From: an uncultured Bacteroidia bacterium
GTDB taxonomy: Bacteria > Bacteroidota > Bacteroidia > Bacteroidales > UBA932
DNA: 64,000 nt
Direction of reading: 5' to 3'
NCBI GenBank assembly: GCA_902779785.1
Contig: CACZDC010000003.1
Location: 19,674-83,673, forward strand
Shown here: positions 1 through 64,000 of the stretch, piece after piece
Position numbering within the stretch: the first letter of the stretch is position 1
How the letters are laid out: each line of letters begins with the position of its first letter
Notes under the pieces: generated by a model
What the model was told of the DNA's origin: nothing
Database searches by the model: none
The model's input: the letters and a program-made list of their open reading frames with translations, nothing else
Translations under genes and position numbers: made by a program

Positions 1-2262
1 ATCCTTAACCTTGTGACCAACGGACGAGAAGTTGAAGTACCATGCCTCGTCCGAGCTATACTGCTCACAAGTCCAGCTTTCACGTATCGTGTTGTCAAAA
101 TCAGAGAACACTCTTGAGTAGGCACCGCCAGAATTGAAACGGACTATCCACTCTGCAGTTCCCCTTGTAGCCAGCATCCAGCCGGTATGCGTCAAGGTGG
201 AATAATCAGAAATCGATCCGAAAGTCGCCGTGTCGAAACCGGTCACACAGTATCCCGGCCTGATTTTATGGGAGTCGCCACTCTTTGAGTTGTAGTGGAT
301 GATCTGGAGCTTGTATTCGAATTCCGACCCGGTATTGGGGTACGGACCGTTTTTCCAGTCGTTCATCGCCTTTACGTTATCGGAGTCTATGCTCCAGCGC
401 CAGACTTCAACCTTCTTGCCGTTTTCATGGGCCTCATAGGCAGAGAGCACACAGGCGTGTTTGCCGGCGTTGTTCTTGAAGCCCGGCTTTGATGAAAGCG
501 CCTTCCAGGCGGCATCGCCGTCCGGGACAGACTCCGTGTAAACCTTGCCGATAAATGTTCCGAGAGAAGTCTGCTTGCTCTTCGTCACATAACGGAAGTT
601 ATCCAGATCAATGCAAATGCGAATGCCGCCATCGGACCAGTTGAATCTCTTTGACGAACTGTCGTAATAGACATAGTCTCCCGGCTTCACATCGGTAGAG
701 TAATACTCGGAGAAATAGATTACTTTTTCAACCTTCGTAGTGCTCTTCGAGGAATTTACCGGATCGATGGCAAGGGAGAAGCTTTCCTTCTTCACGCGGT
801 CGGCTTTAATAGTCGTCTTGTAGCCATTGCTGACCTTTGTCGTGGTAAGGCAGGAAGAAGAAGCGTCGACGGAGCCTGACTTCAGCGTGATAGTCTTGTA
901 TTCCTGCTTTGCCGTGGACGGAAGAACACGCCACGTAATAGTGCAGGTCTCGCCTTTTTTCAGGTTGTAGTATTGTCCGTCCTGCTCTCCGGCACCGGTC
1001 GGAGTGTCGTACTCAATCCTGGTCGGATAGTCGTAGACATAGACCTTGATGGATGCGGAAATCTTCCCGATTGCAGCCTTGACCGTATCGTAGGTCGATC
1101 CGCCACCGGCTTTTTTCGGAGTGACCGTTCCCGTCGAAGAAACTGAGACGAGATTGCCCGTCGCCGTCCAGGTAATCTCGGGATCGGATTGGAGCGGCCC
1201 GGTTTTCACAAGCGTATAATAGGCCGGCGAAGACGTGGTGCCAACCAGCTCCATTTTGTCACCGGCATTGAAGTCGATGCCTGTCACGTGGCCATAGACC
1301 GTGACGGGAATTTCGACGGTCGTGGAGCCCTCGCGGATACCCTTGACGATAATTTTCGTGTTGCCGGGCTTCACGCCGCTGACGACGATATTCGTCCCGT
1401 CGCCATTCGAGACCGTAGCGACGGTCTTGTCAGCGGAGGCTATGATCAGATCCTTCAGAGCGGCGCCGGAGGGGCTGATGGTCAGATGGACCGTCGCTTG
1501 ATTATTATCAGCGCCTGCCTCATCCGTCACTACCACAGAAGTAGGAGAGAAAGTAACGGTTTGAATCACATAATCCGAATAGGCGTCCTTGGAAAGGACT
1601 ACCACAGGTATCGACTTGGGGTTCGCAGAGCCTCTGCGGGCCTTGACCAGAACGCTTCCCGTGCCGACTTTCTTAGGGGTGAAGCGGAGAACGCCGCTTT
1701 CCGCCTTGACGCTGACGATGTCCTCGGCTCCGCTGAAGGTCAGCATATCGGTAGTTGCGGAAGGAGGATCGAGGGTTACTGTCACAGTCTTGCCATAAGT
1801 GTCACCTTCCTGCAGATAAACTTCCATGGGATTGATGGTTATGCCGTTGATGTCCGTGGCGGCATAGTCTTCCGACGAGAGGACCCTCACCGTCGCTTCC
1901 ACGGAAGAGGCCGGGCCGCTCTTGGCCGAAAGGGTTACGCTGGCCTCGCCTATCTTCTTGGGTGTAAAGAAAACGCCATTCTCTTTCAGAGACCAGGAAA
2001 CCACATCTTCCGGTTTCACCTTGACATTGAGCATCTCGGTAGAACAGCCGGAAGGAGAGAGTTTCACTTCCAGCAGACCACCGGTCTTTTCTTTGTCCAG
2101 AAGAAGGAGACTGGAAGGGAGCGTTATAGACGAAATCTCACTTACAGAAGGGCCGGAGGGAGTAGAAGGGTCGCCGCCGGAAGGGGTGTCGTCGGCCGGT
2201 TTTTCCTTTTTACAGGCAAAAAGGACCAACAGAACAGACAGAATGGAAAGTAGCTTTTTCAT
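1..2262 (-). CDS. Surface lipoprotein with several Ig-like (Big_2-type) repeats and a C-terminal DUF1566/C-type-lectin-like region; 3' end runs off the window
   Basis: Absent from the ORF track because it is open at the edge. Manual translation from ATG 2262 is stop-free to position 1 (754 codons): MKKLLSILSVLLVLFAC-KKEKPADD (lipobox plus acidic export signal), repeated beta-rich ~85-aa units (e.g. ITWTATGNLVSVSSTGTVTPKKAG), then GDYVYYD..WSDGGIR and WTCEQYSSDEAWYFNFS. Confidence 0.8.
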   Translation of the reverse strand, partial: MKKLLSILSVLLVLFACKKEKPADDTPSGGDPSTPSGPSVSEISSITLPSSLLLLDKEKTGGLLEVKLSPSGCSTEMLNVKVKPEDVVSWSLKENGVFFTPKKIGEASVTLSAKSGPASSVEATVRVLSSEDYAATDINGITINPMEVYLQEGDTYGKTVTVTLDPPSATTDMLTFSGAEDIVSVKAESGVLRFTPKKVGTGSVLVKARRGSANPKSIPVVVLSKDAYSDYVIQTVTFSPTSVVVTDEAGADNNQATVHLTISPSGAALKDLIIASADKTVATVSNGDGTNIVVSGVKPGNTKIIVKGIREGSTTVEIPVTVYGHVTGIDFNAGDKMELVGTTSSPAYYTLVKTGPLQSDPEITWTATGNLVSVSSTGTVTPKKAGGGSTYDTVKAAIGKISASIKVYVYDYPTRIEYDTPTGAGEQDGQYYNLKKGETCTITWRVLPSTAKQEYKTITLKSGSVDASSSCLTTTKVSNGYKTTIKADRVKKESFSLAIDPVNSSKSTTKVEKVIYFSEYYSTDVKPGDYVYYDSSSKRFNWSDGGIRICIDLDNFRYVTKSKQTSLGTFIGKVYTESVPDGDAAWKALSSKPGFKNNAGKHACVLSAYEAHENGKKVEVWRWSIDSDNVKAMNDWKNGPYPNTGSEFEYKLQIIHYNSKSGDSHKIRPGYCVTGFDTATFGSISDYSTLTHTGWMLATRGTAEWIVRFNSGGAYSRVFSDFDNTIRESWTCEQYSSDEAWYFNFSSVGHKVKD

Positions 2263-2267
2263 ACTTG

Positions 2268-2275
2268 CAAAGATA
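2268..2275 (-). promoter_or_regulatory. Bacteroidota sigma-ABfr -7 box (TATCTTTG) for the Ig-repeat lipoprotein
   Basis: Matches the TAnnTTTG consensus, 5 nt upstream of ATG 2262. Confidence 0.6.
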
Positions 2276-2335
2276 GAACAGTTTTTTTGCAATAGCAAGC
2301 GTACGGCTCCAATAGGAAAAACCGAAATAATTTCG

Positions 2336-2343
2336 TAAATTTG
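2336..2343 (+). promoter_or_regulatory. -7 box (TAAATTTG) for exbB-exbD-tonB
   Basis: TAnnTTTG consensus in an AT-rich intergenic region upstream of 2397. Confidence 0.55.
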
Positions 2344-2396
2344 CCGCTTGTATGGGCTTGGCCCAATGGTTAGTAAATAAATAAAAGCGAAAGTAT

Positions 2397-3137
2397 ATGT
2401 TATTCCATCTCCTACAGACAGACATTGCCGCGACAGTCGCCGACAGCCTCGCCGAGGCCGCACCCGCAGCAGAAGCCGCTCCGGTCGCTGCCGCCGCACC
2501 GCAGCAGATGTCCGAGAGCCTGTTCTCCCTATTTACGATGGGAGGCCCCCTGATGTGGGTCCTTCTCGCCCTCTCGATCCTGGCCATATACCTGATCGGC
2601 CGCAAATGGTGGGTGATCAACCAGGCATCGAAGATTAACCCGAACTTTATGAATGATATCCGGGACTATCTCAACCAGGGCAAGACCAAGTCGGCCGTCA
2701 CCCTCTGCGGAAAGTATGACAACCCTGTCGCCCGTATGGTCGAAACCGGTATCCGCCGCCTCGGAAGGCCGATGTCCGACATCCAGGGAGCAATCGAAAA
2801 CACCGGAAACATTGAGGTCGCAAGGCTCGAAAAGGGTCTGCCGATACTAGCCACCATCGCCGGCGGCGCCCCGATGATCGGATTCCTCGGAACGGTTATG
2901 GGTATGGTCCAGGCCTTCTTCAATATGTCCAAGGCGGGGAACAACATCGACATCACCCTTCTGAGCGACGGCATCTACACCGCAATGCTCACTACGGTCG
3001 GCGGCCTGGTGGTCGGCATCATCGCCTACTTCGGCTACAACTGGCTGAGCTCCAAGGTCTCGGACCTCGTCTACAAGATGGAGAGTTCGACTATGGAATT
3101 CATAGACATCGTCCTTAACGAACCCGGAGAGGAATAG
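2397..3137 (+). CDS. exbB: MotA/TolQ/ExbB proton channel protein
   Basis: GG-PLMWVL TM1; LATIAGGAPMIGFLGTVMGMVQAF; GIYTAMLTTVGGLVVGI. Confidence 0.92.
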   Translation: MLFHLLQTDIAATVADSLAEAAPAAEAAPVAAAAPQQMSESLFSLFTMGGPLMWVLLALSILAIYLIGRKWWVINQASKINPNFMNDIRDYLNQGKTKSAVTLCGKYDNPVARMVETGIRRLGRPMSDIQGAIENTGNIEVARLEKGLPILATIAGGAPMIGFLGTVMGMVQAFFNMSKAGNNIDITLLSDGIYTAMLTTVGGLVVGIIAYFGYNWLSSKVSDLVYKMESSTMEFIDIVLNEPGEE

Positions 3138-3140
3138 GCT

Positions 3141-3551
3141 ATGGCACTAAAGAGAAGCACAAAGGTCGATGCCTCCTTCTCGGTATCCTCGATGACGGAT
3201 ATCGTGTTCCTGCTGCTGATCTTCTTCCTGGTGACATCGACGCTGATCAACCCCAACGCCCTCAAGCTCCTGCTCCCGAAATCCACCGGGCAGGTGAACG
3301 CCAAGGCAACGGTCTCGGTCAGCATAAAAGACTGGCACAACGACAGTTATACCTACCATATCAACGGGGACGAAAACCCGCTGAGCTATCAGGAAGTGGA
3401 AGACGCACTGGTGGGCCTTCTTGCCGCCGAGGAAGATCCGACCTTCTCCATCTACTCTGACGAGACAGTCCCTGTCGGAGAGGTCGTCCAGATGATGAAC
3501 ATCGCCAAGAGAAACCATTACAAAGTAATACTGGCGACGCAGCCTGAATAA
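3141..3551 (+). CDS. exbD: Biopolymer transporter ExbD
   Basis: SSMTDIVFLLLIFF TM with the conserved Asp; follows exbB. Confidence 0.92.
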   Translation: MALKRSTKVDASFSVSSMTDIVFLLLIFFLVTSTLINPNALKLLLPKSTGQVNAKATVSVSIKDWHNDSYTYHINGDENPLSYQEVEDALVGLLAAEEDPTFSIYSDETVPVGEVVQMMNIAKRNHYKVILATQPE

Positions 3552-3553
3552 GT

Positions 3554-4342
3554 ATGCAAACCTACAAGCACACAAGGGAAAAGAGGGAAAAGAGAGCCGG
3601 CCTCGTCGGTATTCTCCTTACCCTGGGCGTCCACGCCCTCGTTCTCGTTGTGTGCCTCAGCGCCGGGCTGAGCTACCTCGATCCTCCGCCGCCGGAAAGG
3701 ACCTCGCTAGTAATCGAGTTCGAGGACCTGGAGGAGGAAGTCAAGCCTCGGCAGACGGAAATAGGCCGCCAGCCCCAGGCCGAAGAAATCGACCGTGAGA
3801 AAGAAGTGGAACTGGTCCAGCGCTCCGAATCTCCGCACGCCGAGGCCAAGCCCAATCTGACTCCGGCCACGAAACCGGACCCTCACGGCGACGTGGAAGT
3901 GCCGACTCCGAAAGTTGAAGAGCCGAAACTGGATCCCAGGGCGAGTTTCCCCGGGATGTCCCCGAAAGACGACAAGTCCACGACTCCGCACAGCGCCGCC
4001 GAGCCGACGCCCGAATTCAAGGCCGGGCAGAGCGACGGCAACACCCGGGAGGGCAAGACCCAGGGAAGCGCCAATGCCCACGTGAAGGGGCGCAGCGTAA
4101 TGGGCAACCTGCCCCGCCCGGGCTACAATTCCCAGTCCGAAGGCATAGTCGTGGTCCAGGTCAAAGTGGACCAGTACGGCAATGTGACCGAGGCCATTCC
4201 AGGAGCAGAGGGGACGACCGTGACGGACAAAACCCTATGGAACGCAGCGCGCAGCGCCGCACTCAAAGCCCACTTCAACCAGAGCGCCGACGCTCCGGTC
4301 CTGCAGATCGGGACAATTACATATATTTTTAAGTTACAATAA
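3554..4342 (+). CDS. tonB: TonB-family energy transducer
   Basis: N-terminal TM containing His, Pro/Glu-rich linker, C-terminal TonB_C-like GIVVVQVKVDQYGNVTEA; operon with exbBD. Confidence 0.8.
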   Translation: MQTYKHTREKREKRAGLVGILLTLGVHALVLVVCLSAGLSYLDPPPPERTSLVIEFEDLEEEVKPRQTEIGRQPQAEEIDREKEVELVQRSESPHAEAKPNLTPATKPDPHGDVEVPTPKVEEPKLDPRASFPGMSPKDDKSTTPHSAAEPTPEFKAGQSDGNTREGKTQGSANAHVKGRSVMGNLPRPGYNSQSEGIVVVQVKVDQYGNVTEAIPGAEGTTVTDKTLWNAARSAALKAHFNQSADAPVLQIGTITYIFKLQ

Positions 4343-4394
4343 CGACGTGAGTCGCAAAAACAGCATTTAAACCGCCCGTGAGGGTCATTTACTT

Positions 4395-5555
4395 ATGGAA
4401 GACAAACACAGAGGTACAAGAAAACGCATCGTAAGGAAGAGTGGTGAAAGCCGCGTGGAAAAGGTTGATTTCTCCACCAGCCGGAGTTTCGATTCCTTCG
4501 ATTCTGAAGAGCGCCCGGCACGCCGCGCTTACACTCCCCATTCCTCCAAACCGTCCGGCCGTCCCGACGGTCCGCATTCAGACCGTTCCCGGAAATCGGG
4601 CAGCGGCTACGGGAAGCCCGGATATGGTAGCAAACCCGGATTCGGCAGCAAGCCCGGATTCGGCGGGAAACCCGGTTTCAGCGGGAAATCCGGCTATGGG
4701 TCTAAGCCGGGAGCGAAAGGCAAGGATTTCGGAAAACGCAGCGGAGCGTCCGCAGGGATGAGCGCAATGCTCTCGCGCAAGCCCCAGGTCAGCGGCAGCG
4801 CCTGGAGCGATGACGACACGGTGAAAGCTCCTATCAAGGAAGTCGTCCGCCTCAACAAGTATATAGCCAATTCCGGCGTCTGCTCGCGCAGGGAAGCCGA
4901 CACGCTCATCCAGAGCGGAGTAGTCACGGTGAACGGAGTCGTGGTTACCGAACTTGGCACCAAGGTCAATGTCCTGACCGACGACGTCCGCTTCAACGGA
5001 GAAAGGCTCAAGGGTGAAGACAAGGTCTACATCATTATGAACAAGCCTAAAGGCTATGTCACCACGGCCAGCGACCCCCACGCCGAAAAGACCGTGATGG
5101 AACTGCTGAAGGGCTGTCCCAGCAGGGTGTTCCCCGTCGGCCGCCTGGACAAGAGCACAACCGGCGTACTGATGTTCACAAACGACGGAGAGATGGCCGA
5201 GCGCCTTACCCACCCTTCTTACAACAAGAAGAAGATCTATCAGGTCATCCTGGACCATCCCCTGGCCGAGGAAGACCGCGAGAAAGTGCTCGCCGGCATT
5301 GAACTGACCGACGGGGTTACCGCGGCGGACGAACTCGAATACATCGACCAGAGGGACCACCGCCAGCTTGGAATTGAAATCCATTCCGGCAAAAACCGCA
5401 TCGTACGCCGCCTCTTCGAATCTCTCGGCTATGAGGTCAAGGCCCTCGACCGCGTCTATTTCGCCGGCCTGACCAAGAAAGGCCTGAAGAAAGGCGACTG
5501 GCGCTACCTCACCGAGGGAGAAGTCAATGTCCTCAAAATGGGAGCTTACGTATAA
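4395..5555 (+). CDS. rluB: RsuA/RluB-family rRNA pseudouridine synthase with a long low-complexity N-terminus
   Basis: S4 domain RLNKYIANSGVCSRREAD; catalytic GRLD; GKNRIVRR motif. Confidence 0.85.
   Translation: MEDKHRGTRKRIVRKSGESRVEKVDFSTSRSFDSFDSEERPARRAYTPHSSKPSGRPDGPHSDRSRKSGSGYGKPGYGSKPGFGSKPGFGGKPGFSGKSGYGSKPGAKGKDFGKRSGASAGMSAMLSRKPQVSGSAWSDDDTVKAPIKEVVRLNKYIANSGVCSRREADTLIQSGVVTVNGVVVTELGTKVNVLTDDVRFNGERLKGEDKVYIIMNKPKGYVTTASDPHAEKTVMELLKGCPSRVFPVGRLDKSTTGVLMFTNDGEMAERLTHPSYNKKKIYQVILDHPLAEEDREKVLAGIELTDGVTAADELEYIDQRDHRQLGIEIHSGKNRIVRRLFESLGYEVKALDRVYFAGLTKKGLKKGDWRYLTEGEVNVLKMGAYV
4605..4712 (+). repeat. In-frame imperfect 18-bp tandem repeat encoding G(Y/F)GxKP units
   Basis: GYGKP-GYGSKP-GFGSKP-GFGGKP-GFSGKS-GYGSKP-G; synonymous codons differ between units. 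Confidence 0.85.
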
Positions 5556-6436
5556 TGGGACACAGGGCAGGTTTCGTCAACATAATCGGGAATCCCAACG
5601 TCGGCAAATCAACGCTGATGAACGCCCTCGTGGGCGAGAAACTCTCGATTGTCACGGCCAAGGCGCAGACCACGCGCCACCGCATTATGGGCATAGTGAA
5701 CGGCGAGGACTATCAGATTGTCTATTCCGACACTCCGGGCATCCTGAAGCCGAACTACCGCCTGCAGCAGAGTATGCTTAACTTCGTGGACACAGCCCTC
5801 GGCGACGCGGACATCATTCTCTATGTCACCGACACGGTCGAGAAACCGGACAAGAACGAGGTCTACATTGAAAAGCTGAAAAAAATCAGCTGCCCGGTGA
5901 TCCTGGTCATCAACAAGATTGACATTTCCTCCCAGGAAAAGGTCGTGGAGTTGATGGACTGGTGGAAACAGCAGCTGCCCAAGGCGGAGATAATCCCGGT
6001 TTCCGCCCAGGAGAAATTCAACCTCGAGAGCGTGTTGGAGGCCGTTTCAAGCCGCCTTCCCGAGGCTCCGGCCTGGTTCGACAAAGACCAGTTCACCGAC
6101 AAGAATCTGCGTTTTTTCGCTTCGGAAATACTGCGCGAAAAGATATTCCTCAACTACAGCGAGGAGATTCCTTACAGCTGCCAGGTTGAAATCGAAGCCT
6201 TCAACGAAGGAGCGGAACGCTATGAGATCAGCGCCGTGATCTACGTTATGAGGGATAGCCAGAAGGGCATCATCATCGGGAAGAACGGCGCGATGCTGAA
6301 GAAGGTGGGCACCGAGGCCCGCCTGGAGATGGAGGATTTCTTCCAGAAGAAAGTCTTCCTCTCCACATTTGTGAAAGTTGACCCGGACTGGAGGGAGAGC
6401 CGCAAGGAACTCCGACGTTTCGGATATGAATTTTAA
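5555..6436 (+). CDS. era: GTPase Era
   Basis: GNPNVGKS, QTTR, DTPG, NKID, C-terminal KH domain (QKGIIIGKNG). Confidence 0.97.
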   Translation: MGHRAGFVNIIGNPNVGKSTLMNALVGEKLSIVTAKAQTTRHRIMGIVNGEDYQIVYSDTPGILKPNYRLQQSMLNFVDTALGDADIILYVTDTVEKPDKNEVYIEKLKKISCPVILVINKIDISSQEKVVELMDWWKQQLPKAEIIPVSAQEKFNLESVLEAVSSRLPEAPAWFDKDQFTDKNLRFFASEILREKIFLNYSEEIPYSCQVEIEAFNEGAERYEISAVIYVMRDSQKGIIIGKNGAMLKKVGTEARLEMEDFFQKKVFLSTFVKVDPDWRESRKELRRFGYEF

Positions 6437-6446
6437 TTGACAGGAT

Positions 6447-9197
6447 ATGGACGAATGGGATGACAATCAGCCTCAGCAGGAAGAAGAATTCGAGGAACAG
6501 GAACTAGACCCGAACGCCGTCGAAAGCGGAAGGTTCGCCCGTCTGCTGGGAGAAGACAGCAAGAAATTCAAACTCTCCGGAATGTTCAGGGAGTGGTTCC
6601 TGGACTATGCCTCCTACGTCATTCTCCAGAGGGCCGTACCCCACATCGTGGATGGACTCAAACCGGTCCAGAGGAGGGTCCTGCACGCTATGTTCAAGAT
6701 TGACGACGGCCGTTTCACCAAGGTCGCGAACATCGTAGGACAGGCTATGCAGTACCATCCTCACGGAGACGCCTCCATACTCGGAGCCCTGGTCCAGATA
6801 GGCCAGAAGGGTTTTGCCGTGGAGTGCCAGGGTAACTGGGGAAACATCCTTACCGGCGACCCGAATGCCGCCGCCCGTTACATTGAGGCACGTCTGTCCA
6901 AATTCGCGAAAGAAGTCATTTTCGAGCCGAAACTCACCAGCTGGATGACATCCTACGACGGTCGCAACCAGGAGCCTACCGAACTGCCGGTCCGCTTCCC
7001 GCTGCTGCTCGCCCAGGGAACGGACGGCATCGCTGTCGGTATGGCCTCGAAAATCCTTCCGCACAATTTCAATGAACTGATAGACGCGTCGATAGCCATA
7101 CTGAAGGGACAGGAATACGAACTCTATCCGGACTTCCCTACCGGCGGACTCGCGGACTGCTCGAAGTACAACAACGGCCGCCGAGGCGGACAGGTCAAGG
7201 TCCGGGCCCGTATCGAAAAGGTGGACAAGTCCACAGTGACCATCACCGAAGTCCCCTTCGGCAAGACCTCGCATATGATCATCGACAGCATCCTGAAAGC
7301 CAAGGACAAGGGAAAGATCAAGATCAAGAAAATCGAGGATATGACCACGGCGAAAGTGGAAATCATAATCCACCTCCCGAACGACGTGTCCCCGGACAAG
7401 ACCATCGACGCCCTCTACGCCTTCACGGAATGCGAGACGACCATCAATCCAAATGCCTGCGTAATCAAGGACGACAAGCCGCAGTTCCTCTCAGTCAACG
7501 AGATACTGGAATACGACACCTTCCATACCAGGGACCTTCTCGGAAGGCAGCTGGAAATCCGGCTCGGAGAACTGGAGGACCAGTGGCATTACGACTCACT
7601 GGAGCGCATCTTCTTCGAAAACAGGATATACAAGGTCCTGGAACAGAACCAGATGAGCTGGGAAGAACAGCTCGATGACATCTTCCGCCAGATGAAGCAG
7701 TATCAGGACCTGCTCCACCGCGAAATCGTGATGGAAGACATAGAAAAGCTGGTGGAAAAGCCCGTGAGAAAAATCTCCAAATTCGACACCAAGGCCCTGG
7801 ACGAGAAGATCTATGCCATAGAGGACGAAATCAAGGAGGTCAAGGACAAGATCGCCCATCTCACCGAATACACCATTGAATGGTTCCGCGGCCTCAAGAA
7901 GAAATATGGAAAGGATTTCCCCCGCCATACGGAAATCACTTCACTTGAGACGATTGCGGCCACCAAGGTCGTTTCCAACAATGCCAAGCTCTATGCCAAC
8001 CTCGAAGAAGGTTTCGTGGGCATCGGCCTGAAGAGAGACGACGGCGGAGAATTCATCGGAGAGTGCTCCGACCTGAGTGAAATCATAGTTATCTCCAAGG
8101 ACGGACGCTATGTCGTGACGAAAGTTTCGGACAAGGCTTTCTTCGGGAAAGACCTCCTCTGGGTGGGCGTTTTCCATCGTGGAGACGAAAGGACCATCTA
8201 CAATGTCATCTACCGGGAAGGGAAGACCTCCGTCCACTACGCCAAGCGCTTCGCCATCACCTCCGTCACCCGTGACAAGCCATATGACATAACGACCGGT
8301 GCGGAAGGCTCGAAGATTCTCTGGTTTTCAGTAAACCACAACGGCGAGGCCGAAAGCGTAAAGATCAACCTCAGGCCCAGGAAGGGGCTCAAGAAGACTC
8401 AGCTGGAATATGATTTCTCCGCACTGTCCATAAAAGGCCGGTCTTCAAGGGGCAACCTCGTAACAAAGTATGCCATTGCCAAGATCCAGCTCAAGAGCCG
8501 GGGAGTGACCACTCTCGGCGGCAAGGACATCTGGTATGACGCGGACATCCAGCGCCTGAACGAGGACGGCCGCGGAGAGCATCTAGGACAGTTCTCAGGC
8601 GAGGACCGCGTGCTTGCGATCTTCGCGGACGGGACTTACTATACCACGAACTACGAGGTAGTCAACAAATACCAGGGAGACATCATCCGGATCGAAAAGC
8701 TTGACCCTGCCCTGACCTACACCGTCCTTTATTGGGACAATGCCGCCAAGGCATTCTATATCAAGCGATTCTCATTCTCAGAGTCCAACAACAATCCCCT
8801 TTCGTTCATCTCGGAGGCCAAGGGCTCGAAACTGGTGGACATCTCCTCGGACCTGCATCCTCAGGTAAAGCTTGTCTTCGGAGGGCGCCAGGAAGGACGC
8901 GAGAGCGAGACTATAGACGCGGAGAGTTTCATCGCCAAGAAGGGACTTACGGCAAAGGGCAAGAAATGCTCATCCTATGACCTTGCCTCCGTCGAATTCA
9001 GCGAGCCGCTCCACTATCCCGAGGACGACGCCAAGGAAGAAGCCAAAAGCGAGGAACCGATTGAGATAGAACTGGACGATGACTATTCACCCTCGGATGA
9101 GCCCGCTCTTGAAGATGGCGGTCAGGCCAGCGAACTGCTCAAGGGCGGCGACGACGCCCCCATAGATATGGATGACTGGGAACCGACACTCTTCTAA
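6447..9197 (+). CDS. parC: DNA topoisomerase IV subunit A (GyrA/ParC family, Bacteroidota ParC type)
   Basis: DGLKPVQRR, HPHGD, catalytic AARYIEARL; acidic tails ending EPTLF. Confidence 0.85.
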   Translation: MDEWDDNQPQQEEEFEEQELDPNAVESGRFARLLGEDSKKFKLSGMFREWFLDYASYVILQRAVPHIVDGLKPVQRRVLHAMFKIDDGRFTKVANIVGQAMQYHPHGDASILGALVQIGQKGFAVECQGNWGNILTGDPNAAARYIEARLSKFAKEVIFEPKLTSWMTSYDGRNQEPTELPVRFPLLLAQGTDGIAVGMASKILPHNFNELIDASIAILKGQEYELYPDFPTGGLADCSKYNNGRRGGQVKVRARIEKVDKSTVTITEVPFGKTSHMIIDSILKAKDKGKIKIKKIEDMTTAKVEIIIHLPNDVSPDKTIDALYAFTECETTINPNACVIKDDKPQFLSVNEILEYDTFHTRDLLGRQLEIRLGELEDQWHYDSLERIFFENRIYKVLEQNQMSWEEQLDDIFRQMKQYQDLLHREIVMEDIEKLVEKPVRKISKFDTKALDEKIYAIEDEIKEVKDKIAHLTEYTIEWFRGLKKKYGKDFPRHTEITSLETIAATKVVSNNAKLYANLEEGFVGIGLKRDDGGEFIGECSDLSEIIVISKDGRYVVTKVSDKAFFGKDLLWVGVFHRGDERTIYNVIYREGKTSVHYAKRFAITSVTRDKPYDITTGAEGSKILWFSVNHNGEAESVKINLRPRKGLKKTQLEYDFSALSIKGRSSRGNLVTKYAIAKIQLKSRGVTTLGGKDIWYDADIQRLNEDGRGEHLGQFSGEDRVLAIFADGTYYTTNYEVVNKYQGDIIRIEKLDPALTYTVLYWDNAAKAFYIKRFSFSESNNNPLSFISEAKGSKLVDISSDLHPQVKLVFGGRQEGRESETIDAESFIAKKGLTAKGKKCSSYDLASVEFSEPLHYPEDDAKEEAKSEEPIEIELDDDYSPSDEPALEDGGQASELLKGGDDAPIDMDDWEPTLF

Positions 9198-9198
9198 G

Positions 9199-9726
9199 AT
9201 GAAACGACTGCTTCTAATCCTGCTCATTATGATACCTGTCATTGACGGCTGCGGCACTGCAGGCAAAACAAACGCCACGGCAACGACTGAAACTACGGCC
9301 GAAGGTCCGAAAGGAGACCTCATCTACTGCAGTTTCTCCGAGACGCGCAATGGCGGACTCGGCAAAGATTACTGCGAACTGGTCGCCGACCCCGGGACCG
9401 TTCCCGAAGTCCGTGTGCGTATGAATGTGGACAATCATATGGAAGGAGAGGAAGCAGCCCGCAAAGCGGAGTACAAGGTGGCCAGGGGCGTAGTGAAGGA
9501 CCTTCAGCGGAAACTCGCAGAAGCCAAGGTCTACAGCCTTGACGGATACTCTCTGGACGAACAGCTCTGCGGAGGGGCTACTTACCGTATATATATGGAA
9601 TATTCTTCAGGGGAATCGGTCAACGCCATCTGGTTCGGACACGAAGTGAAGCCGGAGGCTCTCTCCGCCTACGGCCTGATTAATAGATTCTTCCAGCCCT
9701 GGATAAAGAAATGCTGCTCGCACTGA
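9199..9726 (+). CDS. Hypothetical lipoprotein
   Basis: MKRLLLILLIMIPVIDGC lipobox-like signal; ATG 2 nt after the parC stop preferred over 9172. Confidence 0.65.
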   Translation: MKRLLLILLIMIPVIDGCGTAGKTNATATTETTAEGPKGDLIYCSFSETRNGGLGKDYCELVADPGTVPEVRVRMNVDNHMEGEEAARKAEYKVARGVVKDLQRKLAEAKVYSLDGYSLDEQLCGGATYRIYMEYSSGESVNAIWFGHEVKPEALSAYGLINRFFQPWIKKCCSH

Positions 9727-10223
9727 CAGGATTTATGGGAAGCGGGAAGACGAGTGTCGGACGAATTGTCGCAGACGCTCTAGGCTGCCCTTTTCTGGAT
9801 CTGGATGCCTTAATAGAAAAAGCCAGCGAACGCAGCATCCCCGAAATCTTTGCGGCTGACGGAGAAGAGGGCTTCCGGAAGCTGGAAGCCCGGCAGCTGC
9901 GCTCCACTGTCGACAAATACGCGGCCTCCACGGCTGTTCTCTCCCTCGGCGGCGGTACGGTGACAGTCCCCGGGGCTATCCCCCTGCTTCAGGAAAAAAC
10001 TCTCTGCATCTATCTCAAAGCCACGCCGGAAAGCCTTGCCGGGCATCTTGAAGGAAACAGCTCAAACCGTCCCCTCCTACAAGAAGGAAAGCTTATCGAG
10101 AATATCAGGGAGCGCCTCTCCGGACGGGAAAAACTCTACAGGGATGCCGCCCACATCATTCTGGAAACTGACGGACTCTCCCCTGAAGAGATTGCCGATG
10201 AGATAATAATCGACTGTCTTTAG
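9711..10223 (+). CDS. aroK: Shikimate kinase
   Basis: GFMGSGKTS P-loop, DLD, GEEGFR, LGGG, RPLL, R..LY. Confidence 0.93.
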   Translation: MLLALTGFMGSGKTSVGRIVADALGCPFLDLDALIEKASERSIPEIFAADGEEGFRKLEARQLRSTVDKYAASTAVLSLGGGTVTVPGAIPLLQEKTLCIYLKATPESLAGHLEGNSSNRPLLQEGKLIENIRERLSGREKLYRDAAHIILETDGLSPEEIADEIIIDCL

Positions 10224-10226
10224 CGC

Positions 10227-10988
10227 CTAAAACTGGCTTATAAGGACATCAGTGTACTGCTGGGATGCAGTGAGGAAGTTTCCTTCGATGAAGGCGTTGA
10301 CGGCCGTGGCGACAAAGAGCAGGATGATCAGGCTGCTGACGACCACGCCGATGACCCTCAGGCGGGGCAGCCATTTCTTGTTGTTCCATCCTATGGTCTG
10401 GAACATCGACCAGAAACCGTGGTTGATATGCAGCCAGATGGCAATGAACCAGATGATATAGAGCGCTACCACCCACCAGTTGCGGAAGGTCGCAATCAGG
10501 AGGAAGTAGGGATTTTCAGCTTCTGCACCGAGGAACTCCTGAAGTTGCATCTTAGCCCAGAAGTGGTTGAGGTGGAAGCAGAGGAAACCAAGTACAATCA
10601 CCCCCAGGACGGCCATATTCTTCGCCGACCAGCTGTCGTTCTTTGCCTTGGACGGGACCTCATAACGCTTCAGTCCGCCTCTCTTGCGATAGTTCTCGAC
10701 CGTCAGCCAGATTCCGAAGCCGATATGGACGATGAAGCCGAGAGCCAGGATCGGGACCATAATATCGATGAAAGGAGTGGACATAAAGTCGCAGCCGAGC
10801 TGGAACCAGCCGTCTCCGGTGGAGAAACGGACGGCGTCGTCGGAGACTTTGCCGAAAACTCCGTACAAGGAATCGATTACTGAAAAGAAATTGATCGTGC
10901 CGTGAAGCAAGAGGAAGATGACGAGGAAGGCGCCGGAGACGCTCTGAATGAACTTCTTGCCGATTGATGAGGTCAGGAAATTAGCCAT
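10227..10988 (-). CDS. sdhC: Succinate dehydrogenase/fumarate reductase cytochrome b subunit
   Basis: SSIGKKFIQSVSG start; five TM segments; four heme-ligand-type His (LLHGT, IVHIG, FHLNH, LHINHG). Confidence 0.88.
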   Translation of the reverse strand: MANFLTSSIGKKFIQSVSGAFLVIFLLLHGTINFFSVIDSLYGVFGKVSDDAVRFSTGDGWFQLGCDFMSTPFIDIMVPILALGFIVHIGFGIWLTVENYRKRGGLKRYEVPSKAKNDSWSAKNMAVLGVIVLGFLCFHLNHFWAKMQLQEFLGAEAENPYFLLIATFRNWWVVALYIIWFIAIWLHINHGFWSMFQTIGWNNKKWLPRLRVIGVVVSSLIILLFVATAVNAFIEGNFLTASQQYTDVLISQF

Positions 10989-11007
10989 TATTGTCTTTTG
11001 TTTCTTT

Positions 11008-11067
11008 AAAAGTATCGTGCAAATATAGGAATCTTTCTTGGAAGTTTCCCAATATTTCGATACTTTT
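11008..11067. repeat. 10-bp perfect inverted repeat (AAAAGTATCG/CGATACTTTT) enclosing the divergent sdhC/pyrH promoters
   Basis: Arms at 11008-11017 and 11058-11067; -7 boxes TATATTTG (minus, 11020-11027) and TACTTTTG (plus, 11061-11068). Confidence 0.6.
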
Positions 11068-11089
11068 GTTATCGGAATAAAAGCAAGTT

Positions 11090-11794
11090 ATGTACAAGAG
11101 AGTTCTTCTGAAGCTCAGCGGTGAGTCCCTGGGCGGAAAGGCCGGGAAAGGCCTCGATACTGAAAGCCTGAGTGCTTATGCCAGGGAAATAGCCAAAGCG
11201 GTGAAAGCCGGACTCCAGATCGCCATCGTCAATGGCGGAGGCAATATCTTCCGCGGCCTGCAGGGGGCCGAAAAAGGCTTCGACCGCGTGGACGGGGACA
11301 AGATGGGTATGCTTGCGACCATAATCAATTCGCTGGCTCTCAGTATGTTCATCAAGCAGGAAGGAGTGGATGCCGTGGTCTTCACCTCTACTCCGACGGA
11401 GCCTTATGCCAAGTACTATATGAGGGACGATGCCGTCAAGGTACTAGAGCGCGGCGGAGTAGCCCTCATCGCCGGCGGCACGGGCAATCCCTTCTTCACG
11501 ACGGATTCCGGAGCGGCCCTGCGTGCCCTTGAAATCGGCGCCGACGCGCTCCTGAAGGGAACCCGCGTGGACGGAGTCTATACCGCGGACCCCGAGAAGG
11601 ACCCGTCTGCGGTCAAATATGACTCTCTCAGTTTCGAGGAGGCGATTTCTCGGAAGCTGAAGGTGATGGACCAGACAGCCTACGCCCTCTGTTCCGAGGG
11701 CAAAATGCCTATCATCGTCTTCGATATGAACTGCGAAGGCAATCTTACAAAGCTTCTTGAAGGAGAAAAGATCGGCACGCTGGTCCATCCGTAG
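11090..11794 (+). CDS. pyrH: UMP kinase
   Basis: RVLLKLSGE, GGGNIFRG, D.MGMLATIIN, GTGNPFFTTDS, VMDQTA. Confidence 0.97.
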   Translation: MYKRVLLKLSGESLGGKAGKGLDTESLSAYAREIAKAVKAGLQIAIVNGGGNIFRGLQGAEKGFDRVDGDKMGMLATIINSLALSMFIKQEGVDAVVFTSTPTEPYAKYYMRDDAVKVLERGGVALIAGGTGNPFFTTDSGAALRALEIGADALLKGTRVDGVYTADPEKDPSAVKYDSLSFEEAISRKLKVMDQTAYALCSEGKMPIIVFDMNCEGNLTKLLEGEKIGTLVHP

Positions 11795-11802
11795 GAATTT
11801 CG

Positions 11803-11810
11803 TATCTTTG
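11803..11810 (+). promoter_or_regulatory. -7 box (TATCTTTG) for recJ
   Basis: Perfect consensus 8 nt upstream of ATG 11819. Confidence 0.6.
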
Positions 11811-11818
11811 CAGGAACT

Positions 11819-13555
11819 ATGGGCATAGAAGAAAGACAATGGAACCTTATCCAGGCCGCCGACGAAGCGACCGTGAACCGGCTTTCCGTAGAGCTCGGCG
11901 TGGACAGGGTGCTTGCCCAGCTTCTTGTCCAGAGGGGAGTCGCTACCTTCGAGGATGCCCGCAGTTTCTTCCGTCCCAGCCTTGACAAGCTTCACGATCC
12001 TTTCCTGATGAAGGATATGGACAAGGCTGTCGTAAGGATCCACGAGGCCCTCGAAAGGGGAGAGAAAATCCTTGTCTACGGGGACTATGACGTGGACGGG
12101 ACTACGGCTGTAGCAGAGGTCGTAATCTTCCTGAAACGCTTCTCCCAGAAGGTTTCATATTATATCCCCGACCGTTATGACGAAGGCTACGGCCTGTCCT
12201 ACAAGGCCCTCGACTGGGCATCGGACAATCAATTCAACCTTGTCATAACCCTGGACTGCGGCATCAAGGCCACGGACAAGGTCGAGTATGCCAGGGCCAA
12301 AGGGATAGACGTAATCATCTGTGACCACCATCTCCCTGAAGATGAACTACCCAAGGCTGTGGCTGTCCTTGACCCGAAGCGGACTGACTGCCATTATCCT
12401 TTCGACGACCTCTGCGGCTGCGGCGTCGGTTTCAAGCTTCTCCAGGGCTATGCACAGAAATACGGGATAGATTTTTCCGTCCTTGAGCCGCTTCTCGACC
12501 TCCAGGTGGTGAGCATAGCCTCAGACCTGGTGTCTATGACCGGGGAAAACCGTATCCTGGCCTATTATGGGCTGAAAAGGCTGAATGAGGATCCCCGGAA
12601 GGGCCTGGTCGCTATGATGGGGCTCGCAAAGCTGGATCCGGGCCACGTTACAATCGACGACATCGTCTTCAAGATAGGGCCGCGCATCAACGCTGCCGGC
12701 CGTATGGAGTCCGGAAAGCTGGCCGTGGACCTTCTGACCGCAATGGACGAGCGCACGGCAAAACTCATCGCCGAAAAGATCAACGACAACAACAACGAGC
12801 GCAAGTCCATCGACCGTGAGATTACCCAGGAGGCCCTTTCTATGGTCCAGGAAGGCCGTGCCCTTGAGACGGAGAACGTGACCATAGTCTATAATCCCAC
12901 CTGGAACAAGGGGGTGGTCGGAATCGTCGCCTCGCGCCTCGTAGAGGCCTTCTACAAGCCTACGGTGGTGCTTACCAAGTCCAACGGGATGGTGACGGGT
13001 TCCGCCCGCAGCGTCCAGGGCTTCGACCTGTACGCCTCCATCGAGAGTTGCGCCGACTTGCTGGAAAACTTCGGCGGACACGTCTACGCCGCCGGCCTTA
13101 CGATGAAGGAAGAGCATCTGGAGGAGTTCTGCCGGAGGATGAACAGCTTTGTCTCGGACACCATAACAAGCGAGGAACTTACTCCCGTCGTGGATATCGA
13201 CGCCCGTCTGGACTTCTCACAGATAACGCCCAAGTTCCTCAGGATACTGAAACAGTTCCAGCCTTTCGGCCCCGGCAACTCCAATCCGGTCTTCCTTACC
13301 GACGATGTCTATGACGCCGGCAACGGACGCCGCGTCGGAGCAGGCGGAGTGCATCTGAAACTGGACCTTATCCAGGAATCCCAGCCCTACCGGCAGATCG
13401 GCGCCATCGGCTTCAATATGGCCCAGTACTATGATTTCATAAAGGAGGGCAATCCCATCGACGTCTGCTATTCCATCGTGGAGAATTTCTACCGTGGCTC
13501 ATCCACCGTCCAACTCCGCCTGAAGGATATCCGCGAGAGGGAGGAGTTTATCTAA
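11819..13555 (+). CDS. recJ: Single-stranded-DNA exonuclease RecJ
   Basis: GDYDVDG, DCG, DHH, PRINAAGR, GSARS, FGGH motifs. Confidence 0.96.
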   Translation: MGIEERQWNLIQAADEATVNRLSVELGVDRVLAQLLVQRGVATFEDARSFFRPSLDKLHDPFLMKDMDKAVVRIHEALERGEKILVYGDYDVDGTTAVAEVVIFLKRFSQKVSYYIPDRYDEGYGLSYKALDWASDNQFNLVITLDCGIKATDKVEYARAKGIDVIICDHHLPEDELPKAVAVLDPKRTDCHYPFDDLCGCGVGFKLLQGYAQKYGIDFSVLEPLLDLQVVSIASDLVSMTGENRILAYYGLKRLNEDPRKGLVAMMGLAKLDPGHVTIDDIVFKIGPRINAAGRMESGKLAVDLLTAMDERTAKLIAEKINDNNNERKSIDREITQEALSMVQEGRALETENVTIVYNPTWNKGVVGIVASRLVEAFYKPTVVLTKSNGMVTGSARSVQGFDLYASIESCADLLENFGGHVYAAGLTMKEEHLEEFCRRMNSFVSDTITSEELTPVVDIDARLDFSQITPKFLRILKQFQPFGPGNSNPVFLTDDVYDAGNGRRVGAGGVHLKLDLIQESQPYRQIGAIGFNMAQYYDFIKEGNPIDVCYSIVENFYRGSSTVQLRLKDIREREEFI

Positions 13556-15353
13556 TCGGCCTGGTCTTTTCCCTAAGCCACGCGGCCTGAGCGGAACTGA
13601 GCCGCGGCGACAGCGTCCTGTAGACCCTTTCGTTATAGGCATTGAGCCATTCCACTTCGTCCTGTGTCAAGAGTTCAATCTCCAGGCAGGAGGTGTCGAA
13701 ATGGCAGAGTGTAAGGGTCTCGAAGCCAAGCCAGGAGCCGAACTCATTGTCCCCCAATTCCTTGACCAAGACAAGATTCTCGTGCCTCACACCGTGCATA
13801 CCTTCCCGGTAGATGCCCGGCTCGTCGGAACATATCATCCCGGGGAGCAGAGGCTGGGAATTGAAATTCTGCCGGATGTCCTGCGGTCCTTCGTGAACTC
13901 CGAGGAAAAAACCCACTCCGTGGCCGGTACCGTGGCCGAAATTGCGCTTGGTCTTCCAGAGGGGTTCCCTGGCCAGGGCGTCTATCTGACAACCGGCAGT
14001 ACCGCGCGGGAAGACTGCCGTCGCAAGGTCGATATGGCCCTTCAGGACAAACGTGTAATCTTCTCTTTCAAGGGCAGTTACAGGCCCTAGCGGAACAGTG
14101 CGCGTTATATCCGTGGTTCCGAAAAGATACTGTCCTCCGGAGTCAACGAGGTAAAGTCCCCGCCTCTTCAGAAGCGGCGCCCCGGAGCGCGGCGTGATAT
14201 AATGGGGCAGGGCCGCGCCGGGACCATAGGCCGAGATTGTCTCGAAACTGTCGCCCCGATAGCCTTCGATTTCCGAACGCAGCCTCCCGAGTTCGCAGGC
14301 CGCATCCCACTCGCTGACCTCCGGGACATTGTTTTCCAGCCAGTAGAGGAAACGTTCCATCGCAAGGCCGTCCTCCAGGTGAGCTTCCCTCATTCCTTCG
14401 ATCTCCACTTCATTCTTGACCGCCTTCCACTGGGGCACGGGTGACTGAGTCTCAAACACTTCCGGAAGGATATCTCCGTCATCTACACTTTCTCTCATAA
14501 AAGTATTCAGAGTCGATGGGTCTATGCAGATCCTGTCCACTCCGTCCATTTTCAGGGATGCGAGGGAGAATTCCACCTCGTCATAGGGAAGGACCTCCAC
14601 CCCGTCGGCGCGAAGTTCGTCGAAACTGTCCTGCGTTTCTTCGTCCGACTCGGCATCTTCCTTGACCACGAACCATTTCACGGCATCCAGGCTGACAAGC
14701 AGGTATGAAATGACGAAAGGATTGTATTCTATGTCACTTCCCCTGACATTCAGCAGCCAGGCAATCTCATCAAGAGCGCTGATAAAGATAGCATCGTACT
14801 GATTGATTGCAAGCCACTTGCGAAGAGAATGGATCTTCTTTTCGCGGCTCTGTCCCACAAGGTCTTCGCCCAGAGTGATGATCGGAGTCGAAGGAATGGA
14901 CGGACGGGCGTCCCATATCGGAGACAGAATGTCAGGGACGGTCTCGATGCGGGCGTCAGGCACGGCTTTCTGCAAATTCCTCAAGGCCTCGACGCAGAAA
15001 CACAGACCGTCCACGGCTATTACGGGAGAATCCATCCCCAGAGAGGCTATCCATTCCGGAATGGGTACGGCAGCCGGAACTCTGGTCTTATGGAGTTCTA
15101 TCCCGCTGCCCTCAAGCTGCCGCTGCGCCTGGATGAAATAGCGGCTGTCGGTCCATAACCCCGCGTGGGATGCCGTCACGACGAGGTCTCCGGCTTCTCC
15201 CGTAAAGCCCGAGGCCCACGGAACCTGCTTCCAACGGTCTGCCGGATATTCGCTCGCGTGGGGGTCGCCTCCGGTCAGGACCACTATGTCCCAGCCTTCA
15301 TCCAGCATCAGCTGCCGGATCCGTTCAATCCTTGCGGAAAAGATGTTGTCCAT
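13548..15353 (-). CDS. Aminopeptidase P family (M24B) with creatinase N-domains
   Basis: D.H.SEY, WTDSRY, DSGGQY..GTTDITRT, GHGTGHGVG, HEGP, SDEPGIY, RHEN; start placed at ATG 15353, downstream of the -7 box. Confidence 0.93.
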   Translation of the reverse strand: MDNIFSARIERIRQLMLDEGWDIVVLTGGDPHASEYPADRWKQVPWASGFTGEAGDLVVTASHAGLWTDSRYFIQAQRQLEGSGIELHKTRVPAAVPIPEWIASLGMDSPVIAVDGLCFCVEALRNLQKAVPDARIETVPDILSPIWDARPSIPSTPIITLGEDLVGQSREKKIHSLRKWLAINQYDAIFISALDEIAWLLNVRGSDIEYNPFVISYLLVSLDAVKWFVVKEDAESDEETQDSFDELRADGVEVLPYDEVEFSLASLKMDGVDRICIDPSTLNTFMRESVDDGDILPEVFETQSPVPQWKAVKNEVEIEGMREAHLEDGLAMERFLYWLENNVPEVSEWDAACELGRLRSEIEGYRGDSFETISAYGPGAALPHYITPRSGAPLLKRRGLYLVDSGGQYLFGTTDITRTVPLGPVTALEREDYTFVLKGHIDLATAVFPRGTAGCQIDALAREPLWKTKRNFGHGTGHGVGFFLGVHEGPQDIRQNFNSQPLLPGMICSDEPGIYREGMHGVRHENLVLVKELGDNEFGSWLGFETLTLCHFDTSCLEIELLTQDEVEWLNAYNERVYRTLSPRLSSAQAAWLREKTRPIR

Positions 15354-15376
15354 AGCACATTTTTTGTGTTTGTCCA

Positions 15377-15394
15377 CAAATATAGATATATTTG
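15377..15394. promoter_or_regulatory. Back-to-back divergent -7 boxes (CAAATATA-GA-TATATTTG)
   Basis: TATATTTG on both strands 2 nt apart, facing the aminopeptidase P gene and the 15417 gene. Confidence 0.6.
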
Positions 15395-15416
15395 CGTTAG
15401 TTTAAAACATATTACT

Positions 15417-16331
15417 ATGGCAGAAGACCCCCTTGAAAGAATAGAACGTGAAGAACGCGAGAAAAAAGAGCGAAACAACGGGCTGAAGACGAGCGTCATC
15501 GTCCTTGCCGCAGTCGCCATAGCCCTTGGCTGTGCGTTCGCCTATACCTTTATGAAAAACCGAGGAATAGTGCGCGAACTTGAGACCGACAAGGCCGCCC
15601 TGACTGAACAGGTACTGGCTTTCCGCGACTCCATTTCCACGGTCAATTCGAAATATGACGATATCAACGCCCAGCTGGACACCTCCCGCGAACAGGTAAA
15701 CCTCCTGATTGAGAAACTCTCCAAGACCGAGGCCACCAACCGCGCCCAGATGCGCCGCTACGAAAAAGAACTCGGCACGCTGCGCTCGATAATGAAAGGC
15801 TATATCGTCCAGATCGATTCGCTCAACACCCTCAACAAGCGCCTCACCGCCGATGCCGCCCAGGCCCGGAAAGAGGCCGCCGAAGCCCGCCAGGCCAACG
15901 AGAGCCTTACCCTGGAGATGGAGGGTTACAAGAAGCAGGTAAGCGCCGGGAAAACCCTCAAGGCACGCGGCCTGCTCCTGCAGGGGCACACCGCCGGCGG
16001 CAAAGCCACAGACCGCCACAGCCGCGTACGCTACCTTACCACAGAGCTCTCGCTCATAGCGAACGACATCGCCGAAAAAGGGCCGGTCAAGATATATGTG
16101 CGCATCAAGGATCCTGACGAGGTCGTTCTCCTGAACGGATCATCCTCATCCTTCACCCTCGGAGGGGAGACTGTCCAGGCTTCCGCCGAACGCGAAATCG
16201 ACTATCAGGGCGAGGAAGTGGATGTCACCATATATATGAACGACGTCGAAGAATACGTGAAGGGCATCTACACCGCCGAAGTTTACACATCTAAAGGCCT
16301 TCTCGGCAAAACGGATCTGATTTTGAGATGA
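15417..16331 (+). CDS. Single-TM coiled-coil protein with a C-terminal beta domain (hypothetical)
   Basis: TM VIVLAAVAIALGCAFAY followed by a long heptad-rich helix; ATG 15417 preferred because the 15165 extension overlaps the opposite gene. Confidence 0.75.
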   Translation: MAEDPLERIEREEREKKERNNGLKTSVIVLAAVAIALGCAFAYTFMKNRGIVRELETDKAALTEQVLAFRDSISTVNSKYDDINAQLDTSREQVNLLIEKLSKTEATNRAQMRRYEKELGTLRSIMKGYIVQIDSLNTLNKRLTADAAQARKEAAEARQANESLTLEMEGYKKQVSAGKTLKARGLLLQGHTAGGKATDRHSRVRYLTTELSLIANDIAEKGPVKIYVRIKDPDEVVLLNGSSSSFTLGGETVQASAEREIDYQGEEVDVTIYMNDVEEYVKGIYTAEVYTSKGLLGKTDLILR

Positions 16332-17404
16332 TCTATATCCACGTCCCCTTCTGCAAGCGTTTCTGCATCTACTGTGACTTCTTTTCAGAACTGTATTCAG
16401 AGGAAGAAGCCGAGCGCTTTGCGGACAGGGTGTGCGAGGAAATCAGTGCCCGCAGCAATGAGATAGACGACAGGGTGAAGACCCTGTATTTCGGCGGAGG
16501 GACGGCCTCGGTACTTCCGCTGACCACTCTCAGCCGGATTCTGATTGCCCTCGACAAAAGCGGGCACGGGGGCCCATATACGGAATTCACCATAGAGGCG
16601 AACCCGGAGGACATAGTGGAACGCGGAGTCAATTACGTACGCAGTCTCTGCGCCCTGGGGATGAACCGCCTCAGCATCGGAGTGCAGTCCTTCGACGACA
16701 ATCTTCTTGGATGGATGAACCGTCGCCACAATGCCGCCCGCGCCGTGGAGGCTGTCAGGATTGCCCGGGAAGCCGGAGTCAAGAATCTGAGCATAGACCT
16801 TATTTTCGGGCTTTCAAACCTCAGCGACGAAGTGTGGGAGGACACACTAGACAAGGCAGTCGCCCTCAGGGTGGAGCATATTTCCTGCTATCAGCTTACG
16901 GTAGAAGGAGACTGCGCCCTTGCCGGAATGGTCAGGGACGGCTTATATGAGGAGGCATCGGATGAGCTCTGCGCCAGGCAGTACGGAATTCTCTGCCGGA
17001 AGCTGGCAGAGGCCGGATACCATCATTACGAGATATCCAATTTCGCGCTCCCGGGATTCGAGGCGATTCACAACGGCGGCTACTGGCAGCGCATTTCCTA
17101 TGCCGGTTTCGGCCCTTCCGCCCACTCTTTCTCCGGGAAACGCCGGTCCTGGAACAGCCCGGTCCTCAACGACTATGTCCGGACAGAAGAAACTCTTTCC
17201 GACGAGGACTGTGCAGTAGAGACCATAATGCTGGCCCTTCGGCGGGATATCGGGATCGACGCCCCCACCCTGGAAAAACTCTGCAGCAAGGAAGCCATCG
17301 ACAAACTTATCGCAGAGGGCGCCCTCCGTAAAGCCGACGGACGCTACAGCATTCCCGAGGACCATTTCTTCGTCTCCGACCAGATCATACGAAAACTTAT
17401 ATGA
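16328..17404 (+). CDS. hemW: Radical SAM heme chaperone HemW (HemN-like)
   Basis: YIHVPFCKRFCIYCDF (CxxxCxxC), YFGGGT, EANP, NRLSIGVQSF, YEISNF. Confidence 0.88.
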   Translation: MIYIHVPFCKRFCIYCDFFSELYSEEEAERFADRVCEEISARSNEIDDRVKTLYFGGGTASVLPLTTLSRILIALDKSGHGGPYTEFTIEANPEDIVERGVNYVRSLCALGMNRLSIGVQSFDDNLLGWMNRRHNAARAVEAVRIAREAGVKNLSIDLIFGLSNLSDEVWEDTLDKAVALRVEHISCYQLTVEGDCALAGMVRDGLYEEASDELCARQYGILCRKLAEAGYHHYEISNFALPGFEAIHNGGYWQRISYAGFGPSAHSFSGKRRSWNSPVLNDYVRTEETLSDEDCAVETIMLALRRDIGIDAPTLEKLCSKEAIDKLIAEGALRKADGRYSIPEDHFFVSDQIIRKLI

Positions 17405-17853
17405 GATATATCATAAGAGCGGTCAAATATTTTATCCGGGTAAGCATCTTTTTCGGAGCCATACTGCTCGCCCTGATGCTCTCGGGGATTGTTTCCAAAG
17501 ACGTGAATGTCGCTTTCCAGAACGGCTGGCAGTCTATAGGCTGGATTGCCGTAATGTTTGCCGCAGTAAGCGCCGCTTATCCTTTTTTTGGCTACACATC
17601 CCGCCGCATTCCCCTTCTCGGAGACCCGGCCGAATACCGCGGTCAGATTGAAGAGGCTTTCCGAGAGAGGGGTTATGTTCCCTCCGGCGAAGGTCGATTC
17701 CGCCTCGCCTCACCGCTCGCGCGCGCCTTCCGCCTGTGGGAAGACGCCATTACTGTCACCACCCCCCTTGGATACCTTGAAGTGGAAGGCCTCGGACGCG
17801 ACCTTGTACGTGTCGTCAGTTCCCTGGAGCGCCACTTGAAGAATAACGAATAA
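17401..17853 (+). CDS. Hypothetical membrane protein (2 TM)
   Basis: Coupled to hemW (ATGA overlap); two hydrophobic segments at the N-terminus. Confidence 0.65.
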   Translation: MRYIIRAVKYFIRVSIFFGAILLALMLSGIVSKDVNVAFQNGWQSIGWIAVMFAAVSAAYPFFGYTSRRIPLLGDPAEYRGQIEEAFRERGYVPSGEGRFRLASPLARAFRLWEDAITVTTPLGYLEVEGLGRDLVRVVSSLERHLKNNE

Positions 17854-17861
17854 GTATAACT

Positions 17862-18089
17862 ATGGAAACAGACCGACAGAAATTCAAGACAGTGGCCACG
17901 TTTCTGGAGAAAACGCAGGCCGACATTTGTGCAGCGATGTTGGGAGACAACGGCATTCCCGCCGGAGTCTTCGGAGCTGACTCCTCCTACCCTTCGCTCG
18001 GCTATGCAAACCCGATTGAGGTGAAAGTCAACGAAGACGATTACGATGCCGCGATGCAGATTTTGGCAGCGGCTGACAAGGCGGAGTAG
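17862..18089 (+). CDS. DUF2007-like small protein
   Basis: A..CAAMLGDNGIPA...IEVKVNEDDYDAAMQIL pattern. Confidence 0.65.
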   Translation: METDRQKFKTVATFLEKTQADICAAMLGDNGIPAGVFGADSSYPSLGYANPIEVKVNEDDYDAAMQILAAADKAE

Positions 18090-18643
18090 AACTCTTCGCC
18101 AAAAGCTTCCGTAAGAGGCCCCCGGAGGAATTCGTAGACACGGATCCCCTCACGGCGGCCTTTTTCAAATGCGCAGCGGCAGATATCCCAGCGATGGAGA
18201 TTCAAGCCGATGCGTCCGCCCCCGAGTCGGACCACACGTATGGGGTAAAGACTGCAGGAAATGGGCTTACGGAACTTCACGAGACCCTTGTCGAACTGAC
18301 GTTCGATAGCACAGAGGCAATTCCCTTTGTCGTCGAAATGGCAGAAGGCACATTCTTCTCCGCCCCCGACAAGAGGGGTAACGATATCGCCGTCCCGGTC
18401 TATTTCGAAAAAACCTTTTTCCTCGACTGCCTTCCGCCCTTTTTCCTGCATCAACGGAGAAAAGAAAGGATACGCGGCTTCCAGAGGCTCAAGTTCTTCT
18501 TCCTTCAGAGGGGCTCCGCTTTCCCCCACTATGCAGCACGCACCCTTGCAGACAGGATAGTCACAGGCAAAAAATTCCGTCACGACCTCCTCTGAAACAA
18601 GGATGTCGCCTATCTCTATTATGGTTCCGAATTCCCTTCCCAT
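18041..18643 (-). CDS. DUF3109 family Cys-rich protein
   Basis: FFACD...CKGACC.VGESGAPL, C.IE, KPISCSLYPIR, C..A. Confidence 0.8.
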   Translation of the reverse strand: MGREFGTIIEIGDILVSEEVVTEFFACDYPVCKGACCIVGESGAPLKEEELEPLEAAYPFFSPLMQEKGRKAVEEKGFFEIDRDGDIVTPLVGGGEECAFCHFDDKGNCLCAIERQFDKGLVKFRKPISCSLYPIRVVRLGGGRIGLNLHRWDICRCAFEKGRREGIRVYEFLRGPLTEAFGEEFYSALSAAAKICIAAS

Positions 18644-18645
18644 CG

Positions 18646-21120
18646 TCACTCCACAATAAGTTCGGACTTACCGCCCTGAATCAGGGATGAAAGCATATCA
18701 TTTATCTTTCCCGCATCTATCGCGGCTATGTTGTCAGCATAGTGTGAGACCAGATCCTTGCCTGCCCCATAACGCATTATGCTCATATCCACGACTCCCT
18801 TCGGAGTGCCAAGTTCCGCCTTGACGGAAGACAGCGTGCGATTTTTCCACGCCTTGAGGTCTGCCGCTCCAAGTTTGGCCGAAAGCACGGCAGGCAGAGC
18901 ACTCCGGACATCCCGGAGCAGTTTCCCCATATCAAGCGGAGCCTCCGCAGGGAAACAGGAGATTCTCATCCACAAACGCTCCTGGGGATATGATGAAATA
19001 CCGCAATCCACCCTGACGGCGACCCCGTCCTCCGCGAGAGCGCCCACCAGGTGGCGGCGCATTGCCTCGGCGGCTATGGACGTGGCATAATAATTCACTC
19101 CCGTCAGGGAATAATCGGCTTCAAGCCGGAGCTCTACTGAAGGATAACTGCCCTTGAGAGTATCTACCGCTGCACTTCTGCGAGGAGAAGGTCTTTCAGT
19201 TTTCCGGCCGGGAGAATTCTTCGAGACCCGGAAGCCGCCAAGATTTCTTGCAAGCAGTTTCTTCACATATGCCGGATCCAAGTCTCCGGCAAGCACGATA
19301 ACGCCTTCGTTGAGCCGCGAGAATCGCTCCTCAAACAAGGCTTCGGCCTTGAAACGGGTATTGGTCGAAAACGCCTTGGGATCCTTCCGGACGGCGCATT
19401 TTTCATCCGGATGCATTGCAGCAAACAGCCGGTCATCCACCGAAGGAATGCTTTCCGCCGTGTTCCGGACATAAGTCTCGAACGCACGATTGTCGTAACT
19501 CCGAGAATTCGCAATCCCGAGAAGGCTGTTCATCAGCAGCTGCAGGCCATCCGCAGGCGCATCCCCACGTATGAGCAGAGTATTCTGGTCCGCGGAAGCA
19601 TCCATACTGATGCCATTTACCGCAAGCATATCCCTCACTCCCCGGCTCGACAGACCGCCCGTCTGATAAAGAGGGAACATATCTCCGATATAAGATCCTT
19701 CTCCGGCCTCAAGGCCACGGATCTGGGCCAGTCCTCCGGAAAGGACAAGTGCGTAAGTGAAGTACCCTGTCCCCGGGAACTGCCTGTAAATCACACGGAT
19801 GCCGTTAGAAAAAGTCCACATCGTCCCGCCGGAGACCGGGTCTGCCTTCTCGGAGCGCAGTTTCACCCTTGGATACTCCTGCAGCGGAGCTATGGTATCC
19901 GCCCTCCAGGAATAGTCCCTTGACGGCAGGGTCATCTCTCCGTAAAGATATTCCCGGTAGTAACGGCATACGGCTTCGGTCTCGTCCAAGGAGGCCTTGG
20001 GAATGGCATATCTCAGTGAAAGGTTCTCAAGCGGATCCAGAAGCGCAGCGGAGAAATTGTTGAAAAGTTGCGTTTCAAGAGTGTCAGAGAGGTTTTTCCT
20101 CGCAAAGAAGCGCAGTTTTTCCGAGGAAGGAGCGAGGTCTGCCCCATAAAGGAAATGAGCTATGCACTTGTCCGCGAATTCCGAATTCGACGGAATCCGG
20201 ACCGCTTCCCTGACCACTTCCGGGAACAGCACCCGTTTCGCGTCGGTGAATTCCTCGAGCTTTGCCCCATAGACATCGAGGGAGGCCAGAGTCCGGGCCA
20301 GAAGGCTCTCCACCTCCTTTACCGAAGATTCCGCCGTCGTCACCTCGATGCTGTAACGCTCGTCTCCCCCTGCATCCGAACTGCGCCGCATCGTACAGTT
20401 TATGTCTCCGTAAGGAATGCGCTCGTCCTGCAAGCCCTGCTCTATGCGGTGGCGCAAAATGGTGAGAAACTCCTCTCCAAGGATTCCTGAAACCAGAGCC
20501 TGAGTCGTATTCATCTGGGACGCAGGCACCCTGGGAGCGAAATAGCTTACCCTTACAGACGCGGGCGCACCCTTTCTCACAGTGATCGAGGGAGCCTCCC
20601 TGGAGCGCCAGATATATGGCTCTGCAGCGCTTTCGGCGTAATTCCGCCTCGGGACAAGCATTGAGAAGATATCCATTTTCTTGCGGACTTCCGCCGCGTC
20701 TATGTCTCCGCAGATGACAAAGGCCTGCGGGACATCCAAGGCTGCAACCGAAGCGAATGATATCAGGAGCATCGAATCCAGCACTGCCGGATCATACACG
20801 GGAACGTGGTCAAAACGCAGGATGGTCGCGTTGCCGCTTGTGTAGCCATAACCGTTGCGGCGCGGACTCACTCCGCTCCGCGCAAGGAAACCACGCCCTT
20901 CGAATTCTTTGTTGTCGATCCCGGCACGGACGAGGGCGAAATCGGCAAAGCCCTTCTCCGTCGAGGAACTTACCATATAATAAGGTACGCCGCAGCGGAG
21001 CGTTCCTGACTGTATCCTCTCATCCCTCGGCAGTTCGGGCAAAGACTGCGCTGGCACAGTTATTGAAATTATCAACACCGCGCAGACGCAAAACAAGCTA
21101 TGAAGCCGACCGATAAGCAT
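18646..21120 (-). CDS. M16 (PqqL-like) zinc peptidase homolog, apparently catalytically degenerate
   Basis: Signal peptide; ELPRDERIQSGTLRCGVPYY and TMWTFSNGIRVIYR M16 domain starts; no HxxEH motif anywhere in the translation. Confidence 0.72.
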   Translation of the reverse strand: MLIGRLHSLFCVCAVLIISITVPAQSLPELPRDERIQSGTLRCGVPYYMVSSSTEKGFADFALVRAGIDNKEFEGRGFLARSGVSPRRNGYGYTSGNATILRFDHVPVYDPAVLDSMLLISFASVAALDVPQAFVICGDIDAAEVRKKMDIFSMLVPRRNYAESAAEPYIWRSREAPSITVRKGAPASVRVSYFAPRVPASQMNTTQALVSGILGEEFLTILRHRIEQGLQDERIPYGDINCTMRRSSDAGGDERYSIEVTTAESSVKEVESLLARTLASLDVYGAKLEEFTDAKRVLFPEVVREAVRIPSNSEFADKCIAHFLYGADLAPSSEKLRFFARKNLSDTLETQLFNNFSAALLDPLENLSLRYAIPKASLDETEAVCRYYREYLYGEMTLPSRDYSWRADTIAPLQEYPRVKLRSEKADPVSGGTMWTFSNGIRVIYRQFPGTGYFTYALVLSGGLAQIRGLEAGEGSYIGDMFPLYQTGGLSSRGVRDMLAVNGISMDASADQNTLLIRGDAPADGLQLLMNSLLGIANSRSYDNRAFETYVRNTAESIPSVDDRLFAAMHPDEKCAVRKDPKAFSTNTRFKAEALFEERFSRLNEGVIVLAGDLDPAYVKKLLARNLGGFRVSKNSPGRKTERPSPRRSAAVDTLKGSYPSVELRLEADYSLTGVNYYATSIAAEAMRRHLVGALAEDGVAVRVDCGISSYPQERLWMRISCFPAEAPLDMGKLLRDVRSALPAVLSAKLGAADLKAWKNRTLSSVKAELGTPKGVVDMSIMRYGAGKDLVSHYADNIAAIDAGKINDMLSSLIQGGKSELIVE

Positions 21121-21216
21121 AAATTTTGTCGGATTGATGTGCAAAATTAAGATTTTTATTGCTTATCTTTGCAATCTGCGTGCTAGAATTGAATGTTAAT
21201 TAAAAAACTGATCGTT

Positions 21217-22155
21217 ATGAAAAGATTGTTTGTAGCATTTGCCGCTTTCTGTTTAGCTGCCGGAGCAGCTTTCGCCCAGGACCTCAAAGCCGCCGTTGAA
21301 ATCTTCAATGCCGGTGTCGAATCCGCCCAGGCCGACAATAAAGCCGAAGCCCTTGCCAAGTTCCAGGAAGCCCTTCCTCTTTTGGAGGCTTGCAGCGAAG
21401 AAGAGGCCGTGGAAATGGTATCGAAATGCAAAGAATACATCCCTACCACTATGCTTTCCATAGCAAAGGAGCAGATCAACGCCGCCGCCTATGACGAGGC
21501 CATCGCCTGCCTTGGCAAGACCGTGGAAACCGCCAAGCTCTATGAGATCAGCTCAGTCGCAGAAGAGGCGTCTTCCCTTATTCCCAACGCCTGGCTCCGC
21601 AAAGGAACCTCCCTGCTGAAGGAAAAGAATTTCGCAGACGCGGCCTTGGCTCTCGGAGAGGTCGTCGCCCTCACTCCTGAAGACGGACAGAGCTGGCTGA
21701 TGCTTGGCCAGGCACGTCTCCAGAGCGGTGCTGTCGACGAAGGAGTGGTTGCACTGGAAAAAGCTGCAGAGTTCGGCAAAGCAGAGCAGGCCAACAAGAT
21801 GCTCTCCAACACCTTCCTCAAGAAGGGTCAGGCTGCTCTCAAGGCCGGAAAGAATGCCGACGCCATCGCCGCCTTCGAAAAAGCGAATTCCTATCTTGAG
21901 AATGCCAACGCATACAAACTGATCGCAAGCGCCAACATCAAGAGCGGGAAATCCGCCAAAGCCATCGAGGCCTACAAGAAGTATCTCGAGATCTCCCCTA
22001 ACGCCAAGGACGCTTCCGACATCATCTTCACTATTGCCGCCACCGCCCAGAAGGCAGGAGACAAGGCCACCGCAATCGAGTACTACAACAAGCTCAGCGG
22101 CGATGCGAAATACTCCGCACAGGCCGCCCAGCAGCTTTCCGTCCTCAAGAAGTAA
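21217..22155 (+). CDS. Exported tetratricopeptide-repeat protein
   Basis: Signal peptide ending AAFA-Q; multiple Ala-rich TPR units (e.g. SWLMLGQARLQSG, AIEAYKKYLEISP). Confidence 0.85.
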   Translation: MKRLFVAFAAFCLAAGAAFAQDLKAAVEIFNAGVESAQADNKAEALAKFQEALPLLEACSEEEAVEMVSKCKEYIPTTMLSIAKEQINAAAYDEAIACLGKTVETAKLYEISSVAEEASSLIPNAWLRKGTSLLKEKNFADAALALGEVVALTPEDGQSWLMLGQARLQSGAVDEGVVALEKAAEFGKAEQANKMLSNTFLKKGQAALKAGKNADAIAAFEKANSYLENANAYKLIASANIKSGKSAKAIEAYKKYLEISPNAKDASDIIFTIAATAQKAGDKATAIEYYNKLSGDAKYSAQAAQQLSVLKK

Positions 22156-23955
22156 GTGACAGCCCTCGAGCTACTTGCCCCCGCAAGGGACTTATCCATC
22201 GGCATCGCAGCCGTAGACTGCGGTGCCGATGCGGTATATATAGCCGGTCCCGGCTTCGGGGCGAGGAAGGCTGCCGCCAACAGCATTGAGGACATCCGGA
22301 CGCTCTGCAATTACGCCCACCGCTTCGGAGTCCGCATTTATGTCACCTTCAATACGATAATCTACGAGAATGAGCTCGAAGACGCTGGGAAAATGCTGCG
22401 GGAAATCTGCGATGCGGGAGTTGACGCACTTATCGTGCAGGATCCCGCGGTGCGGCAACTCGTCCCGGAAGGCACAATCCTTCACGCTTCGACCCAATGC
22501 GCCATACGCACCCCGGAAGATGCCACTCGTCTTGAAAGTATGGGATACGGAAGGCTGGTGCTAGAAAGGCAGCTTTCCCTGGAGCAGATAAAGGCAATCC
22601 GCTCCGCCGTCGGGACAGAGTTGGAATTCTTTGTCCACGGAGCGCTCTGCGTCTGCTACAGCGGACAGTGCTACCTTAGCGAGTACCTTGCCGGCCGCAG
22701 CGCCAACAGGGGCGAATGCATCCAGGCCTGCCGTTCCCTTTATGACCTGGAGGACGGCAGGGGAAAGAAACTTGTCCGCAATGCTCCGCTCCTGTCCCTG
22801 AAAGATCTCTGCCTCGAAGACAGGCTGGAAGATCTGGCGCAGGCGGGAATCTGTTCATTCAAGATCGAGGGGCGCCTCAAGAGCATTTCCTATGTCAGGA
22901 ACGTCGTCCGAAAGTACAGCCTTGCGCTGGATGAACTTGTACGAAAGTACCCGGACAGATATTGCCGCTCCGCCTTCGGAAGCGTCCGCGGTGGTTTTCT
23001 TCCGGATCTCGGAAAAGCCTTTAACCGAGGCTACACGGAATTGTTCCTGGACGGGGCCAAAGGGGGATGGGCATCCGGCGACGCAGCGACTTCGCTTGGA
23101 GAAAGGATAGGGACTGTCAGGAGCGTCAGCCAGGGCAGGATTATTCTTCAGGCGGAAGGGACTGTCCTGCACAATGGGGATGGATTCTGCGTAATACTCC
23201 CGGATGGAAGAGTGGAGGGATTCCGGGCCGACGTCTGTGAGGGGAATACGATCAGATGCACTGTCCCCGAAGGGGTGAAGCCAGGGATGGACATATACCG
23301 CAATTATGACTCGGCCTTTGAAAAGACGCTGGAGGCCGGTTCTCCTTTGAGGGAGATGGACGTCCGTCTCTCTGTCCGTTCCGACGGCAGGTCCATAAGG
23401 ATCGATGCCATCTCGGAAGACGGGCGGAAAGTCTCTGTCGATGCAGAAGGCGAAAGCGCAAAAGACCCGGCGAGGGCCGTCGGGACTCTGCGTGAACAGC
23501 TTTCAAAGAGAAGCGGAATCTACTGTTTCCGTCTCGAAAACCTGCCTGAAAAGGCTCCTTTCCTGCCCATTTCCAAAATCAATGAGCTGAGGCGCTCGCT
23601 GGCGGAAAAACTGGACGCCAGGCCGGTAAGGATGACTCCGCTTCACAGCGGCCACCCGGACCCGTCGTTCCGCTTTCCTTCCTCCCTCTCATACAAAGCG
23701 AACGTCGCAAATTCCCTTGACCGTGATTTTTACATCCGCCACGGGGCGGAAACTCTGGAGGACGCCTATGAACTGAGCCACCGCCCCGGGGCGGAACTGA
23801 TGCGCAGCCGCTACTGTATCCGCCACGAACTCGGGCTCTGCCCCAGGCAGGACCGCCGGGAGCGCCCCGATCCCCTTTACCTTCGCAACAACGGGCGCCG
23901 CCTCCGCCTGGACTTCGACTGCACCCGCTGTGAAATGAGCGTCTGCGAAGCCTAA
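22156..23955 (+). CDS. U32 'peptidase' family Fe-S protein, RlhA-like (rRNA hydroxylation)
   Basis: LELLAPA, GADAVY, HASTQ, HGALCVCYSGQC, NRGEC.QACR, KIEGRLK; GTG start; long form with a C-terminal DUF3656-like region. Confidence 0.82.
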   Translation: MTALELLAPARDLSIGIAAVDCGADAVYIAGPGFGARKAAANSIEDIRTLCNYAHRFGVRIYVTFNTIIYENELEDAGKMLREICDAGVDALIVQDPAVRQLVPEGTILHASTQCAIRTPEDATRLESMGYGRLVLERQLSLEQIKAIRSAVGTELEFFVHGALCVCYSGQCYLSEYLAGRSANRGECIQACRSLYDLEDGRGKKLVRNAPLLSLKDLCLEDRLEDLAQAGICSFKIEGRLKSISYVRNVVRKYSLALDELVRKYPDRYCRSAFGSVRGGFLPDLGKAFNRGYTELFLDGAKGGWASGDAATSLGERIGTVRSVSQGRIILQAEGTVLHNGDGFCVILPDGRVEGFRADVCEGNTIRCTVPEGVKPGMDIYRNYDSAFEKTLEAGSPLREMDVRLSVRSDGRSIRIDAISEDGRKVSVDAEGESAKDPARAVGTLREQLSKRSGIYCFRLENLPEKAPFLPISKINELRRSLAEKLDARPVRMTPLHSGHPDPSFRFPSSLSYKANVANSLDRDFYIRHGAETLEDAYELSHRPGAELMRSRYCIRHELGLCPRQDRRERPDPLYLRNNGRRLRLDFDCTRCEMSVCEA

Positions 23956-24350
23956 GCTTCCTGCATCCAGTCTTCCAATTTCAAACCAGGAATACGGGCA
24001 TAATGTCTGATATTATGGGTAACGAGAGTATAGCCTTTTTCAAGCGCTGTCGCTGCAATCATCAGGTCCAGATCTTCAAGACGCGTCCCCTTTGATTCCA
24101 ACTCAGCCCTGATGCTCGCATATTCCTTCAGCGCAGGCGAGACAGGAGCGACGGAGAAAGTCCTTTCCATATACTCCAGTATTGATTCCATACGACCCGA
24201 TTTGCTTTTGTAAGCCCCAACATACAATTCTGCCAGACTGATTTCCGAGATGACGCAGTTTGTCAGGCCTACCTGACTGATCCGGTCTTGAACAATGGTC
24301 TTCCCCCTGCCTAAATAAATCAGGATATCTGAGTCAAGCAAGTACATCAT
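23952..24350 (-). CDS. vapC: PIN-domain VapC toxin
   Basis: YLLDSDILI, SEISLAELYVG, DLDLMIAATAL, LVTHN..HY.RIPGL.LEDW. Confidence 0.92.
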   Translation of the reverse strand: MMYLLDSDILIYLGRGKTIVQDRISQVGLTNCVISEISLAELYVGAYKSKSGRMESILEYMERTFSVAPVSPALKEYASIRAELESKGTRLEDLDLMIAATALEKGYTLVTHNIRHYARIPGLKLEDWMQEA

Positions 24351-24656
24351 CTACCATTCTGGAAGTGTTTTCTTCTCTCGGCCGCGATCATCCCTAAGCT
24401 GCCTGACATAGGTACAAGGGTCCACGTCTTTTCCTCCCCAGGCATCTTCATCGACCAGTTCCGCCAAAGCCTTGAATGGACCGGTAAACGGGCCGGAATA
24501 TGTCTCTCCTACTTGCAGGAAAGACAAGGTGAATCCACCTTCAGCGTTTTCTTCCAGCAGCACTCTGTCTCCATCGCCAATCCGGTACTTCTTCAGAAGT
24601 GCCGACGGGATAATGATTCCACGGCTGTTCCCGATTCTTATTATTGTTGTTTCCAT
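24351..24656 (-). CDS. vapB: AbrB/MazE-fold antitoxin (VapB)
   Basis: METTIIRIGNSRGIIIPSALL SpoVT/AbrB motif; stop directly abuts the vapC start; start at ATG 24656, not 24914. Confidence 0.88.
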   Translation of the reverse strand: METTIIRIGNSRGIIIPSALLKKYRIGDGDRVLLEENAEGGFTLSFLQVGETYSGPFTGPFKALAELVDEDAWGGKDVDPCTYVRQLRDDRGREKKTLPEW

Positions 24657-24676
24657 CTCTTTGTCTTTCTTTATGA

Positions 24677-24722
24677 CAAAGATAGGAATGTTATTACAAA
24701 ATGCAAAATCCGTAATAACATT
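24677..24722 (-). promoter_or_regulatory. vapBC promoter with an 11-bp inverted-repeat operator
   Basis: Minus-strand TTTG-19 nt-TATCTTTG (-7 box at 24677-24684); IR AATGTTATTAC (24687-24697) / GTAATAACATT (24712-24722). Confidence 0.7.
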
Positions 24723-24739
24723 TTGAAAAGACAAGGTCA

Positions 24740-25921
24740 TCATATCAGCTCCAGCACCAGGTCTACGTCGCCGAAATGCCCTTCCTGGCCATTGAAGCGT
24801 TCGACATAGTTCCGGTTCAGGGCGCCCCTCCAGACTATGTCGTCGCGGGTGCGCAGCGGCAGGTCTATCTCGAAGCCATAGCTCTTGGAATTGTATTTCA
24901 CCACGGCTGAACACTTCCAGTTGGTCTGCGCTCCTCCGTCATCTTCCGTCATCATAAAGGCACAGTTAGTCAAAAGATCCGTCCATTCGGATACGAGAAC
25001 AGCGTTGAAAGGCAGGACTTGCCCCACCTGGCTGCGCCTGACGACTATCATAAAATCGGTGATCGAAGGTTCATAAAGCCGCAGCTCCGCATCTGTAGAA
25101 GCTGTAAAATCTTCTATGGCTCCGCATTTTACGAAGAATTCGGAGGCTCCTGCAAACCAACTGTCGTAATTTCTGTTTGCGCGGAAGGAACGCAGCACAA
25201 GAGTACGTGAAGTGTTGTCATCTTCGTCAAAATCAGACTTGACAAGAATATCTCCTCCGCCGCTGCCCCAGGACGGGTCCTCGCGCCGAAGCATCTCCAG
25301 CGAACGGTAAGACGCGTCGTCATTCCAGTTGACAACCCATACAGGACGCTCTCCGGCAATGTCTTCATCCACGATGACTTCCTTCACGCTGCCGTCCCCC
25401 TCCATATAGTAGCCAATGTTTTTTACGGAATTGTCTCCAGGATCGAAAGTCACGATGGGAGTGGACTGCCCGTCCCAGGACTCGGAAAACGGCCAGTAGA
25501 TCTGAGCATCGGAAGAAGAAAGCTTGGAGAGGAATTCTTCCGGGTCTATTCCTTCTCCATCGGCTTTTGTAGCCTGCATCTTATAGACGGCATCCCTTAT
25601 GAGGTCACGCAGCGGGGTTTCATAAGACTTTGACCCGGGCGCCTCCGAGCCGACTCCTGTCCCGGGACTTTCAAAGAGTTCAGTCATCCTGTACTCTGAG
25701 TCATATCCGTTCTCCGCAGAAGAAGAAACTGCGCTGTGAACCTCCTCCATCTGGGAAGAGCCCAGCCGGACTGAACCCAGAATCCCGGCCACGTCTTCCA
25801 AAGAAATCCTCCTGGAGGGAGCTGGCTCCTGCAGGTAGGTTTCAGGCTTGTCATCCAATCGCTCGCAGGCCGAAATCATAGTAATCGAGCCGAGCGTAAC
25901 ATAAATAATCCATCTTTTCAT
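24740..25921 (-). CDS. Hypothetical surface lipoprotein
   Basis: MKRWIIYVTLGSITMISAC-ERLDDK lipobox plus acidic export signal; 393-aa open frame. Confidence 0.75.
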   Translation of the reverse strand: MKRWIIYVTLGSITMISACERLDDKPETYLQEPAPSRRISLEDVAGILGSVRLGSSQMEEVHSAVSSSAENGYDSEYRMTELFESPGTGVGSEAPGSKSYETPLRDLIRDAVYKMQATKADGEGIDPEEFLSKLSSSDAQIYWPFSESWDGQSTPIVTFDPGDNSVKNIGYYMEGDGSVKEVIVDEDIAGERPVWVVNWNDDASYRSLEMLRREDPSWGSGGGDILVKSDFDEDDNTSRTLVLRSFRANRNYDSWFAGASEFFVKCGAIEDFTASTDAELRLYEPSITDFMIVVRRSQVGQVLPFNAVLVSEWTDLLTNCAFMMTEDDGGAQTNWKCSAVVKYNSKSYGFEIDLPLRTRDDIVWRGALNRNYVERFNGQEGHFGDVDLVLELI

Positions 25922-25969
25922 TTTGACTCATCCGGGCTATTATCCGGTTCCGACTGCAAAGTAGCAGAC

Positions 25970-26005
25970 AATTATCCGTTTTGAAAAAATACAAAACGGA
26001 TAATT
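25970..26005. repeat. 14-bp perfect inverted repeat (AATTATCCGTTTTG-8 nt-CAAAACGGATAATT)
   Basis: Read directly from the intergenic region between prmC and the 24740 lipoprotein. Confidence 0.8.
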
Positions 26006-26028
26006 TGCAAAAACGGCCCTGCACGCAC

Positions 26029-26901
26029 CTACAAGGCCTGTTTTCTAAACAAAATGAATCGATTTTTGTCGAAAAAATCCAGTAAAACCGACACTGAAGG
26101 GAAGCCGGAAGCGCGAAAAAGCTCCGCAGTCTCCTCTCCGAGCGTTTCGTTTATCTCCACGATACCACAGCCGGAAGGAGAAAGGAAGCGCTTCGTCCAA
26201 TGGGCTATCGCCCTGTAGAAAACGAGCGGATCGTCGTCCGGGACAAAAAGGGCAAGGGACGGTTCGTAATCAAGCACATTCTTTCTCATTTCCGCCTTTT
26301 CCCTTTCCATAATATACGGAGGATTGGACAGAATCAAGTCAAAACTGCCGGAAACGAAATTCGAGGTGAAATCAAGAATGTCAGCCTTCACAAAAAGAGG
26401 GGCCACGGCACCCGTTTCAGCCATCTCCACGGAAAAATCCTGCCCCCGGGCTATCTCCAGGGCTGCATCGGACAATTCAACTCCCGTTACTTCCGCACCC
26501 GGGGCCGAAAGGGCCAGCGTCCAGGCTATGCAGCCTGAACCGGAACAAAGGTCCAAAACCCGAGACGAGGATCCGGCGCACTTAAGCGCCTCACGGCAAA
26601 GCAGTTCAGTCTCCGGACGCGGAATCAGGACTCCCGGGGCGACACGGAAACGGCGGGAACAGAATTCACATTCTTCAAGCACATACTGCAGGGGTTCACC
26701 GAGGCGGAGACGTTCCATCGACCGGCGGAGCCTCTCCATAGAAGAGTCACCTATCGAATACTCCGGCTCCACTATATGGGTATAAGACTTGACGCCGAGT
26801 TCGTGCTCACAGAGCCTTAGCACGATACTACGGGCCTCGGCGGCAGGATACAGGCTCTCCAGCGACGCCGCCGCTTCCTGAAGGAAGTGCCTCAGCAGCA
26901 T
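26029..26901 (-). CDS. prmC: Release factor glutamine methyltransferase
   Basis: GEPLQYV, VLIPRPETE, DLCSGSGCIA, SNPPY, EPSLALF. Confidence 0.95.
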   Translation of the reverse strand: MLLRHFLQEAAASLESLYPAAEARSIVLRLCEHELGVKSYTHIVEPEYSIGDSSMERLRRSMERLRLGEPLQYVLEECEFCSRRFRVAPGVLIPRPETELLCREALKCAGSSSRVLDLCSGSGCIAWTLALSAPGAEVTGVELSDAALEIARGQDFSVEMAETGAVAPLFVKADILDFTSNFVSGSFDLILSNPPYIMEREKAEMRKNVLDYEPSLALFVPDDDPLVFYRAIAHWTKRFLSPSGCGIVEINETLGEETAELFRASGFPSVSVLLDFFDKNRFILFRKQAL

Positions 26902-27920
26902 CAGGAATGTTCTATGATTTGAGTGAGGAAGTCGGTGATGCTCATTCCGGAGGCGCGGACCATCTTGGGAACCAGCGAGGCATTGGTCATCCCGGGAATG
27001 ACATTGACTTCCAGAAAATAGATGCCGTCAGGAGCGGCGATATAGTCCATACGGACAAGACCCTTGCAGCCGAGGTGGCGATATATACGGCAGGATATTT
27101 CCTGAATCTTGAGACTGAGGGAGGAAGGGATCTGCGCGGGGCAGACCTCCTGGCTCAGGCCGTTGTATTTGGCGTCATAGTCGAACCAGCCCGTCTGCGA
27201 AATGATTTCTATGACCGGGAGGGCACGGACTCCTTCATCCCCGGTGTACACCGCACAGGTAAGTTCGTGCTCACAGGCAATGCCCTGCTCGACAATTACC
27301 GTATCACCCTCGGTAAAGGCAAAACGGACAGCCTCCGGAAGCCCGTCATAGGATGTCAGCTTGGTAATGCCGAAACTGGAGCCTCCGGAAGTGGGCTTTA
27401 CGAACAGAGGAAGCTTCAGCGTTTCTTTCACTTTTTTTGCAAATGCCTCGATGTCATCACCTCTCCGGATGAAAGCGTCCGGCGCGGTTTTGACGAAATC
27501 CACAGCTCGGAGATAACTCTTGCAGGAATACTTGTCGAAGGCCACCGTGGTGACGAAGGCACTGCAGGAGGAATGTGGAATGCCGAGAATTTCAAAATAG
27601 CCCTGAAGCAGTCCGGTTTCTCCCGGAGCGCCGTGCTGCATTATATACACAAAGTCAAAATTGATCTTTTCCCCGAGCACACGGACGGAGAAATCAGTCT
27701 TGTCCACATCGGGCTGCGCACCCTCAGGGAATGCCATCCGCATTGAATTGGCCTTCCGCATAGCCACCAGCCGCCACACTCCGAAACGGGCGAAGATTTC
27801 ATAGACATCATACTGGAATTCATCTATGCGCGAAGCCGTGAACTCGCCGCTCCGGCAAGCCACCTCCCATTCAGAGGAATCACTGCCGTAGATAACGGCG
27901 ATTTTCTGATATTTTGACAT
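26901..27920 (-). CDS. ddl: D-alanine--D-alanine ligase
   Basis: YGSDSSEWEV, HGAPGETG, FDK, FVKP..GGSSFG, FDYDAKY, RMDYI, EVN.IPG.T; start MSKYQK at 27920. Confidence 0.93.
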   Translation of the reverse strand: MSKYQKIAVIYGSDSSEWEVACRSGEFTASRIDEFQYDVYEIFARFGVWRLVAMRKANSMRMAFPEGAQPDVDKTDFSVRVLGEKINFDFVYIMQHGAPGETGLLQGYFEILGIPHSSCSAFVTTVAFDKYSCKSYLRAVDFVKTAPDAFIRRGDDIEAFAKKVKETLKLPLFVKPTSGGSSFGITKLTSYDGLPEAVRFAFTEGDTVIVEQGIACEHELTCAVYTGDEGVRALPVIEIISQTGWFDYDAKYNGLSQEVCPAQIPSSLSLKIQEISCRIYRHLGCKGLVRMDYIAAPDGIYFLEVNVIPGMTNASLVPKMVRASGMSITDFLTQIIEHS

Positions 27921-27921
27921 A

Positions 27922-30243
27922 CTATTCGAAGTAATAATTCTCAAGTTCAGATACTTCCGACGCCTCGCCTTCCTGGGACACGCCTGCACAGAAAGGCCCG
28001 GACACACCCTCCGGGAACACATCCTGGGCAGTGATTCCCAGCGTCCCGTCGGCAAGGACCTTCTTCATCCACAGTCCCCATATCGGAAGCGCCATATTGG
28101 CGCCCTGACCGAGAGCCGTACTGTTGAAATGGACATAACGGTCCTCGGCGCCCACCCAGACACCGGCTGTTATCCTTGGAGTATAACCTATGTACCAGCC
28201 GTCCGAGTTGTCATTTGTCGTCCCCGTCTTTCCTCCCATTTCTCCGGTCAGACCATACTTGAAACGGAGCCTTCCGCCGGTACCGCCGTTAACCACCCCT
28301 TTCATCAGGCTGATCATCTTGTAGGCGGTGTCCTTGTTGATGGCATTGCGGCTGCGTTCGGAGAATCTGGCCAGGACATTTCCTTCGCTGTCTTCTATCC
28401 TCGTGACGAAGATAGGAGTGGCGTAGACACCCTCGGAGGGGAAAGTATTGTAAGCCGCAACCATCTCGTACACAGAGAGATCCGCCGAGCCGACACAGAG
28501 CGAGACGACCGGCTCGACGTGGCTCTTGATTCCCAGCCGGTGCATCATATCAACCATAGGGAAGGGGCCGAGCTGCTGCATAAGGTACGCGGCCACAGAG
28601 TTGGAACTGTGGGCCAGTCCCCAGGCAAGGTTCACCATTGTCCCGTCGGCGTGGGGGTCTGCCGGGGTCCAGGTCTTGTCACCGTTAATGACCATCACGA
28701 CGGGAGAATTCAGCACGGGGTCACAGGGAGTCATTCCGGATTCCATAGCAAGGGCATAGAGGAAAGGCTTGATAGTGGAGCCGACCTGCCGCTTGCCCTG
28801 CCGGACGTTGTCATACTTGAAATAACGGTAGTCCGGGCCGCCGACATAGGCCTTGACGTGGCCGGTATTCGGCTCTATGGCCATAAAGGCGGCGCGGAAG
28901 AAGGACTTGTAGTAACGGATGCTGTCGTCGGGAGTCATCACCGTGTCCCTGTAGCCAGGCTTGTCCCAGGTAAACACCCTCATCTTGACCGGAACGGAGA
29001 AACTCTTCTCTATGTCGGAATCCGACACCCCGGCGGCCTTCATCATCCTTGTCCTGTCCGACCATTTCCGGGCCTGGCGCATCGTGACCTCCAGAGTCTT
29101 CTTGGGGACATCGGAGGAGAAGGGGGCGTTCTTGCGGTAGCTCAGCTCCTTGAAGAACGCTTTCTGCAAGTCCTTGGACAGATGTTCCACTATGGCTTCT
29201 TCGGCATAGCGCTGCATCCTCAGGTTGATGGTCGTGTAGATTCGCAGTCCGTCGCTGTCGAGATCATAGGGAGTGCCGTCGCTCTTCACGTTTTTGTTCA
29301 GCCAGCCGAAAAGCGGGTCCTCGGCCCACTGGAGGGAATCCGCCTGATACTCATCCTGGGTCTGGTAGGCGGAGCGGCGCGGCTCCGTGGCGCTCATCGT
29401 ACGGCGGAGCATATCGCGGAAATACGGGCCAGTACCGGTTGTCCTGTCCCCCTTGCGCTCGTGCAGGACGATGGGCAGCTGCCGGAGGGAGTCACATTCG
29501 GCGCGGGTCAGATAGTCCATCTCACACATACGGGAAAGGACCAGGTTGCGGCGTGAGAGGGCGTGGTCCGGATTGATGGCGGGATTGTAGCGGGTCGGTT
29601 TGTTGACCATACCCACCAGGACCGCACTTTCTTCCGTACGCAGCTCCGAAGGTTTCTTGGCGAAGAACTGAGAGGCCGCGGAATGGATACCGTAGGAATT
29701 CGAGCCGAAGAACACGGCATTGAGGTACATATCCACGATTTCCTCCTTGGTATAGTTGCGCTCTATCTTGATTGCCGTGATCCACTCTTTCAGCTTGATC
29801 CATATCATTCCGATCTTTCCGAGGCCCGTTTTTCGCGGATACAGCGTCTTGGCGAGCTGCTGGGTGATGGTCGAGCCGCCGCCCTGGGAAGAGTCGCGGG
29901 AAAGGAGGGTCTTGAAAAGCACGCGGCCCAGAGACTGCATATCTATGCCGGAATGTTTGTAAAAGCGCTTGTCCTCCGTAGCGACCGTGGCCTGGACCAG
30001 ACTGGGGGCGAGTTCGTCATAGGAGACGAAAATCCTGTTCTCTATATGATAGGTAGTAAGGACCTCCCCTTCTTCGGCGATCACCTGGGTTGCGAGTTTG
30101 CTGTCCGGATTCTCCAGCTCCTCGAAAGTAGGGATGTCGGCCGTCGCCCAAACGAGCAGGATAAGCAGCGCGAGGGCGGCAAAAGGCGTGACTAGAAGGA
30201 GCCAGAATATTTTGACGATTCGTTTGCGAGTCGAGTCTTTCAT
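27922..30243 (-). CDS. mrcA: Class A penicillin-binding protein 1A
   Basis: N-terminal TM; transglycosylase EDKRFYKHSGID and GGSTITQQLAK; transpeptidase STIK, SSN, KTGT. Confidence 0.92.
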   Translation of the reverse strand: MKDSTRKRIVKIFWLLLVTPFAALALLILLVWATADIPTFEELENPDSKLATQVIAEEGEVLTTYHIENRIFVSYDELAPSLVQATVATEDKRFYKHSGIDMQSLGRVLFKTLLSRDSSQGGGSTITQQLAKTLYPRKTGLGKIGMIWIKLKEWITAIKIERNYTKEEIVDMYLNAVFFGSNSYGIHSAASQFFAKKPSELRTEESAVLVGMVNKPTRYNPAINPDHALSRRNLVLSRMCEMDYLTRAECDSLRQLPIVLHERKGDRTTGTGPYFRDMLRRTMSATEPRRSAYQTQDEYQADSLQWAEDPLFGWLNKNVKSDGTPYDLDSDGLRIYTTINLRMQRYAEEAIVEHLSKDLQKAFFKELSYRKNAPFSSDVPKKTLEVTMRQARKWSDRTRMMKAAGVSDSDIEKSFSVPVKMRVFTWDKPGYRDTVMTPDDSIRYYKSFFRAAFMAIEPNTGHVKAYVGGPDYRYFKYDNVRQGKRQVGSTIKPFLYALAMESGMTPCDPVLNSPVVMVINGDKTWTPADPHADGTMVNLAWGLAHSSNSVAAYLMQQLGPFPMVDMMHRLGIKSHVEPVVSLCVGSADLSVYEMVAAYNTFPSEGVYATPIFVTRIEDSEGNVLARFSERSRNAINKDTAYKMISLMKGVVNGGTGGRLRFKYGLTGEMGGKTGTTNDNSDGWYIGYTPRITAGVWVGAEDRYVHFNSTALGQGANMALPIWGLWMKKVLADGTLGITAQDVFPEGVSGPFCAGVSQEGEASEVSELENYYFE

Positions 30244-30373
30244 CTCATTTTTTTTACTTTTTTCACAAGACCTTTGGTCTTGCAACACAATTGAATTACA
30301 AATTTAATCAGAAAATTTGGAAAATTGCCTTTAATATCATTTACTTTGCAAAAGAATTTGGAACAAAAAAGGT

Positions 30374-32641
30374 ATGAAGGGAAAAAATTTAGTCATAGTC
30401 GAGTCTCCGGGAAAGGTGCATACGATCCAGGATTTCCTGGGGCCGGATTTCGTCGTAGTGTCCTCCAAAGGGCATATCCGCGACCTTCAGGAGCGGAAAC
30501 TAAGCGTAGATGTAGAGCACGGTTTCACCCCGCAGTATGTAATACCGGCGGACAAGCGCAAGACCGTCGCCGAACTGAAAAAACTGGCCTCCGAAGCCCA
30601 GACAATCTGGCTCGCCTCCGATGAAGACCGCGAGGGAGAGGCCATCTCCTGGCACCTGAGCGAGACACTTTCCCTGGAAAAGGCACGCACCAAGAGGATT
30701 GTCTTCCACGAGATCACCAAGGAAGCCATCCTCAACGCCGTGGCGAACCCAAGGGATATAGATATGGACAGGGTGTATGCCCAGCAGGCACGCCGCGTCC
30801 TCGACCGGCTCGTCGGCTTCGAACTCTCCCCCATCCTGTGGCGCAGGATACAGCCGAAGCTTTCGGCAGGCAGGGTGCAGAGCGTCGCCCTCCGCCTTAT
30901 CGTCGACAGGGAAAAAGAGATAATGGCCTTCAAGAGCGAGCCTTTCTACCGCATCGAGGCCGATTTCGTCTCCGCGGCCGGAAGCCAGAAGTTCAAAGCC
31001 GCCCTGGAGAGCCGTTTCGATTCCATCGAGGAGGCCCGGAAATTCCTCGAAGACAGCATAGGCGCCCGTTTCAGGATCAGTTCCCTCGAAAAGAAGGAAG
31101 GCACACGCTTCCCCGCCGCTCCGTTCACGACCTCTACACTGCAGCAGGAAGCCTCCCGCAAGCTCCATTTCACGGTGTCCAACACTATGAGAATAGCACA
31201 GGGGCTCTACGAGAAGGGTCTGATCACCTATATGCGTACCGACTCGACCAATCTCTCTTCCCTGGCCCTCGGCGCGGCGAAGAAATATATAGTGGAGAAC
31301 TTCGGACAGGAGTATTCCCATCCCAAACAGTACCACACCAAGTCGAAAGGCGCCCAGGAGGCCCACGAAGCCATACGTCCTTCCTATCTTGGCAGAAGCC
31401 ATATAGAAGGCACGGCCCAGGAAAAGAAGCTCTACGAACTGATATGGAAACGCACCATCGCCTCACAGATGGCGGAAGCCAAGGTGATGAATACCGGAGT
31501 GAAGATTTCCTCGGACAAACGTCCCGAATTCTTCTCTTTCCAGGCCACGGAGCTTCTCTTCGACGGTTTTATGAAACTCTATCGCGAAAGCTCGGATGAC
31601 GAGAGCAAGGACGAGAAGGAGATAATCCTCCCGGAACTGCACTCCGGAGAAGAGGTGAAACTGATTGAAATGCAGGGCCTCTGCAAATTCACCGCGGCTC
31701 CTCCGCGTTATTCCCAGGCAACCCTCATCAAGAAACTGGACGAACTCGGCATCGGACGTCCGTCCACCTATTCCCCGATCATCACCACCCTTACCACGGG
31801 CAGAGGTTACATAACCACTGGCGACAAGCCTGGCGAGAAAGTGAAAGTCACCAATCTCAGCCTCAAGGGAGACAGCATCAAGTCCTCCGTCAAGGAAGAA
31901 ACCATAGGGGCGGAAAAAGGGAAGTACCTGCCACAGGAGATCGGGATGATCGTATCCGACTTCCTCCTCGCCAATTTCACGGACGTGATGGACTACGACT
32001 TTACCGCCACCGTGGAGAAGGATTTCGACGAAATCGCATTGGGCAAGAAGAAGTGGAACGAAGTCATCGCCCAGTTCTATGCAAGCTTCCATCCGAAAGT
32101 GGATTCCGTCCTCTCCGACCGGGAATACAGCCACGTCAGCCGCGAAATCGGCATTGCTCCGGACGGAAGCAAAGTGATCGCAGCCTTCGGAAAGTTCGGC
32201 CCCTATGTATCCAAGGGGGAGGGAGAGAATCGCCAGAGCGCATCACTGGGGAAAGGACAGCTCATCGAGACACTCACCCTCGAAGAAGCCTTGAAACTGT
32301 TCGAACTCCCGAGAGAAGTCGGGCAGTACAACGGAATCCCCGTAATCGCGACCACGGGACGCTTCGGCCCGTATCTGAAATACGGCGACAGGAACGTCCG
32401 CCTGAACCGGGGTTCAGACCCTCTGAAGATCAGTCTCGAAGCCTGTATCCAGCTTATCGAGGCACAGGGCAAAACTCCTGTGAACCAGGTACTTGCCAGT
32501 TTCGGAGACATCCAGGTCCTCCAGGGACGCTACGGCCCGTATATCAAGCGTGGCCGGAGCAACTACAAGATACCTTCGGGGAAGGATCCGTCCAAGCTTA
32601 CCGAGGCCGACTGCCTTGCAATTATTGACAAGAAAAAATAA
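30374..32641 (+). CDS. topA: DNA topoisomerase I with Topo_C repeats
   Basis: IVESPGK, SDEDREGE, GRVQS, catalytic ITYMRTD, GIGRPSTY; C-terminal G.FGPY repeats. Confidence 0.96.
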   Translation: MKGKNLVIVESPGKVHTIQDFLGPDFVVVSSKGHIRDLQERKLSVDVEHGFTPQYVIPADKRKTVAELKKLASEAQTIWLASDEDREGEAISWHLSETLSLEKARTKRIVFHEITKEAILNAVANPRDIDMDRVYAQQARRVLDRLVGFELSPILWRRIQPKLSAGRVQSVALRLIVDREKEIMAFKSEPFYRIEADFVSAAGSQKFKAALESRFDSIEEARKFLEDSIGARFRISSLEKKEGTRFPAAPFTTSTLQQEASRKLHFTVSNTMRIAQGLYEKGLITYMRTDSTNLSSLALGAAKKYIVENFGQEYSHPKQYHTKSKGAQEAHEAIRPSYLGRSHIEGTAQEKKLYELIWKRTIASQMAEAKVMNTGVKISSDKRPEFFSFQATELLFDGFMKLYRESSDDESKDEKEIILPELHSGEEVKLIEMQGLCKFTAAPPRYSQATLIKKLDELGIGRPSTYSPIITTLTTGRGYITTGDKPGEKVKVTNLSLKGDSIKSSVKEETIGAEKGKYLPQEIGMIVSDFLLANFTDVMDYDFTATVEKDFDEIALGKKKWNEVIAQFYASFHPKVDSVLSDREYSHVSREIGIAPDGSKVIAAFGKFGPYVSKGEGENRQSASLGKGQLIETLTLEEALKLFELPREVGQYNGIPVIATTGRFGPYLKYGDRNVRLNRGSDPLKISLEACIQLIEAQGKTPVNQVLASFGDIQVLQGRYGPYIKRGRSNYKIPSGKDPSKLTEADCLAIIDKKK

Positions 32642-32647
32642 AGAACA

Positions 32648-33145
32648 ATGTCCAGTTTCCACATCGACCAGATCGACCAGAAGATTTTGTCTTTCCTGGT
32701 GAAGAATGCCCGTATGCCTTATCTTGAAATCGCCCGGGAATGCGGAGTGTCAGGTGCCGCCATCCACCAGAGAGTCAAACGTCTGGAAAATGCGGGTGTA
32801 ATAACTGGCAGCCGGCTGCTCGTAAAACCTCAGGCGATAGGCCTCAATGTCTGCGCGTACATCAGCATCTCACTTTCGGAGTCGACCAAATATGCGGAGG
32901 TCATCTCCCATCTTAAGAAGATCCCGGAAATAGTTGAGTGCCACTTCGTTACCGGACGGCACGCAATTCTCGCAAAGGTCTATTGCCTGAACAATGACCA
33001 CTTGATGGAAGTCCTGCTGAACACCATCCAGAAGATTCCGTACATCCAGTCCACCGACACGATGATTTCCCTGGACGAACCCATCGAACGCCAGGTCTGG
33101 GTGAAAGATTTCAAGAGCAGTTCTACTTCCCGGAAAGGCGAATGA
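32648..33145 (+). CDS. Lrp/AsnC family transcriptional regulator
   Basis: IDQIDQKIL..L.KNARMPY.EIA...GVS..A.HQRVKRLE..GVI HTH; ECHFVTG. Confidence 0.92.
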   Translation: MSSFHIDQIDQKILSFLVKNARMPYLEIARECGVSGAAIHQRVKRLENAGVITGSRLLVKPQAIGLNVCAYISISLSESTKYAEVISHLKKIPEIVECHFVTGRHAILAKVYCLNNDHLMEVLLNTIQKIPYIQSTDTMISLDEPIERQVWVKDFKSSSTSRKGE

Positions 33146-33824
33146 GCGACGAGGCGAGGGCGATGTCCTCCGGAGTCGTAATCTTGATATTGTATTTCTC
33201 TCCCGCCACATAGGAGATTTCTATTCCGTATGCCGAAGCCACCGAGGCGTCGTCCGTAAACGAGGTGTCATAGCCCTGCGAATACGCCGCCTTAAGGTCC
33301 TCCGAACGGAAAATCTGAGGTGTCTGGGCGGCAAAGAGCCGTGAGCGGTCCGCCTTTTCCGGGGATTCCTTCAGGCTCCCGTCCTCTCCTTTGTCAAGGA
33401 CCTTTATGGTATCCGTGAGAGGAAGTACCGGGACAACGGCCCTGCAACTGTCCATCATCCCGAAAAGGGAGCGCAGCCAGTCTGCGCTCACCAGGGGGCG
33501 CACTCCGTCGTGGACCGCCACGATCGCCCCTTCCGGAATGACGTCGAGAGCATTCCTGACCGAGTGGAAACGGGTGAATCCGCCCTCTACGATTCTCTGC
33601 GGCAGATTGAAGGCGTTCCTCGCGCAAAGCATTTTCCAGTACTGGACATAATCCCTCGGCAGGACACAGAGTATCTGCAGATCCGGGACAGCACGCCGGA
33701 AACGCTCCATCGTCCCCTGAAGAATCGGAATTCCTTCAAGTTCAAGGAATTGCTTTGGCAGAGCGGCCCCCATCCTGGTTCCGCTTCCGCCGGCTGTGAC
33801 AATCAGATATTTTTTTCTTTCCAT
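33123..33824 (-). CDS. ispD: 2-C-methyl-D-erythritol 4-phosphate cytidylyltransferase
   Basis: AGGSGTRM..LPKQF, R..SV.NAL, VHDGVRP, QTPQ.F, TDDAS, NIKIT.PED. Confidence 0.93.
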   Translation of the reverse strand: MERKKYLIVTAGGSGTRMGAALPKQFLELEGIPILQGTMERFRRAVPDLQILCVLPRDYVQYWKMLCARNAFNLPQRIVEGGFTRFHSVRNALDVIPEGAIVAVHDGVRPLVSADWLRSLFGMMDSCRAVVPVLPLTDTIKVLDKGEDGSLKESPEKADRSRLFAAQTPQIFRSEDLKAAYSQGYDTSFTDDASVASAYGIEISYVAGEKYNIKITTPEDIALASSLIRLSGK

Positions 33825-33908
33825 CTGGGCTGAAATGTAATGCGAATGTAAGAATTTTTTCGTAATTTTGAGCCCACCTTTCACAATTGACTTTAAGCAT
33901 AACAGAAT

Positions 33909-34940
33909 ATGGCATTCCGATTATTCAATTTACTGAACCAGGAGCTGGCTATGGACCTCGGCACGGCCAACACCGTCATTTTCCACAATGACGAGGTCGC
34001 CCTCGACGAGCCGTCCATCGTAGCCATCGACAATGCCTCGGGGAAATGCATCGCCCTGGGGCAGAAGGCAAAACTGATGCACGAGAAGACGAACCCCGGC
34101 ATAAAGACGGTAAGACCGCTCCGCGACGGAGTCATCGCAGACTTCAATGCGGCCGAGATGATGATCCGCGGATTCATCCGCCAGGTCAATTCCAAGCACC
34201 GCAGCCTTTTCGCCCCGAACATCAAACTGGTGGTCGGCATTCCTTCCGGCTCCACCGAAGTTGAAATCCGTGCCGTCCGCGACTCCGCAGAACACGCCGG
34301 AGGCCGTGACGTGTACCTTATTTTCGAGCCTATGGCCGCAGCGCTGGGTATCGGCCTGGACGTCGAGGCCCCGAAGGGCAATATGGTCGTGGACATCGGA
34401 GGCGGCACGACTGAGATCGCCGTCATCTCCCTCGGCGGCATCGTGGAGCAGAATTCTATCCGTATCGCCGGAGACGTCTTTACCGCGGACATCCAGAACT
34501 ACCTCCGCCAGCAGCACGTCATCCGTGTCGGAGAGACCACCGCGGAAAAGATCAAGATAGCCGTCGGTTCGGTTATTCCGGAACTCGACGACGAACCGGA
34601 GCCCTTCATCGTAAGGGGTCCGAACCTGATGACCGGCCACCCCGTAGAGGCCTCCATCCCCTACCAGGAAATCGCCCACTGCCTCGACAAGTCCATCACG
34701 AGGCTTGAGACCGCCATCCAGGAAGTGCTGGAAAAGACTCCGCCGGAGCTTTATTCCGACATCGTGGAGAACGGGATCTTCCTCTCCGGCGGCGGCGCCC
34801 TCCTGAGAGGCCTCGCAAAGCGTTTCACAGAAAAAGTAAACATTCCATTCCACGTTGCGGAAGACCCGCTTCGCGCGGTCGGACGCGGAACCTGCAAAGC
34901 CCTGAAGAACACCGACAATTACTCCTTCCTGATGCGCTAG
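33909..34940 (+). CDS. mreB: Rod shape-determining protein MreB
   Basis: DLGTANT, RPLRDGVIADF, DIGGGTTE, LSGGGALL. Confidence 0.97.
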   Translation: MAFRLFNLLNQELAMDLGTANTVIFHNDEVALDEPSIVAIDNASGKCIALGQKAKLMHEKTNPGIKTVRPLRDGVIADFNAAEMMIRGFIRQVNSKHRSLFAPNIKLVVGIPSGSTEVEIRAVRDSAEHAGGRDVYLIFEPMAAALGIGLDVEAPKGNMVVDIGGGTTEIAVISLGGIVEQNSIRIAGDVFTADIQNYLRQQHVIRVGETTAEKIKIAVGSVIPELDDEPEPFIVRGPNLMTGHPVEASIPYQEIAHCLDKSITRLETAIQEVLEKTPPELYSDIVENGIFLSGGGALLRGLAKRFTEKVNIPFHVAEDPLRAVGRGTCKALKNTDNYSFLMR

Positions 34941-34941
34941 T

Positions 34942-35751
34942 ATGAAAGAAAGGAAACGGCTGATTCCGAAACTTCTGACTGCAGCAATCTTCATCCTGAT
35001 GGAGGTTGCTGCGTTGAATATGCTCCGCCGGAACGCCGAGTTGCAGAGCCAGTGGCTGAGCCGCGGCGCCCAGAGGGTGATGGGAGTCATCTGGGGCGGG
35101 ACCGAAAGGATAAAGACCTATTTCTCACTCCGGGCCACCAACAATGCCCTCGCCGAAGAAAACAGCGCCCTGCTTTCGGAAAACGCCGCCCTGAAGGAAG
35201 CGCTGGCGAAAGGGATGGCGCAAGCCGACATCCCTGCCTCAAGCGGCTTTTCATACATCCCCGCCGAGGTCATAAAGCTAAGCCGTAAAAAGCAGCACAA
35301 TTACATTCTTCTGTCCAAGGGATATGAAGACGGAGTCAAGGAGAAATCCGGCATCGTGACCCGCTGCGGAGTGATAGGGATAGTGGATGCGGTCAGCGCC
35401 CACTACAGTTACGGCTCTTCGTTCCAGAACAACAACATCTCGATCAGCGCGCGTCTCGGGAAAGAGGGCGGGACCGGACTGCTTGTATGGGACGGGAAGG
35501 GCGGAAACGGAGCGGTCCTCAAGGAGATTCCGCTTCAGTACAAGTACGAAGAGGGCGACACTGTCTATACGAGCGGCCACTCGCTGCTCTTTCCCCCGGA
35601 CATTCCCCTCGGCATCGCCGGAAGCAAACGGATAGTGAACGGCTCTACCAACGAAATCAAGGTCGCCCTGTTCCAGGACTACTCCGCCGTGCGCTATGTC
35701 ACTATGGTACACAACAACTCATTTGACGAACTGGAGGAGCTGGAACAATGA
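34942..35751 (+). CDS. mreC: Rod shape-determining protein MreC
   Basis: N-terminal TM and coiled coil, GDTVYTSG...FPPDIPLG; position in the mre operon. Confidence 0.9.
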   Translation: MKERKRLIPKLLTAAIFILMEVAALNMLRRNAELQSQWLSRGAQRVMGVIWGGTERIKTYFSLRATNNALAEENSALLSENAALKEALAKGMAQADIPASSGFSYIPAEVIKLSRKKQHNYILLSKGYEDGVKEKSGIVTRCGVIGIVDAVSAHYSYGSSFQNNNISISARLGKEGGTGLLVWDGKGGNGAVLKEIPLQYKYEEGDTVYTSGHSLLFPPDIPLGIAGSKRIVNGSTNEIKVALFQDYSAVRYVTMVHNNSFDELEELEQ

Positions 35752-36260
35752 AAAGAGGAAGCTACTATCTTGTCTTTGCGCTTCTCGCCGTCGTCCAGAT
35801 GGTCCTGTGCAACTATTTCACCTTCACGCCGTACATTGTCCTGAGCATACTGCCGGTGATGGTCCTGACCATCCCCATACGCCTGAGTACGATTTGGACA
35901 ATGTGCATAGCCTTCGTCACCGGCCTTGCGGTGGATTTGCTGGCAGAAGGACTGATCGGCCTGAACGCCGTAGCCCTGGTTCCGGTCGCCTTCGCCCGCA
36001 ACGGCATACTCAGCCTCGTATTCGGCGAAGAGCTGTTTTCCAGGAAAGAAGATTTCTCAGTCCACAAGAGCGGCCTTGGGAAAGTCATCCTGTCGATAGT
36101 CATCGCCCAGGCCCTCTTCCTGCTGATCTACATCTGGGTTGACGGAGCCGGGGTCAGGAGTGCAGGATTCAACATTGCCCGATTCTTCCTCTCTTTGCTG
36201 ACAAGCAGCATCGTTTCCCTCTTTGTCATCAACTCCCTGGCCCCTGACCACAGGAAATGA
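35748..36260 (+). CDS. mreD: Rod shape-determining protein MreD
   Basis: Five TM segments, F.TGLAVD; lies between mreC and mrdA. Confidence 0.85.
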   Translation: MKRGSYYLVFALLAVVQMVLCNYFTFTPYIVLSILPVMVLTIPIRLSTIWTMCIAFVTGLAVDLLAEGLIGLNAVALVPVAFARNGILSLVFGEELFSRKEDFSVHKSGLGKVILSIVIAQALFLLIYIWVDGAGVRSAGFNIARFFLSLLTSSIVSLFVINSLAPDHRK

Positions 36261-38095
36261 CAGAAGGCCGGCATACGAAACTGCTGGCGGGACTCGGGAT
36301 TGCCGCCGCCATCCTTCTGGGCAAGATTTTCTCGCTCCAGGTCCTGGACGACAGCTACAAGGAGAATGCCGACCGGAACGCGACAGTCTACGAGACCATA
36401 TATCCGACCCGCGGAGTCATCTATGACCGGAACGGCAACATACTTGTTGGCAACAAGGTCGCCTATGACATAATGGTAAGCCCGAGGGAGGTGAAAGAAT
36501 TCGACACTCTCGCCCTTGCGAAAGTCCTTGGCGTAGAGCCGGATTTCATACGGGAAAAATTAAACGAGTATGACCGCAACCGCTCCAGAATCGGCTATCA
36601 GAGCCAGGTTATGATTCGTTCCCTCCCCTCTGAAATCTATATGCGCTTCGACGAAGTCAACTATCGTTTCCCCGGTTTCCACGGGCAGGTCAGAAGCGTC
36701 CGCGACTATCCCATAAATGCTGGAGGGAACCTGCTGGGCTATGTTTCAGAGGTCAATCCTGCCTATATAAAGCGCCACCACGGAGAGTATCGCAGCGGGG
36801 ACTATGCCGGAATGACAGGCATCGAAGCCGCACGCGAAAATGACCTCCGGGGAGAGAAGGGCTACCATATCTACCTGCGCAACTCCAAGAACCAGATAGA
36901 GCAGCCCTACAAGGACGGCGCCGAGGACAAAGAGGCTGTTCCCGGCCACGACGTCACGACGACCATCGACGCCCCCCTGCAGAAATACGGCCAGGAGCTG
37001 ATGCAGAACAAGGTCGGCTCGGTGGTCGCCATCGAGCCTTCGACAGGAGAGATTCTCGCCCTTGTGTCTTCCCCGGGCATAGACGTGAACGCCCTGGCCG
37101 ACATAGGCAAGCATTACAAGGAAATCGCCGAGAATCCCTACAAACCTATGTATAACAGGGCGGTATCGGCCTCCTACCCTCCCGGATCGGTTTTCAAACT
37201 GGTCAACGGACTGGTAGGCCTGGAAGAAGGAGTGCTGACCCCCTCCAATATGTATCCCTGCTCGCAGGGCTATCACTTCGGCGCCGGACGCAAGCTGGGC
37301 TGCCACAGCCACAAATCTCCCCTGGATATGGAAGAGTCCATAATGATGTCCTGCAACGCATATTACTGCTATGTACTGAAGAACATCCTGGACAACAAGA
37401 AATATGACAATGTCGCCGAAGGCCTGGACGCCTGGCGTGAATACGTGATGAGTTTCGGCTTCGGCAGGAAACTCGGAAGCGACTTCCCGGCCGAACTCTC
37501 CGGAAACATTCCGAGCTCCAAGACCTACAACCGTGCTTATAAAAGGGGACACTGGAACTCTACCACCGTCATTTCCCTTTCTATCGGCCAGGGCGAGATA
37601 CTTGCGACTCCCCTCCATCTGGCCAATTTCTGCGCAACGCTAGCCAATCGCGGCTACTATTACATCCCGCACATCATCAAGGCCTCCGAGGGTGTGGAGA
37701 TAGACCCGAAATACTACGAAAAACAGTATACCAAAGTGTCCCTGGAGCATTTTCCGAAAGTCATAAACGGAATGTGGAGGGCGGTCAACAGCGGGCCGGG
37801 CTCCGGGGGGACGGCATCAATCGCGGCCATACCCGGGCTGGACGTCTGCGGCAAGACCGGCACGGCACAGAACCCCCGGGGAGCCGACAACTCAGTGTTC
37901 ATCTGCTTCGCACCTCGTGAGAACCCGAAAATAGCCGTCGCCGCCTATGTCGAAAGCGGCGGATTCGGGGCCAACTTCGCCGCTCCGATCGCCTCGCTGA
38001 TGGTGGAGAAATACCTTAAGGGAGAGGTGGCGAGGAAGGATTTGGAAAGGGAGAAGAAGAATGCCAACCTGATGTCGAGAGTGAAGAAGAACTGA
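36257..38095 (+). CDS. mrdA: Penicillin-binding protein 2
   Basis: RG.IYDRNG, YPPGSVFK (SxxK), SCN, IGQG, KTGTAQ. Confidence 0.94.
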   Translation: MTEGRHTKLLAGLGIAAAILLGKIFSLQVLDDSYKENADRNATVYETIYPTRGVIYDRNGNILVGNKVAYDIMVSPREVKEFDTLALAKVLGVEPDFIREKLNEYDRNRSRIGYQSQVMIRSLPSEIYMRFDEVNYRFPGFHGQVRSVRDYPINAGGNLLGYVSEVNPAYIKRHHGEYRSGDYAGMTGIEAARENDLRGEKGYHIYLRNSKNQIEQPYKDGAEDKEAVPGHDVTTTIDAPLQKYGQELMQNKVGSVVAIEPSTGEILALVSSPGIDVNALADIGKHYKEIAENPYKPMYNRAVSASYPPGSVFKLVNGLVGLEEGVLTPSNMYPCSQGYHFGAGRKLGCHSHKSPLDMEESIMMSCNAYYCYVLKNILDNKKYDNVAEGLDAWREYVMSFGFGRKLGSDFPAELSGNIPSSKTYNRAYKRGHWNSTTVISLSIGQGEILATPLHLANFCATLANRGYYYIPHIIKASEGVEIDPKYYEKQYTKVSLEHFPKVINGMWRAVNSGPGSGGTASIAAIPGLDVCGKTGTAQNPRGADNSVFICFAPRENPKIAVAAYVESGGFGANFAAPIASLMVEKYLKGEVARKDLEREKKNANLMSRVKKN

Positions 38096-39627
38096 TGATA
38101 GAGGAGAACCGTCATAAAAGAGACCTGAGGGATTCCATCGACTGGAAGCTCATCATAGTTTACATCATCCTGGTGCTGATAGGATGGGTGAACATTTATG
38201 CAGCGGTCCACACCTCGGAGCCCGGAGCGATTTATGAGTGGGGCGTCCGGAGCGGGAAACAGCTGATCTGGATGCTGACTGCCTTCTCGCTGGCCGCACT
38301 GATTCTCTTCGTGATTCCCCCAAAACTCTGGGAAGTCAGTTCCATACCGCTCTACGGCTTTGTTTTCGTCCTTCTGATTGCCGTTATCTTCCTTTCAAAG
38401 GACGTCAACGGCTCACACTCGTGGTTCGAGCTCGGACCGGTGAAATTCCAGCCGGCCGAAATATCCAAAATCACCACCTCGCTGCTGTTGGCGGCCTATA
38501 TGAGCCGGCCGAATTTCCGCCTTGGCAAGCTGAAGGACTTCATCGTCACAATGGCCATAATCGGCCTCCCGATGCTCTCCATCGTCGCCGAGAGCGAGAC
38601 CGGCTCGGCCCTTGTCTATACCGGTTTCATCTTCGTGCTGTACAGGGAAGGCCTGTCCGGATGGTGGCTGGCGTTCATCGGAATGGCGATACTGCTTTTC
38701 ATCACTACGCTGACCCTCAGCCCATACAGTTCCATAATCATCCTCGCCGCCATCCTGACGCTCTGCGCAGTCATCAAGTCTCCAAGGAAGGAAAACCGCA
38801 AAAGACTGCTCATCGGAGGAAGCTTCGTCGGAGTGATGGCCCTGCTTCCGAGCCTCTGGAGGACGGCCGTGAAGGCCGTAGAAAGGCGGCAGGCCTTCCT
38901 CGACTCCCGCTATTACGTACCCCAGCCCGGAGAGACGGACCGCTTCTGGTGGGACTTCTTCCCTACTTTCGACCCGGTATGGATCCTGGTCGGACTCATC
39001 GCCGCCGCGCTTCCCTTCCTTGTCTATCACGCATACCGTCATCGTGACCGTTTCCTCGGAATGAGCATCGTGGCACTGGTATCTGGTATGATTATGGTCT
39101 TTTCGACGGAATACATTTTCAACAATATCCTGAAAGACTACCAGAGAGGCCGAATCGAAGTCCTCCTCGGGATAAAGGAGGACCTGGCCGGCGCGGGATA
39201 CAATGTCAACCAGTCCAAGATTGCCATCGGCTCGGGCGGGCTGTTCGGCAAGGGTTATCTCCAGGGGACCCAGACCACCCTGGGCTTTGTGCCGGAGCAG
39301 GCCACTGACTTTATTTTCTGCACCGTCGGGGAAGAATGGGGCTTCGTAGGCTGTCTGGTCATCATACTGCTGTATGTATTCCTGATCTCCCGACTTATCA
39401 TCGATGCCGAACGCTGCCGTTCGCCATTTACCAGGATTTACGGCTACTGTGTAGCGGCCTGCATCTTTATGCACCTGTTCATCAATATAGGTATGACGGT
39501 CGGACTGATGCCGGTCATAGGCATTCCCCTGCCGCTTCTGAGCTACGGGGGCTCGTCGCTATGGGCCTTTACCATACTCATCTTTATCTTCATAGCCCTT
39601 TACCGGGACGAGAAGAAGTATTTTTAA
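38095..39627 (+). CDS. rodA: Peptidoglycan glycosyltransferase RodA (SEDS)
   Basis: FQPAEISK, GYNVNQSKIAIGSGG, PEQATDFIF, GEEWGF, GIPLP..SYGGSS. Confidence 0.94.
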   Translation: MIEENRHKRDLRDSIDWKLIIVYIILVLIGWVNIYAAVHTSEPGAIYEWGVRSGKQLIWMLTAFSLAALILFVIPPKLWEVSSIPLYGFVFVLLIAVIFLSKDVNGSHSWFELGPVKFQPAEISKITTSLLLAAYMSRPNFRLGKLKDFIVTMAIIGLPMLSIVAESETGSALVYTGFIFVLYREGLSGWWLAFIGMAILLFITTLTLSPYSSIIILAAILTLCAVIKSPRKENRKRLLIGGSFVGVMALLPSLWRTAVKAVERRQAFLDSRYYVPQPGETDRFWWDFFPTFDPVWILVGLIAAALPFLVYHAYRHRDRFLGMSIVALVSGMIMVFSTEYIFNNILKDYQRGRIEVLLGIKEDLAGAGYNVNQSKIAIGSGGLFGKGYLQGTQTTLGFVPEQATDFIFCTVGEEWGFVGCLVIILLYVFLISRLIIDAERCRSPFTRIYGYCVAACIFMHLFINIGMTVGLMPVIGIPLPLLSYGGSSLWAFTILIFIFIALYRDEKKYF

Positions 39628-39670
39628 TCTGTAAAATCTTGCTTATCTTTGTGAGCAATAGATATTTGCA

Positions 39671-39922
39671 ATGATCAGCACCATAATACTCGCCGTAATT
39701 GGCATAGCCCTTTTTCTCTGGTTCCTCAAATTAGGCTACCGCGGGAAAAAGTTGCTCTATGCTTCTGCAGTCTTGCTTTTCACCATAGGATGTTTCATCT
39801 TCCTGATTCACCGTGAGATGATTTTCGCCTTTATCGACAGCACTTTCGGCGTATGGGGAGGGATCGGCGTGCTCCTCGGCTTCTGCCTGATCGTCTGGAT
39901 TATAATGAAAATTCTATTCTGA
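39671..39922 (+). CDS. Small hydrophobic hypothetical protein (3 TM)
   Basis: 83-aa ORF, three hydrophobic stretches, TATCTTTG box at 39645-39652 upstream. Confidence 0.55.
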   Translation: MISTIILAVIGIALFLWFLKLGYRGKKLLYASAVLLFTIGCFIFLIHREMIFAFIDSTFGVWGGIGVLLGFCLIVWIIMKILF

Positions 39923-39934
39923 ATGTTTTACCCT

Positions 39935-40888
39935 ATGAAAAGACTTGTATACCTGGCACTTGCACTTGCCATAACGGGCTGCGACTTGCTTTCGAAAGAT
40001 CCGGTGAAAGAGGATAACACTAACGGAAACGAGGGCGGAGGCAGCGAAATCACCACTCCTCTCTTCCCTGCCGGGAACGATGAGGTGGACGGGATCGCCC
40101 AGCCAAAAGGAGCCCTGAAATCCATAGAGACATACTACTTCAATGAGAGCAGCACGACCGTTATTTGGGACAAAAAACAAACTACAATCATCTACGATGA
40201 ATTAGGACGTCCCAAGAGGGAAGACTTTCTGTACTACAACTATGAAAACGGAGTGTATCAAGGCACCACCCGCACGGGCGGCAGCAATCTTTATTTCTAC
40301 TCTCCCGGCAAGGTCGAGCTCAAATACAGATATAGTGACGGAGAAGTAATCACTATCGGGAAAATAGAACTCAATTCCGACGGCCTGGCGGAAATCTCGG
40401 ATACGGGCTCCGAGAAGAACGGGAAATGGGTTTCAAGCAGTAAATGGCAGTTCACCTACAATGCCGGGAGATGGACCCTGAAGAAAAAGCTTATAGGGAG
40501 TGCGAATGACAGGGACGTTGAATACAGCTGGAACGATGACGGATCGCTGTATTCCGCCAAGGAGCAATGGAACGGGCCGGCGAATCCGGACGAAGACGGC
40601 AGCGAATATTATAACTACGGTATCGACAATCCTACCTACAAGCAGGCTTACGACATCAGCGAGATTGTCTTAAACTTAGGTGGATATTATTTCGCCGGCC
40701 TCGGAAGTTCCAAGCTTCCCACTTCAGTAAGAACCACTTATCGTAACGAGGGAAAGGTTTTCACCTACCAGAAAGCCTCTTCCGGGCAGATTGTCAAGAT
40801 CAGCGAAAAAATCTGGCCATTTGCTGACGACGACCCACAGGCCAAGAATTTCCTCTATCACGAGTATAAGCTGAGTTATTACAATTAG
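39935..40888 (+). CDS. Hypothetical surface lipoprotein, beta-hairpin rich (DUF4595/YD-like)
   Basis: MKRLVYLALALAITGC-DLLSKDPVKED lipobox; recurring Y.YD..GR / F.YN..G. / Y.WN..G. strands. Confidence 0.7.
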   Translation: MKRLVYLALALAITGCDLLSKDPVKEDNTNGNEGGGSEITTPLFPAGNDEVDGIAQPKGALKSIETYYFNESSTTVIWDKKQTTIIYDELGRPKREDFLYYNYENGVYQGTTRTGGSNLYFYSPGKVELKYRYSDGEVITIGKIELNSDGLAEISDTGSEKNGKWVSSSKWQFTYNAGRWTLKKKLIGSANDRDVEYSWNDDGSLYSAKEQWNGPANPDEDGSEYYNYGIDNPTYKQAYDISEIVLNLGGYYFAGLGSSKLPTSVRTTYRNEGKVFTYQKASSGQIVKISEKIWPFADDDPQAKNFLYHEYKLSYYN

Positions 40889-40891
40889 ACC

Positions 40892-41716
40892 TCATTCCCC
40901 CGGCACCGTCACCGTGGCGAAAGTTGCGCCGTAGCCTGCCCAGTAGCCGTAGGCCCCTTTCATATTACTTGGCGGGTTGGACATAATGGGGAACAAACCT
41001 ACCGAGCCCACGGTCGAGATCCCGTCGAAACTGTTCCAGTAGGCCCAGATATCCTCCTCCACCGTGCAGAATTTGATATGGACCGTCTCCCCGGGCCTGT
41101 AGAGCGGTTTCCAGTTTTTGTTGGCAAGGCTCCATCCACGCATTACGGACACCGCACCGGCCCTGTTGGAGGCCATCTGCCCGCTCAGAAGGGACGGAAG
41201 ATACATCGTGTCCTGCCCCTCGACCATAGCAAAGAAACGGTGGTAGCCTTCCGGGTCATCGAAGTATGCCGTCACCACATACATACCTTCCTGCTGCTCC
41301 GAGCGGGACACTTCGACCCGGTCCAGCGGAACGGGCTCCGGGATGCGTGTGACAGCCTTGGCGACGTGATTGCCATACATAAGCTTCAGGGAATAGCTGT
41401 GTCCGGCCACACCCTCCATCTTGTCCGTCGTGTAGATCAGGGGCGGCAGATAGCGGCTGTCCTTTCTCGCCGTGAGGCTGACCTCGTCACCCGTGGTCTC
41501 GTCCTTCACGCTTACATAGGCCTTGTAGTAGAGATGCTGGGTGAGATCTTCAACCTGCAAGTCTTCCTCCGAAGCTGGGATGGGCGATGTGACCATAACC
41601 ACGGGAGCCCCGCCGGAGTCTATCCAGCCCTCCACCACCAGGCGGTCGAGGTCCCGGTAGGGATAGCTTGTGGTACAGGCCACGGCAAGAAGCAGGAGCG
41701 GAAGGAATCTTTTCAT
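40892..41716 (-). CDS. DUF4249 family lipoprotein
   Basis: LLLAVAC lipobox, LVVEGWI, G..G.SY.L, SN..GAYGYW; directly follows a TonB-dependent receptor. Confidence 0.8.
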   Translation of the reverse strand: MKRFLPLLLLAVACTTSYPYRDLDRLVVEGWIDSGGAPVVMVTSPIPASEEDLQVEDLTQHLYYKAYVSVKDETTGDEVSLTARKDSRYLPPLIYTTDKMEGVAGHSYSLKLMYGNHVAKAVTRIPEPVPLDRVEVSRSEQQEGMYVVTAYFDDPEGYHRFFAMVEGQDTMYLPSLLSGQMASNRAGAVSVMRGWSLANKNWKPLYRPGETVHIKFCTVEEDIWAYWNSFDGISTVGSVGLFPIMSNPPSNMKGAYGYWAGYGATFATVTVPGE

Positions 41717-41718
41717 CT

Positions 41719-43704
41719 CTAAAACTTATGGAAATATGACAGGGACGGCATCCATCTCAGGTGAAGCGATACGGGACCATAGGAATAACCGTGCTCGTCA
41801 TTGCTCTTTTTAGGCATCGAGAACACATCGTTCTTATAGCCAATGGCATTGTACAGGGCAAGAGTCAGTCCGTTTCCGCGGCCGTCGGCCTTGCGGCGGA
41901 AATAGTATGAGGCCGAAAGGTCCAGTCTCATATATGGCCTCATCCTATAGTAGTTCTTTGGGGAAACCTCCGTGATCAGTGTGCCTCCTATCATATAGAA
42001 GGACTCTACCGCCGTATATGGAGTTCCCGAGGCCAGGACGAAGACTCCGCCGAGGTCCCAGCGGCCACGGCTGTAGTTGCCGACGAGATTCAGTTCGTGG
42101 ATACGCTCGTGGGCGGAAGGATAGGTCTGACTGTCAAAGGTCCTGAGGGAACGTGACAGCGTATAGTTCACCCATCCGGTAAAGTCTCCGGCCTGCTTGT
42201 GCAGGGTAAGGCAAAGGCCGAAATTGCGTCCGAGGCCGGTAATCAGGTATTTTGAGACCGTATAGTCCGGATCCAGATAATCCAGGATAGTGCCGTTGTA
42301 GTCCAGCTGGCCCGTGAGATGACGGTAGAAGGCCGAGACAGAGACGGAATACCTGTCACTGAGGAAGTTGCGCCCCCACGAAAGGGAAGCGTGATAAGAG
42401 CCCTGCGGCGAGAGATCCTTTCCCGCAAGGTACCAGAATTCATTGGGAAGGCCGATGGACGAAGGGCCGGTCTGGAAAAGATTCTGCCTCTCCATCCCCA
42501 GCAGAAGTTCGAACTTTCCGGCGCGGTAGGCGTCCCAGAGAAGGCGCAGCTGAGGAAGGAGCGCAGGATAGTCGGCGCCGTCGGCCGAATGGAACCAGAC
42601 TCCCTTGAGAGAGGCGGAAAGGTCCAGTCCCGGCACTATGGGCAGGGTGTACTGCACCCTTGCCGAGGCTTCCAGCGCGCTCTGGCTTTCATCGGCCGAC
42701 TTGTTGGAAAGATCCTTATTCCGCACAACGGTCTGCTGCGGATTGGAATGGTGCCATTCAAGCCGGGCTTCACCCTCCCACCTGCCGGCCGAGAGAGTGG
42801 CCGAATAACCTGCAGTGCCGAATACGGAGGGAATATACATATTGTATATGTCGTGGTTGAAATCCAGGGCCAGGTCAAGATGGGAATAATAGAGCCTCTG
42901 CTTCAGCTGTCCCCAGTCCCATTTGTGGATGTGATGCAGCGAGCCCTTGTAGTTCATCCAGTCAAACTTGAGACCATATCCGCCGCGGTCGCTGTGAAAG
43001 TCCGCATTGTCCCCGCCCAGCATAAAATCGGCCCATACCCGGTCATTCTTGCCCGGTTCCCAGTACCAGGTGACGTTGCCGTCGGTGAAGCCGTACTTGA
43101 AGGAGAAGATGTCCAGCCTGAGGAAACTCCCGTACAGGAGGTTTATGTATGAGCGCCTGGCTGAAAGGAAAATGGCGCTGCGCTTGCCTATGGGTATGTC
43201 CAGAGTGCCCTCGGCCTCAAAGAGGCTGGCCGAAAGCTGGCCGCGGAACTTTGTCGGGACTCGGCCCGGAAGCTGCATATCCACGGCGCCGCCGATCCGG
43301 TTGGCCCCCGAGGTATAGGGGTAGAAGCTCATCCCCTGGAAATGGCTGGAAATGAAGGTCGAAAAGAGGCCAAGGACGTGCGTGGCCCCATATATGGGCA
43401 CCCCGTCCACCGAAACCAGGGAATGGGAGTTTTCCGTCCCCAGGATATGCAGGCCGGCATCCAGCTCCGAGCCGGTCTCAACTCCGGGCAGGAGTTTTAC
43501 GAAGCGGATGGGATCAGGACTGCCGGTAAGGGAGGGAATGCGCCTCAACAACTCCGTATTCACGTTTATGGGCATCGCCGGAGAGGTCTCCAGCAGAGAG
43601 ACGTGCCTTTCCGACACGAAAACCGTGCTGTCGAGTCTGTCCCGAATCAGTGTAGAATCCGGCTGCTGTGCCAGAAGAAGACCTATTATGAAAAGGAGCC
43701 TCAT
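41719..43704 (-). CDS. TonB-dependent receptor (non-SusC type)
   Basis: Plug-like D.IRFVKLLPGV...VDGVPIY...H.LGLFS; barrel strands; W.NYTLSRS; terminal Phe. Confidence 0.85.
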   Translation of the reverse strand: MRLLFIIGLLLAQQPDSTLIRDRLDSTVFVSERHVSLLETSPAMPINVNTELLRRIPSLTGSPDPIRFVKLLPGVETGSELDAGLHILGTENSHSLVSVDGVPIYGATHVLGLFSTFISSHFQGMSFYPYTSGANRIGGAVDMQLPGRVPTKFRGQLSASLFEAEGTLDIPIGKRSAIFLSARRSYINLLYGSFLRLDIFSFKYGFTDGNVTWYWEPGKNDRVWADFMLGGDNADFHSDRGGYGLKFDWMNYKGSLHHIHKWDWGQLKQRLYYSHLDLALDFNHDIYNMYIPSVFGTAGYSATLSAGRWEGEARLEWHHSNPQQTVVRNKDLSNKSADESQSALEASARVQYTLPIVPGLDLSASLKGVWFHSADGADYPALLPQLRLLWDAYRAGKFELLLGMERQNLFQTGPSSIGLPNEFWYLAGKDLSPQGSYHASLSWGRNFLSDRYSVSVSAFYRHLTGQLDYNGTILDYLDPDYTVSKYLITGLGRNFGLCLTLHKQAGDFTGWVNYTLSRSLRTFDSQTYPSAHERIHELNLVGNYSRGRWDLGGVFVLASGTPYTAVESFYMIGGTLITEVSPKNYYRMRPYMRLDLSASYYFRRKADGRGNGLTLALYNAIGYKNDVFSMPKKSNDEHGYSYGPVSLHLRWMPSLSYFHKF

Positions 43705-44591
43705 AAAAGGATATGAGGCATAAGATTCCTCCAGGCTGCCACAAAGCCTGCCGTAGCACTGTCAAGACCGCCGAGGGACTTCCAGGCATCCTCCAGCACT
43801 TCTCCGTTCTCCGTCAGGATTATGAACTCCCAGGTCCAGTAATCGTCGTAGCGGCTCAGGATATGATGAGGTCTGACGCTCACCCTGGCGCGGGGAGTGA
43901 CGAGCTCTCCCTCATAGTAAACGCCGATATGTACGGCGGCAGCGGCCTCTTCGACAAGCGGTATCACCTTATCCCGGCTGTCCTCGTCCGAGATTGCGCG
44001 GAGAGCCTCCCAGAGGCGGCGGGCCTCCACGCTGCCCATAAGGCAGATTCCCTCCGGAAGTTCCAGACTCAGGTCCACAAGTTCAAGCGGACCTTCGGCC
44101 TTGAAACTTGCCAGGCTTACCCCCTCCGATGAAAAGACTATTTCGGCGTGCAGCTCTGCATCATCCGCGCTGAAGGGCCCCGCTTCAATCTTTATCCCGG
44201 TGGATTCTCCGGTGAAGGAATCCTCGTCCATAGTGAAGCAGCCCACAGTCTCGCCATTCCGCAGGACAGTCACGCTCGCCTTCCTGCCGTTTCGCTGAAT
44301 CCTCGCCTCGCAGGGGACATCGCCGGTAGTGAAAGGTATCACGCAGCTTTCCCCATCGATAATCTCTGCCGCCAGTATGGCCATATAGGCGGCGTCCAGA
44401 GTCCTCATTTCAACGGCCCTGACAGAACTGTCCAAATACTTCCGGATTTCCTGAGAACAACGGTCCCACTGGGCTTTCTGCCAGGCGGAACTCCCCTTTA
44501 CGGAGATGGGCGCATCTTGTTTTACGGCCTTGTCGCAGGAGAAACACAGCGGCAGGGCGGCAAGTAAAAGATATGCGATTAAGCGCCTCAT
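43701..44591 (-). CDS. Hypothetical lipoprotein
   Basis: MRRLIAYLLLAALPLCFSC-DK lipobox; ATGA overlap with the receptor gene. Confidence 0.7.
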   Translation of the reverse strand: MRRLIAYLLLAALPLCFSCDKAVKQDAPISVKGSSAWQKAQWDRCSQEIRKYLDSSVRAVEMRTLDAAYMAILAAEIIDGESCVIPFTTGDVPCEARIQRNGRKASVTVLRNGETVGCFTMDEDSFTGESTGIKIEAGPFSADDAELHAEIVFSSEGVSLASFKAEGPLELVDLSLELPEGICLMGSVEARRLWEALRAISDEDSRDKVIPLVEEAAAAVHIGVYYEGELVTPRARVSVRPHHILSRYDDYWTWEFIILTENGEVLEDAWKSLGGLDSATAGFVAAWRNLMPHILL

Positions 44592-44615
44592 ATTCTGCGA
44601 ATATACAAAATATTT

Positions 44616-45794
44616 TTAGAACAGTCCGCCTATGCGGCGGAGCGGCCCCTTCATTGCCTTCTCGAAGGCAGGATAATCATCCAGCAGCTCCGGAGTAAGT
44701 TCGTAACAGTTCACAAGGTCTTCTTCAATGCTGCGCTTGATTTCCGTGCTGATTCTCTCGTCGTAGATATACAGGTTGTTTTCGAAGTTGCGGCCGAAGG
44801 AAAGCGCGTCAAGGTTGACGGAACCCATAGCCGAAAGGTAATTGTCGCAGGAGAACATCTTGCTGTGGTCAAAGCGGTCCGTGCGCAGATGGATATGGAC
44901 TCCGGCCTTGACGAGTTCTTCGAAGAAGGCTCTTTCGAAGGGAACCACCACACGCGACGGGGCGTCCTTGAACGCGGGAATCAGAATCCGCACGTCCACC
45001 CCTCTTCTGGCAGCGTCCACAAGGGAGCGCATAAACTCTTTCGGGGGTGTGAAGTATGGACTTTTCGCATAGAAATACTCCCTGGCGTGGTCAAGGGCCC
45101 ATATATACGCTTTCAGGTGCAGACGGCTTTTTTCGCCGGGCACGTCGTCCACATACTGGACAGTCACTCCGCCGTCAAAAGGCTCCGCTTCCTTGATTTC
45201 ATACTCCGAGGCTTTTCCGCGCCTCCGCTCCCACATCCTTGCGTGGACCTGCTCCATACTCGCGACCACAGGGCCTCGGAGACGAACGGCCCAGTCTTCC
45301 CATTCCAGGATATTGTCATTGGAGATGTTGTTCCCTCCAGCATAAGCCAGGACTCCGTCTATGAGGAGGTATTTATGGTGATTCCTGGGCGTCAGGGGGA
45401 GAAGCGGATGGTGCCTGACCTCGACGCCGCTTTTTCTCATAGGATTGACAAAGCGGGCCTTCTGGTTGAAGTCTTCCGCAATGTACTGCACTTCCACCCC
45501 GTCCATCGCCTTCAGGCGGAAGGCGGTGCGGACGAGGAAACCGGCTTCGTCGTCATTGAATATGAAATACGAGGAGTGAAGAGTCTTCTCCGCGGCCATC
45601 ATATCATCCTGCATCCTCAGGAAGAGTTCGGCGCTGCAGGGAATGATTTCCACAAGGTTTCCATCCGTCGGCTCCCTTTCCGGCCTCGTGGAGAGCAATT
45701 CCGCCAGAGGCCTGTACTCCTCCCTAATCTGCGAAAAAGCCGCAGCGGGGAAAAGCAAGGTCGCCAGAAAGATGGACCGGAGAAAGGATGACAT
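44616..45794 (-). CDS. cls: Phospholipase D / cardiolipin synthase-like protein
   Basis: Two HKD motifs (HHKYLLID..GGNN; HSKMFSCD..GSVN), SPYF, AARRGVDVRI. Confidence 0.8.
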   Translation of the reverse strand: MSSFLRSIFLATLLFPAAAFSQIREEYRPLAELLSTRPEREPTDGNLVEIIPCSAELFLRMQDDMMAAEKTLHSSYFIFNDDEAGFLVRTAFRLKAMDGVEVQYIAEDFNQKARFVNPMRKSGVEVRHHPLLPLTPRNHHKYLLIDGVLAYAGGNNISNDNILEWEDWAVRLRGPVVASMEQVHARMWERRRGKASEYEIKEAEPFDGGVTVQYVDDVPGEKSRLHLKAYIWALDHAREYFYAKSPYFTPPKEFMRSLVDAARRGVDVRILIPAFKDAPSRVVVPFERAFFEELVKAGVHIHLRTDRFDHSKMFSCDNYLSAMGSVNLDALSFGRNFENNLYIYDERISTEIKRSIEEDLVNCYELTPELLDDYPAFEKAMKGPLRRIGGLF

Positions 45795-45808
45795 TGACCT
45801 GCTTGCTT

Positions 45809-45826
45809 TTATCTTTGCAAAGATAA
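45809..45826. promoter_or_regulatory. 18-bp perfect palindrome TTATCTTTGCAAAGATAA, forming two opposed -7 boxes
   Basis: Read directly; lies between divergent cls-like and 45936 genes; another TATCTTTG follows near 45863. Confidence 0.55.
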
Positions 45827-45935
45827 GTGTTTTTCGCGATTAAGCATTTCTGTAAAAATTGCTATCTTTGCACGTTCGGCCATAATGTCGCCGGAACGAC
45901 AGGCATAATCGGAATAAACCATTATCTATATCACA

Positions 45936-46604
45936 ATGAAAAAATTTGCTTTTATCCTGGCCTCCATCCTTCTCATCGGAGCAGCCGCATCTTGTGAAAA
46001 ATCCGGTTCTGACAAAGACGGCAAATCCGGAGGTGATTCCAAGAACCCCAGCACCAAGGTGGAAATCAAACTGACGGCTAATTTCAATGCCGACTATTTC
46101 CGCTATGCAGACTTTAAGGTAAAATATACCGAAGGCGGAAGCACCAAGACGGAAGACCTGACCGCTCCGGCCGAGAACAGCCGTTCAAACTGGACCAAGA
46201 CACTGGCATTCACCTCGGAAGCAGACGTGGTCTTCGAAGTTGTATGCACTCCTAAATCTGTCACATACGAAACGGCGACAAAGACGGTGAGCGGAAGGAC
46301 ATTCGAATATGTTGTCTTCAACACCAACGCCCTCGTCAATTTCGAGGTAACGGACTATGACGCGTCCGGGAAGCAGCTGGGGGACAGCTACGGCACCGTA
46401 CTCAAAAACGAAGAGAACAAGATTGACGGAAAGGTAAGCGAGACTCACGGCGCCGGCGCCGAATCAATGAATTACAACGCCCTTGCTATCAAAATCAATG
46501 GAGAAAAGAGCAACAACTTCATAGAGCGCCAGATGCAGTCTTACAGCTGCCACTACAAGATTGTCAAGGGAGAGGACGGTCTCTCCGCACAGACAGCAGA
46601 ATAG
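45936..46604 (+). CDS. Hypothetical surface lipoprotein
   Basis: MKKFAFILASILLIGAAASC-EKSGSDKD lipobox plus export signal; beta-rich mature domain. Confidence 0.75.
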   Translation: MKKFAFILASILLIGAAASCEKSGSDKDGKSGGDSKNPSTKVEIKLTANFNADYFRYADFKVKYTEGGSTKTEDLTAPAENSRSNWTKTLAFTSEADVVFEVVCTPKSVTYETATKTVSGRTFEYVVFNTNALVNFEVTDYDASGKQLGDSYGTVLKNEENKIDGKVSETHGAGAESMNYNALAIKINGEKSNNFIERQMQSYSCHYKIVKGEDGLSAQTAE

Positions 46605-46644
46605 CTTTCTGCCGCGACATTTGATACTCAGCGAGTTATACAAT

Positions 46645-46672
46645 GTCCCTTCCCCGTTTTTGGGGAAGGGAC
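46645..46672. terminator. GC-rich hairpin, probable bidirectional intrinsic terminator
   Basis: GTCCCTTCCCC-GTTTTT-GGGGAAGGGAC (11-bp stem) followed by TTTG, between convergent genes; the U-tracts are weak. Confidence 0.65.
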
Positions 46673-46761
46673 TTTGCGTATGTCCCGGGAGTCTCTCACT
46701 ACCGCAGCGCTGTTAGTGGCACACGGAGATGGCAGAGTAACAGCAGAAAGGGGACAGGAAA

Positions 46762-47772
46762 TTATTTGAAAAGAACCTTGCAGACGGAAAGGTTATAGGT
46801 CTCATCCAGAGCCGCTTTCCCCTGGAAGAAAAGATAGATCTGCCCGTCATCATCCCGGAAAACCCCGGGGTGGCCACTCTCGGCCGCATTCCAAGAGCCC
46901 TCAGACCCGGAAGTAAAGCAAAGCCCGTCCGGGGGGATGCGGGTGAATTGCCTTCCGTCGCGGGAAACGGCAAGACCAATCTGCTGGTGTTCGTGGTTAT
47001 AGGCCCCGGCATAAAACATATACCATATTCCCTTATGCTCCACGACGGTCGGCGCTTCTACACAACTCATCTCCCAGGGATATTCCGGCTTCAGAAGCGG
47101 TCCGTCGACAGAGACTAGTTTCCATTTGTCGGGGCCATAATCGCTGCCGTAAGGAGCCTCTGCCATTCCCATTATCTGGTAGGTGGCGCTTGTATCCCTG
47201 GTCGCGAAAAGGAGGATGAGTTTGTCACCAAGAGGATAGACCTCCGCGTCTATAGAACGCTTGATCGACCAGTTGGTATCCGGAATAAAAACCGGCCTGT
47301 CACAGGTATTGACAAAGATGATTCCATCCTTGCTTACGGCGTGCCAGATATTGCTCATACCTTCGGTTCCTTCCCAGCCCATCTGGTAGAAAAGATGTAT
47401 TTCCCCGTCAAGGACTTTCACGCACGGAGCCACGGCGCCGAGGACCTTGTTACCCTGGGTATCCTTGAGGTCAAGGTCGCACAGTCGCGTCCAGTTCACA
47501 AGGTCGGTGCTGCGGGCAACCCCCGTATGCCAGCCGGAAAGGATAGGCGGAGTCTTGCCAGGATTAATGTCGGGGACGAAAGCCGACACCGAATAATACA
47601 TCAGGTACTCGTTGCCGAGCCGAATGACGGTAGGGTCTTTGGCGAACGGGACGGGAGAGCGTGACGTGTCCCCGTACTGCATCGGGAGTGGTTCCAGGAC
47701 CACACGCATAGGCTTATGGGCACAGGCGACAAGGCAAATCGCCGCCGTCAGGGAAAGAAAGATTTTATTCAT
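46762..47772 (-). CDS. GH43-like five-bladed beta-propeller glycosidase (lipoprotein)
   Basis: LVAC lipobox; AKDPTV (base), IDAEV (modulator), VEAPTV (acid), WYMFYAG..N, SGHPGVF. Confidence 0.75.
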   Translation of the reverse strand: MNKIFLSLTAAICLVACAHKPMRVVLEPLPMQYGDTSRSPVPFAKDPTVIRLGNEYLMYYSVSAFVPDINPGKTPPILSGWHTGVARSTDLVNWTRLCDLDLKDTQGNKVLGAVAPCVKVLDGEIHLFYQMGWEGTEGMSNIWHAVSKDGIIFVNTCDRPVFIPDTNWSIKRSIDAEVYPLGDKLILLFATRDTSATYQIMGMAEAPYGSDYGPDKWKLVSVDGPLLKPEYPWEMSCVEAPTVVEHKGIWYMFYAGAYNHEHQQIGLAVSRDGRQFTRIPPDGLCFTSGSEGSWNAAESGHPGVFRDDDGQIYLFFQGKAALDETYNLSVCKVLFK

Positions 47773-50700
47773 AACAGTGATTCCATATATTCTGAAGGCG
47801 TCTTGCCATACTGTTCACGGAAGCATTTGGCAAAGTACGAAAGATTGGTGAAGCCTACGGCATAGCCGATTTCTGAAACACTGTTGCCGGAAGATTCTCT
47901 CATCATCGCCTCCGCCACAGCAAGCCTCTTGTTTCGGACATAATTATTCGGGGAGGTCCCAAGCAGCCGCCTTACCTTTCGCACCAGCGTTGCCTGGCTT
48001 ACGGCCAGATGGTCCGCAAGGAACTCGTTGGACACATCTTCGTCAGAGAGATGATCCATAATCAGTTTGTCCAGGCGAAGCAGGAATTCCTCCTCACGCC
48101 TCGGGAGTCCGAACACGGCGATATCCTGGCTGATCATACCCCTGCTCAGCGTCCGCTTCATCAGTCCCCGGCGGCTCAGGATATTGTGGATGCTGGCCTG
48201 CAGGTACTCCATATCGAAGGGCTTTTCGATAAACAGGTCCGCGCCGAGACGCATAGCTTCCACTTTGGACTGCGTTGATGTCCTGGCGGAAACGACTATG
48301 ATGGGGATATGGGAAATCTCGATATCCTCCCGTATTTCGCGACAAAGGTCAAGTCCGCTTTTCCCGGGCATCGAGATATCCGTCAGGACCAGTTCCACCG
48401 GCTGCTCCTTCACAATGGACAGAGCCGACTCGACGGTATTGGCAGTCAGGACGGAATATCGCTCTTCCAGGGCGTGGGCAAGGTAGTCCGTCAGTTCGCG
48501 GTTGTCCTCCACGAGCAGCAGCGAAGGGCGCCAACCGGACGCCACATCGGCATCCTCCGCCTCTTCGGCGGGCAAGGCACCGAACTCGTCTTCGGAACGC
48601 GGAAGCGTCAGGACAAAGCAGGTCTCGCCCGGGACATCAGAGAGAGTAAGATTGCCACCGTGCATCTGGGCGAGCATCCTCGCGAGTGAAAGACCGATTC
48701 CGACCCCCTCGGAAATCTCACCGGACTCCCGGTGATACTGTGTGAAGGGGCGGAAAATAGCCTCACGGTAGGCATCTGGAATCTCGGGGCCATCATTGGA
48801 GAACGCGACGTAAATGTTCTCATCGTCCCGTTTCACATCGATTGTAATGCGGCTTTCTGCGTACTTCAGGGCATTGATGAGGATATTGTTCAGGATTTTG
48901 TCCAGGGCGGCAACGTCGGCGCTTACCCCGGCCGTAAAGGCTGGAGGGTCCATCGTAATGCTGATATTTCGTTCGGCGGCTGTATCGGCAAAGCTGAAAA
49001 CGAGCATCTTCAGTTTATCCACCAGATCTACCTCCACCGGATGCAACTCATAGCCCTTACGCTCGATTCTCACAAAATCCAGCAATTCATTGACCAGCGA
49101 GGTCAGATAGTCTGCACTGCGTTGCATCACCGACAAATCGTGTTCCGAGGCCGCATCGTGCCCACTCCGCGCCTTCAACTGCGAGAGCGGCGTCTGAATC
49201 AAAGTCAGCGGCGTCTTGATTTCGTGGATGACGTGCGAGAAGAAATCAAGTTTCTGCCGGAACATTTCTTCTTCCTTGGCTTTCCGGAAACGATCTTCTT
49301 CCTCCCGCTGCCTGCGCCGGATCAGCCAGAGAGAAAAAGCAAGGATGGCGGCAAGCCCCAGCAGGGAGAACAGCACTATGAGGAAGACACCGGCGATGGA
49401 GCCCCAGAAAGGGGGCTTTACCACAATCTCCAGCGCCTCTTGCTTTTCTACCCACTCTCCGCCCACCTCGGCCGTGCGGAGCCGCAGGCGATAGTTTCCC
49501 GGGCGAAGATTGAACCAGGTCATCCGCTTTCCTGCCGACACGTCCTGCCAGCCTTTGTCGTGGCGCTCGAGCAGGCACTGCAGACGCTCGGTGGCCGGGA
49601 AAGAATTGCCCAGCACGGCAAACTCGAAACTGAGAGTATTCTGATCGGCCTTCAGCACCTGTTTCTCAGAGGAGTTGAATTGTGGAACATCTTGGTCGCC
49701 GATCTGGAATTTCGTAATTACGGCCACGGGGAGAATGCCACGATTGATGACAGGGGCCGGACGGAAACGGATAAAGCCGTTGTCCGAGCCGAATAACATT
49801 TCTCCGTTTTCCAGTCTTAGGGACGAATTGGTAAACTTGCGCTCCAGCAGGCCGTCCAGTTCCGTATAAAAGCCCACCTCACCCGTTTCCGGCACATATC
49901 TTACCAGGCCGGAATCCGATGACAGGTACAGGTCCCCGCTTCCAGACTCTACAGCTCGGAAAAACACATTGGTGGGAAGAATAGCGAGATTGTTCCGGCA
50001 AATGCGGACAAAGCGGTTCGAACTCCGGTCCAAGCGGTAGAAGCCCGACGAAAAACCGACGGCCCAGACATTGCCTGAAGCATCTACATACATAGAACAG
50101 ACCTTGTCGGAAACAAGTCCGCCATCGTCAGCTACGCAGTAATGGCCGACCATCTCCCGCTCCGCCGGATCCCAGTGGAATACCCCGTCGTCAAAGGTCG
50201 ACAGCCAGAGCCGCCCGTCCTTGTCCTCGACAATGGAGGTAATGAAGTAGCCATAGAACTCATCCAGCGATTCAAAGCGGTCGGCTTCCGCGTTATAGCG
50301 GAATACCCCGCGCGTAGTGGAGGCGTAGAGGTCATCCTCGCCCGCCCGGGCCACGACATAGACCTTCGCGTCGTCCACCCCTTTGTTGCGGAGATTCCCG
50401 TAGAAGCGCAGGGATTTCCTGGCCACGTCATAGCGGTACAACCCATCCTGGGAGCCGAACCACAGCGATCCGTCCAGATAGCAGGGAGAACAGAGCGCGG
50501 TGTGCAGGCCAGTATTCACAGCAGTAAGCGCGTTGGCGGAAAGGGAGTAATAGAACAGCCCGTTATTCTCCGTAGTCACCCATACCTTGTCCTGTCCATC
50601 CGAAGCGAACCCGCTGACAATCGCCCCTCTCAGAGCCTTGTCATAAACTTTCACAAAGCGGCGCTGGTCCAGGCCGGAATAATGCACGCCTCCATCTTTT

Positions 50701-51671
50701 GTCCCCACCCAGAGGCCACCGCTGCGGTCCACACAAACGGCGCGGACCTGGTCGTCCGAGAGGGAAAACGGATCTTCCTCATTCATCTGGTAAACGGATG
50801 ATTCTCCGGAGATCAAGTCATAGGACCATACCCCTCGCGAAGTGGAGAGCCAGAAACGATGCCCGCCTTCCAGAAACACGTGATTGAGCGCAACCCCCTT
50901 GGGCAGCGGAAACAGACTCCGTACTGTCCGCGCCGACGGGCAGACCTCGGAAATGCCGTGCAAGGTACTTACGGCATAAAAACGGGTAGAATCGCCGCAG
51001 GCATAGAAAAGGCCCTCCACATCATCGCCCGCAAACCAAGAGGGACTGGCCTCCAGTTCTATGGCATGGCGGTTGGAAAAGGCTGCATCTGCGTGATAAA
51101 GGTTGCGGCGATATTTGGAAAGCCAGTAGCCGCCATCCCGGTCGCGAAGCAGCTTCCGGAAGGAGCAGGCCGCTTCCTTGCCGGCTCCTCGCAGATAATT
51201 GACCAGCGTTTTCTTTTGCTGATCGTAAATAAAGCAGCCGTCGAAGCCGGACAGGATATAGACAAGCCCGTCATCGTCGCAAGAAATGAATGTGACCTTA
51301 CCCGTTATACGCGTACCGTTGTCCGCCAGCAACTTCAGTGGCTCGAAGCGGTCCTCGTCACGAAGATAACAGGTGACCCCGGCATCGGTCCCTATCCACA
51401 GGTTTCCGTCACGGTCTTCTGCAATCTGGTGGATAAAGTCGGAAGCAAGACCGAGATCCTCACGGTACCATACCCGGAAACGCGTTCCATCATAGCGGTT
51501 CAAGCCCTTGAATGTACCGATCCATACAAAACCCTGGGAATCCTGGAAAATTTCATTGATTCCGTCATAAGAAATGTCGCTGTTACCTGTATGAAAACGA
51601 ATGAACTCCCTGCCGGCCAGGCTTGAGGGGCACAGCAGCAAGAGGAAAACGAGGATACGATATACTTTCAT
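47769..51671 (-). CDS. Hybrid two-component system (beta-propeller sensor-YYY-TM-HisKA-HATPase-REC-AraC)
   Basis: QDSQGFVWIGT..GLNRYDG repeats, HEIKTPLT H-box, G.GIGLSLAR, VEDN..., DISMPG, terminal IGY.VGF...SYF.KCF HTH. Confidence 0.95.
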   Translation of the reverse strand: MKVYRILVFLLLLCPSSLAGREFIRFHTGNSDISYDGINEIFQDSQGFVWIGTFKGLNRYDGTRFRVWYREDLGLASDFIHQIAEDRDGNLWIGTDAGVTCYLRDEDRFEPLKLLADNGTRITGKVTFISCDDDGLVYILSGFDGCFIYDQQKKTLVNYLRGAGKEAACSFRKLLRDRDGGYWLSKYRRNLYHADAAFSNRHAIELEASPSWFAGDDVEGLFYACGDSTRFYAVSTLHGISEVCPSARTVRSLFPLPKGVALNHVFLEGGHRFWLSTSRGVWSYDLISGESSVYQMNEEDPFSLSDDQVRAVCVDRSGGLWVGTKDGGVHYSGLDQRRFVKVYDKALRGAIVSGFASDGQDKVWVTTENNGLFYYSLSANALTAVNTGLHTALCSPCYLDGSLWFGSQDGLYRYDVARKSLRFYGNLRNKGVDDAKVYVVARAGEDDLYASTTRGVFRYNAEADRFESLDEFYGYFITSIVEDKDGRLWLSTFDDGVFHWDPAEREMVGHYCVADDGGLVSDKVCSMYVDASGNVWAVGFSSGFYRLDRSSNRFVRICRNNLAILPTNVFFRAVESGSGDLYLSSDSGLVRYVPETGEVGFYTELDGLLERKFTNSSLRLENGEMLFGSDNGFIRFRPAPVINRGILPVAVITKFQIGDQDVPQFNSSEKQVLKADQNTLSFEFAVLGNSFPATERLQCLLERHDKGWQDVSAGKRMTWFNLRPGNYRLRLRTAEVGGEWVEKQEALEIVVKPPFWGSIAGVFLIVLFSLLGLAAILAFSLWLIRRRQREEEDRFRKAKEEEMFRQKLDFFSHVIHEIKTPLTLIQTPLSQLKARSGHDAASEHDLSVMQRSADYLTSLVNELLDFVRIERKGYELHPVEVDLVDKLKMLVFSFADTAAERNISITMDPPAFTAGVSADVAALDKILNNILINALKYAESRITIDVKRDDENIYVAFSNDGPEIPDAYREAIFRPFTQYHRESGEISEGVGIGLSLARMLAQMHGGNLTLSDVPGETCFVLTLPRSEDEFGALPAEEAEDADVASGWRPSLLLVEDNRELTDYLAHALEERYSVLTANTVESALSIVKEQPVELVLTDISMPGKSGLDLCREIREDIEISHIPIIVVSARTSTQSKVEAMRLGADLFIEKPFDMEYLQASIHNILSRRGLMKRTLSRGMISQDIAVFGLPRREEEFLLRLDKLIMDHLSDEDVSNEFLADHLAVSQATLVRKVRRLLGTSPNNYVRNKRLAVAEAMMRESSGNSVSEIGYAVGFTNLSYFAKCFREQYGKTPSEYMESLL

Positions 51672-51680
51672 TGTTTATGC

Positions 51681-53708
51681 TTATCTGATAACGACTGCGC
51701 CATCTGGAGGCACCGTAACCGTTCCACGCTTCGGCGCGCCTTTCGGAAGCCGGACTTTATGCGCCTTCGCTTCTGTATTTACGAGGATGAAGGCGGGCTT
51801 CCCGTCCCTGTCCTTCCATTCTGCCCCCAGTACGGCGGTATCCTCCCAGAACCTCACGAAATCTCTTTTCGGATTCGCTCCGAGGGGCGTAAATTCGCGT
51901 ACGAATTCCCCGCCAAGAACGATGTCGTGTATCGTAGAACGGAAATCCATAAGCTTTCTCAGATAGGCAGCTTCCGCCGCGAATTTCGGGTCCGTGATGA
52001 TGAAAGCCCTAACCCAGCCGGGCTGGGCGCCGTAAAGCAAGGCCTTGGCAAAGGCATAGCGGTAGGTGCTGGGGACACCGACTTCCAACACCTCGGGAAG
52101 AGCGGTGAAGGCGCTGGTAATGATGCGGTCTGAATAAACCATAGGAAAAACCGGAACAATCTTCAATGGGCCAAGATGGTCGTTGTTCAGGCTGTTCACC
52201 ATCAGCATCATATCAAAGAGGTCGCTGTAACACTCTCCGTTTTCCTCCGTCGTCAAGATTCCGCCGGGGCGCAGATGCTCCCTGCGGATATCTCTAAGAA
52301 TGCGTTGGTAACCCTCCAGCCAGAAACTGCCTCCTCCGCGGGGGTGACCGTGGGACGGATTCCAGCAGGGTACCGGAACCGTACATCCCACCTGGTCGAT
52401 ATACACGCCGTCCACCCCGTATTCTGTCTGAATGCTCTCCACCAAGGAGCAGAGTTTGTCGTGCCACGTCTTCGTATAAGGGCAAGTGACGGAATTGACG
52501 ACACAAGAAGTACGGTAAATCTCCGTATAAAGGGTGCCGTCCATTTTTCGTGCGGATGCATCCGCACCGCCATCCCTGGCATAACTTTCCGAATGCGGAT
52601 CCCAGAGACGGCCGTTTATGTAGGGAGTAACGTGGACGCCCTTTCTATGAATCTGGGCGATCCGTTCTGCAAAACCAGGCCGTGCCGGAAGATATTCCGG
52701 ATAGTGGGTATCATATTCAATCTGGTGCCACCAGTACCAGTGGGCGCTCAGGTGCTCCCCCAGCAGGTCTGCCGCTTTGTCCAGGGCGTCAAACTCGTCT
52801 TCCACAGTTTTCAGACGCACCCAGCCCTCGGTCTGCAGCAACCAGGGAGACAGGGTGGAAAGACGGTTTTTGATTTTGCGTTCTTCTCCTCCCCAGGGAA
52901 GGGTATAAGAATATGGCTTGTACCAATGAGTGACTGCGTGTTCCCAGCCCGCACGGTCAAACCCTAGATTTATGGCAAAAGGAAGGGTAAACTTTCCTTC
53001 CGAGGTCCAGGCCTCGCTGGCGGGGACATCCAGAGAAAGGTGCATATCCACGTTGCCGTCCACCCCATAAACCTTCCGGCTGCCAGAGGAGTCCTCGGTC
53101 CCGAAGAACAGAGCCCCGTCCGCATTGTGGACCATCACAAACTGCATTGAGCTGGTGGGATAGACGGCTTTGTGTCCTGCGGCAGAGAGGGGTGCTTCCA
53201 AACCCCAGCCTTCAGGGATGATCACCTTGGCATTCTCCGGGTGGCAGAGCGTCAGTTCCGGATATTTTACATTCGTCACTATCCAGCCATCTGGAAGCTC
53301 CGTCTCCAAATTGAAATACAGTCGGTCACCGTCGTCCGGGAGACTCACGACGGCACGAAGAGGATAATTTCCCCGGGAATAGTCCAGACGGAGAAACCAG
53401 GTAAAACAATAGCGTTGTACGCCATTTTCGTATGTTTTTACGGCACCTTGGTACCGTGCCACCTTGGGACGGTAGACCGGAGTCTCCCCCATAGGCCCCA
53501 AAAGGGTGAGATCCCAGAAGGCGAAGGAGCCGCTGCCCGCCACCTTATGGCCGTCCATAACAATCTCTTCTATCGTAAACGTATCGCCGCTGTTGAAAAC
53601 TGCACGTATTTTACCGTTGTCAAGGATGCATTTCTCCTGAGCAAGAGCATTGTGCGGACACAGCATTAGAAAAGCTGCCGCTAAAATCAATAAAAGTATT
53701 CGTTTCAT
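51681..53708 (-). CDS. Exported DUF6259-like protein, putative TIM-barrel glycoside hydrolase
   Basis: Signal peptide ALA-Q; HWYWWHQIEYD..YPEYLP, PYINGRLWD, DGVYIDQ, TTEENGE. Confidence 0.6.
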   Translation of the reverse strand: MKRILLLILAAAFLMLCPHNALAQEKCILDNGKIRAVFNSGDTFTIEEIVMDGHKVAGSGSFAFWDLTLLGPMGETPVYRPKVARYQGAVKTYENGVQRYCFTWFLRLDYSRGNYPLRAVVSLPDDGDRLYFNLETELPDGWIVTNVKYPELTLCHPENAKVIIPEGWGLEAPLSAAGHKAVYPTSSMQFVMVHNADGALFFGTEDSSGSRKVYGVDGNVDMHLSLDVPASEAWTSEGKFTLPFAINLGFDRAGWEHAVTHWYKPYSYTLPWGGEERKIKNRLSTLSPWLLQTEGWVRLKTVEDEFDALDKAADLLGEHLSAHWYWWHQIEYDTHYPEYLPARPGFAERIAQIHRKGVHVTPYINGRLWDPHSESYARDGGADASARKMDGTLYTEIYRTSCVVNSVTCPYTKTWHDKLCSLVESIQTEYGVDGVYIDQVGCTVPVPCWNPSHGHPRGGGSFWLEGYQRILRDIRREHLRPGGILTTEENGECYSDLFDMMLMVNSLNNDHLGPLKIVPVFPMVYSDRIITSAFTALPEVLEVGVPSTYRYAFAKALLYGAQPGWVRAFIITDPKFAAEAAYLRKLMDFRSTIHDIVLGGEFVREFTPLGANPKRDFVRFWEDTAVLGAEWKDRDGKPAFILVNTEAKAHKVRLPKGAPKRGTVTVPPDGAVVIR

Positions 53709-55621
53709 AGCGTTCTGAGCCACACGCTCATCTGGGTGATTCCCTCCTGGGCGTGACGGAAATAAGGAATAAACATAAGGTGGCGGTCCGTGTCCATCAA
53801 GCTGACGGAAGCGGGATCTTGATTCTGTTCTTCAAAATGATCCTCCGGGGATATTGTACAGGTACGGATATCCTTTTCGTTTTCCGGAAGGACGGCGCAA
53901 TAGACGATGGGGCCGCGCTCTACCACAATACGTCCCTTGACCGCTTCTACCCTGTCGTCGGCCTTCACGAAACGCAGCGGCATTTCAAAGCGGACATCCA
54001 CCACGTCTCCGTCTTTCCACTTCCGGTCAAGGACAGCATAACCTTTTTCCGTTGCATAGTTGACCACTTCTCCGTTTACAAAGATGACCGGCAGGGAAGG
54101 CTCTGCGTCCAGGTATGTGTATAAGGTACCGGGAACGGGATGGCCCTGGGCCCAGCCGGGAATACGGATGCGCAGAGCCGTGGCTTTGAGCGGAGCCTTC
54201 TCAAGCGTCAGCCGGACGTCACCGTCGTAAGGATAGACTGTTTCGCAGCGCAATTCCACCGGCTCACCCGCCGCGGTTTCAAAGGCGCTTTGCCCCGATG
54301 TAAACAAATTGACATAAAGGCTGTTATTCCCCAGGGCATAGACATAGCCCGGCAGGGAAAGAAAAATCCGAGCCAGATTGGTAGGACAGCAGCAAGTTTC
54401 GAACCACGGGAGGCGATGGCTTCTCCGAAGGCGGGACTTCGGCCTGATCTTCGCCCATTCCTTTTCCCAATCGAAGGTATAAGGACTGCACTGCAGGACA
54501 TTGGCATAAAAGAATTTCATTCCGTCGTCAGAAATGCCGTGCAGTACATTGTTATAGAGCGTTCGCTCGAAAATGTCGAAGTAACGGCTCTCGCCCGTAA
54601 GGCAGAACAGCCGGTAGTTCCACATACAACTGCCCACCCCGGCGCAGGTCTCGCAATGTGTTTCCTCATCAGGCAGAAAATACGCTTCGCCGAAGCGTTC
54701 CTTCTCCCGGTAACTTCCCAGACCGCCAGTAAGATACATCTTCCGACCCGTCACATCATTCCAAAGGGAATCGGTGGCTGTGCGGTAGGCCTTATCGCCG
54801 CAAAGGACAGCGTTGTCTACAATCGCCATAAAGCGATAAACGCCGCGGACGGCGTGACCGAGAGCTTCGTACTGCTGAGCCACAGGCTTGGGGTCATCCC
54901 CGCAATAGCCCCGGCATTCCAACAGGAAATGCGAAAGATCGAGATAGCGCCTGTCGCCAGTAGCCCGGTATAATTTCACCAGGGCCAGTTCAATTTCCTC
55001 GTGGCCGGAGGCGATCTTTCGCCCCGGAATCAAGAAGGTATTGTAGATAAGATCCGCGTTGCGTTTGGCGATATCCAGGAAAGCGGTTTTTCCAGTGGCG
55101 TAATAGTGTGCCACTGCCGCCTCGTACATATGCCCGACATTGTAAAGCTCGTGGCTGGTGGCAATATCGTTCCAGCGCTCCTGCCCCGCCTTGGGATCCA
55201 CGTCCAGGCCGCCCGAAGTACGGATGGTATAAAGATACCCGTCCGGTTCCTGCGCTGCGCCCACCAGGGCGATTAGGCTGTCCATATACTGATCGAGCGC
55301 CGCATCATAGCGGGTAGAAAGACTGTATGATGCCGCCTCCATCACCTTGAACACATCGGAATCGTCATAGCGGAGTCCGGTAAACTTCGTAGTATCAAGG
55401 CCTGCGGCACGCGCAAAATTGGCGATGCGCCCGGTTTCCTCGCATTTGCGAAAGGCGAAAGGAATAGTGTTTTCCCGCACAACACGCTCCCTTTCAGCGA
55501 ACAGACCGTCCGTAAAACGAACGTGAGAGAGCGAAACACCCTGGATAGGATAGTCCTGCGACTGTTTTTGGGAGCACGAGGCCAGAATGGCTACAAGGGC
55601 AAAAAGAACTGTCTTTTTCAT
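53705..55621 (-). CDS. GH127 family glycoside hydrolase (beta-L-arabinofuranosidase-like), lipoprotein
   Basis: LASC lipobox; DSDVFK.MEA, HELYN.GH, SGHEEIELALVKLYR, GHAVR, ETCA, CCPTN, RIPGW, RGPIVYC. Confidence 0.88.
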   Translation of the reverse strand: MKKTVLFALVAILASCSQKQSQDYPIQGVSLSHVRFTDGLFAERERVVRENTIPFAFRKCEETGRIANFARAAGLDTTKFTGLRYDDSDVFKVMEAASYSLSTRYDAALDQYMDSLIALVGAAQEPDGYLYTIRTSGGLDVDPKAGQERWNDIATSHELYNVGHMYEAAVAHYYATGKTAFLDIAKRNADLIYNTFLIPGRKIASGHEEIELALVKLYRATGDRRYLDLSHFLLECRGYCGDDPKPVAQQYEALGHAVRGVYRFMAIVDNAVLCGDKAYRTATDSLWNDVTGRKMYLTGGLGSYREKERFGEAYFLPDEETHCETCAGVGSCMWNYRLFCLTGESRYFDIFERTLYNNVLHGISDDGMKFFYANVLQCSPYTFDWEKEWAKIRPKSRLRRSHRLPWFETCCCPTNLARIFLSLPGYVYALGNNSLYVNLFTSGQSAFETAAGEPVELRCETVYPYDGDVRLTLEKAPLKATALRIRIPGWAQGHPVPGTLYTYLDAEPSLPVIFVNGEVVNYATEKGYAVLDRKWKDGDVVDVRFEMPLRFVKADDRVEAVKGRIVVERGPIVYCAVLPENEKDIRTCTISPEDHFEEQNQDPASVSLMDTDRHLMFIPYFRHAQEGITQMSVWLRTL

Positions 55622-55622
55622 A

Positions 55623-57608
55623 TTATAATCTAGGCCAAATGGTTTCCCAAATCAGATCCATAAAGTTCCGCTTACCCTTGTTAAGCTGGGCGGTCACCGC
55701 GATGACGGCATTCTTCTCCGGGATTACGATACCAAACTGTCCGAAAGCGCCGTCCAGCCTGAACGCATTGTGGGTGCACACCCACATCTGGTATCCATAA
55801 CCCGCATTCCAGTCATTCCGTGGGCCGTCGGACTGGTAAATCTGCGGTGAACTCATCGCCTCCACCCATTCCGGCCGGAGCAATTGCCGACCGTCCCATT
55901 TCCCTTTGTTCAATAAAAACTGGGCGGTCTTGGCAAGGGTTTCCGTTGTGGTATAAAGTCCCCAGCCCCCTGCGGTAACGCCGTCGGCACTCTCCTCCCA
56001 TTCCCAGTTGCAGATGCCCAGCGGACGGAACAGGCGGATGTTCAAATACTCGGAAAGTTTCATTCCTGTACAGCGCTGGACGATTTCAGACAAGAGATAG
56101 GTATTCATCGAATTGTAATGATAGCGGGCCCCTGGTTCAAAAGCCATCGGGACTGCAAGAACTTCCCTGGCGGGATGCTGCCATTCCAGCGACCGGACCT
56201 TATTGATTCCGTCTGTCCCAAGTCCGGACGACATCGTCAGAAGATCCCGAATGCACAATTTTTCCAGCCACTCTCCGCGCTCGGAAGGGAGCTCGTCGTC
56301 GTGAAAGAAAGAGATTACCTTGTCATCAATTCCAAATAGAGACTCCTGTACCGCAAAGCCCACAGCAATGGCGGTAAAAGTCTTGGAAGCAGACCACATT
56401 ACGTGCCTCTCATCGGGTCTGTGCCCCGTATCATACTTTTCGTAAATCTTCTTTCCGTCCTTCAGAATCATCATAGAATGGATTTCATCCGTTCCAGCGA
56501 ACATCGTCACTGCCCTCCAGACGGAATCAGCAGCCTCATCGATGCAACCAAAGTCATCGGCAGACTCAAGATGGATGTCCGGGCTGTCCGGCCGGCGGGA
56601 GATAACTTCCCGGCAGGGCGAAACGCTGACCACCTGGAAATCCCTGTCCAATACGAATACCTGATAACGCTGTCCTCCGTCACTGACCCGAAGCACGATA
56701 TGCCCCACGCCTGCCACGGCTGACTTCCAAAGCGCGCTCCCGCTGCCTTTTTTACCACTGTCCGTCGTCACATAAAGCTTGTGAGCGCAGGGGAGCTGTG
56801 GATCGGCGATACGCCGGAGCGTCAGTGGGCAAGGCTGTTTATGGTCGAAGCCGGCGACGAGCATCACTTCCGGGCGCATCTTCCACAGAAAATCGGAAGT
56901 GGTCGCGTCCGGGACACCGTGATGGTTCAGTTTCATCGCGGTAACCGGGCCGACGAGCTCAGCCACCTGGCTTTCGAAACTCCGGTATTCCACCTTATCG
57001 TTGGCTTTGATTTCCGGAGAAACTGCTTTCCCGTCCTTGAATTGCTTCACATAGAAGTTGCTTCCGGAAATATCCCCGCCCGTATAATAGGAGAAGGGGC
57101 CATAGCGCAGCAGGATGGCGCAGCTGAGCATATTCTCGTCAAAGTTTTCGGGGTCCTCTGGAGACAAGGGGCGGCAAAGGGTTCCGTTTTCCGTAGCTAT
57201 CCATCCATTCCCGGCAATATTGAAGATGTCAAATTCCGACACTGTAGCGTGAAGTGGAATGAACTGATTATGACTGCCCGGAGTAAAACTGTTCCTGTCT
57301 ATTTTCCGGCCAATCTCGAAATTCGCCTCAACCGCAGTGGCGCCACCGGTATGGTCCTTATGGAAATGGGTCAGAAAGAAATAATCCAGCCCGTCAGGCC
57401 TGGGGGAAAAGTGGCGTATGTATCGGGAGACGACTTCGGCCTTGGGATCCCCGGCATCGATAAGCATAGTCGTGCCGTCGGGCATCACTACAAAGGTATT
57501 CTCCCCGTAGTCCGAGGCAATCATATGGATATCCAGCGTCCCCTCCTTCCAGAAGGGAAAGACTGACAATGCGGCCGCAAGAAGGCCGGATACAAGAAAA
57601 TGGATCAT
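55623..57608 (-). CDS. Fusion of an MBL-fold (ComEC/Pce-like) hydrolase and a beta-lactamase-fold serine hydrolase
   Basis: N-half: MLIDAG, THFHKDH, GGD, NHHG. C-half: WSASKT (SxxK), LLTMSSG, PGARYHYN, YGYQMW, DGAFGQ. Confidence 0.82.
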   Translation of the reverse strand: MIHFLVSGLLAAALSVFPFWKEGTLDIHMIASDYGENTFVVMPDGTTMLIDAGDPKAEVVSRYIRHFSPRPDGLDYFFLTHFHKDHTGGATAVEANFEIGRKIDRNSFTPGSHNQFIPLHATVSEFDIFNIAGNGWIATENGTLCRPLSPEDPENFDENMLSCAILLRYGPFSYYTGGDISGSNFYVKQFKDGKAVSPEIKANDKVEYRSFESQVAELVGPVTAMKLNHHGVPDATTSDFLWKMRPEVMLVAGFDHKQPCPLTLRRIADPQLPCAHKLYVTTDSGKKGSGSALWKSAVAGVGHIVLRVSDGGQRYQVFVLDRDFQVVSVSPCREVISRRPDSPDIHLESADDFGCIDEAADSVWRAVTMFAGTDEIHSMMILKDGKKIYEKYDTGHRPDERHVMWSASKTFTAIAVGFAVQESLFGIDDKVISFFHDDELPSERGEWLEKLCIRDLLTMSSGLGTDGINKVRSLEWQHPAREVLAVPMAFEPGARYHYNSMNTYLLSEIVQRCTGMKLSEYLNIRLFRPLGICNWEWEESADGVTAGGWGLYTTTETLAKTAQFLLNKGKWDGRQLLRPEWVEAMSSPQIYQSDGPRNDWNAGYGYQMWVCTHNAFRLDGAFGQFGIVIPEKNAVIAVTAQLNKGKRNFMDLIWETIWPRL

Positions 57609-57615
57609 CGTCAAA

Positions 57616-58563
57616 TTAGAAGTTACGTTCTTTCAGGCAGGCTTCCAACTGTTCCTTGCTCATAGGAAGTTTTCCCTTATAATTGCGAACCCACTTCACG
57701 AAGCGCTTGTTCATCTCATCACTCCAGGCACTGTCAATTTCTCCCGCCGTATAGACGTGAGTCTTAATCATCTCCTCTCCGAATTCGTCAGTGAGTTTGG
57801 TAAATTCCGAGGTCAGGACAATATGCTCCAACAGGTGAGGCGGGATGAAGAGGACGGCCCCAGGCTTGGCCAGGACGGCGTCGCCGGGCAGTACGGTAGC
57901 GTGTCCGATGCGGATGGGCACATTATAATTGGTCAGGATAGTCTGACGCATATAGGACGGATCATAGTTCTTCATCCATATATTCAGACCGGGGATGCGG
58001 CGAAGGCGCTCAATATCCCGGATATTGCCGTAGGTAATCAGGCCGTTTCCGGTTTTTTCGAACACCCCGCTGCCCAGATTCGAGCCCACAGCCGTGCCCA
58101 GGAACTCCTTGTTATAGGTATCGGCCACATACACGTCACCCTTGACCAGAGAATTGATGACCCAGGATACCGTGCGCTTCTGCTGCCACATCCTGCCTTC
58201 CTTCTTGCCCTGTTCGATGATTTCGTCTTCCAGGTCAGGACGCAGCGGCATAAACTGGGCCGTAACGGCACGTCCCACCATTACGGCGTCCTCGGTGTCG
58301 TGCAGCAACATCCAGTCACCCTCATATTGATTCTGGTAGCCAAGTTTCATCAACTCCGCCCAACACTCTTCAATGGTCACGTGCTTGAGTCTCTCCAGAA
58401 GATCGTCCGGGACTTTCGGACGTCCGTCAGGGAAACGTTCCCCTGTCCACTTAGCCGTCAGGGCCTTGATGTATTCCGGAGAACCTGCAATAGACTGGGC
58501 AAGCGCCCGGCCGGGCAGCAGCGCAAATGCGGCTGCGCACACAATCGTTACAATCCTTTTCAT
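57616..58563 (-). CDS. RraA / HMG-aldolase-like protein with a signal peptide
   Basis: GRAVTAQF.P, GDVYVAD, GSNLG, GNIRD, IG.ATVLPGD.V, FIP; N-terminus MKRIVTIVCAAAFALLPGRALA-Q. Confidence 0.78.
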   Translation of the reverse strand: MKRIVTIVCAAAFALLPGRALAQSIAGSPEYIKALTAKWTGERFPDGRPKVPDDLLERLKHVTIEECWAELMKLGYQNQYEGDWMLLHDTEDAVMVGRAVTAQFMPLRPDLEDEIIEQGKKEGRMWQQKRTVSWVINSLVKGDVYVADTYNKEFLGTAVGSNLGSGVFEKTGNGLITYGNIRDIERLRRIPGLNIWMKNYDPSYMRQTILTNYNVPIRIGHATVLPGDAVLAKPGAVLFIPPHLLEHIVLTSEFTKLTDEFGEEMIKTHVYTAGEIDSAWSDEMNKRFVKWVRNYKGKLPMSKEQLEACLKERNF

Positions 58564-61500
58564 ATGTTTTTCCATACAATTTCCATCGTCGTTTTTCCGA
58601 TTTTCACCGCCTGGCGGGCGGGAGAATTTTCCAGCACTTTAACTTCGGCGGCCTTGTCATATAGCAGGGCGAAAGCGCAGGAGGCGTTTTTAGGACTGCG
58701 TCCGTGATCTACATACAGATCCATCAACTCCCCTTCCCCTTCGCTGAAGGCCGTTCCCTTAAACGGGAAATATTTTACGCGTTCCGCATCGGCCCTGTAG
58801 CGCTGGTCCACGCAGGTTACAACCTGCACGTCCCTCTCGCAACAGATTCCCGCCGTCAGGCAGACGACACCTCCGCCGAAAAAGAACCAGGCCTTGCGCG
58901 CACACAGTCCATCCCGCTGATACAGCATACCGATGGCCATATCGTTGCCATACATCCGGCAGAGCGGGTGCGGAGCATCGTTATATACAGGGTTTTCGTT
59001 GTCCTCGCAAGGCGGAGTCGCACTTACCGGGCCTCCGTCATCCCAGGAGGTAACACCGGGGATATGCTTCCAATTCCACAGTGAAGCGATATTCTCGTAT
59101 TCATCCCCGCGAGATCGGGTAAGCAGGCAGCCGTCGGCGGAAAAATAGCCCTGCGCGTTCTCTCCGTTCGTACACTCATAGCCCTTGACAAAACGGGACT
59201 GCATCCGCAGGGACGCATACCAGCCATCCCCTCGGTAAACGGCAAAATCGGAACAGGGATAGTAAATCCCCCCACTCCGCTGGGGAATCTCCACGCCAAG
59301 CCGCTCCGCAGCCTGAAGGGCACAAATCGCCTTACCGCGCTGGGCATTGACAAACAGCTGCCGTCCGCAGGCGTTCATATCAAAGAAACCCTGATAAACC
59401 ATCTGTCCCAGGCCTTTGGAGACATAATCTTTCAAAAATAACTTCTGTCTGTCGGAGAAAGCCAGGGGCGTATCTTCCAGGACAGAGGCCCACCAGGAAA
59501 GGGAAACAGCATAAGACAGACCGTAGTTGCCGAACTGCAACTGGCGCCCGTGCTGTTGGAAGGACCAGTCCGTCCTCACTCCGGCACCCGGCGCTCCAAA
59601 GCTGGCTTCACCCACAAGGACTGCCTGCGCTTCACGGACGGACACATCATCCCCGCCAAGCAAGCCGCGCATCAGGACAATCCCGGCAAGCCACACACGG
59701 TTCTGTCCGCTGCGGCCGATTTTGGCCGCGGACAGCACTTTCAGGCAAGCCTCCAGTTCATCGTCGGTGAATTCCTCTTTCAGCAGAAGGAAAGCCGGCG
59801 CCAGCAGGCGCGGGCAACCTATCTCATTGTGCCACCAGTTGGGACAGACGGGCGTATTCCCGCACCAGAAACGAAGGGCTTGCAAGGCCGCATCACGGGC
59901 AGCGGCATCTCCGGTCCGGCGGTAACGGATGGCTAGCCGCTGCAGGCGGAAACAATGGATGGCAGGGGCCCATACGCCCCGGGAATCGTCCCGGTAATCG
60001 ATATCGGTAAAACTGCCGTCTTCCTTCTGGAGGGAAAGGAGCTTCGCAGCCTCGGCATCCTCCAACGGGACTTGCAGGAAGAGTTCCCGCATATCACAAC
60101 TGTTCTCGAGGCCCTCTTTGGAGATGAGCGCATACTCCGCCGCCTTCCCGGGGTCGGTCTCTACGGCGAGAGTCGCTGCATTGATGGCGGCAATGATCCG
60201 GCTCGCCAGAGGAGACCCCCTGAACTTTCGATCTTCCAATTGACATTCATAGAGCGAGAGCGGATTCCGGAAGGACGTTTTCGTCAGGCGGGGCCACCAG
60301 TCAAAACGTGTCGCAGCTTCCGCATCCGGCAGGCTGATGTGTCCGCTGCCGCCCTGGCCATAATCCACATAGGGGTACCACTTCGCGTCCGGACGACGGG
60401 CGTAACCCAGCGACTGATAATAATCCTCCACTGGTTTGCCATAGAAATCTCTGTTCAGACGCTTCTGAACACGGGTGCCGCCCAAGAGGCCAATGCAATA
60501 ATTGCGTCCTGATGGATGGGGGCTGGAGAAAGTGAGACCGGGGGTATTTTCCGCCGCCCAGGGGCTTTCACATTCGACATTGCCCTCCGTCTCCACATTC
60601 CAGAAAATGGTATTGGCTCCGGTCCATCCGTGACCGGTGCCTGCGTTTCCGTGGTCCGTCACGCGGAAGCCCGCGGAATTGTAACAACAGTCGAAAAGTG
60701 TCCCGGTACTCCAGCGCTGGTGCGGACCGGCACCGGTACGCATATTTGGCCCCTGGCACTGGGTATAGACATTCGGCCCTCCCGCCTTGGTATTGGTTCC
60801 GAAACCGATGGCCGACTTTTCACAATAGCATTTTTTTATCAGACAGAGTTCCGCCCCTTCCAGGGCAAAACCATAACGCCGGGCCATCGTGGGCAGGGAA
60901 ACGGGATTGACAAAAGAGCAATCTTCCACGGTGACGCAGCGGGTTCCGGAGGAAAGCATAGTCGCAGCAAAGCCGAAGTGCGTCACGGTGACTTCCCTGG
61001 CAAAACAATCTTCACAGGCAAGGAAATACATTCCATACCAGGCATGTTCCTCGTCGATTTCCACCCCATCCTCGTTCCTGACCGAAGGGTCATAGTCAGA
61101 ATCCAGAGTGAGCTTTTCTATCCCGCAGCCGCGTACACGCGTGAGCCTGTACTTGCAGATATTACCTCCGCCGTAGTTTTTATCCAGGGACTGCACCAGC
61201 GGGGCGTCAAAATAGAGCCGATTCCCGCGGATATCGGTCACGCGGCGCGACCAGCGCATCATCATATTCCCGTCGCTCCATTGCCTGACAGGACCCTTTT
61301 CCCTGCCGTTGGAGGCAATCCTGTCCATTCCCACGTCGGAAAGCCAGGCCGCATTGTGCGGACGCTCAACCATCACTTCGTCTCCAATGGAAAAGATACC
61401 GGAATCTTCCACCTCTACCCAAAACCGGCCCACCGGGCAATAGTCCTCCGCCACGGCAACCTTTTCCTTGATGGACGGTGAAGAAGCATGGGGAGAAAGG

Positions 61501-62048
61501 AGATAGAGGAAATGCTTCCCGAAGGAAGAACGTCCCTCTACGCCGACGACGGCCATCTTCTTCATTTTGAACCTTTTCCCCGCGATATTGCTGTATTTCT
61601 CCGGATCGTCTTTCGCTTTATAGGAAGCGCAATGACCGATGACGACTGCCGGACGCTGTATCCTCCCGCCGCACTTGAGGACGGTTCCCTCGCGGCTCTC
61701 TCCCCTCAGGATCACCTTATCCTTATCCAAGAACAGGATGCCCCCTACGTTGTAAACGCCGTTTTTGAGAAGGACAGTACCCCCACCCGCAGCTTTAGCA
61801 GCCCGGTCGATGGCAGCCTGAAGAATCGACGTTGTATCAGGATAGATTTTGCTCCTCAACAGCTCGGCCACTTTTTCCGGAGATAAGGTCTCTGTCACGG
61901 GATAATCCGGATAAGTAAGGTCACCGTGGCCATACCCGACCGTACTGAAGTCCGGAATTATATCGACACTGAGCGTATCCGTCTGTGCCGGCGAGGGAAG
62001 TCCCGCCAGTAGCATCACTCCGAGAAGAATGGCTTTGAAACGCATCAT
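58560..62048 (-). CDS. Fusion of an N-terminal right-handed beta-helix (pectate-lyase-like) domain and a C-terminal PL8 (chondroitin AC/hyaluronate lyase-like) domain
   Basis: Signal peptide; IPDFSTVGY, LQAAID..GGGTVLLKNGVY, VILRGE. PL8 part: NWWHNEIGCP, GQNRVW, DWSFQQHGRQLQFGNYG, CGRQ, NGENAQG, W.W..IPGVT. Confidence 0.8.
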   Translation of the reverse strand: MMRFKAILLGVMLLAGLPSPAQTDTLSVDIIPDFSTVGYGHGDLTYPDYPVTETLSPEKVAELLRSKIYPDTTSILQAAIDRAAKAAGGGTVLLKNGVYNVGGILFLDKDKVILRGESREGTVLKCGGRIQRPAVVIGHCASYKAKDDPEKYSNIAGKRFKMKKMAVVGVEGRSSFGKHFLYLLSPHASSPSIKEKVAVAEDYCPVGRFWVEVEDSGIFSIGDEVMVERPHNAAWLSDVGMDRIASNGREKGPVRQWSDGNMMMRWSRRVTDIRGNRLYFDAPLVQSLDKNYGGGNICKYRLTRVRGCGIEKLTLDSDYDPSVRNEDGVEIDEEHAWYGMYFLACEDCFAREVTVTHFGFAATMLSSGTRCVTVEDCSFVNPVSLPTMARRYGFALEGAELCLIKKCYCEKSAIGFGTNTKAGGPNVYTQCQGPNMRTGAGPHQRWSTGTLFDCCYNSAGFRVTDHGNAGTGHGWTGANTIFWNVETEGNVECESPWAAENTPGLTFSSPHPSGRNYCIGLLGGTRVQKRLNRDFYGKPVEDYYQSLGYARRPDAKWYPYVDYGQGGSGHISLPDAEAATRFDWWPRLTKTSFRNPLSLYECQLEDRKFRGSPLASRIIAAINAATLAVETDPGKAAEYALISKEGLENSCDMRELFLQVPLEDAEAAKLLSLQKEDGSFTDIDYRDDSRGVWAPAIHCFRLQRLAIRYRRTGDAAARDAALQALRFWCGNTPVCPNWWHNEIGCPRLLAPAFLLLKEEFTDDELEACLKVLSAAKIGRSGQNRVWLAGIVLMRGLLGGDDVSVREAQAVLVGEASFGAPGAGVRTDWSFQQHGRQLQFGNYGLSYAVSLSWWASVLEDTPLAFSDRQKLFLKDYVSKGLGQMVYQGFFDMNACGRQLFVNAQRGKAICALQAAERLGVEIPQRSGGIYYPCSDFAVYRGDGWYASLRMQSRFVKGYECTNGENAQGYFSADGCLLTRSRGDEYENIASLWNWKHIPGVTSWDDGGPVSATPPCEDNENPVYNDAPHPLCRMYGNDMAIGMLYQRDGLCARKAWFFFGGGVVCLTAGICCERDVQVVTCVDQRYRADAERVKYFPFKGTAFSEGEGELMDLYVDHGRSPKNASCAFALLYDKAAEVKVLENSPARQAVKIGKTTMEIVWKNI

Positions 62049-63493
62049 CAATTTCTATAGTCAAGGGGCGGCTTACGGTCGCCTACCAGTGATTCATACA
62101 CAAAGTCCTTGCCTCGCGCTTTCAGGAATTCTTCACGTGCCGCCTTGAGCAGTTCCGGCTTTTTGAAGAGTTCCAGAGCCGTAAGATAATAAATCTTTCC
62201 CACATTCACTACGGCTTTTGTTCCGATTGTCGTTCCGCCCACCGCTACCTGTTGCCAGGAATGCCCGCCGCCCCCTAAGGTACAGCAGGCCACATAGAGT
62301 TTGGCCGTAGGTGCAACGAAGGACACGCTGCCGGCATCCGAACTGGAGCCGAGCGGGCGGTTAGGCCTGACTTCCGGGGCTACCTCGGCGAAATTTCCGA
62401 AATCCTCCGGGTCTCTGCCGGTATTCTTCAGTATTTCCCGGCAGAATTCTTTTTCCGCTTCACTGAGAATCACGCCCCCCACCTCGTTTTGCTTTTTGCA
62501 GACGATATCGCAAAGGACGGAATTCGCGAGAACGGGATAATTACTGTTGATGAGTTCGTAGCTCATCGTCGTTCCGGTGCCAAGCGCGGCCCCCTCGGCG
62601 GCCTTGATGACCCGCTCAGTCACCGCCTTCATATACTCCACTTCTGGATGGCGGATATAATAACGCACAACCGACAGGTCCGGGACGACATTGGGTGCTG
62701 GGTTGGTCCGCGTTACTGCATAATGGAGACGAGTTTCCGGCCGCACGTGCTCTCGCATCAGATTAGTCATATAGTCCAAGGCTTCCACGGCATCGAAGGC
62801 GGAACGGCCGTTCCATGGCTGGGCACCGGCGTGCGCGCCCTTCCCGTGAAAAGTAAAATCGATGGTCATTGTAGCGCTGCCTGAATTGAGATTGGTCTGG
62901 TTCCTTGTTGCAGGATGCCAGATAAATGCGGCGTCCAGACCGTCGAACACTCCGTCCCGAACCATATAGTTTTTGGCACCGCCGCCCTCTTCGGCGGGAC
63001 AGCCGAAGAGTTTCACTGTCCCCAGATGACCCTGTGCCAGCCATTTTGAAATGGCAAGAGCCGCCGCGAGACTGCCCGTTCCCAGCAAATTATGTCCGCA
63101 ACCGTGCCCATATCCTTCTTCCACCACCGGCTGACGGTAAGGGACAGCGGCCTGAGAAAGCCCAGGGAGAGCATCATACTCCGCGAGGATGCCGATAATC
63201 GGTTTTCCCTCACCGTAAGTCGCGACAAAGGCCGTAGGAATGCCGGCTACCCCCTTCTCTACGCTGAAACCGTTTTCTTCGAGTATGGAAATGAGCAGCG
63301 TGCTGCTCTTATACTCCTGATAGCCAGGCTCCGCAAAGGCGTGAATCGCCTTGGAAACGCTGTCCAGTAGCTCGAAATTGGTCTCAAGCCACTTGAGGCC
63401 AACGTCGTCGCGGGACTTGGGCCTGGCCGGAAGTATCGTGGATACGACAAATAGCGCAAGTGCGCAAAGGACGATATTAGTTATTTTCATCAT
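62048..63493 (-). CDS. M20D amidohydrolase, AbgB-like, with a signal peptide
   Basis: EYDALPG, GHGCGHN, PAEEGG, WHP, G..AHA...PW.GRSA.DA, SSD.G.VS; start 63493 (ATGA overlap) or 63499. Confidence 0.85.
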   Translation of the reverse strand: MMKITNIVLCALALFVVSTILPARPKSRDDVGLKWLETNFELLDSVSKAIHAFAEPGYQEYKSSTLLISILEENGFSVEKGVAGIPTAFVATYGEGKPIIGILAEYDALPGLSQAAVPYRQPVVEEGYGHGCGHNLLGTGSLAAALAISKWLAQGHLGTVKLFGCPAEEGGGAKNYMVRDGVFDGLDAAFIWHPATRNQTNLNSGSATMTIDFTFHGKGAHAGAQPWNGRSAFDAVEALDYMTNLMREHVRPETRLHYAVTRTNPAPNVVPDLSVVRYYIRHPEVEYMKAVTERVIKAAEGAALGTGTTMSYELINSNYPVLANSVLCDIVCKKQNEVGGVILSEAEKEFCREILKNTGRDPEDFGNFAEVAPEVRPNRPLGSSSDAGSVSFVAPTAKLYVACCTLGGGGHSWQQVAVGGTTIGTKAVVNVGKIYYLTALELFKKPELLKAAREEFLKARGKDFVYESLVGDRKPPLDYRN

Positions 63494-64000
63494 AGACATT
63501 CTCCATTACCGGAAGCCTTGCGGTCCTGAAGCTGGCTCAGGTACAGCGATTCCGGATGGTCAAAACTGGAAATCGAGAAGCGGGGCCACCAGCTGCACGT
63601 CGCCTCTGCGTCCGCACAGGGAAGTTGGACGTGCGACTTTCCGCCGTCGCCATATTCCACCCGGGACGGATACCACTGTGGATCGGGACGGGAAGGGAAC
63701 CCTGCCTTTACATAGGTATCTTCATTCTTTCCTGCAAAGTAATTAACACGTTCGCCACCTAGAAGACCGATACAATAATTGCGTCCGGATGCGTAGGAAC
63801 TGACAAAGGACAGGGAGGGAGTGTTCTCCATTGCCCAAGGGCTTTCACACTCGATTTTTCCTTCTGTCTCCACGTTCCAGAATACGGTATTGGCCCCGAT
63901 CCATCCGTGTCCGGATCCTGAATTGCCGTGGTCCGTACATCGAAAGCCGGCGGAATTGTAACAACAGTCATAAAGCGTACCGGTACTCCACAACATATGC
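63490..64000 (-). CDS. C-terminal part of a beta-helix protein paralogous to the N-domain of the PL8 fusion; 5' end outside the window
   Basis: Frame is open to the edge (H-MLWSTGTLYDCCYNSAGFR...); aligns residue-for-residue with HQRWSTGTLFDCCYNSAGFR... at about 60225-60722. Confidence 0.85.
   Translation of the reverse strand, partial: HMLWSTGTLYDCCYNSAGFRCTDHGNSGSGHGWIGANTVFWNVETEGKIECESPWAMENTPSLSFVSSYASGRNYCIGLLGGERVNYFAGKNEDTYVKAGFPSRPDPQWYPSRVEYGDGGKSHVQLPCADAEATCSWWPRFSISSFDHPESLYLSQLQDRKASGNGECL

Follow-up and report, generated by a model that had tools for sequence, protein, structure and literature searches.

A gene in the window, the 64,000-nucleotide stretch of a rumen Bacteroidales bacterium analyzed here, joins a metallo-β-lactamase (MBL)-fold hydrolase of the ComEC/Pce branch to a PF00144 serine hydrolase in one polypeptide. 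This rare fusion is genuine and subject to selection. Its novelty lies in combining two widely reused modules, and it does not amount to a new kind of system. Both active sites are intact, and we hold with moderate confidence that the product acts as one exported bifunctional hydrolase, which would strip an acidic glycan of its phosphodiester and acyl decorations.

Two modules in one reading frame

The fusion gene, its modules and motifs and its immediate neighbors are listed in Table 1. The open reading frame listing also offers an alternative TTG start at 57614, which would give a protein of 663 aa (55623..57614, minus strand). The true start is likely the ATG at 57608 proposed in the preliminary description, since close homologues open with MIHF or MVHF. 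The frame passes through the junction without a stop or frameshift and there is no second signal, so that the earlier claim of a single polypeptide with one N-terminal signal stands. In stand-alone MBL homologues, the equivalent position is taken by an SPI or lipoprotein signal.

Table 1. Coordinates of the fusion gene, its modules and motifs, and adjacent genes in the window.
Feature	Position	Strand	Details
Fusion gene	55623..57608	-	661 codons + TAA; one unbroken frame
N-terminal hydrophobic signal MIHFLVSGLLAAALSVFPF	57552..57608	-	Sole export signal of the fusion protein
ComEC/Pce-type MBL module	56610..57566	-	P0001 residues ~17-335; alignment A3, AF2, Foldseek, PDB profile search
Metal-binding HxHxDH motif, H83-F-H85-K-D87-H88	57351..57368	-	Invariant in 29/29 family members
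G-G-D181, candidate bridging Asp (ComEC D700 equivalent)	57072..57080	-	Invariant in alignment A3
H231-H232 (NHHG), MBL motif 5 (ComEC H725 equivalent)	56919..56924	-	Invariant in alignment A3
Inter-domain linker	56559..56609	-	P0001 residues ~336-352; variable, low-confidence model
PF00144 (class-C-like/family-VIII-like) serine hydrolase module	55626..56558	-	Pfam 131 bits, NF045925, PDB 8dc1/8rlj
SxxK, S408-A-S-K411 (nucleophile Ser, general-base Lys)	56382..56393	-	Conserved in 63/63
Second motif, Y500-N-S	56109..56117	-	Tyr in 62/63, gap in the other row
D621-G622-A623, in place of K-T-G/H-x-G box	55746..55754	-	D in 62/63, G in 63/63
Exported RraA-like protein, upstream	57616..58575	-	Pfam; syntenic in L001, L002 and L084
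β-helix + PL8 lyase, 1163 aa, upstream	58560..62051	-	Pfam Lyase_8_N, Lyase_8
GH127-like glycosidase, downstream	53705..55621	-	ATG 1 nt past the TAA of the fusion gene

The N-terminal half is a member of the MBL-fold superfamily (PF00753) by its motif, its fold and its Pfam score, which exceeds the gathering cut-off (Lactamase_B, residues 38-101, 27.4 bits against 22.7). In alignment A3 it is co-linear with entire stand-alone exported proteins of ~400 aa, and H83, H85, D87, H88, D181, H231 and H232 are unchanged across 29 MBL family members. Their counterparts in ComEC are the metal ligands H598/D600/D602/H603, D700 and H725 (PMC12455585), and the β-lactamase-like domain of ComEC is a DNase (PMC12455585).

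The AF2 model of this module has a pLDDT of 91.9. Foldseek placed the ComEC BLACT structure 9ic4 first (E 4e-11, TM 0.66 on the target) and Pce (2bib/1wra, E 1e-10 to 7e-9) next, with UlaG, RNase J, PNGM-1 and the phosphodiesterase tw9814 among further matches; nearly all matches at E ≤ 0.001 are MBL-fold proteins. A profile search of the PDB gave Pce 1wra at E 7e-10 and ComEC 9ic4/30bt at ~1e-6. The top Foldseek matches, 9ic4, 2bib and 1wra, and these profile matches bear out the original assignment of this half to the ComEC/phosphorylcholine-esterase type. Of these nearest relatives, ComEC, Pce, RNase J and tw9814 cleave phosphate esters, and lactonase, thioesterase and sulfatase activities also occur among MBL-fold enzymes. 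The exported ComEC/Pce-like MBL proteins of ~400 aa number 478 representatives at E ≤ 1e-10, all of them uncharacterized.

The C-terminal half belongs to the PF00144 serine hydrolases: it carries the SxxK motif and the Tyr, and scores well above the gathering cut-off of 27 (Beta-lactamase, residues 380-647, 131 bits, E 6e-38). The best NCBIfam model is NF045925 (248 bits, E 1e-73), under its 800-bit cut-off, and the closest PDB structures by sequence are 8dc1 (E 1e-27) and 8rlj (E 5e-21). The module was initially described as class-C-like with intact SxxK and Y-x-N-type motifs. The Ser/Lys/Tyr set is indeed present and, across 63 aligned C-domain sequences, conserved as given in Table 1, but the second motif reads Y-N-S and is not a strict Y-x-N; it aligns with the Y-S-N of Lsa45. 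Likewise, PF00144 membership holds, but the nearest relatives form a clade of acyl-ester enzymes like BAS-suc and not AmpC. Neither K-T-G nor H-x-G is found at the third box, where the region is instead conserved as R-x-D621-G-A-x-G-Q in a clade-specific manner. Peptidase or amidase activity is possible in PF00144 enzymes.

The linker, about 12-17 residues long, is the point at which stand-alone MBL homologues stop (alignment A3) and at which the mature stand-alone serine hydrolase of locus L004 starts, in agreement with its earlier placement at 56560-56610. In the AF2 model, pLDDT falls below 50 at residues 341-345. A full-length model made from an 11-sequence alignment (A1) had a pTM of 0.60 and a pLDDT of only 68, and was therefore set aside for inter-domain geometry. 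A further alignment (A2), of N-only and C-only homologues, supplied the column counts for the C-domain and the sequences for the tree; it was kept out of folding because MAFFT pulled N-only tails into the C-domain.

Distribution and origin of the fusion

The same architecture occurs in 10 further 90%-identity clusters, which are 53-96% identical and co-linear without stops or frameshifts. These relatives come from GenBank metagenome-assembled genomes (MAGs) of goat and cattle rumen and horse faeces, and from Logan and JGI contigs. In the searches made, the pairing of MBL with PF00144 turned up solely in this clade (10 of 379 MBL-module matches) and is seen in one representative among the best 150 in a 50%-identity library. 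The full fusion was found in none of the 24 same-genus genomes sampled, which makes it an accessory rather than a core gene. Literature searches turned up no characterized fusion of an MBL with a PF00144 domain, as had been supposed from the start, and no PUL role for either clade.

In the tree, the fused C-domains group together in a single clade (support 100/100) whose sister is the stand-alone lipoprotein of L004, to whose mature portion the serine-hydrolase half corresponds. The tree and alignments suggest that the fusion arose once, when a whole stand-alone MBL was joined to a mature lipoprotein serine hydrolase. The incoming enzyme would have shed its own signal peptide in the process. 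A pre-fusion state with adjacent stand-alone MBL and serine-hydrolase genes was seen in none of 70 loci with one module alone, and the stand-alone MBL loci share no conserved neighbor beyond closely related genomes. Purifying selection acts equally on both halves: dN/dS is ~0.1 in each domain, compared to 0.2-0.35 in the linker.

Each module makes many other fusions, so that the combination is less singular than it sounds. Elsewhere, the MBL module is paired with AXE1/CE7, CE15-like and other α/β hydrolases, with a GDPD glycerophosphodiesterase domain (in protein P0213), with GH51-like and GH88+DUF4861 domains and with CBMs, and it is fused to or lies beside nucleoside hydrolases (P0132, P0339/P0340, L086). 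Partners of the serine-hydrolase module include YdjC deacetylase, ThuA, GH26, S9 and CBM9.

Gene neighborhood and proposed function

The fusion gene is tightly packed in a predicted operon under a hybrid two-component sensor (HTCS). The TAA of the RraA-like gene lies 7 nt upstream, and further predicted members encode an exported M20 amidohydrolase, a DUF6259 protein and a GH43-like enzyme. No SusC/SusD pair is adjacent to the operon within the window. A Pfam search with the β-helix half of the PL8 protein and the unannotated neighbors gave only a sub-threshold pectate-lyase-like match (E 0.36).

The order PL8 - RraA - fusion - GH127 is the same in the window and in L001, L002 and L084. In L081, the gene directly ahead of the fusion is a homologue of the PL8 half of the window’s lyase and overlaps the beginning of the fusion gene; close by are a heparinase-II/III-like gene and a BD-FAE esterase. 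L082 has the order PL8 - Hepar_II_III_C - fusion with a 2-nt gap, and in the sister locus L004 a Hepar_II_III_C-like gene comes after the stand-alone serine hydrolase. Stand-alone MBLs are found inside a GH3-SusC-SusD PUL in L057/58/60, and in L055/L056 they are followed by a homologue of the β-helix half of the window’s lyase. Overall, PL8 and/or heparinase-II/III-like lyases adjoin the fusion in three of four subclades. The link is not universal, as no neighboring lyase was seen in subclade L080/L083 or in L003. This recurrent adjacency upholds the glycan context proposed in the preliminary description, and it is the basis for reading the fusion as a remover of decorations.

According to this reading, the protein would act in the periplasm or at the cell surface. 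In the MBL module, two metal ions held by H83, H85, D87, H88, D181 and H231/H232 would activate water for the cleavage of a substituent, either a phosphodiester-type one or another anionic ester. In the serine module, S408 would serve as nucleophile and K411/Y500 as bases, and an O-acyl (possibly N-acyl) group would leave via an acyl-enzyme. Together, the two activities would give the neighboring lyases and glycosidases access to an acidic polysaccharide containing uronic acid, or to its oligosaccharides, and tethering would hold both activities on one substrate molecule. Homology does not fix the two chemistries, since activities vary within both the MBL-fold and the PF00144 enzymes.

A related proposal is that the modules act on envelope debris. 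The Pce-like module would cut phosphodiester-linked groups from teichoic- or teichuronic-acid-like polymers or capsules of gut neighbors, the serine module would hydrolyze acyl esters, D-alanyl among them, or work as a D-peptidase, and the lyases would cut the uronic-acid backbone. Pce is the closest solved polymer-acting relative of the MBL module, which is also joined to a GDPD domain in P0213, and the operon encodes an exported M20 amidohydrolase. D-aminopeptidases and D-peptidases are found among the PF00144 relatives, and the PF00144 protein FmtA, which takes D-Ala esters off teichoic acid, counts in the same direction. However, the Pfam scan found no choline-binding or other cell-wall-binding domain in the fusion, and plant glycans with arabinose are the more typical setting for GH127 and GH43-like partners. 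We consider this proposal unlikely. It is in effect a variant of the main explanation that differs in where the substrate comes from, and the sequence alone cannot separate the two.

It is also improbable that the modules serve unrelated substrates, for example an MBL nuclease or nucleotide phosphodiesterase beside a general esterase, with the fusion merely securing co-export and equal dosage or being near-neutral. The promiscuity of both modules, with their many unrelated partners, would fit such an arrangement, as would the association of the MBL module with nucleoside hydrolases, the DNase activity of the ComEC domain and the fact that stand-alone copies are never adjacent in the 70 one-module loci. 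On the other hand, the fusion has been retained to as low as 53% identity, its two sites are intact and its halves equally constrained, and the recurring lyase neighborhood points to one common pathway.

The preliminary description presented the protein as joining both β-lactamase folds. The two modules do share one chain, but the names are a coincidence and neither half resembles a β-lactamase. A dual metallo- and serine β-lactamase conferring resistance to β-lactam antibiotics is very unlikely, even though “lactamase” occurs in both Pfam names and the distant PDB relative PIB-1 (8rlj) hydrolyzes carbapenems. β-Lactamase identity (B1/B2/B3 or AmpC) is ruled out by the NCBIfam scores (bla_class_B_core 20.4 against a cut-off of 100, bla_subclass_B1 14.4 against 200, B3 families 15-16 against 400-640 and the class C model blaYRC 12.4 against 870) and by the motifs, which are Y-N-S and, instead of a K-T-G box, D-G-A. 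In addition, the closest relatives of the MBL half are ComEC and Pce and not B1-B3 enzymes, and the gene lies inside a putative glycan-degradation operon. For antibiotic resistance, the fusion is of no relevance.

An assembly or gene-calling artefact, in which sequencing error merged two adjacent genes, is almost certainly not the explanation: the window does come from a 126-contig draft assembly and its nearest relatives are MAGs, but, judged on independent assemblies and dN/dS, the same unbroken frame recurs at 53-96% identity in at least 10 assemblies that are independent and differ in host and study, the second half lacks the signal peptide and start that its stand-alone sister has, and purifying selection covers both halves while the linker is relaxed yet free of stops and frameshifts.

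If the decoration-removing function is right, two uncharacterized clades, the large family of exported ComEC/Pce-like metallo-hydrolases and the BAS-suc-like serine hydrolases, would be accessory enzymes acting on acidic polysaccharides in the rumen and hindgut, and the fusion would provide a Rosetta-stone-type link of both clades to PL8 and heparinase-II/III-like lyases. This would help to annotate hundreds of gut Bacteroidota proteins now called “MBL fold metallo-hydrolase”, “ComEC family” or “serine hydrolase / CubicO peptidase”, and would guide the hunt for the substrate of the operon. More tentatively, the exported ~400-aa ComEC/Pce-like MBLs in general might be unrecognized carbohydrate-active phosphodiesterases of Bacteroidota PULs, with the fusion as a two-headed de-decorating enzyme that enables PL8 and heparinase-like lyases. 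They would then make up a new class of accessory enzymes for glycan breakdown in herbivore guts.

Comparison with known systems

Pce/CbpE of Streptococcus pneumoniae (2bib, 1wra) is likewise an exported MBL-fold hydrolase of the ComEC/Pce branch, and is the best PDB profile match (E 7e-10) and second-best Foldseek match to the N-domain of the fusion. Its target is a decoration attached by a phosphodiester bond to a glycopolymer of the cell surface, teichoic acid, and this is the chemistry proposed for the fusion. However, the two share only ~14% identity at a TM of 0.5. Pce lacks a serine hydrolase domain but contains choline-binding repeats, whereas the Pfam scan found no such repeats in the fusion, which has its own C-terminal β-sheet extension and invariant D106-R107, E160-N161 and R309. 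Identity with Pce/CbpE was rejected on the missing repeats and the low sequence identity.

ComEC/Rec2 (9ic4, 30bt) shares with the fusion the H-x-[HD]-x-D-H motif, the bridging Asp and the late His ligands. While ComEC forms a DNA channel in the membrane and has OB and competence domains, the fusion protein is predicted to be soluble and exported, and its gene lies in a putative glycan operon. The competence model TIGR00361 matches residues 12-183 at 26.9 bits, compared to a cut-off of 190, and only over model positions 426-585, the MBL part. With this score and no membrane domain, a ComEC/Rec2 competence protein was rejected.

For the C-domain, BAS-suc of Bacteroides uniformis (bile-acid 3-O-succinyl / 3-succinylated cholic acid synthase, NF045925) is a Bacteroidales PF00144 enzyme with O-acyl ester rather than β-lactam chemistry. 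The C-domain covers only positions 54-329 of the 498 in NF045925; as coverage stops at 329, the fusion lacks the ~170-residue C-terminal domain of BAS-suc, which in turn lacks an MBL domain. At 248 bits against the 800-bit equivalog cut-off, the C-domain was not assigned as BAS-suc. Lsa45 of Leptospira (8dc1) and PIB-1 of Pseudomonas aeruginosa (8rlj) have the same SxxK and Tyr arrangement and are ~25-35% identical to the C-domain over the aligned region. Each consists of a single domain, and their biological roles are unrelated: Lsa45 is an adhesin/esterase-like protein and PIB-1 a metal-dependent carbapenemase. In its design logic, the fusion matches the multi-catalytic modular enzymes of Bacteroidota PULs, among them the other fusions of both modules described above.

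One frame, two hydrolase halves

The fusion gene is a single open frame that joins an N-terminal metallo-β-lactamase (MBL) half to a C-terminal PF00144 serine-hydrolase half. Since its close homologues all begin with MIHF or MVHF, the ATG is the likely start, in agreement with the 661-residue protein of the preliminary description. The TAA of the upstream RraA-like gene lies 7 nt before this ATG, and a GH127 gene begins 1 nt past the fusion TAA. The motifs were verified letter by letter in the sequence. A motif described previously as Y-x-N-type is present, but its actual letters are Y-N-S; this and D-G-A are conserved features of the serine-hydrolase clade that contains the C-terminal half.

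Features of the fusion and of related loci (residues numbered as in P0001, the window protein counted from TTG; subtract 2 for ATG-based numbering)
Feature	Sequence	Position	Remark
Open frame	window	55623..57614 (-)	663 aa from TTG
Likely ATG start	window	57608	
Pfam Lactamase_B	fusion protein	38-101	27.4 bits (cut-off 22.7)
Pfam Beta-lactamase PF00144	fusion protein	380-647	131 bits, E 6e-38
HFHKDH	fusion protein	83-88	
GGD	fusion protein	179-181	
HH	fusion protein	231-232	
SASK	fusion protein	408-411	
Y-N-S	fusion protein	500-502	
D-G-A	fusion protein	621-623	in place of K-T-G box
Region of missing insertion and loop	window	57000-57330	residues ~95-205
Exported RraA-like gene	window	57616-58575	
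HTCS gene	window	47769-51671	
Mosaic fusion gene	window; L084	55626-57608; 9222-11204	near-identical strains
P0122 beside CobW/COG0523 gene	L085	8768-11182	
Stand-alone MBL and beta-helix gene	L055; L056	1179-3802; 285-2926	
MBL and nucleoside-hydrolase-like domain	L086	6477-8965	
Tandem serine-hydrolase modules	L008, L009, L012	8853-9857, 10001-10948, 10984-12045	within ~8850-12045

When 5.8 billion proteins were searched by word index, ten other full-length fusion clusters emerged (P0002-P0011, clustered at 90% identity; 53-96% identical to the window protein, 661-741 aa, each with 98-100% query coverage), which align end to end, without breaks and with the linker in a common position. The fusion is found in GenBank MAGs from the rumen of goat and cattle and from horse faeces (loci L001-L003), in Logan contigs from four different runs and in one JGI metagenome. 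The possibility that it is an assembly artefact is rejected as very unlikely, because independent assemblies carry it. In a maximum-likelihood tree of 63 C-domains, the 11 fused ones form one clade with 100/100 support, which means that the fusion arose once. In codon comparisons with L001 and L002, the window gene had dN/dS values of 0.10-0.11 in the MBL half and 0.08-0.10 in the serine-hydrolase half, against 0.20-0.35 in the linker; the low values in the two halves show that purifying selection maintains both.

Stand-alone homologues of the N-terminal half (30-46% identity, ~380-460 aa) have their own signal peptide or lipobox; their alignment with the fusion opens at a conserved LPxWxEG immediately behind the signal and stops precisely where the linker begins. 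Sister to the fused C-domains is a stand-alone 348-aa lipoprotein in locus L004, whose mature N-terminus (…DSHLPAAADFGAYDEEFDKVF) matches the fusion linker and first helix (…DSPDIHLESADDFGCIDEAADSVW) in the alignment. The fusion thus corresponds to a whole exported MBL protein followed by an exported serine hydrolase that lost its own signal and is present as its mature part only. Between the window and L084, divergence within the gene is mosaic (synonymous divergence 0.22 in the MBL half and only 0.015 in the serine-hydrolase half), a pattern suggestive of recent recombination with a breakpoint close to the linker.

Folds and conserved residues

A profile of the N-terminal half, made from 29 family members, matches the pneumococcal teichoic-acid phosphorylcholine esterase Pce/CbpE (1wra, E 7e-10) and the β-lactamase-like domain of ComEC (9ic4, E 1e-6; 30bt, E 2e-6). 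The AF2 model from a 29-member alignment is confident (pLDDT 91.9, pTM 0.90), and Foldseek ranked ComEC 9ic4 first among PDB entries (E 4e-11), followed by Pce (2bib and 1wra), UlaG, RNase J, PNGM-1 and phosphodiesterase tw9814. Pce has been named as the closest structural relative of ComEC, whose metal and catalytic residues are H598-x-D600-x-D602-H603, D700 and H725 (PMC12455585). Their counterparts in the fusion (H83, H85, D87, H88, D181, H231/H232) are invariant across the MBL family, as are D53, D106-R107, E160-N161, H305 and R309. Because of these matches and invariant residues, the earlier label "ComEC/phosphorylcholine-esterase type" is correct. The half is not ComEC itself (TIGR00361 score 27 vs 190).

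Of all family members, the window MBL module is the shortest. Missing from it is an insertion (~45-80 residues, between VDR and F-x-GS), and only the closest fusion clusters (P0002-P0004) share this deletion; the insertion is present in the more distant fusions (P0005-P0011) and in 18/18 aligned stand-alone relatives. A loop after HxHxDH is also absent from the window and P0002-P0004 and present in the other fusions and stand-alone relatives, and all fusion members have a clade-specific insertion of ~25 residues after GGD. The gene for the closest stand-alone MBL (P0122, 46% identity) directly follows a gene of the CobW/COG0523 family of metallochaperone GTPases; this neighbour would be a hint that the MBL uses zinc.

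The closest solved structures to the C-terminal half are Lsa45 (8dc1, E 1e-27) and PIB-1 (8rlj, E 5e-21). S408 and K411 are invariant in 63/63 relatives and Y500 in 62/63, with a gap in the remaining row.

Genomic context and other partners

The window gene order is M20 amidohydrolase, beta-helix+PL8 lyase (1163 aa), exported RraA-like protein, fusion, GH127, DUF6259, hybrid two-component sensor (HTCS) and GH43-like, all on the (-) strand with tiny gaps, and it is preserved in L001, L002 and L084. The HTCS gene lies inside this packed enzyme operon and not in a separate unit. The RraA/HMG-aldolase-like protein is 94% identical in L001/L002, with synteny kept; its family is known as a cytosolic one, and an N-terminal export signal is unusual. 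In L081 (fusion 63% identical), the fusion gene overlaps at its start with a gene for a 564-aa PL8, which shares 67% identity with the PL8 half of the window lyase; a heparinase-II/III-like gene (1283 aa) and a BD-FAE esterase lie alongside. L082 (64% identical) has PL8, Hepar_II_III_C and the fusion in that order, with a 2-nt gap, and in L004 a Hepar_II_III_C-like gene comes after the gene for the stand-alone sister. No lyase was found near the fusion in the L080/L083 subclade (GH77, SpoU, fusion, cupin, GH3, CBM9, LacI) or in L003, where the fusion follows an Rnf operon at the contig end. The association with lyases is strong but not universal. In L055 and L056, the gene immediately after a stand-alone MBL (35% identity) encodes a homologue of window-lyase residues 4-540, the unclassified beta-helix half; this links the MBL and beta-helix families a second time, independently. 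In L057/58/60, a stand-alone MBL sits inside a classical polysaccharide-utilisation locus (PUL) of GH3, SusC, SusD, MBL and SusE-like genes.

Both modules are reused elsewhere. In other Bacteroidales, the serine-hydrolase module is fused to YdjC/ChbG deacetylase (PF04794) in many clusters, and to ThuA, GH26, S9 and carboxylesterase domains and CBM9; it also stands alone (~517 aa) with an additional C-terminal domain. Within the genus, congeners without the MBL fusion have recruited it into other large architectures, at the C-terminus of 641-, 1050- and 1294-aa frames (G003:C10, G003:C1, G024:C16). Three Tidjanibacter MAGs carry three tandem paralogous copies in three different frames. The MBL module usually stands alone; a 50%-identity library contains 478 representatives of it at E <= 1e-10. 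Its partners include AXE1/CE7, Abhydrolase_7/CE15-like and other alpha/beta hydrolases, GDPD, nucleoside hydrolase, GH51-like, DUF4861+GH88, CBMs with a T9SS tail and Mfa-like domains. In one protein on a Logan contig (P0296, 1031 aa), its partners are DUF4861 and GH88; the latter, an unsaturated glucuronyl hydrolase, works on lyase products, which further ties the MBL family to the lyase-based breakdown of uronic-acid glycans. Inosine-uridine nucleoside hydrolase-like domains are repeatedly fused to or beside the module (P0132, P0339, P0340, L086; one cluster has 329 member sequences), an indication that part of the family acts on ribosyl or nucleotide-like substrates.

The pairing with PF00144 is rare and lineage-restricted: among 379 MBL-module hits it is limited to the ten clusters of the fusion clade, which has one representative (P0010) in the best 150 matches of the 50%-identity library, and it was found in 0/24 sampled same-genus genomes. 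All its carriers belong to a single small clade of Bacteroidales from herbivore guts. Literature searches found no characterised MBL+PF00144 fusion.

Proposed role and characterised relatives

The fusion protein is exported and has two domains, each with an intact, conserved centre predicted to be hydrolytic, and its gene lies in lyase-rich glycan loci. The binuclear MBL site would hydrolyse a phosphodiester-type or other anionic ester substituent, a guess made because its nearest structural relatives are mostly phosphoesterases and because of the GDPD and nucleoside-hydrolase fusions. The Ser/Lys/Tyr site would take off an acyl group. Esterase or acyl transfer is the most economical guess for it, because its only characterised close relative, the Bacteroides uniformis 3-succinyl-cholate synthase BAS-suc, makes an O-acyl ester, and because of the many carbohydrate-esterase partners; amidase or peptidase activity is also conceivable. 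Both sites would work on the same acidic polysaccharide with uronic acids, or on fragments of it, and so unmask it for PL8, heparinase-like lyases and glycosidases. We consider the chances of this overall picture to be evenly balanced, and the individual chemistries of the two sites to be less certain.

One rival is that the same chemistry targets teichoic- or teichuronic-acid-like polymers of bacterial envelopes; another is that two unrelated activities are merely exported together. β-Lactam resistance is rejected, as the scores of all curated models for classes B and C fall far below their cut-offs.

The more valuable lead is the large family of exported ComEC/Pce-like MBL proteins, which may be glycan-decoration phosphodiesterases of PULs. 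Joining accessory hydrolase modules is an ordinary design principle in Bacteroidota, and both parts come from known superfamilies. Compared with characterised relatives, the N-terminal half is not Pce, which has choline-binding repeats whereas the fusion protein has none. BAS-suc is the best curated match to the C-terminal half (NF045925, E 1e-73), yet its 248 bits are far under the cut-off of 800 and span only model positions 54-329 of 498.

Follow-up and report, generated by a model that had tools for sequence, protein, structure and literature searches.

The window analyzed here, a 64,000-nucleotide stretch of DNA from an uncultured Bacteroidia bacterium, contains on its minus strand one uninterrupted open reading frame (58560..62051; stop codon, 58560-58562) in which a β-helix module is joined to a PL8 lyase module. 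Read from a TTG at 62051, the gene encodes 1,163 amino acids; an ATG at 62048 yields 1,162 amino acids, and this ATG-start gene call (58560-62048) is the single ORF that an earlier sequence-only reading had delineated. The exact 1,162-amino-acid fused protein is present in the public protein collection, and all motifs quoted in that reading were found in it. An N-terminal signal peptide (MMMRFKAILLGVMLLAGLPSPAQ; 61983..62051, minus strand) was read from the sequence. As this signal peptide appears to be of type I, with no lipobox cysteine recognizable in it, export of the fusion to the periplasm is predicted. The remaining segments, all on the minus strand, are the β-helix module (residues ~28 to 608; 60228..61970), delimited by an AlphaFold2 model, 245 homologues, invariant alignment columns, and NF058554 matches; the fusion junction (K609-S613; 60213..60227), placed by alignments and crossed without indels by DNA and RNA contigs; the PL8 α/α-toroid (residues 614 to 917, including NWWHNEIG; 59301..60212), defined by Pfam, the 1hm2 alignment, the model, and Foldseek; and a shortened PL8 β-sandwich (residues 927 to 1163, with NGEN; 58563..59273), assigned by Pfam Lyase_8 and the model.

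On the same strand, a gene for an M20 amidohydrolase with a signal peptide (62048..63499) separates the fused gene from a stand-alone β-helix paralogue (P0016), whose 3′ part (63490..64000) runs past the window end. P0016 (598 amino acids, 52% identical to the β-helix module) bears a lipobox and probably works as an enzyme at the cell surface; lipoboxes (LLFSAC/LLLSAC) set the paralogues apart from the fused copy. The rest of the operon-like gene string (46762..58575, minus strand) encodes a secreted RraA-like protein (57616-58575), a protein combining MBL and β-lactamase folds (55623-57614), a GH127 (53705-55621), a DUF6259 protein (51681-53723), a hybrid two-component sensor (47769-51671), and a GH43-like protein (46762-47772). 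Further upstream, related contigs carry a SusD gene and lipoprotein β-helix paralogues. GH88/GH105 and sulfatase genes were not found in the visible part of the locus. With its GH127, GH43-like, M20, RraA-like, and β-lactamase-fold genes, the locus does not resemble a classical glycosaminoglycan locus.

The C-terminal module (~550 amino acids) is a PL8 member, as had been proposed: Pfam Lyase_8 (1.5e-34) and Lyase_8_N (9.5e-23) matched far above chance, and the best solved relative was chondroitinase AC (1cb8/1hm2; 1.3e-40). The AlphaFold2 model (pLDDT 94.8) gave a Foldseek TM of 0.81 to 1cb8 when normalized by query length and of 0.67 when normalized by target length. Counting along the alignment, N175, H225, Y234, R288, and E371 of 1hm2 correspond to N784 (codon 59700-59702, in GQNRVW, residues 782 to 787), H834 (59550-59552) and Y843 (59523-59525), both in QQHGRQLQFGNYG (832 to 844), R897 (59361-59363, in CGRQ, 895 to 898), and E959 (59175-59177, in GYECTNGEN, 957 to 965), all on the minus strand. 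The catalytic Asn/His/Tyr/Arg/Glu set is therefore intact, as the sequence-only reading had suggested; however, its glutamate is E959 of GYE and not that of NGEN, which is E964 and corresponds to E376 of chondroitinase AC. Both glutamates are conserved, and the NWW motif also aligns with chondroitinase AC. The expected shortening of the C-terminal β region was borne out as well: Lyase_8 matched only at profile positions 3 to 162 of 254, Pfam detected no Lyase_8_C (PF02884) in the fused protein, so a separate C-terminal PL8 domain is absent, and chain 1cb8_A has 678 amino acids. Compared to the Pedobacter (Flavobacterium) heparinus chondroitin AC lyase, with which it shares the α/α-toroid and β-sandwich, the module is ~21% identical and ~130 to 150 residues shorter, its super-sandwich is truncated, and it sits behind a putative second catalytic module; against the NCBIfam chondroitinase-AC equivalog it scored 158.8 bits, with a cut-off of 1,000 bits.

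The N-terminal module (~585 amino acids) was modeled by AlphaFold2 as a right-handed β-helix (pLDDT 94.1), the fold anticipated from the sequence. Pfam searches of this part gave no match over threshold, and no close solved structure was found in the PDB (Foldseek TM of at most 0.37). A search gave 245 homologues, and most family members are stand-alone secreted proteins of 500 to 620 amino acids or carry additional spacers, BACON modules, or sorting domains. The family conserves the motifs IIPDFSTVGY (residues 31 to 40), IDEEHAW, ARRYGF, GPHQRWSTGTLFD (442 to 454), GTGHGW, and QLxDR; the most conserved (ARRYGF, GPHxRW..D, and GTGHGW) all lie in the C-terminal half. NCBIfam model NF058554 (BT3328_fam, PL29) was matched by 52 of 61 relatives at E<0.01 (best E, 1.3e-16), and each of the other β-helix enzyme models by at most 4. 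These PL29 matches were collinear (model positions ~320 to 633 of 840) and confined to the first ~310 residues of the β-helix proteins, while the C-terminal half with its three conserved motifs did not align to the model; the window's own β-helix reached 17.8 bits (E, 7.5e-4), far under the model cut-off of 1,100 bits. BT3328 of Bacteroides thetaiotaomicron, a surface hyaluronan/chondroitin sulfate endo-lyase, founded PL29, the nearest characterized family. Its catalytic module is similar in size, and it is a lipoprotein with a spacer and a β-helix, the plan followed by the lipoprotein paralogues of the locus, in which a spacer of ~300 amino acids precedes the β-helix (PMC6994673). However, the similarity comes from sequence profiles of the N-terminal half only, the spacer regions are unmatched, and the fused copy is no lipoprotein. 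The family is thus distantly related to PL29 over its N-terminal ~310 residues. The label "unclassified" holds as far as Pfam families and close structures are concerned but overlooks this kinship, because of which the suggestion that the β-helix may found a new PL/GH family has become uncertain.

Taking these data together, we favor, though not firmly, the view that the fused gene encodes a genuine enzyme with two catalytic modules, belonging to a variable polysaccharide utilization locus (PUL) of uncultured rumen Bacteroidales and acting on a uronate glycan through both β-helix and PL8; the β-helix may itself be a lyase. A serious but distinctly less probable alternative is that the β-helix of a real fusion belongs to the glycoside hydrolases or to some other class of non-lyase glycanases, and that hydrolase and lyase act on different linkages of one heteropolysaccharide. 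At its N terminus the β-helix has a PF12708-type cap (rhamnogalacturonase A/epimerase), a kind frequent among glycoside hydrolases, and GH110, GH141 (BT_1002), and GH28 were found besides capsule lyases among the low-TM Foldseek matches. The conserved E312, D333, E334, and D454 could form an acid/base pair, GH95 and GH2 are neighbors of the family in other phyla, and the C-terminal half has motifs with no match in the PL29 model. However, PL29 lyases are the only characterized family with specific sequence similarity, and the conserved R391, R392, Y393, H444, and H474 would suit carboxylate binding and β-elimination. The family is also repeatedly paired with lyase-type α/α-toroid proteins: PF05426 proteins are neighbors at 8 to 9 of 78 loci, and one member (P0112) is fused to such a protein. 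Moreover, the best Foldseek matches were capsule lyases and depolymerases; phage enzymes such as the Klebsiella K1 lyase (7w1c) and K64-1 S2-4 (9k4a) share the fold and the N-terminal cap, a fold-level likeness only (TM 0.26 to 0.37, 9 to 13% identity), and the β-helix module, unlike these tailspikes, has no trimerization or particle-binding module.

It is improbable that the β-helix is a noncatalytic substrate-binding or scaffolding module that feeds the polymer to the PL8 active site. β-Helices can serve as binding modules, and the catalytic residues of this family are known as sequence candidates alone; however, the fused copy retains all 33 columns that are invariant in a 61-sequence alignment, and most family members are built like enzymes. 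Furthermore, dN/dS was 0.11 to 0.135 in β-helix, linker, and PL8 alike at dS 0.5 to 0.76; the fusion is under purifying selection, which acts on the β-helix as strongly as on PL8. The gene is also expressed, as metatranscriptome contigs cross the junction with the frame retained.

Even less probable is a PL8 half that was captured recently and is inactive or being lost, an idea suggested by the missing part of the β-sandwich and the missing C-terminal domain. Syntenic loci of sister strains (L001, L007, and L008) lack PL8 and carry an unfused β-helix gene of 615 to 617 amino acids directly followed by the RraA-like gene; in another (L006), the junction is kept but the region corresponding to 58688-60145 of the window has been deleted. 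Nevertheless, the PL8 part showed dN/dS of 0.12 to 0.13 at dS 0.55 to 0.60 across three species-level lineages, its model is confident, and none of the five catalytic residues has been lost, nor has the NWW motif. Its closest relatives are stand-alone proteins of 559 to 620 amino acids; dozens of stand-alone proteins share the compact form as a trait of the clade, and one of these (P0137) adjoins GH88 and a hybrid two-component sensor. We give almost no credence to an assembly, chimera, or frameshift artefact: the window is metagenome derived, a G5 run sits at the junction, and related contigs differ in how the neighboring genes are fused or split, but the 90% cluster of the protein holds at least 8 distinct 1,162-amino-acid variants with the same junction (NCBI, ENA, and Logan), three ENA assemblies have the same gene context, the fusion recurs in independent metagenome contigs of bovine, goat, and gut origin, contigs from independent studies (X2 from goat, X4, and X7) cross the junction without indels, and two additional species representatives in GTDB (L009 and L010) encode 1,164- and 1,166-amino-acid fusions with the same junction, the frame being kept through ~12 to 17% amino acid divergence.

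In line with the sequence-only reading, PL8 is not a regular fusion partner of the β-helix family: the best 120 of the 245 relatives all lack a PL8 domain, and PL8 was present at 2 of 78 GTDB loci (L009 and L010), both with the same fusion. Since PL8 is missing from the other 76, the partnership is not general. Among 1.84 billion representatives, the sole candidate-looking match (P0271) was rejected as its N-terminal part is unrelated. The term "unprecedented" therefore fits this particular pair but not PL8 fusions as such, which include GH92-PL8, PL8-GH88, PL8-heparinase II/III, and PL8-β-lactamase fold. The first three resemble the present protein, as do two-domain alginate lyases (PMC9781882, PMC11671496), in having two modules per chain for one class of acidic polysaccharide; here, however, the partner is a PL29-related β-helix, and the searches found the pair in one small rumen Bacteroidales clade only. 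In B. thetaiotaomicron, PL29 and PL8 cooperate as separate proteins (PMC6994673), which makes the pairing less surprising than claimed. Its chondroitin/dermatan/hyaluronan locus (BT3324-BT3350) comprises PL29, PL8, SusC/D, and a hybrid two-component sensor, and surface BT3328 and periplasmic PL8 lyases act in series (PMC6994673, PMC9067506). The rumen locus likewise has surface-type β-helix paralogues, PL8, SusD, and a hybrid sensor; in contrast, one of its β-helix copies is covalently joined to PL8, and its visible part has GH127, DUF6259, GH43-like, M20, RraA-like, and β-lactamase-fold genes in the place of sulfatases and GH88. The fusion is thus an unusual, lineage-restricted variant of a known theme.

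Homology of the β-helix to stand-alone proteins stops at QLEDR608, and that of PL8 begins at P614. The comparisons show a single origin: a stand-alone PL8 gene became attached, in frame, behind the 3′ end of the β-helix gene at the cost of a few terminal residues of each partner; selection has since maintained the fusion in a few related species, with renewed loss in some strains. In the proposed pathway, the surface lipoprotein paralogues of the locus would probably make the first cuts. Within the putatively periplasmic fused enzyme, the β-helix would most likely cleave uronic-acid-containing oligosaccharides along its long groove, and the compact PL8 may catalyze β-elimination at the same or neighboring glucuronate linkages. 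The modules would thereby cooperate, and the earlier idea that they attack a complex uronate polymer in sequence is reasonable, if hypothetical. We infer that the substrate is probably a nonsulfated, decorated glucuronate-containing glycan rather than a classical sulfated glycosaminoglycan. The fusion hints at the role of a large uncharacterized family of β-helix enzymes.

The minus strand of the window carries an uninterrupted ORF at 58560..62051, comprising 1163 codons from a TTG start; the ATG one codon 3′ of the TTG yields a 1162-aa protein, and an identical sequence was present in the public protein collection. The sequence-only reading had described this gene as a fusion of a beta-helix domain with a compact PL8 lyase. 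All motifs on which it relied were found at the expected positions in the ORF, and the fusion itself was confirmed; its interpretation as a whole was supported in part. The 90%-identity cluster that includes the fused protein consists of 19 sequences, and at least 8 distinct 1162-aa variants were recovered from NCBI, ENA, and Logan assemblies. The 1162-aa gene was detected in three independent ENA assemblies with unchanged gene order. Contigs from other studies and hosts (X2 from goat gut, X4 from a gut metagenome, and the metagenome contig X7) crossed the junction without an indel at 92 to 97% identity, and X4 (10.3 kb) was collinear with the entire fusion gene. Two more GTDB species representatives, the rumen MAGs RGIG3510 (L009) and RUG11938 (L010), encode the fusion as proteins of 1164 and 1166 aa, with a junction that is the same except for three conservative substitutions (R611K, S617R, and I619L). 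A rumen metatranscriptome contig (X25) spans the junction with zero mismatches over 60091-60310, and a second one (X26) covers 60149-60746, where the frame stayed open after its 27 best-supported substitutions had been applied. If the G5 run at the junction slipped by 1 nt, a stop would follow 17 codons on, according to hand translation; no indel in this run was found in any public contig. An assembly or frameshift artefact, the explanation named beforehand as fatal to the fusion, was thus excluded by the independent DNA and RNA contigs across the junction, the cluster look-up, and the related loci. Variants of 641 aa result from a 1.46-kb deletion rather than a frameshift. Comparison of the window with L009 or L010 gave dN/dS values of 0.11 to 0.135 for the beta-helix, 0.13 for the linker, and 0.12 to 0.13 for the PL8 module (dS, 0.5 to 0.76). 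Thus, both halves are under purifying selection within one reading frame. The fusion gene is real, selected, expressed, and lineage-restricted.

The C-terminal 510 residues of the ORF contain both PL8 Pfam domains. Lyase_8_N (PF08124) matched with 81.2 bits (9.5e-23; cut-off, 24) and Lyase_8 (PF02278) with 120.1 bits (1.5e-34; cut-off, 27), the latter at profile positions 3-162 of 254 only; the central super-sandwich domain is present yet shortened. The best solved relative was chondroitinase AC of Pedobacter heparinus (1cb8/1hm2; 1.3e-40). Counting along the alignment placed N175, H225, Y234, R288, and E371 of 1hm2 at N784, H834, Y843, R897, and E959 of the ORF, and all five catalytic residues were invariant in 113 aligned PL8 sequences. 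The catalytic set is therefore intact, as had been proposed, but the catalytic Glu had been assigned to the NGEN motif: the equivalent of E371 is the E of GYE, and E376 of chondroitinase AC is matched by the E of NGEN, with both counterparts conserved. The AlphaFold2 model of residues 612-1163 (pLDDT, 94.8) showed 14 helices followed by a sandwich and matched 1cb8 in Foldseek with a TM score of 0.81 on query length and 0.67 on target length. Solved PL8 lyases have a C-terminal beta-sandwich domain, Lyase_8_C. The Pfam scan of the fused protein gave no match to this domain (PF02884), and the protein ends ~24 residues past the last stretch alignable to 1cb8. Since the nearest stand-alone PL8 relatives likewise lack Lyase_8_C, its absence is a clade trait and no bar to PL8 membership. 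The partial Lyase_8 coverage, the missing Lyase_8_C, and the TM score of 0.67 on target length bear out the earlier description of a compact PL8 with its catalytic residues in place. As judged by its fold, its domains, and its catalytic residues, the C-terminal half is a PL8, and its clade is a compact one that lacks the C-terminal domain. It is not a chondroitinase AC orthologue, because the NCBIfam equivalog model NF043001 scored 158.8 bits for the whole protein (163.7 for the PL8 module alone) against a cut-off of 1000. In another rumen bacterium, the neighbors of a compact-clade member (P0137) are a hybrid sensor and an unsaturated glucuronyl hydrolase of GH88, which supports a genuine lyase function.

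No Pfam match above threshold was obtained in the first 610 residues. The AlphaFold2 model of this module displayed a right-handed beta-helix (pLDDT, 94.1), and the N-terminal cap motif DF..G.G..D.T.AIQ.AID of the PF12708 clan (pectate-lyase-3-like superfamily) is present. PF12708 itself scored a sub-threshold 11.2 bits on the window copy (cut-off, 27) and is recorded for several relatives. Searched against PDB, the family profile matched 7chu (1.5e-10) and mannuronan C5-epimerases (about 3e-6) through the cap; the PDB sequence and profile searches found nothing beyond these ~70 residues. An NCBIfam scan of 61 family members was more informative. The model NF058554 ("BT3328 family hyaluronic acid endo-lyase") was matched by 52 of them (best, 1.3e-16), whereas other beta-helix enzyme models matched at most 4 of the 61 and by the cap only. 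The NF058554 matches were collinear and always lay at model positions ~320-633 of 840, a span that represents the initial ~310 residues of the BT3328 catalytic module, which follows a ~300-aa spacer (PMC6994673). BT3328 is the founding PL29 member, a surface endo-lyase on chondroitin sulfate and hyaluronan that supplies the PL8 lyases in the B. thetaiotaomicron periplasm (PMC6994673, PMC9067506). Because the window module reached only 17.8 bits (E 7.5e-4; cut-off, 1100) and its C-terminal half, which contains the most conserved motifs of the family (ARRYGF, GPHxRWSTGTL.D, and GTGHGW), did not align to the model, we regard the module as PL29-related, but distantly so, and as a candidate member of PL29 at most. 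BT3328 is a surface lipoprotein with its ~300-aa N-terminal spacer ahead of the catalytic module (PMC6994673), whereas the signal peptide of the fused copy lacks a lipobox and no such spacer was found.

The PDB matches of the beta-helix model in Foldseek were phage capsule lyases and depolymerases, followed by GH110, GH141, and GH28. All of these are likenesses at the fold level only (TM scores of at most 0.37 against PDB and at most 0.44 against viral predicted structures). A close likeness to GH110, GH141, and GH28 structures was not observed (TM scores, 0.20 to 0.31), and GH28-type NCBIfam models gave only cap-region matches at E>1e-3. The mode of action of the N-terminal half is probably closest to that of a beta-helix of the PL29 or capsule-depolymerase type, but it may instead have hydrolase chemistry.

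A word-indexed search detected 245 relatives of the beta-helix module. Most are stand-alone, secreted proteins of 500 to 620 aa; in others, an N-terminal extension of ~300 aa, BACON modules, or type-9 sorting domains are present. Among GTDB genomes, family members were recorded in Bacteroidota, Verrucomicrobiota, Planctomycetota, Latescibacterota, Armatimonadota, Kiritimatiellia, Binatia, Myxococcales, and one Paenibacillaceae MAG. Within about 8 kb of the family gene, 8 to 9 of 78 GTDB loci from several phyla contained a gene for a PF05426 "alginate lyase"-type alpha/alpha-toroid protein (L021, L024, L034, L046, L070, L072, L073, and L078, from Bacteroidota, Planctomycetota, and Verrucomicrobiota), and one family member (P0112) is fused to a PF05426-type protein. 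These neighbors and the P0112 fusion support a genuine lyase function, and they show a recurrent pairing of the family with lyase folds of the toroid type, to which PL8 belongs. GH95 and GH2 were the next commonest neighbors. PL8 stands beside the family in this rumen clade only and was not found at the other 76 GTDB loci. Likewise, no other beta-helix/PL8 fusion was found among the best 120 relatives of either half, so that the architecture search, which also covered 1.84 billion representatives, recovered the pair nowhere outside this rumen clade. Its distribution is too narrow to yield covariation between the domains, and an alignment in which both families were mixed came out misaligned. 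A single candidate from the full-length search of these representatives, P0271 (1146 aa), was rejected, as its N-terminal 560 aa are unrelated. In this protein, a PL8 of the compact clade (50% identical) follows the unrelated ~560-aa region, which has no Pfam match; the compact clade has been captured more than once as a C-terminal module. PL8 fusions with other partners were also found here, namely, with GH92, GH88, a heparinase II/III-type domain, and a beta-lactamase-fold domain. For alginate, lyases with two modules have been described (PMC9781882, PMC11671496); our literature search found no report of a PL29-type/PL8 fusion.

The related genes and loci allowed us to trace how the fusion could have arisen. 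Stand-alone beta-helix relatives end ~5 to 10 residues past the conserved QLxDR motif, and one of them (P0001) terminates with ...QLESRKATEKKCKK. Stand-alone PL8 relatives start with M(L/I)H L(L/F)(F/Y) IALSLVGSIIQQCASLTLDVE. In the fused protein, QLEDR608-KFRG is directly followed by S613-PLASRIIAAINAATLAVE. Comparison of these termini with the junction shows that each fusion partner lost a few terminal residues only. According to the structural model, the former PL8 N-terminus is the first helix of the toroid domain. The nearest PL8 relatives (68 to 72% identical) are stand-alone genes. In L002, one of these genes lies directly upstream of a homologue (5630-7759, 62% identical) of the window's protein with a metallo-beta-lactamase (MBL) fold and a beta-lactamase fold. 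The syntenic contigs L001, L007, and L008 from related bacteria have an unfused beta-helix gene for 615 to 617 aa, followed ~10 to 30 nt on by the RraA-like gene, with no PL8. L006, which encodes the 641-aa form, retains the junction together with ~20 initial PL8 residues but has since lost the segment corresponding to 58688-60145. In the simplest history, the beta-helix gene would have captured a PL8 gene once, in frame and at its 3′ end; the fusion would then have been kept in a few species-level lineages and secondarily lost in some strains.

The deletion of the PL8 module (58688-60145) was one of three precise internal deletions between the window and L006, L007, or L008. The others removed most of the M20 gene (62272-63060) and the 3′ part of the GH127 gene together with DUF6259 (51729-55052). 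The M20 deletion, with a 7-nt GCGGCGG microhomology at its joint, is common to all three contigs and the GH127/DUF6259 deletion to L006 and L008; in other respects the contigs are unlike one another. The accessory genes of the locus act as a modular set that varies among strains. A further variable stretch was observed in the core of the beta-helix (window 60700-61750, residues ~100 to 450 of the fused protein). Compared with L003-L005, the window is 98 to 100% identical over residues 1 to 100, 100% over ~450 to 650, and 92 to 100% from ~850, whereas the core shows only 64 to 80% identity, and the window allele of the core is nearer to that of L009, another species. This mosaicism suggests recombination or diversifying exchange of a putative substrate-binding face.

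The fusion gene is part of a tight string of minus-strand genes, comprising a beta-helix paralogue at the window end (P0016), an M20 amidohydrolase, the fusion, a secreted RraA-like protein, the MBL and beta-lactamase-fold protein, GH127, DUF6259, a hybrid two-component sensor, and a GH43-like protein. P0016 (598 aa) is 52% identical and has an LLLSAC lipobox. In related contigs the upstream continuation contains two lipoprotein paralogues of 837 to 851 aa (2650-5163 and 6678-9221 in L007; 1207-3762 and 3945-6479 in L009), small unknown lipoproteins, and a SusD gene. The N-terminal extensions of these paralogues (~300 aa) are 61 to 64% identical to one another and precede the beta-helix module. 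This layout is the one described for BT3328, and the paralogues of 844 to 851 aa in L007 and L009 have a lipobox as well, but the extension did not match the BT3328 model. The locus is a polysaccharide utilization locus (PUL), and three or four of its genes encode beta-helix family proteins. Its onset is abrupt at about 46.7 kb; positions 1-46600 of the window contain housekeeping genes (MreB/MreC, PBP2, RodA, PBP1a, D-Ala-D-Ala ligase, topoisomerase I, IspD, and peptidases M24, U32, and M16). Since the signal peptide of the fused copy lacks a lipobox, the usual division of labor would have the lipoprotein paralogues cut the polymer at the surface and the fusion act on imported fragments in the periplasm.

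The substrate is the weakest part of our account. No sulfatase and no GH88/GH105 was found in the visible part of the locus, which does encode GH127, the amidohydrolase, and the beta-lactamase-fold protein, whose nearest named relative is acyl-transferring, at a score below the cut-off. We therefore favor a non-sulfated, decorated glucuronate-containing glycan over a classical sulfated glycosaminoglycan. Several further features of the locus were observed. The MBL and beta-lactamase-fold protein is a secreted 663-aa protein encoded after the fusion (55623-57614, minus strand), in which the MBL fold is joined to a class-C beta-lactamase fold; among NCBIfam models, "3-succinylated cholic acid synthase" came nearest, at 1.4e-73 but under the cut-off. 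Elsewhere, a PL8 is fused to a beta-lactamase-fold domain (P0144). The PL8/beta-lactamase-fold link is a recurrent one and perhaps serves the removal of acyl decorations. The RraA/aldolase-like protein (319 aa; 57616-58575, minus strand) and the M20 amidohydrolase (62048-63499, minus strand) both have signal peptides, and their placement inside a PUL is unusual; it may point to a target glycan with substituents other than sugars. GH127 and DUF6259, which are separate in the window (51681-55621, minus strand), form one 1302-aa protein in L001 (14811-18719), another fusion/fission in the same locus; GH127 is missing from L009. A literature search found no mention of DUF6259.

The conserved, expressed PL8 fusion constitutes direct genomic evidence for a family acting on uronic-acid-containing glycans, and the recurrent neighborhood with lyase-type alpha/alpha-toroid proteins points to such glycans too. 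A more specific reading, which we consider rather doubtful as a whole, is that the module represents a widespread unnamed family, PL29-related yet distinct, with its active site in the unmatched C-terminal half, and that the fusion marks a non-sulfated, acyl- or amino-acid-decorated glucuronate glycan as the substrate. The family to which this reading refers ranges over Bacteroidota, Verrucomicrobiota, Planctomycetota, Latescibacterota, and other phyla. If it is true, the substrate, a microbial exopolysaccharide or plant glycan, would be one on which none of the characterized PL8 and PL29 enzymes is known to act.

In the well-studied Bacteroides system the two enzyme types cooperate as separate proteins, whereas here they are joined in one chain. 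Because they were already known to cooperate, the fusion, restricted to a few uncultured rumen lineages, extends a known theme and overturns none. In natural populations, the locus shows how PULs evolve: genes fuse in frame, alleles become mosaic, and segments are precisely deleted. The compact PL8 clade without the C-terminal domain bears on the minimal PL8 catalytic unit, and hundreds of beta-helix family members in polysaccharide degraders of many phyla are named just "hypothetical protein." The fusion is of value mainly as a pointer to the function of two groups, this large beta-helix family and a minimal PL8 clade, and it provides a concrete protein for expression and assay.
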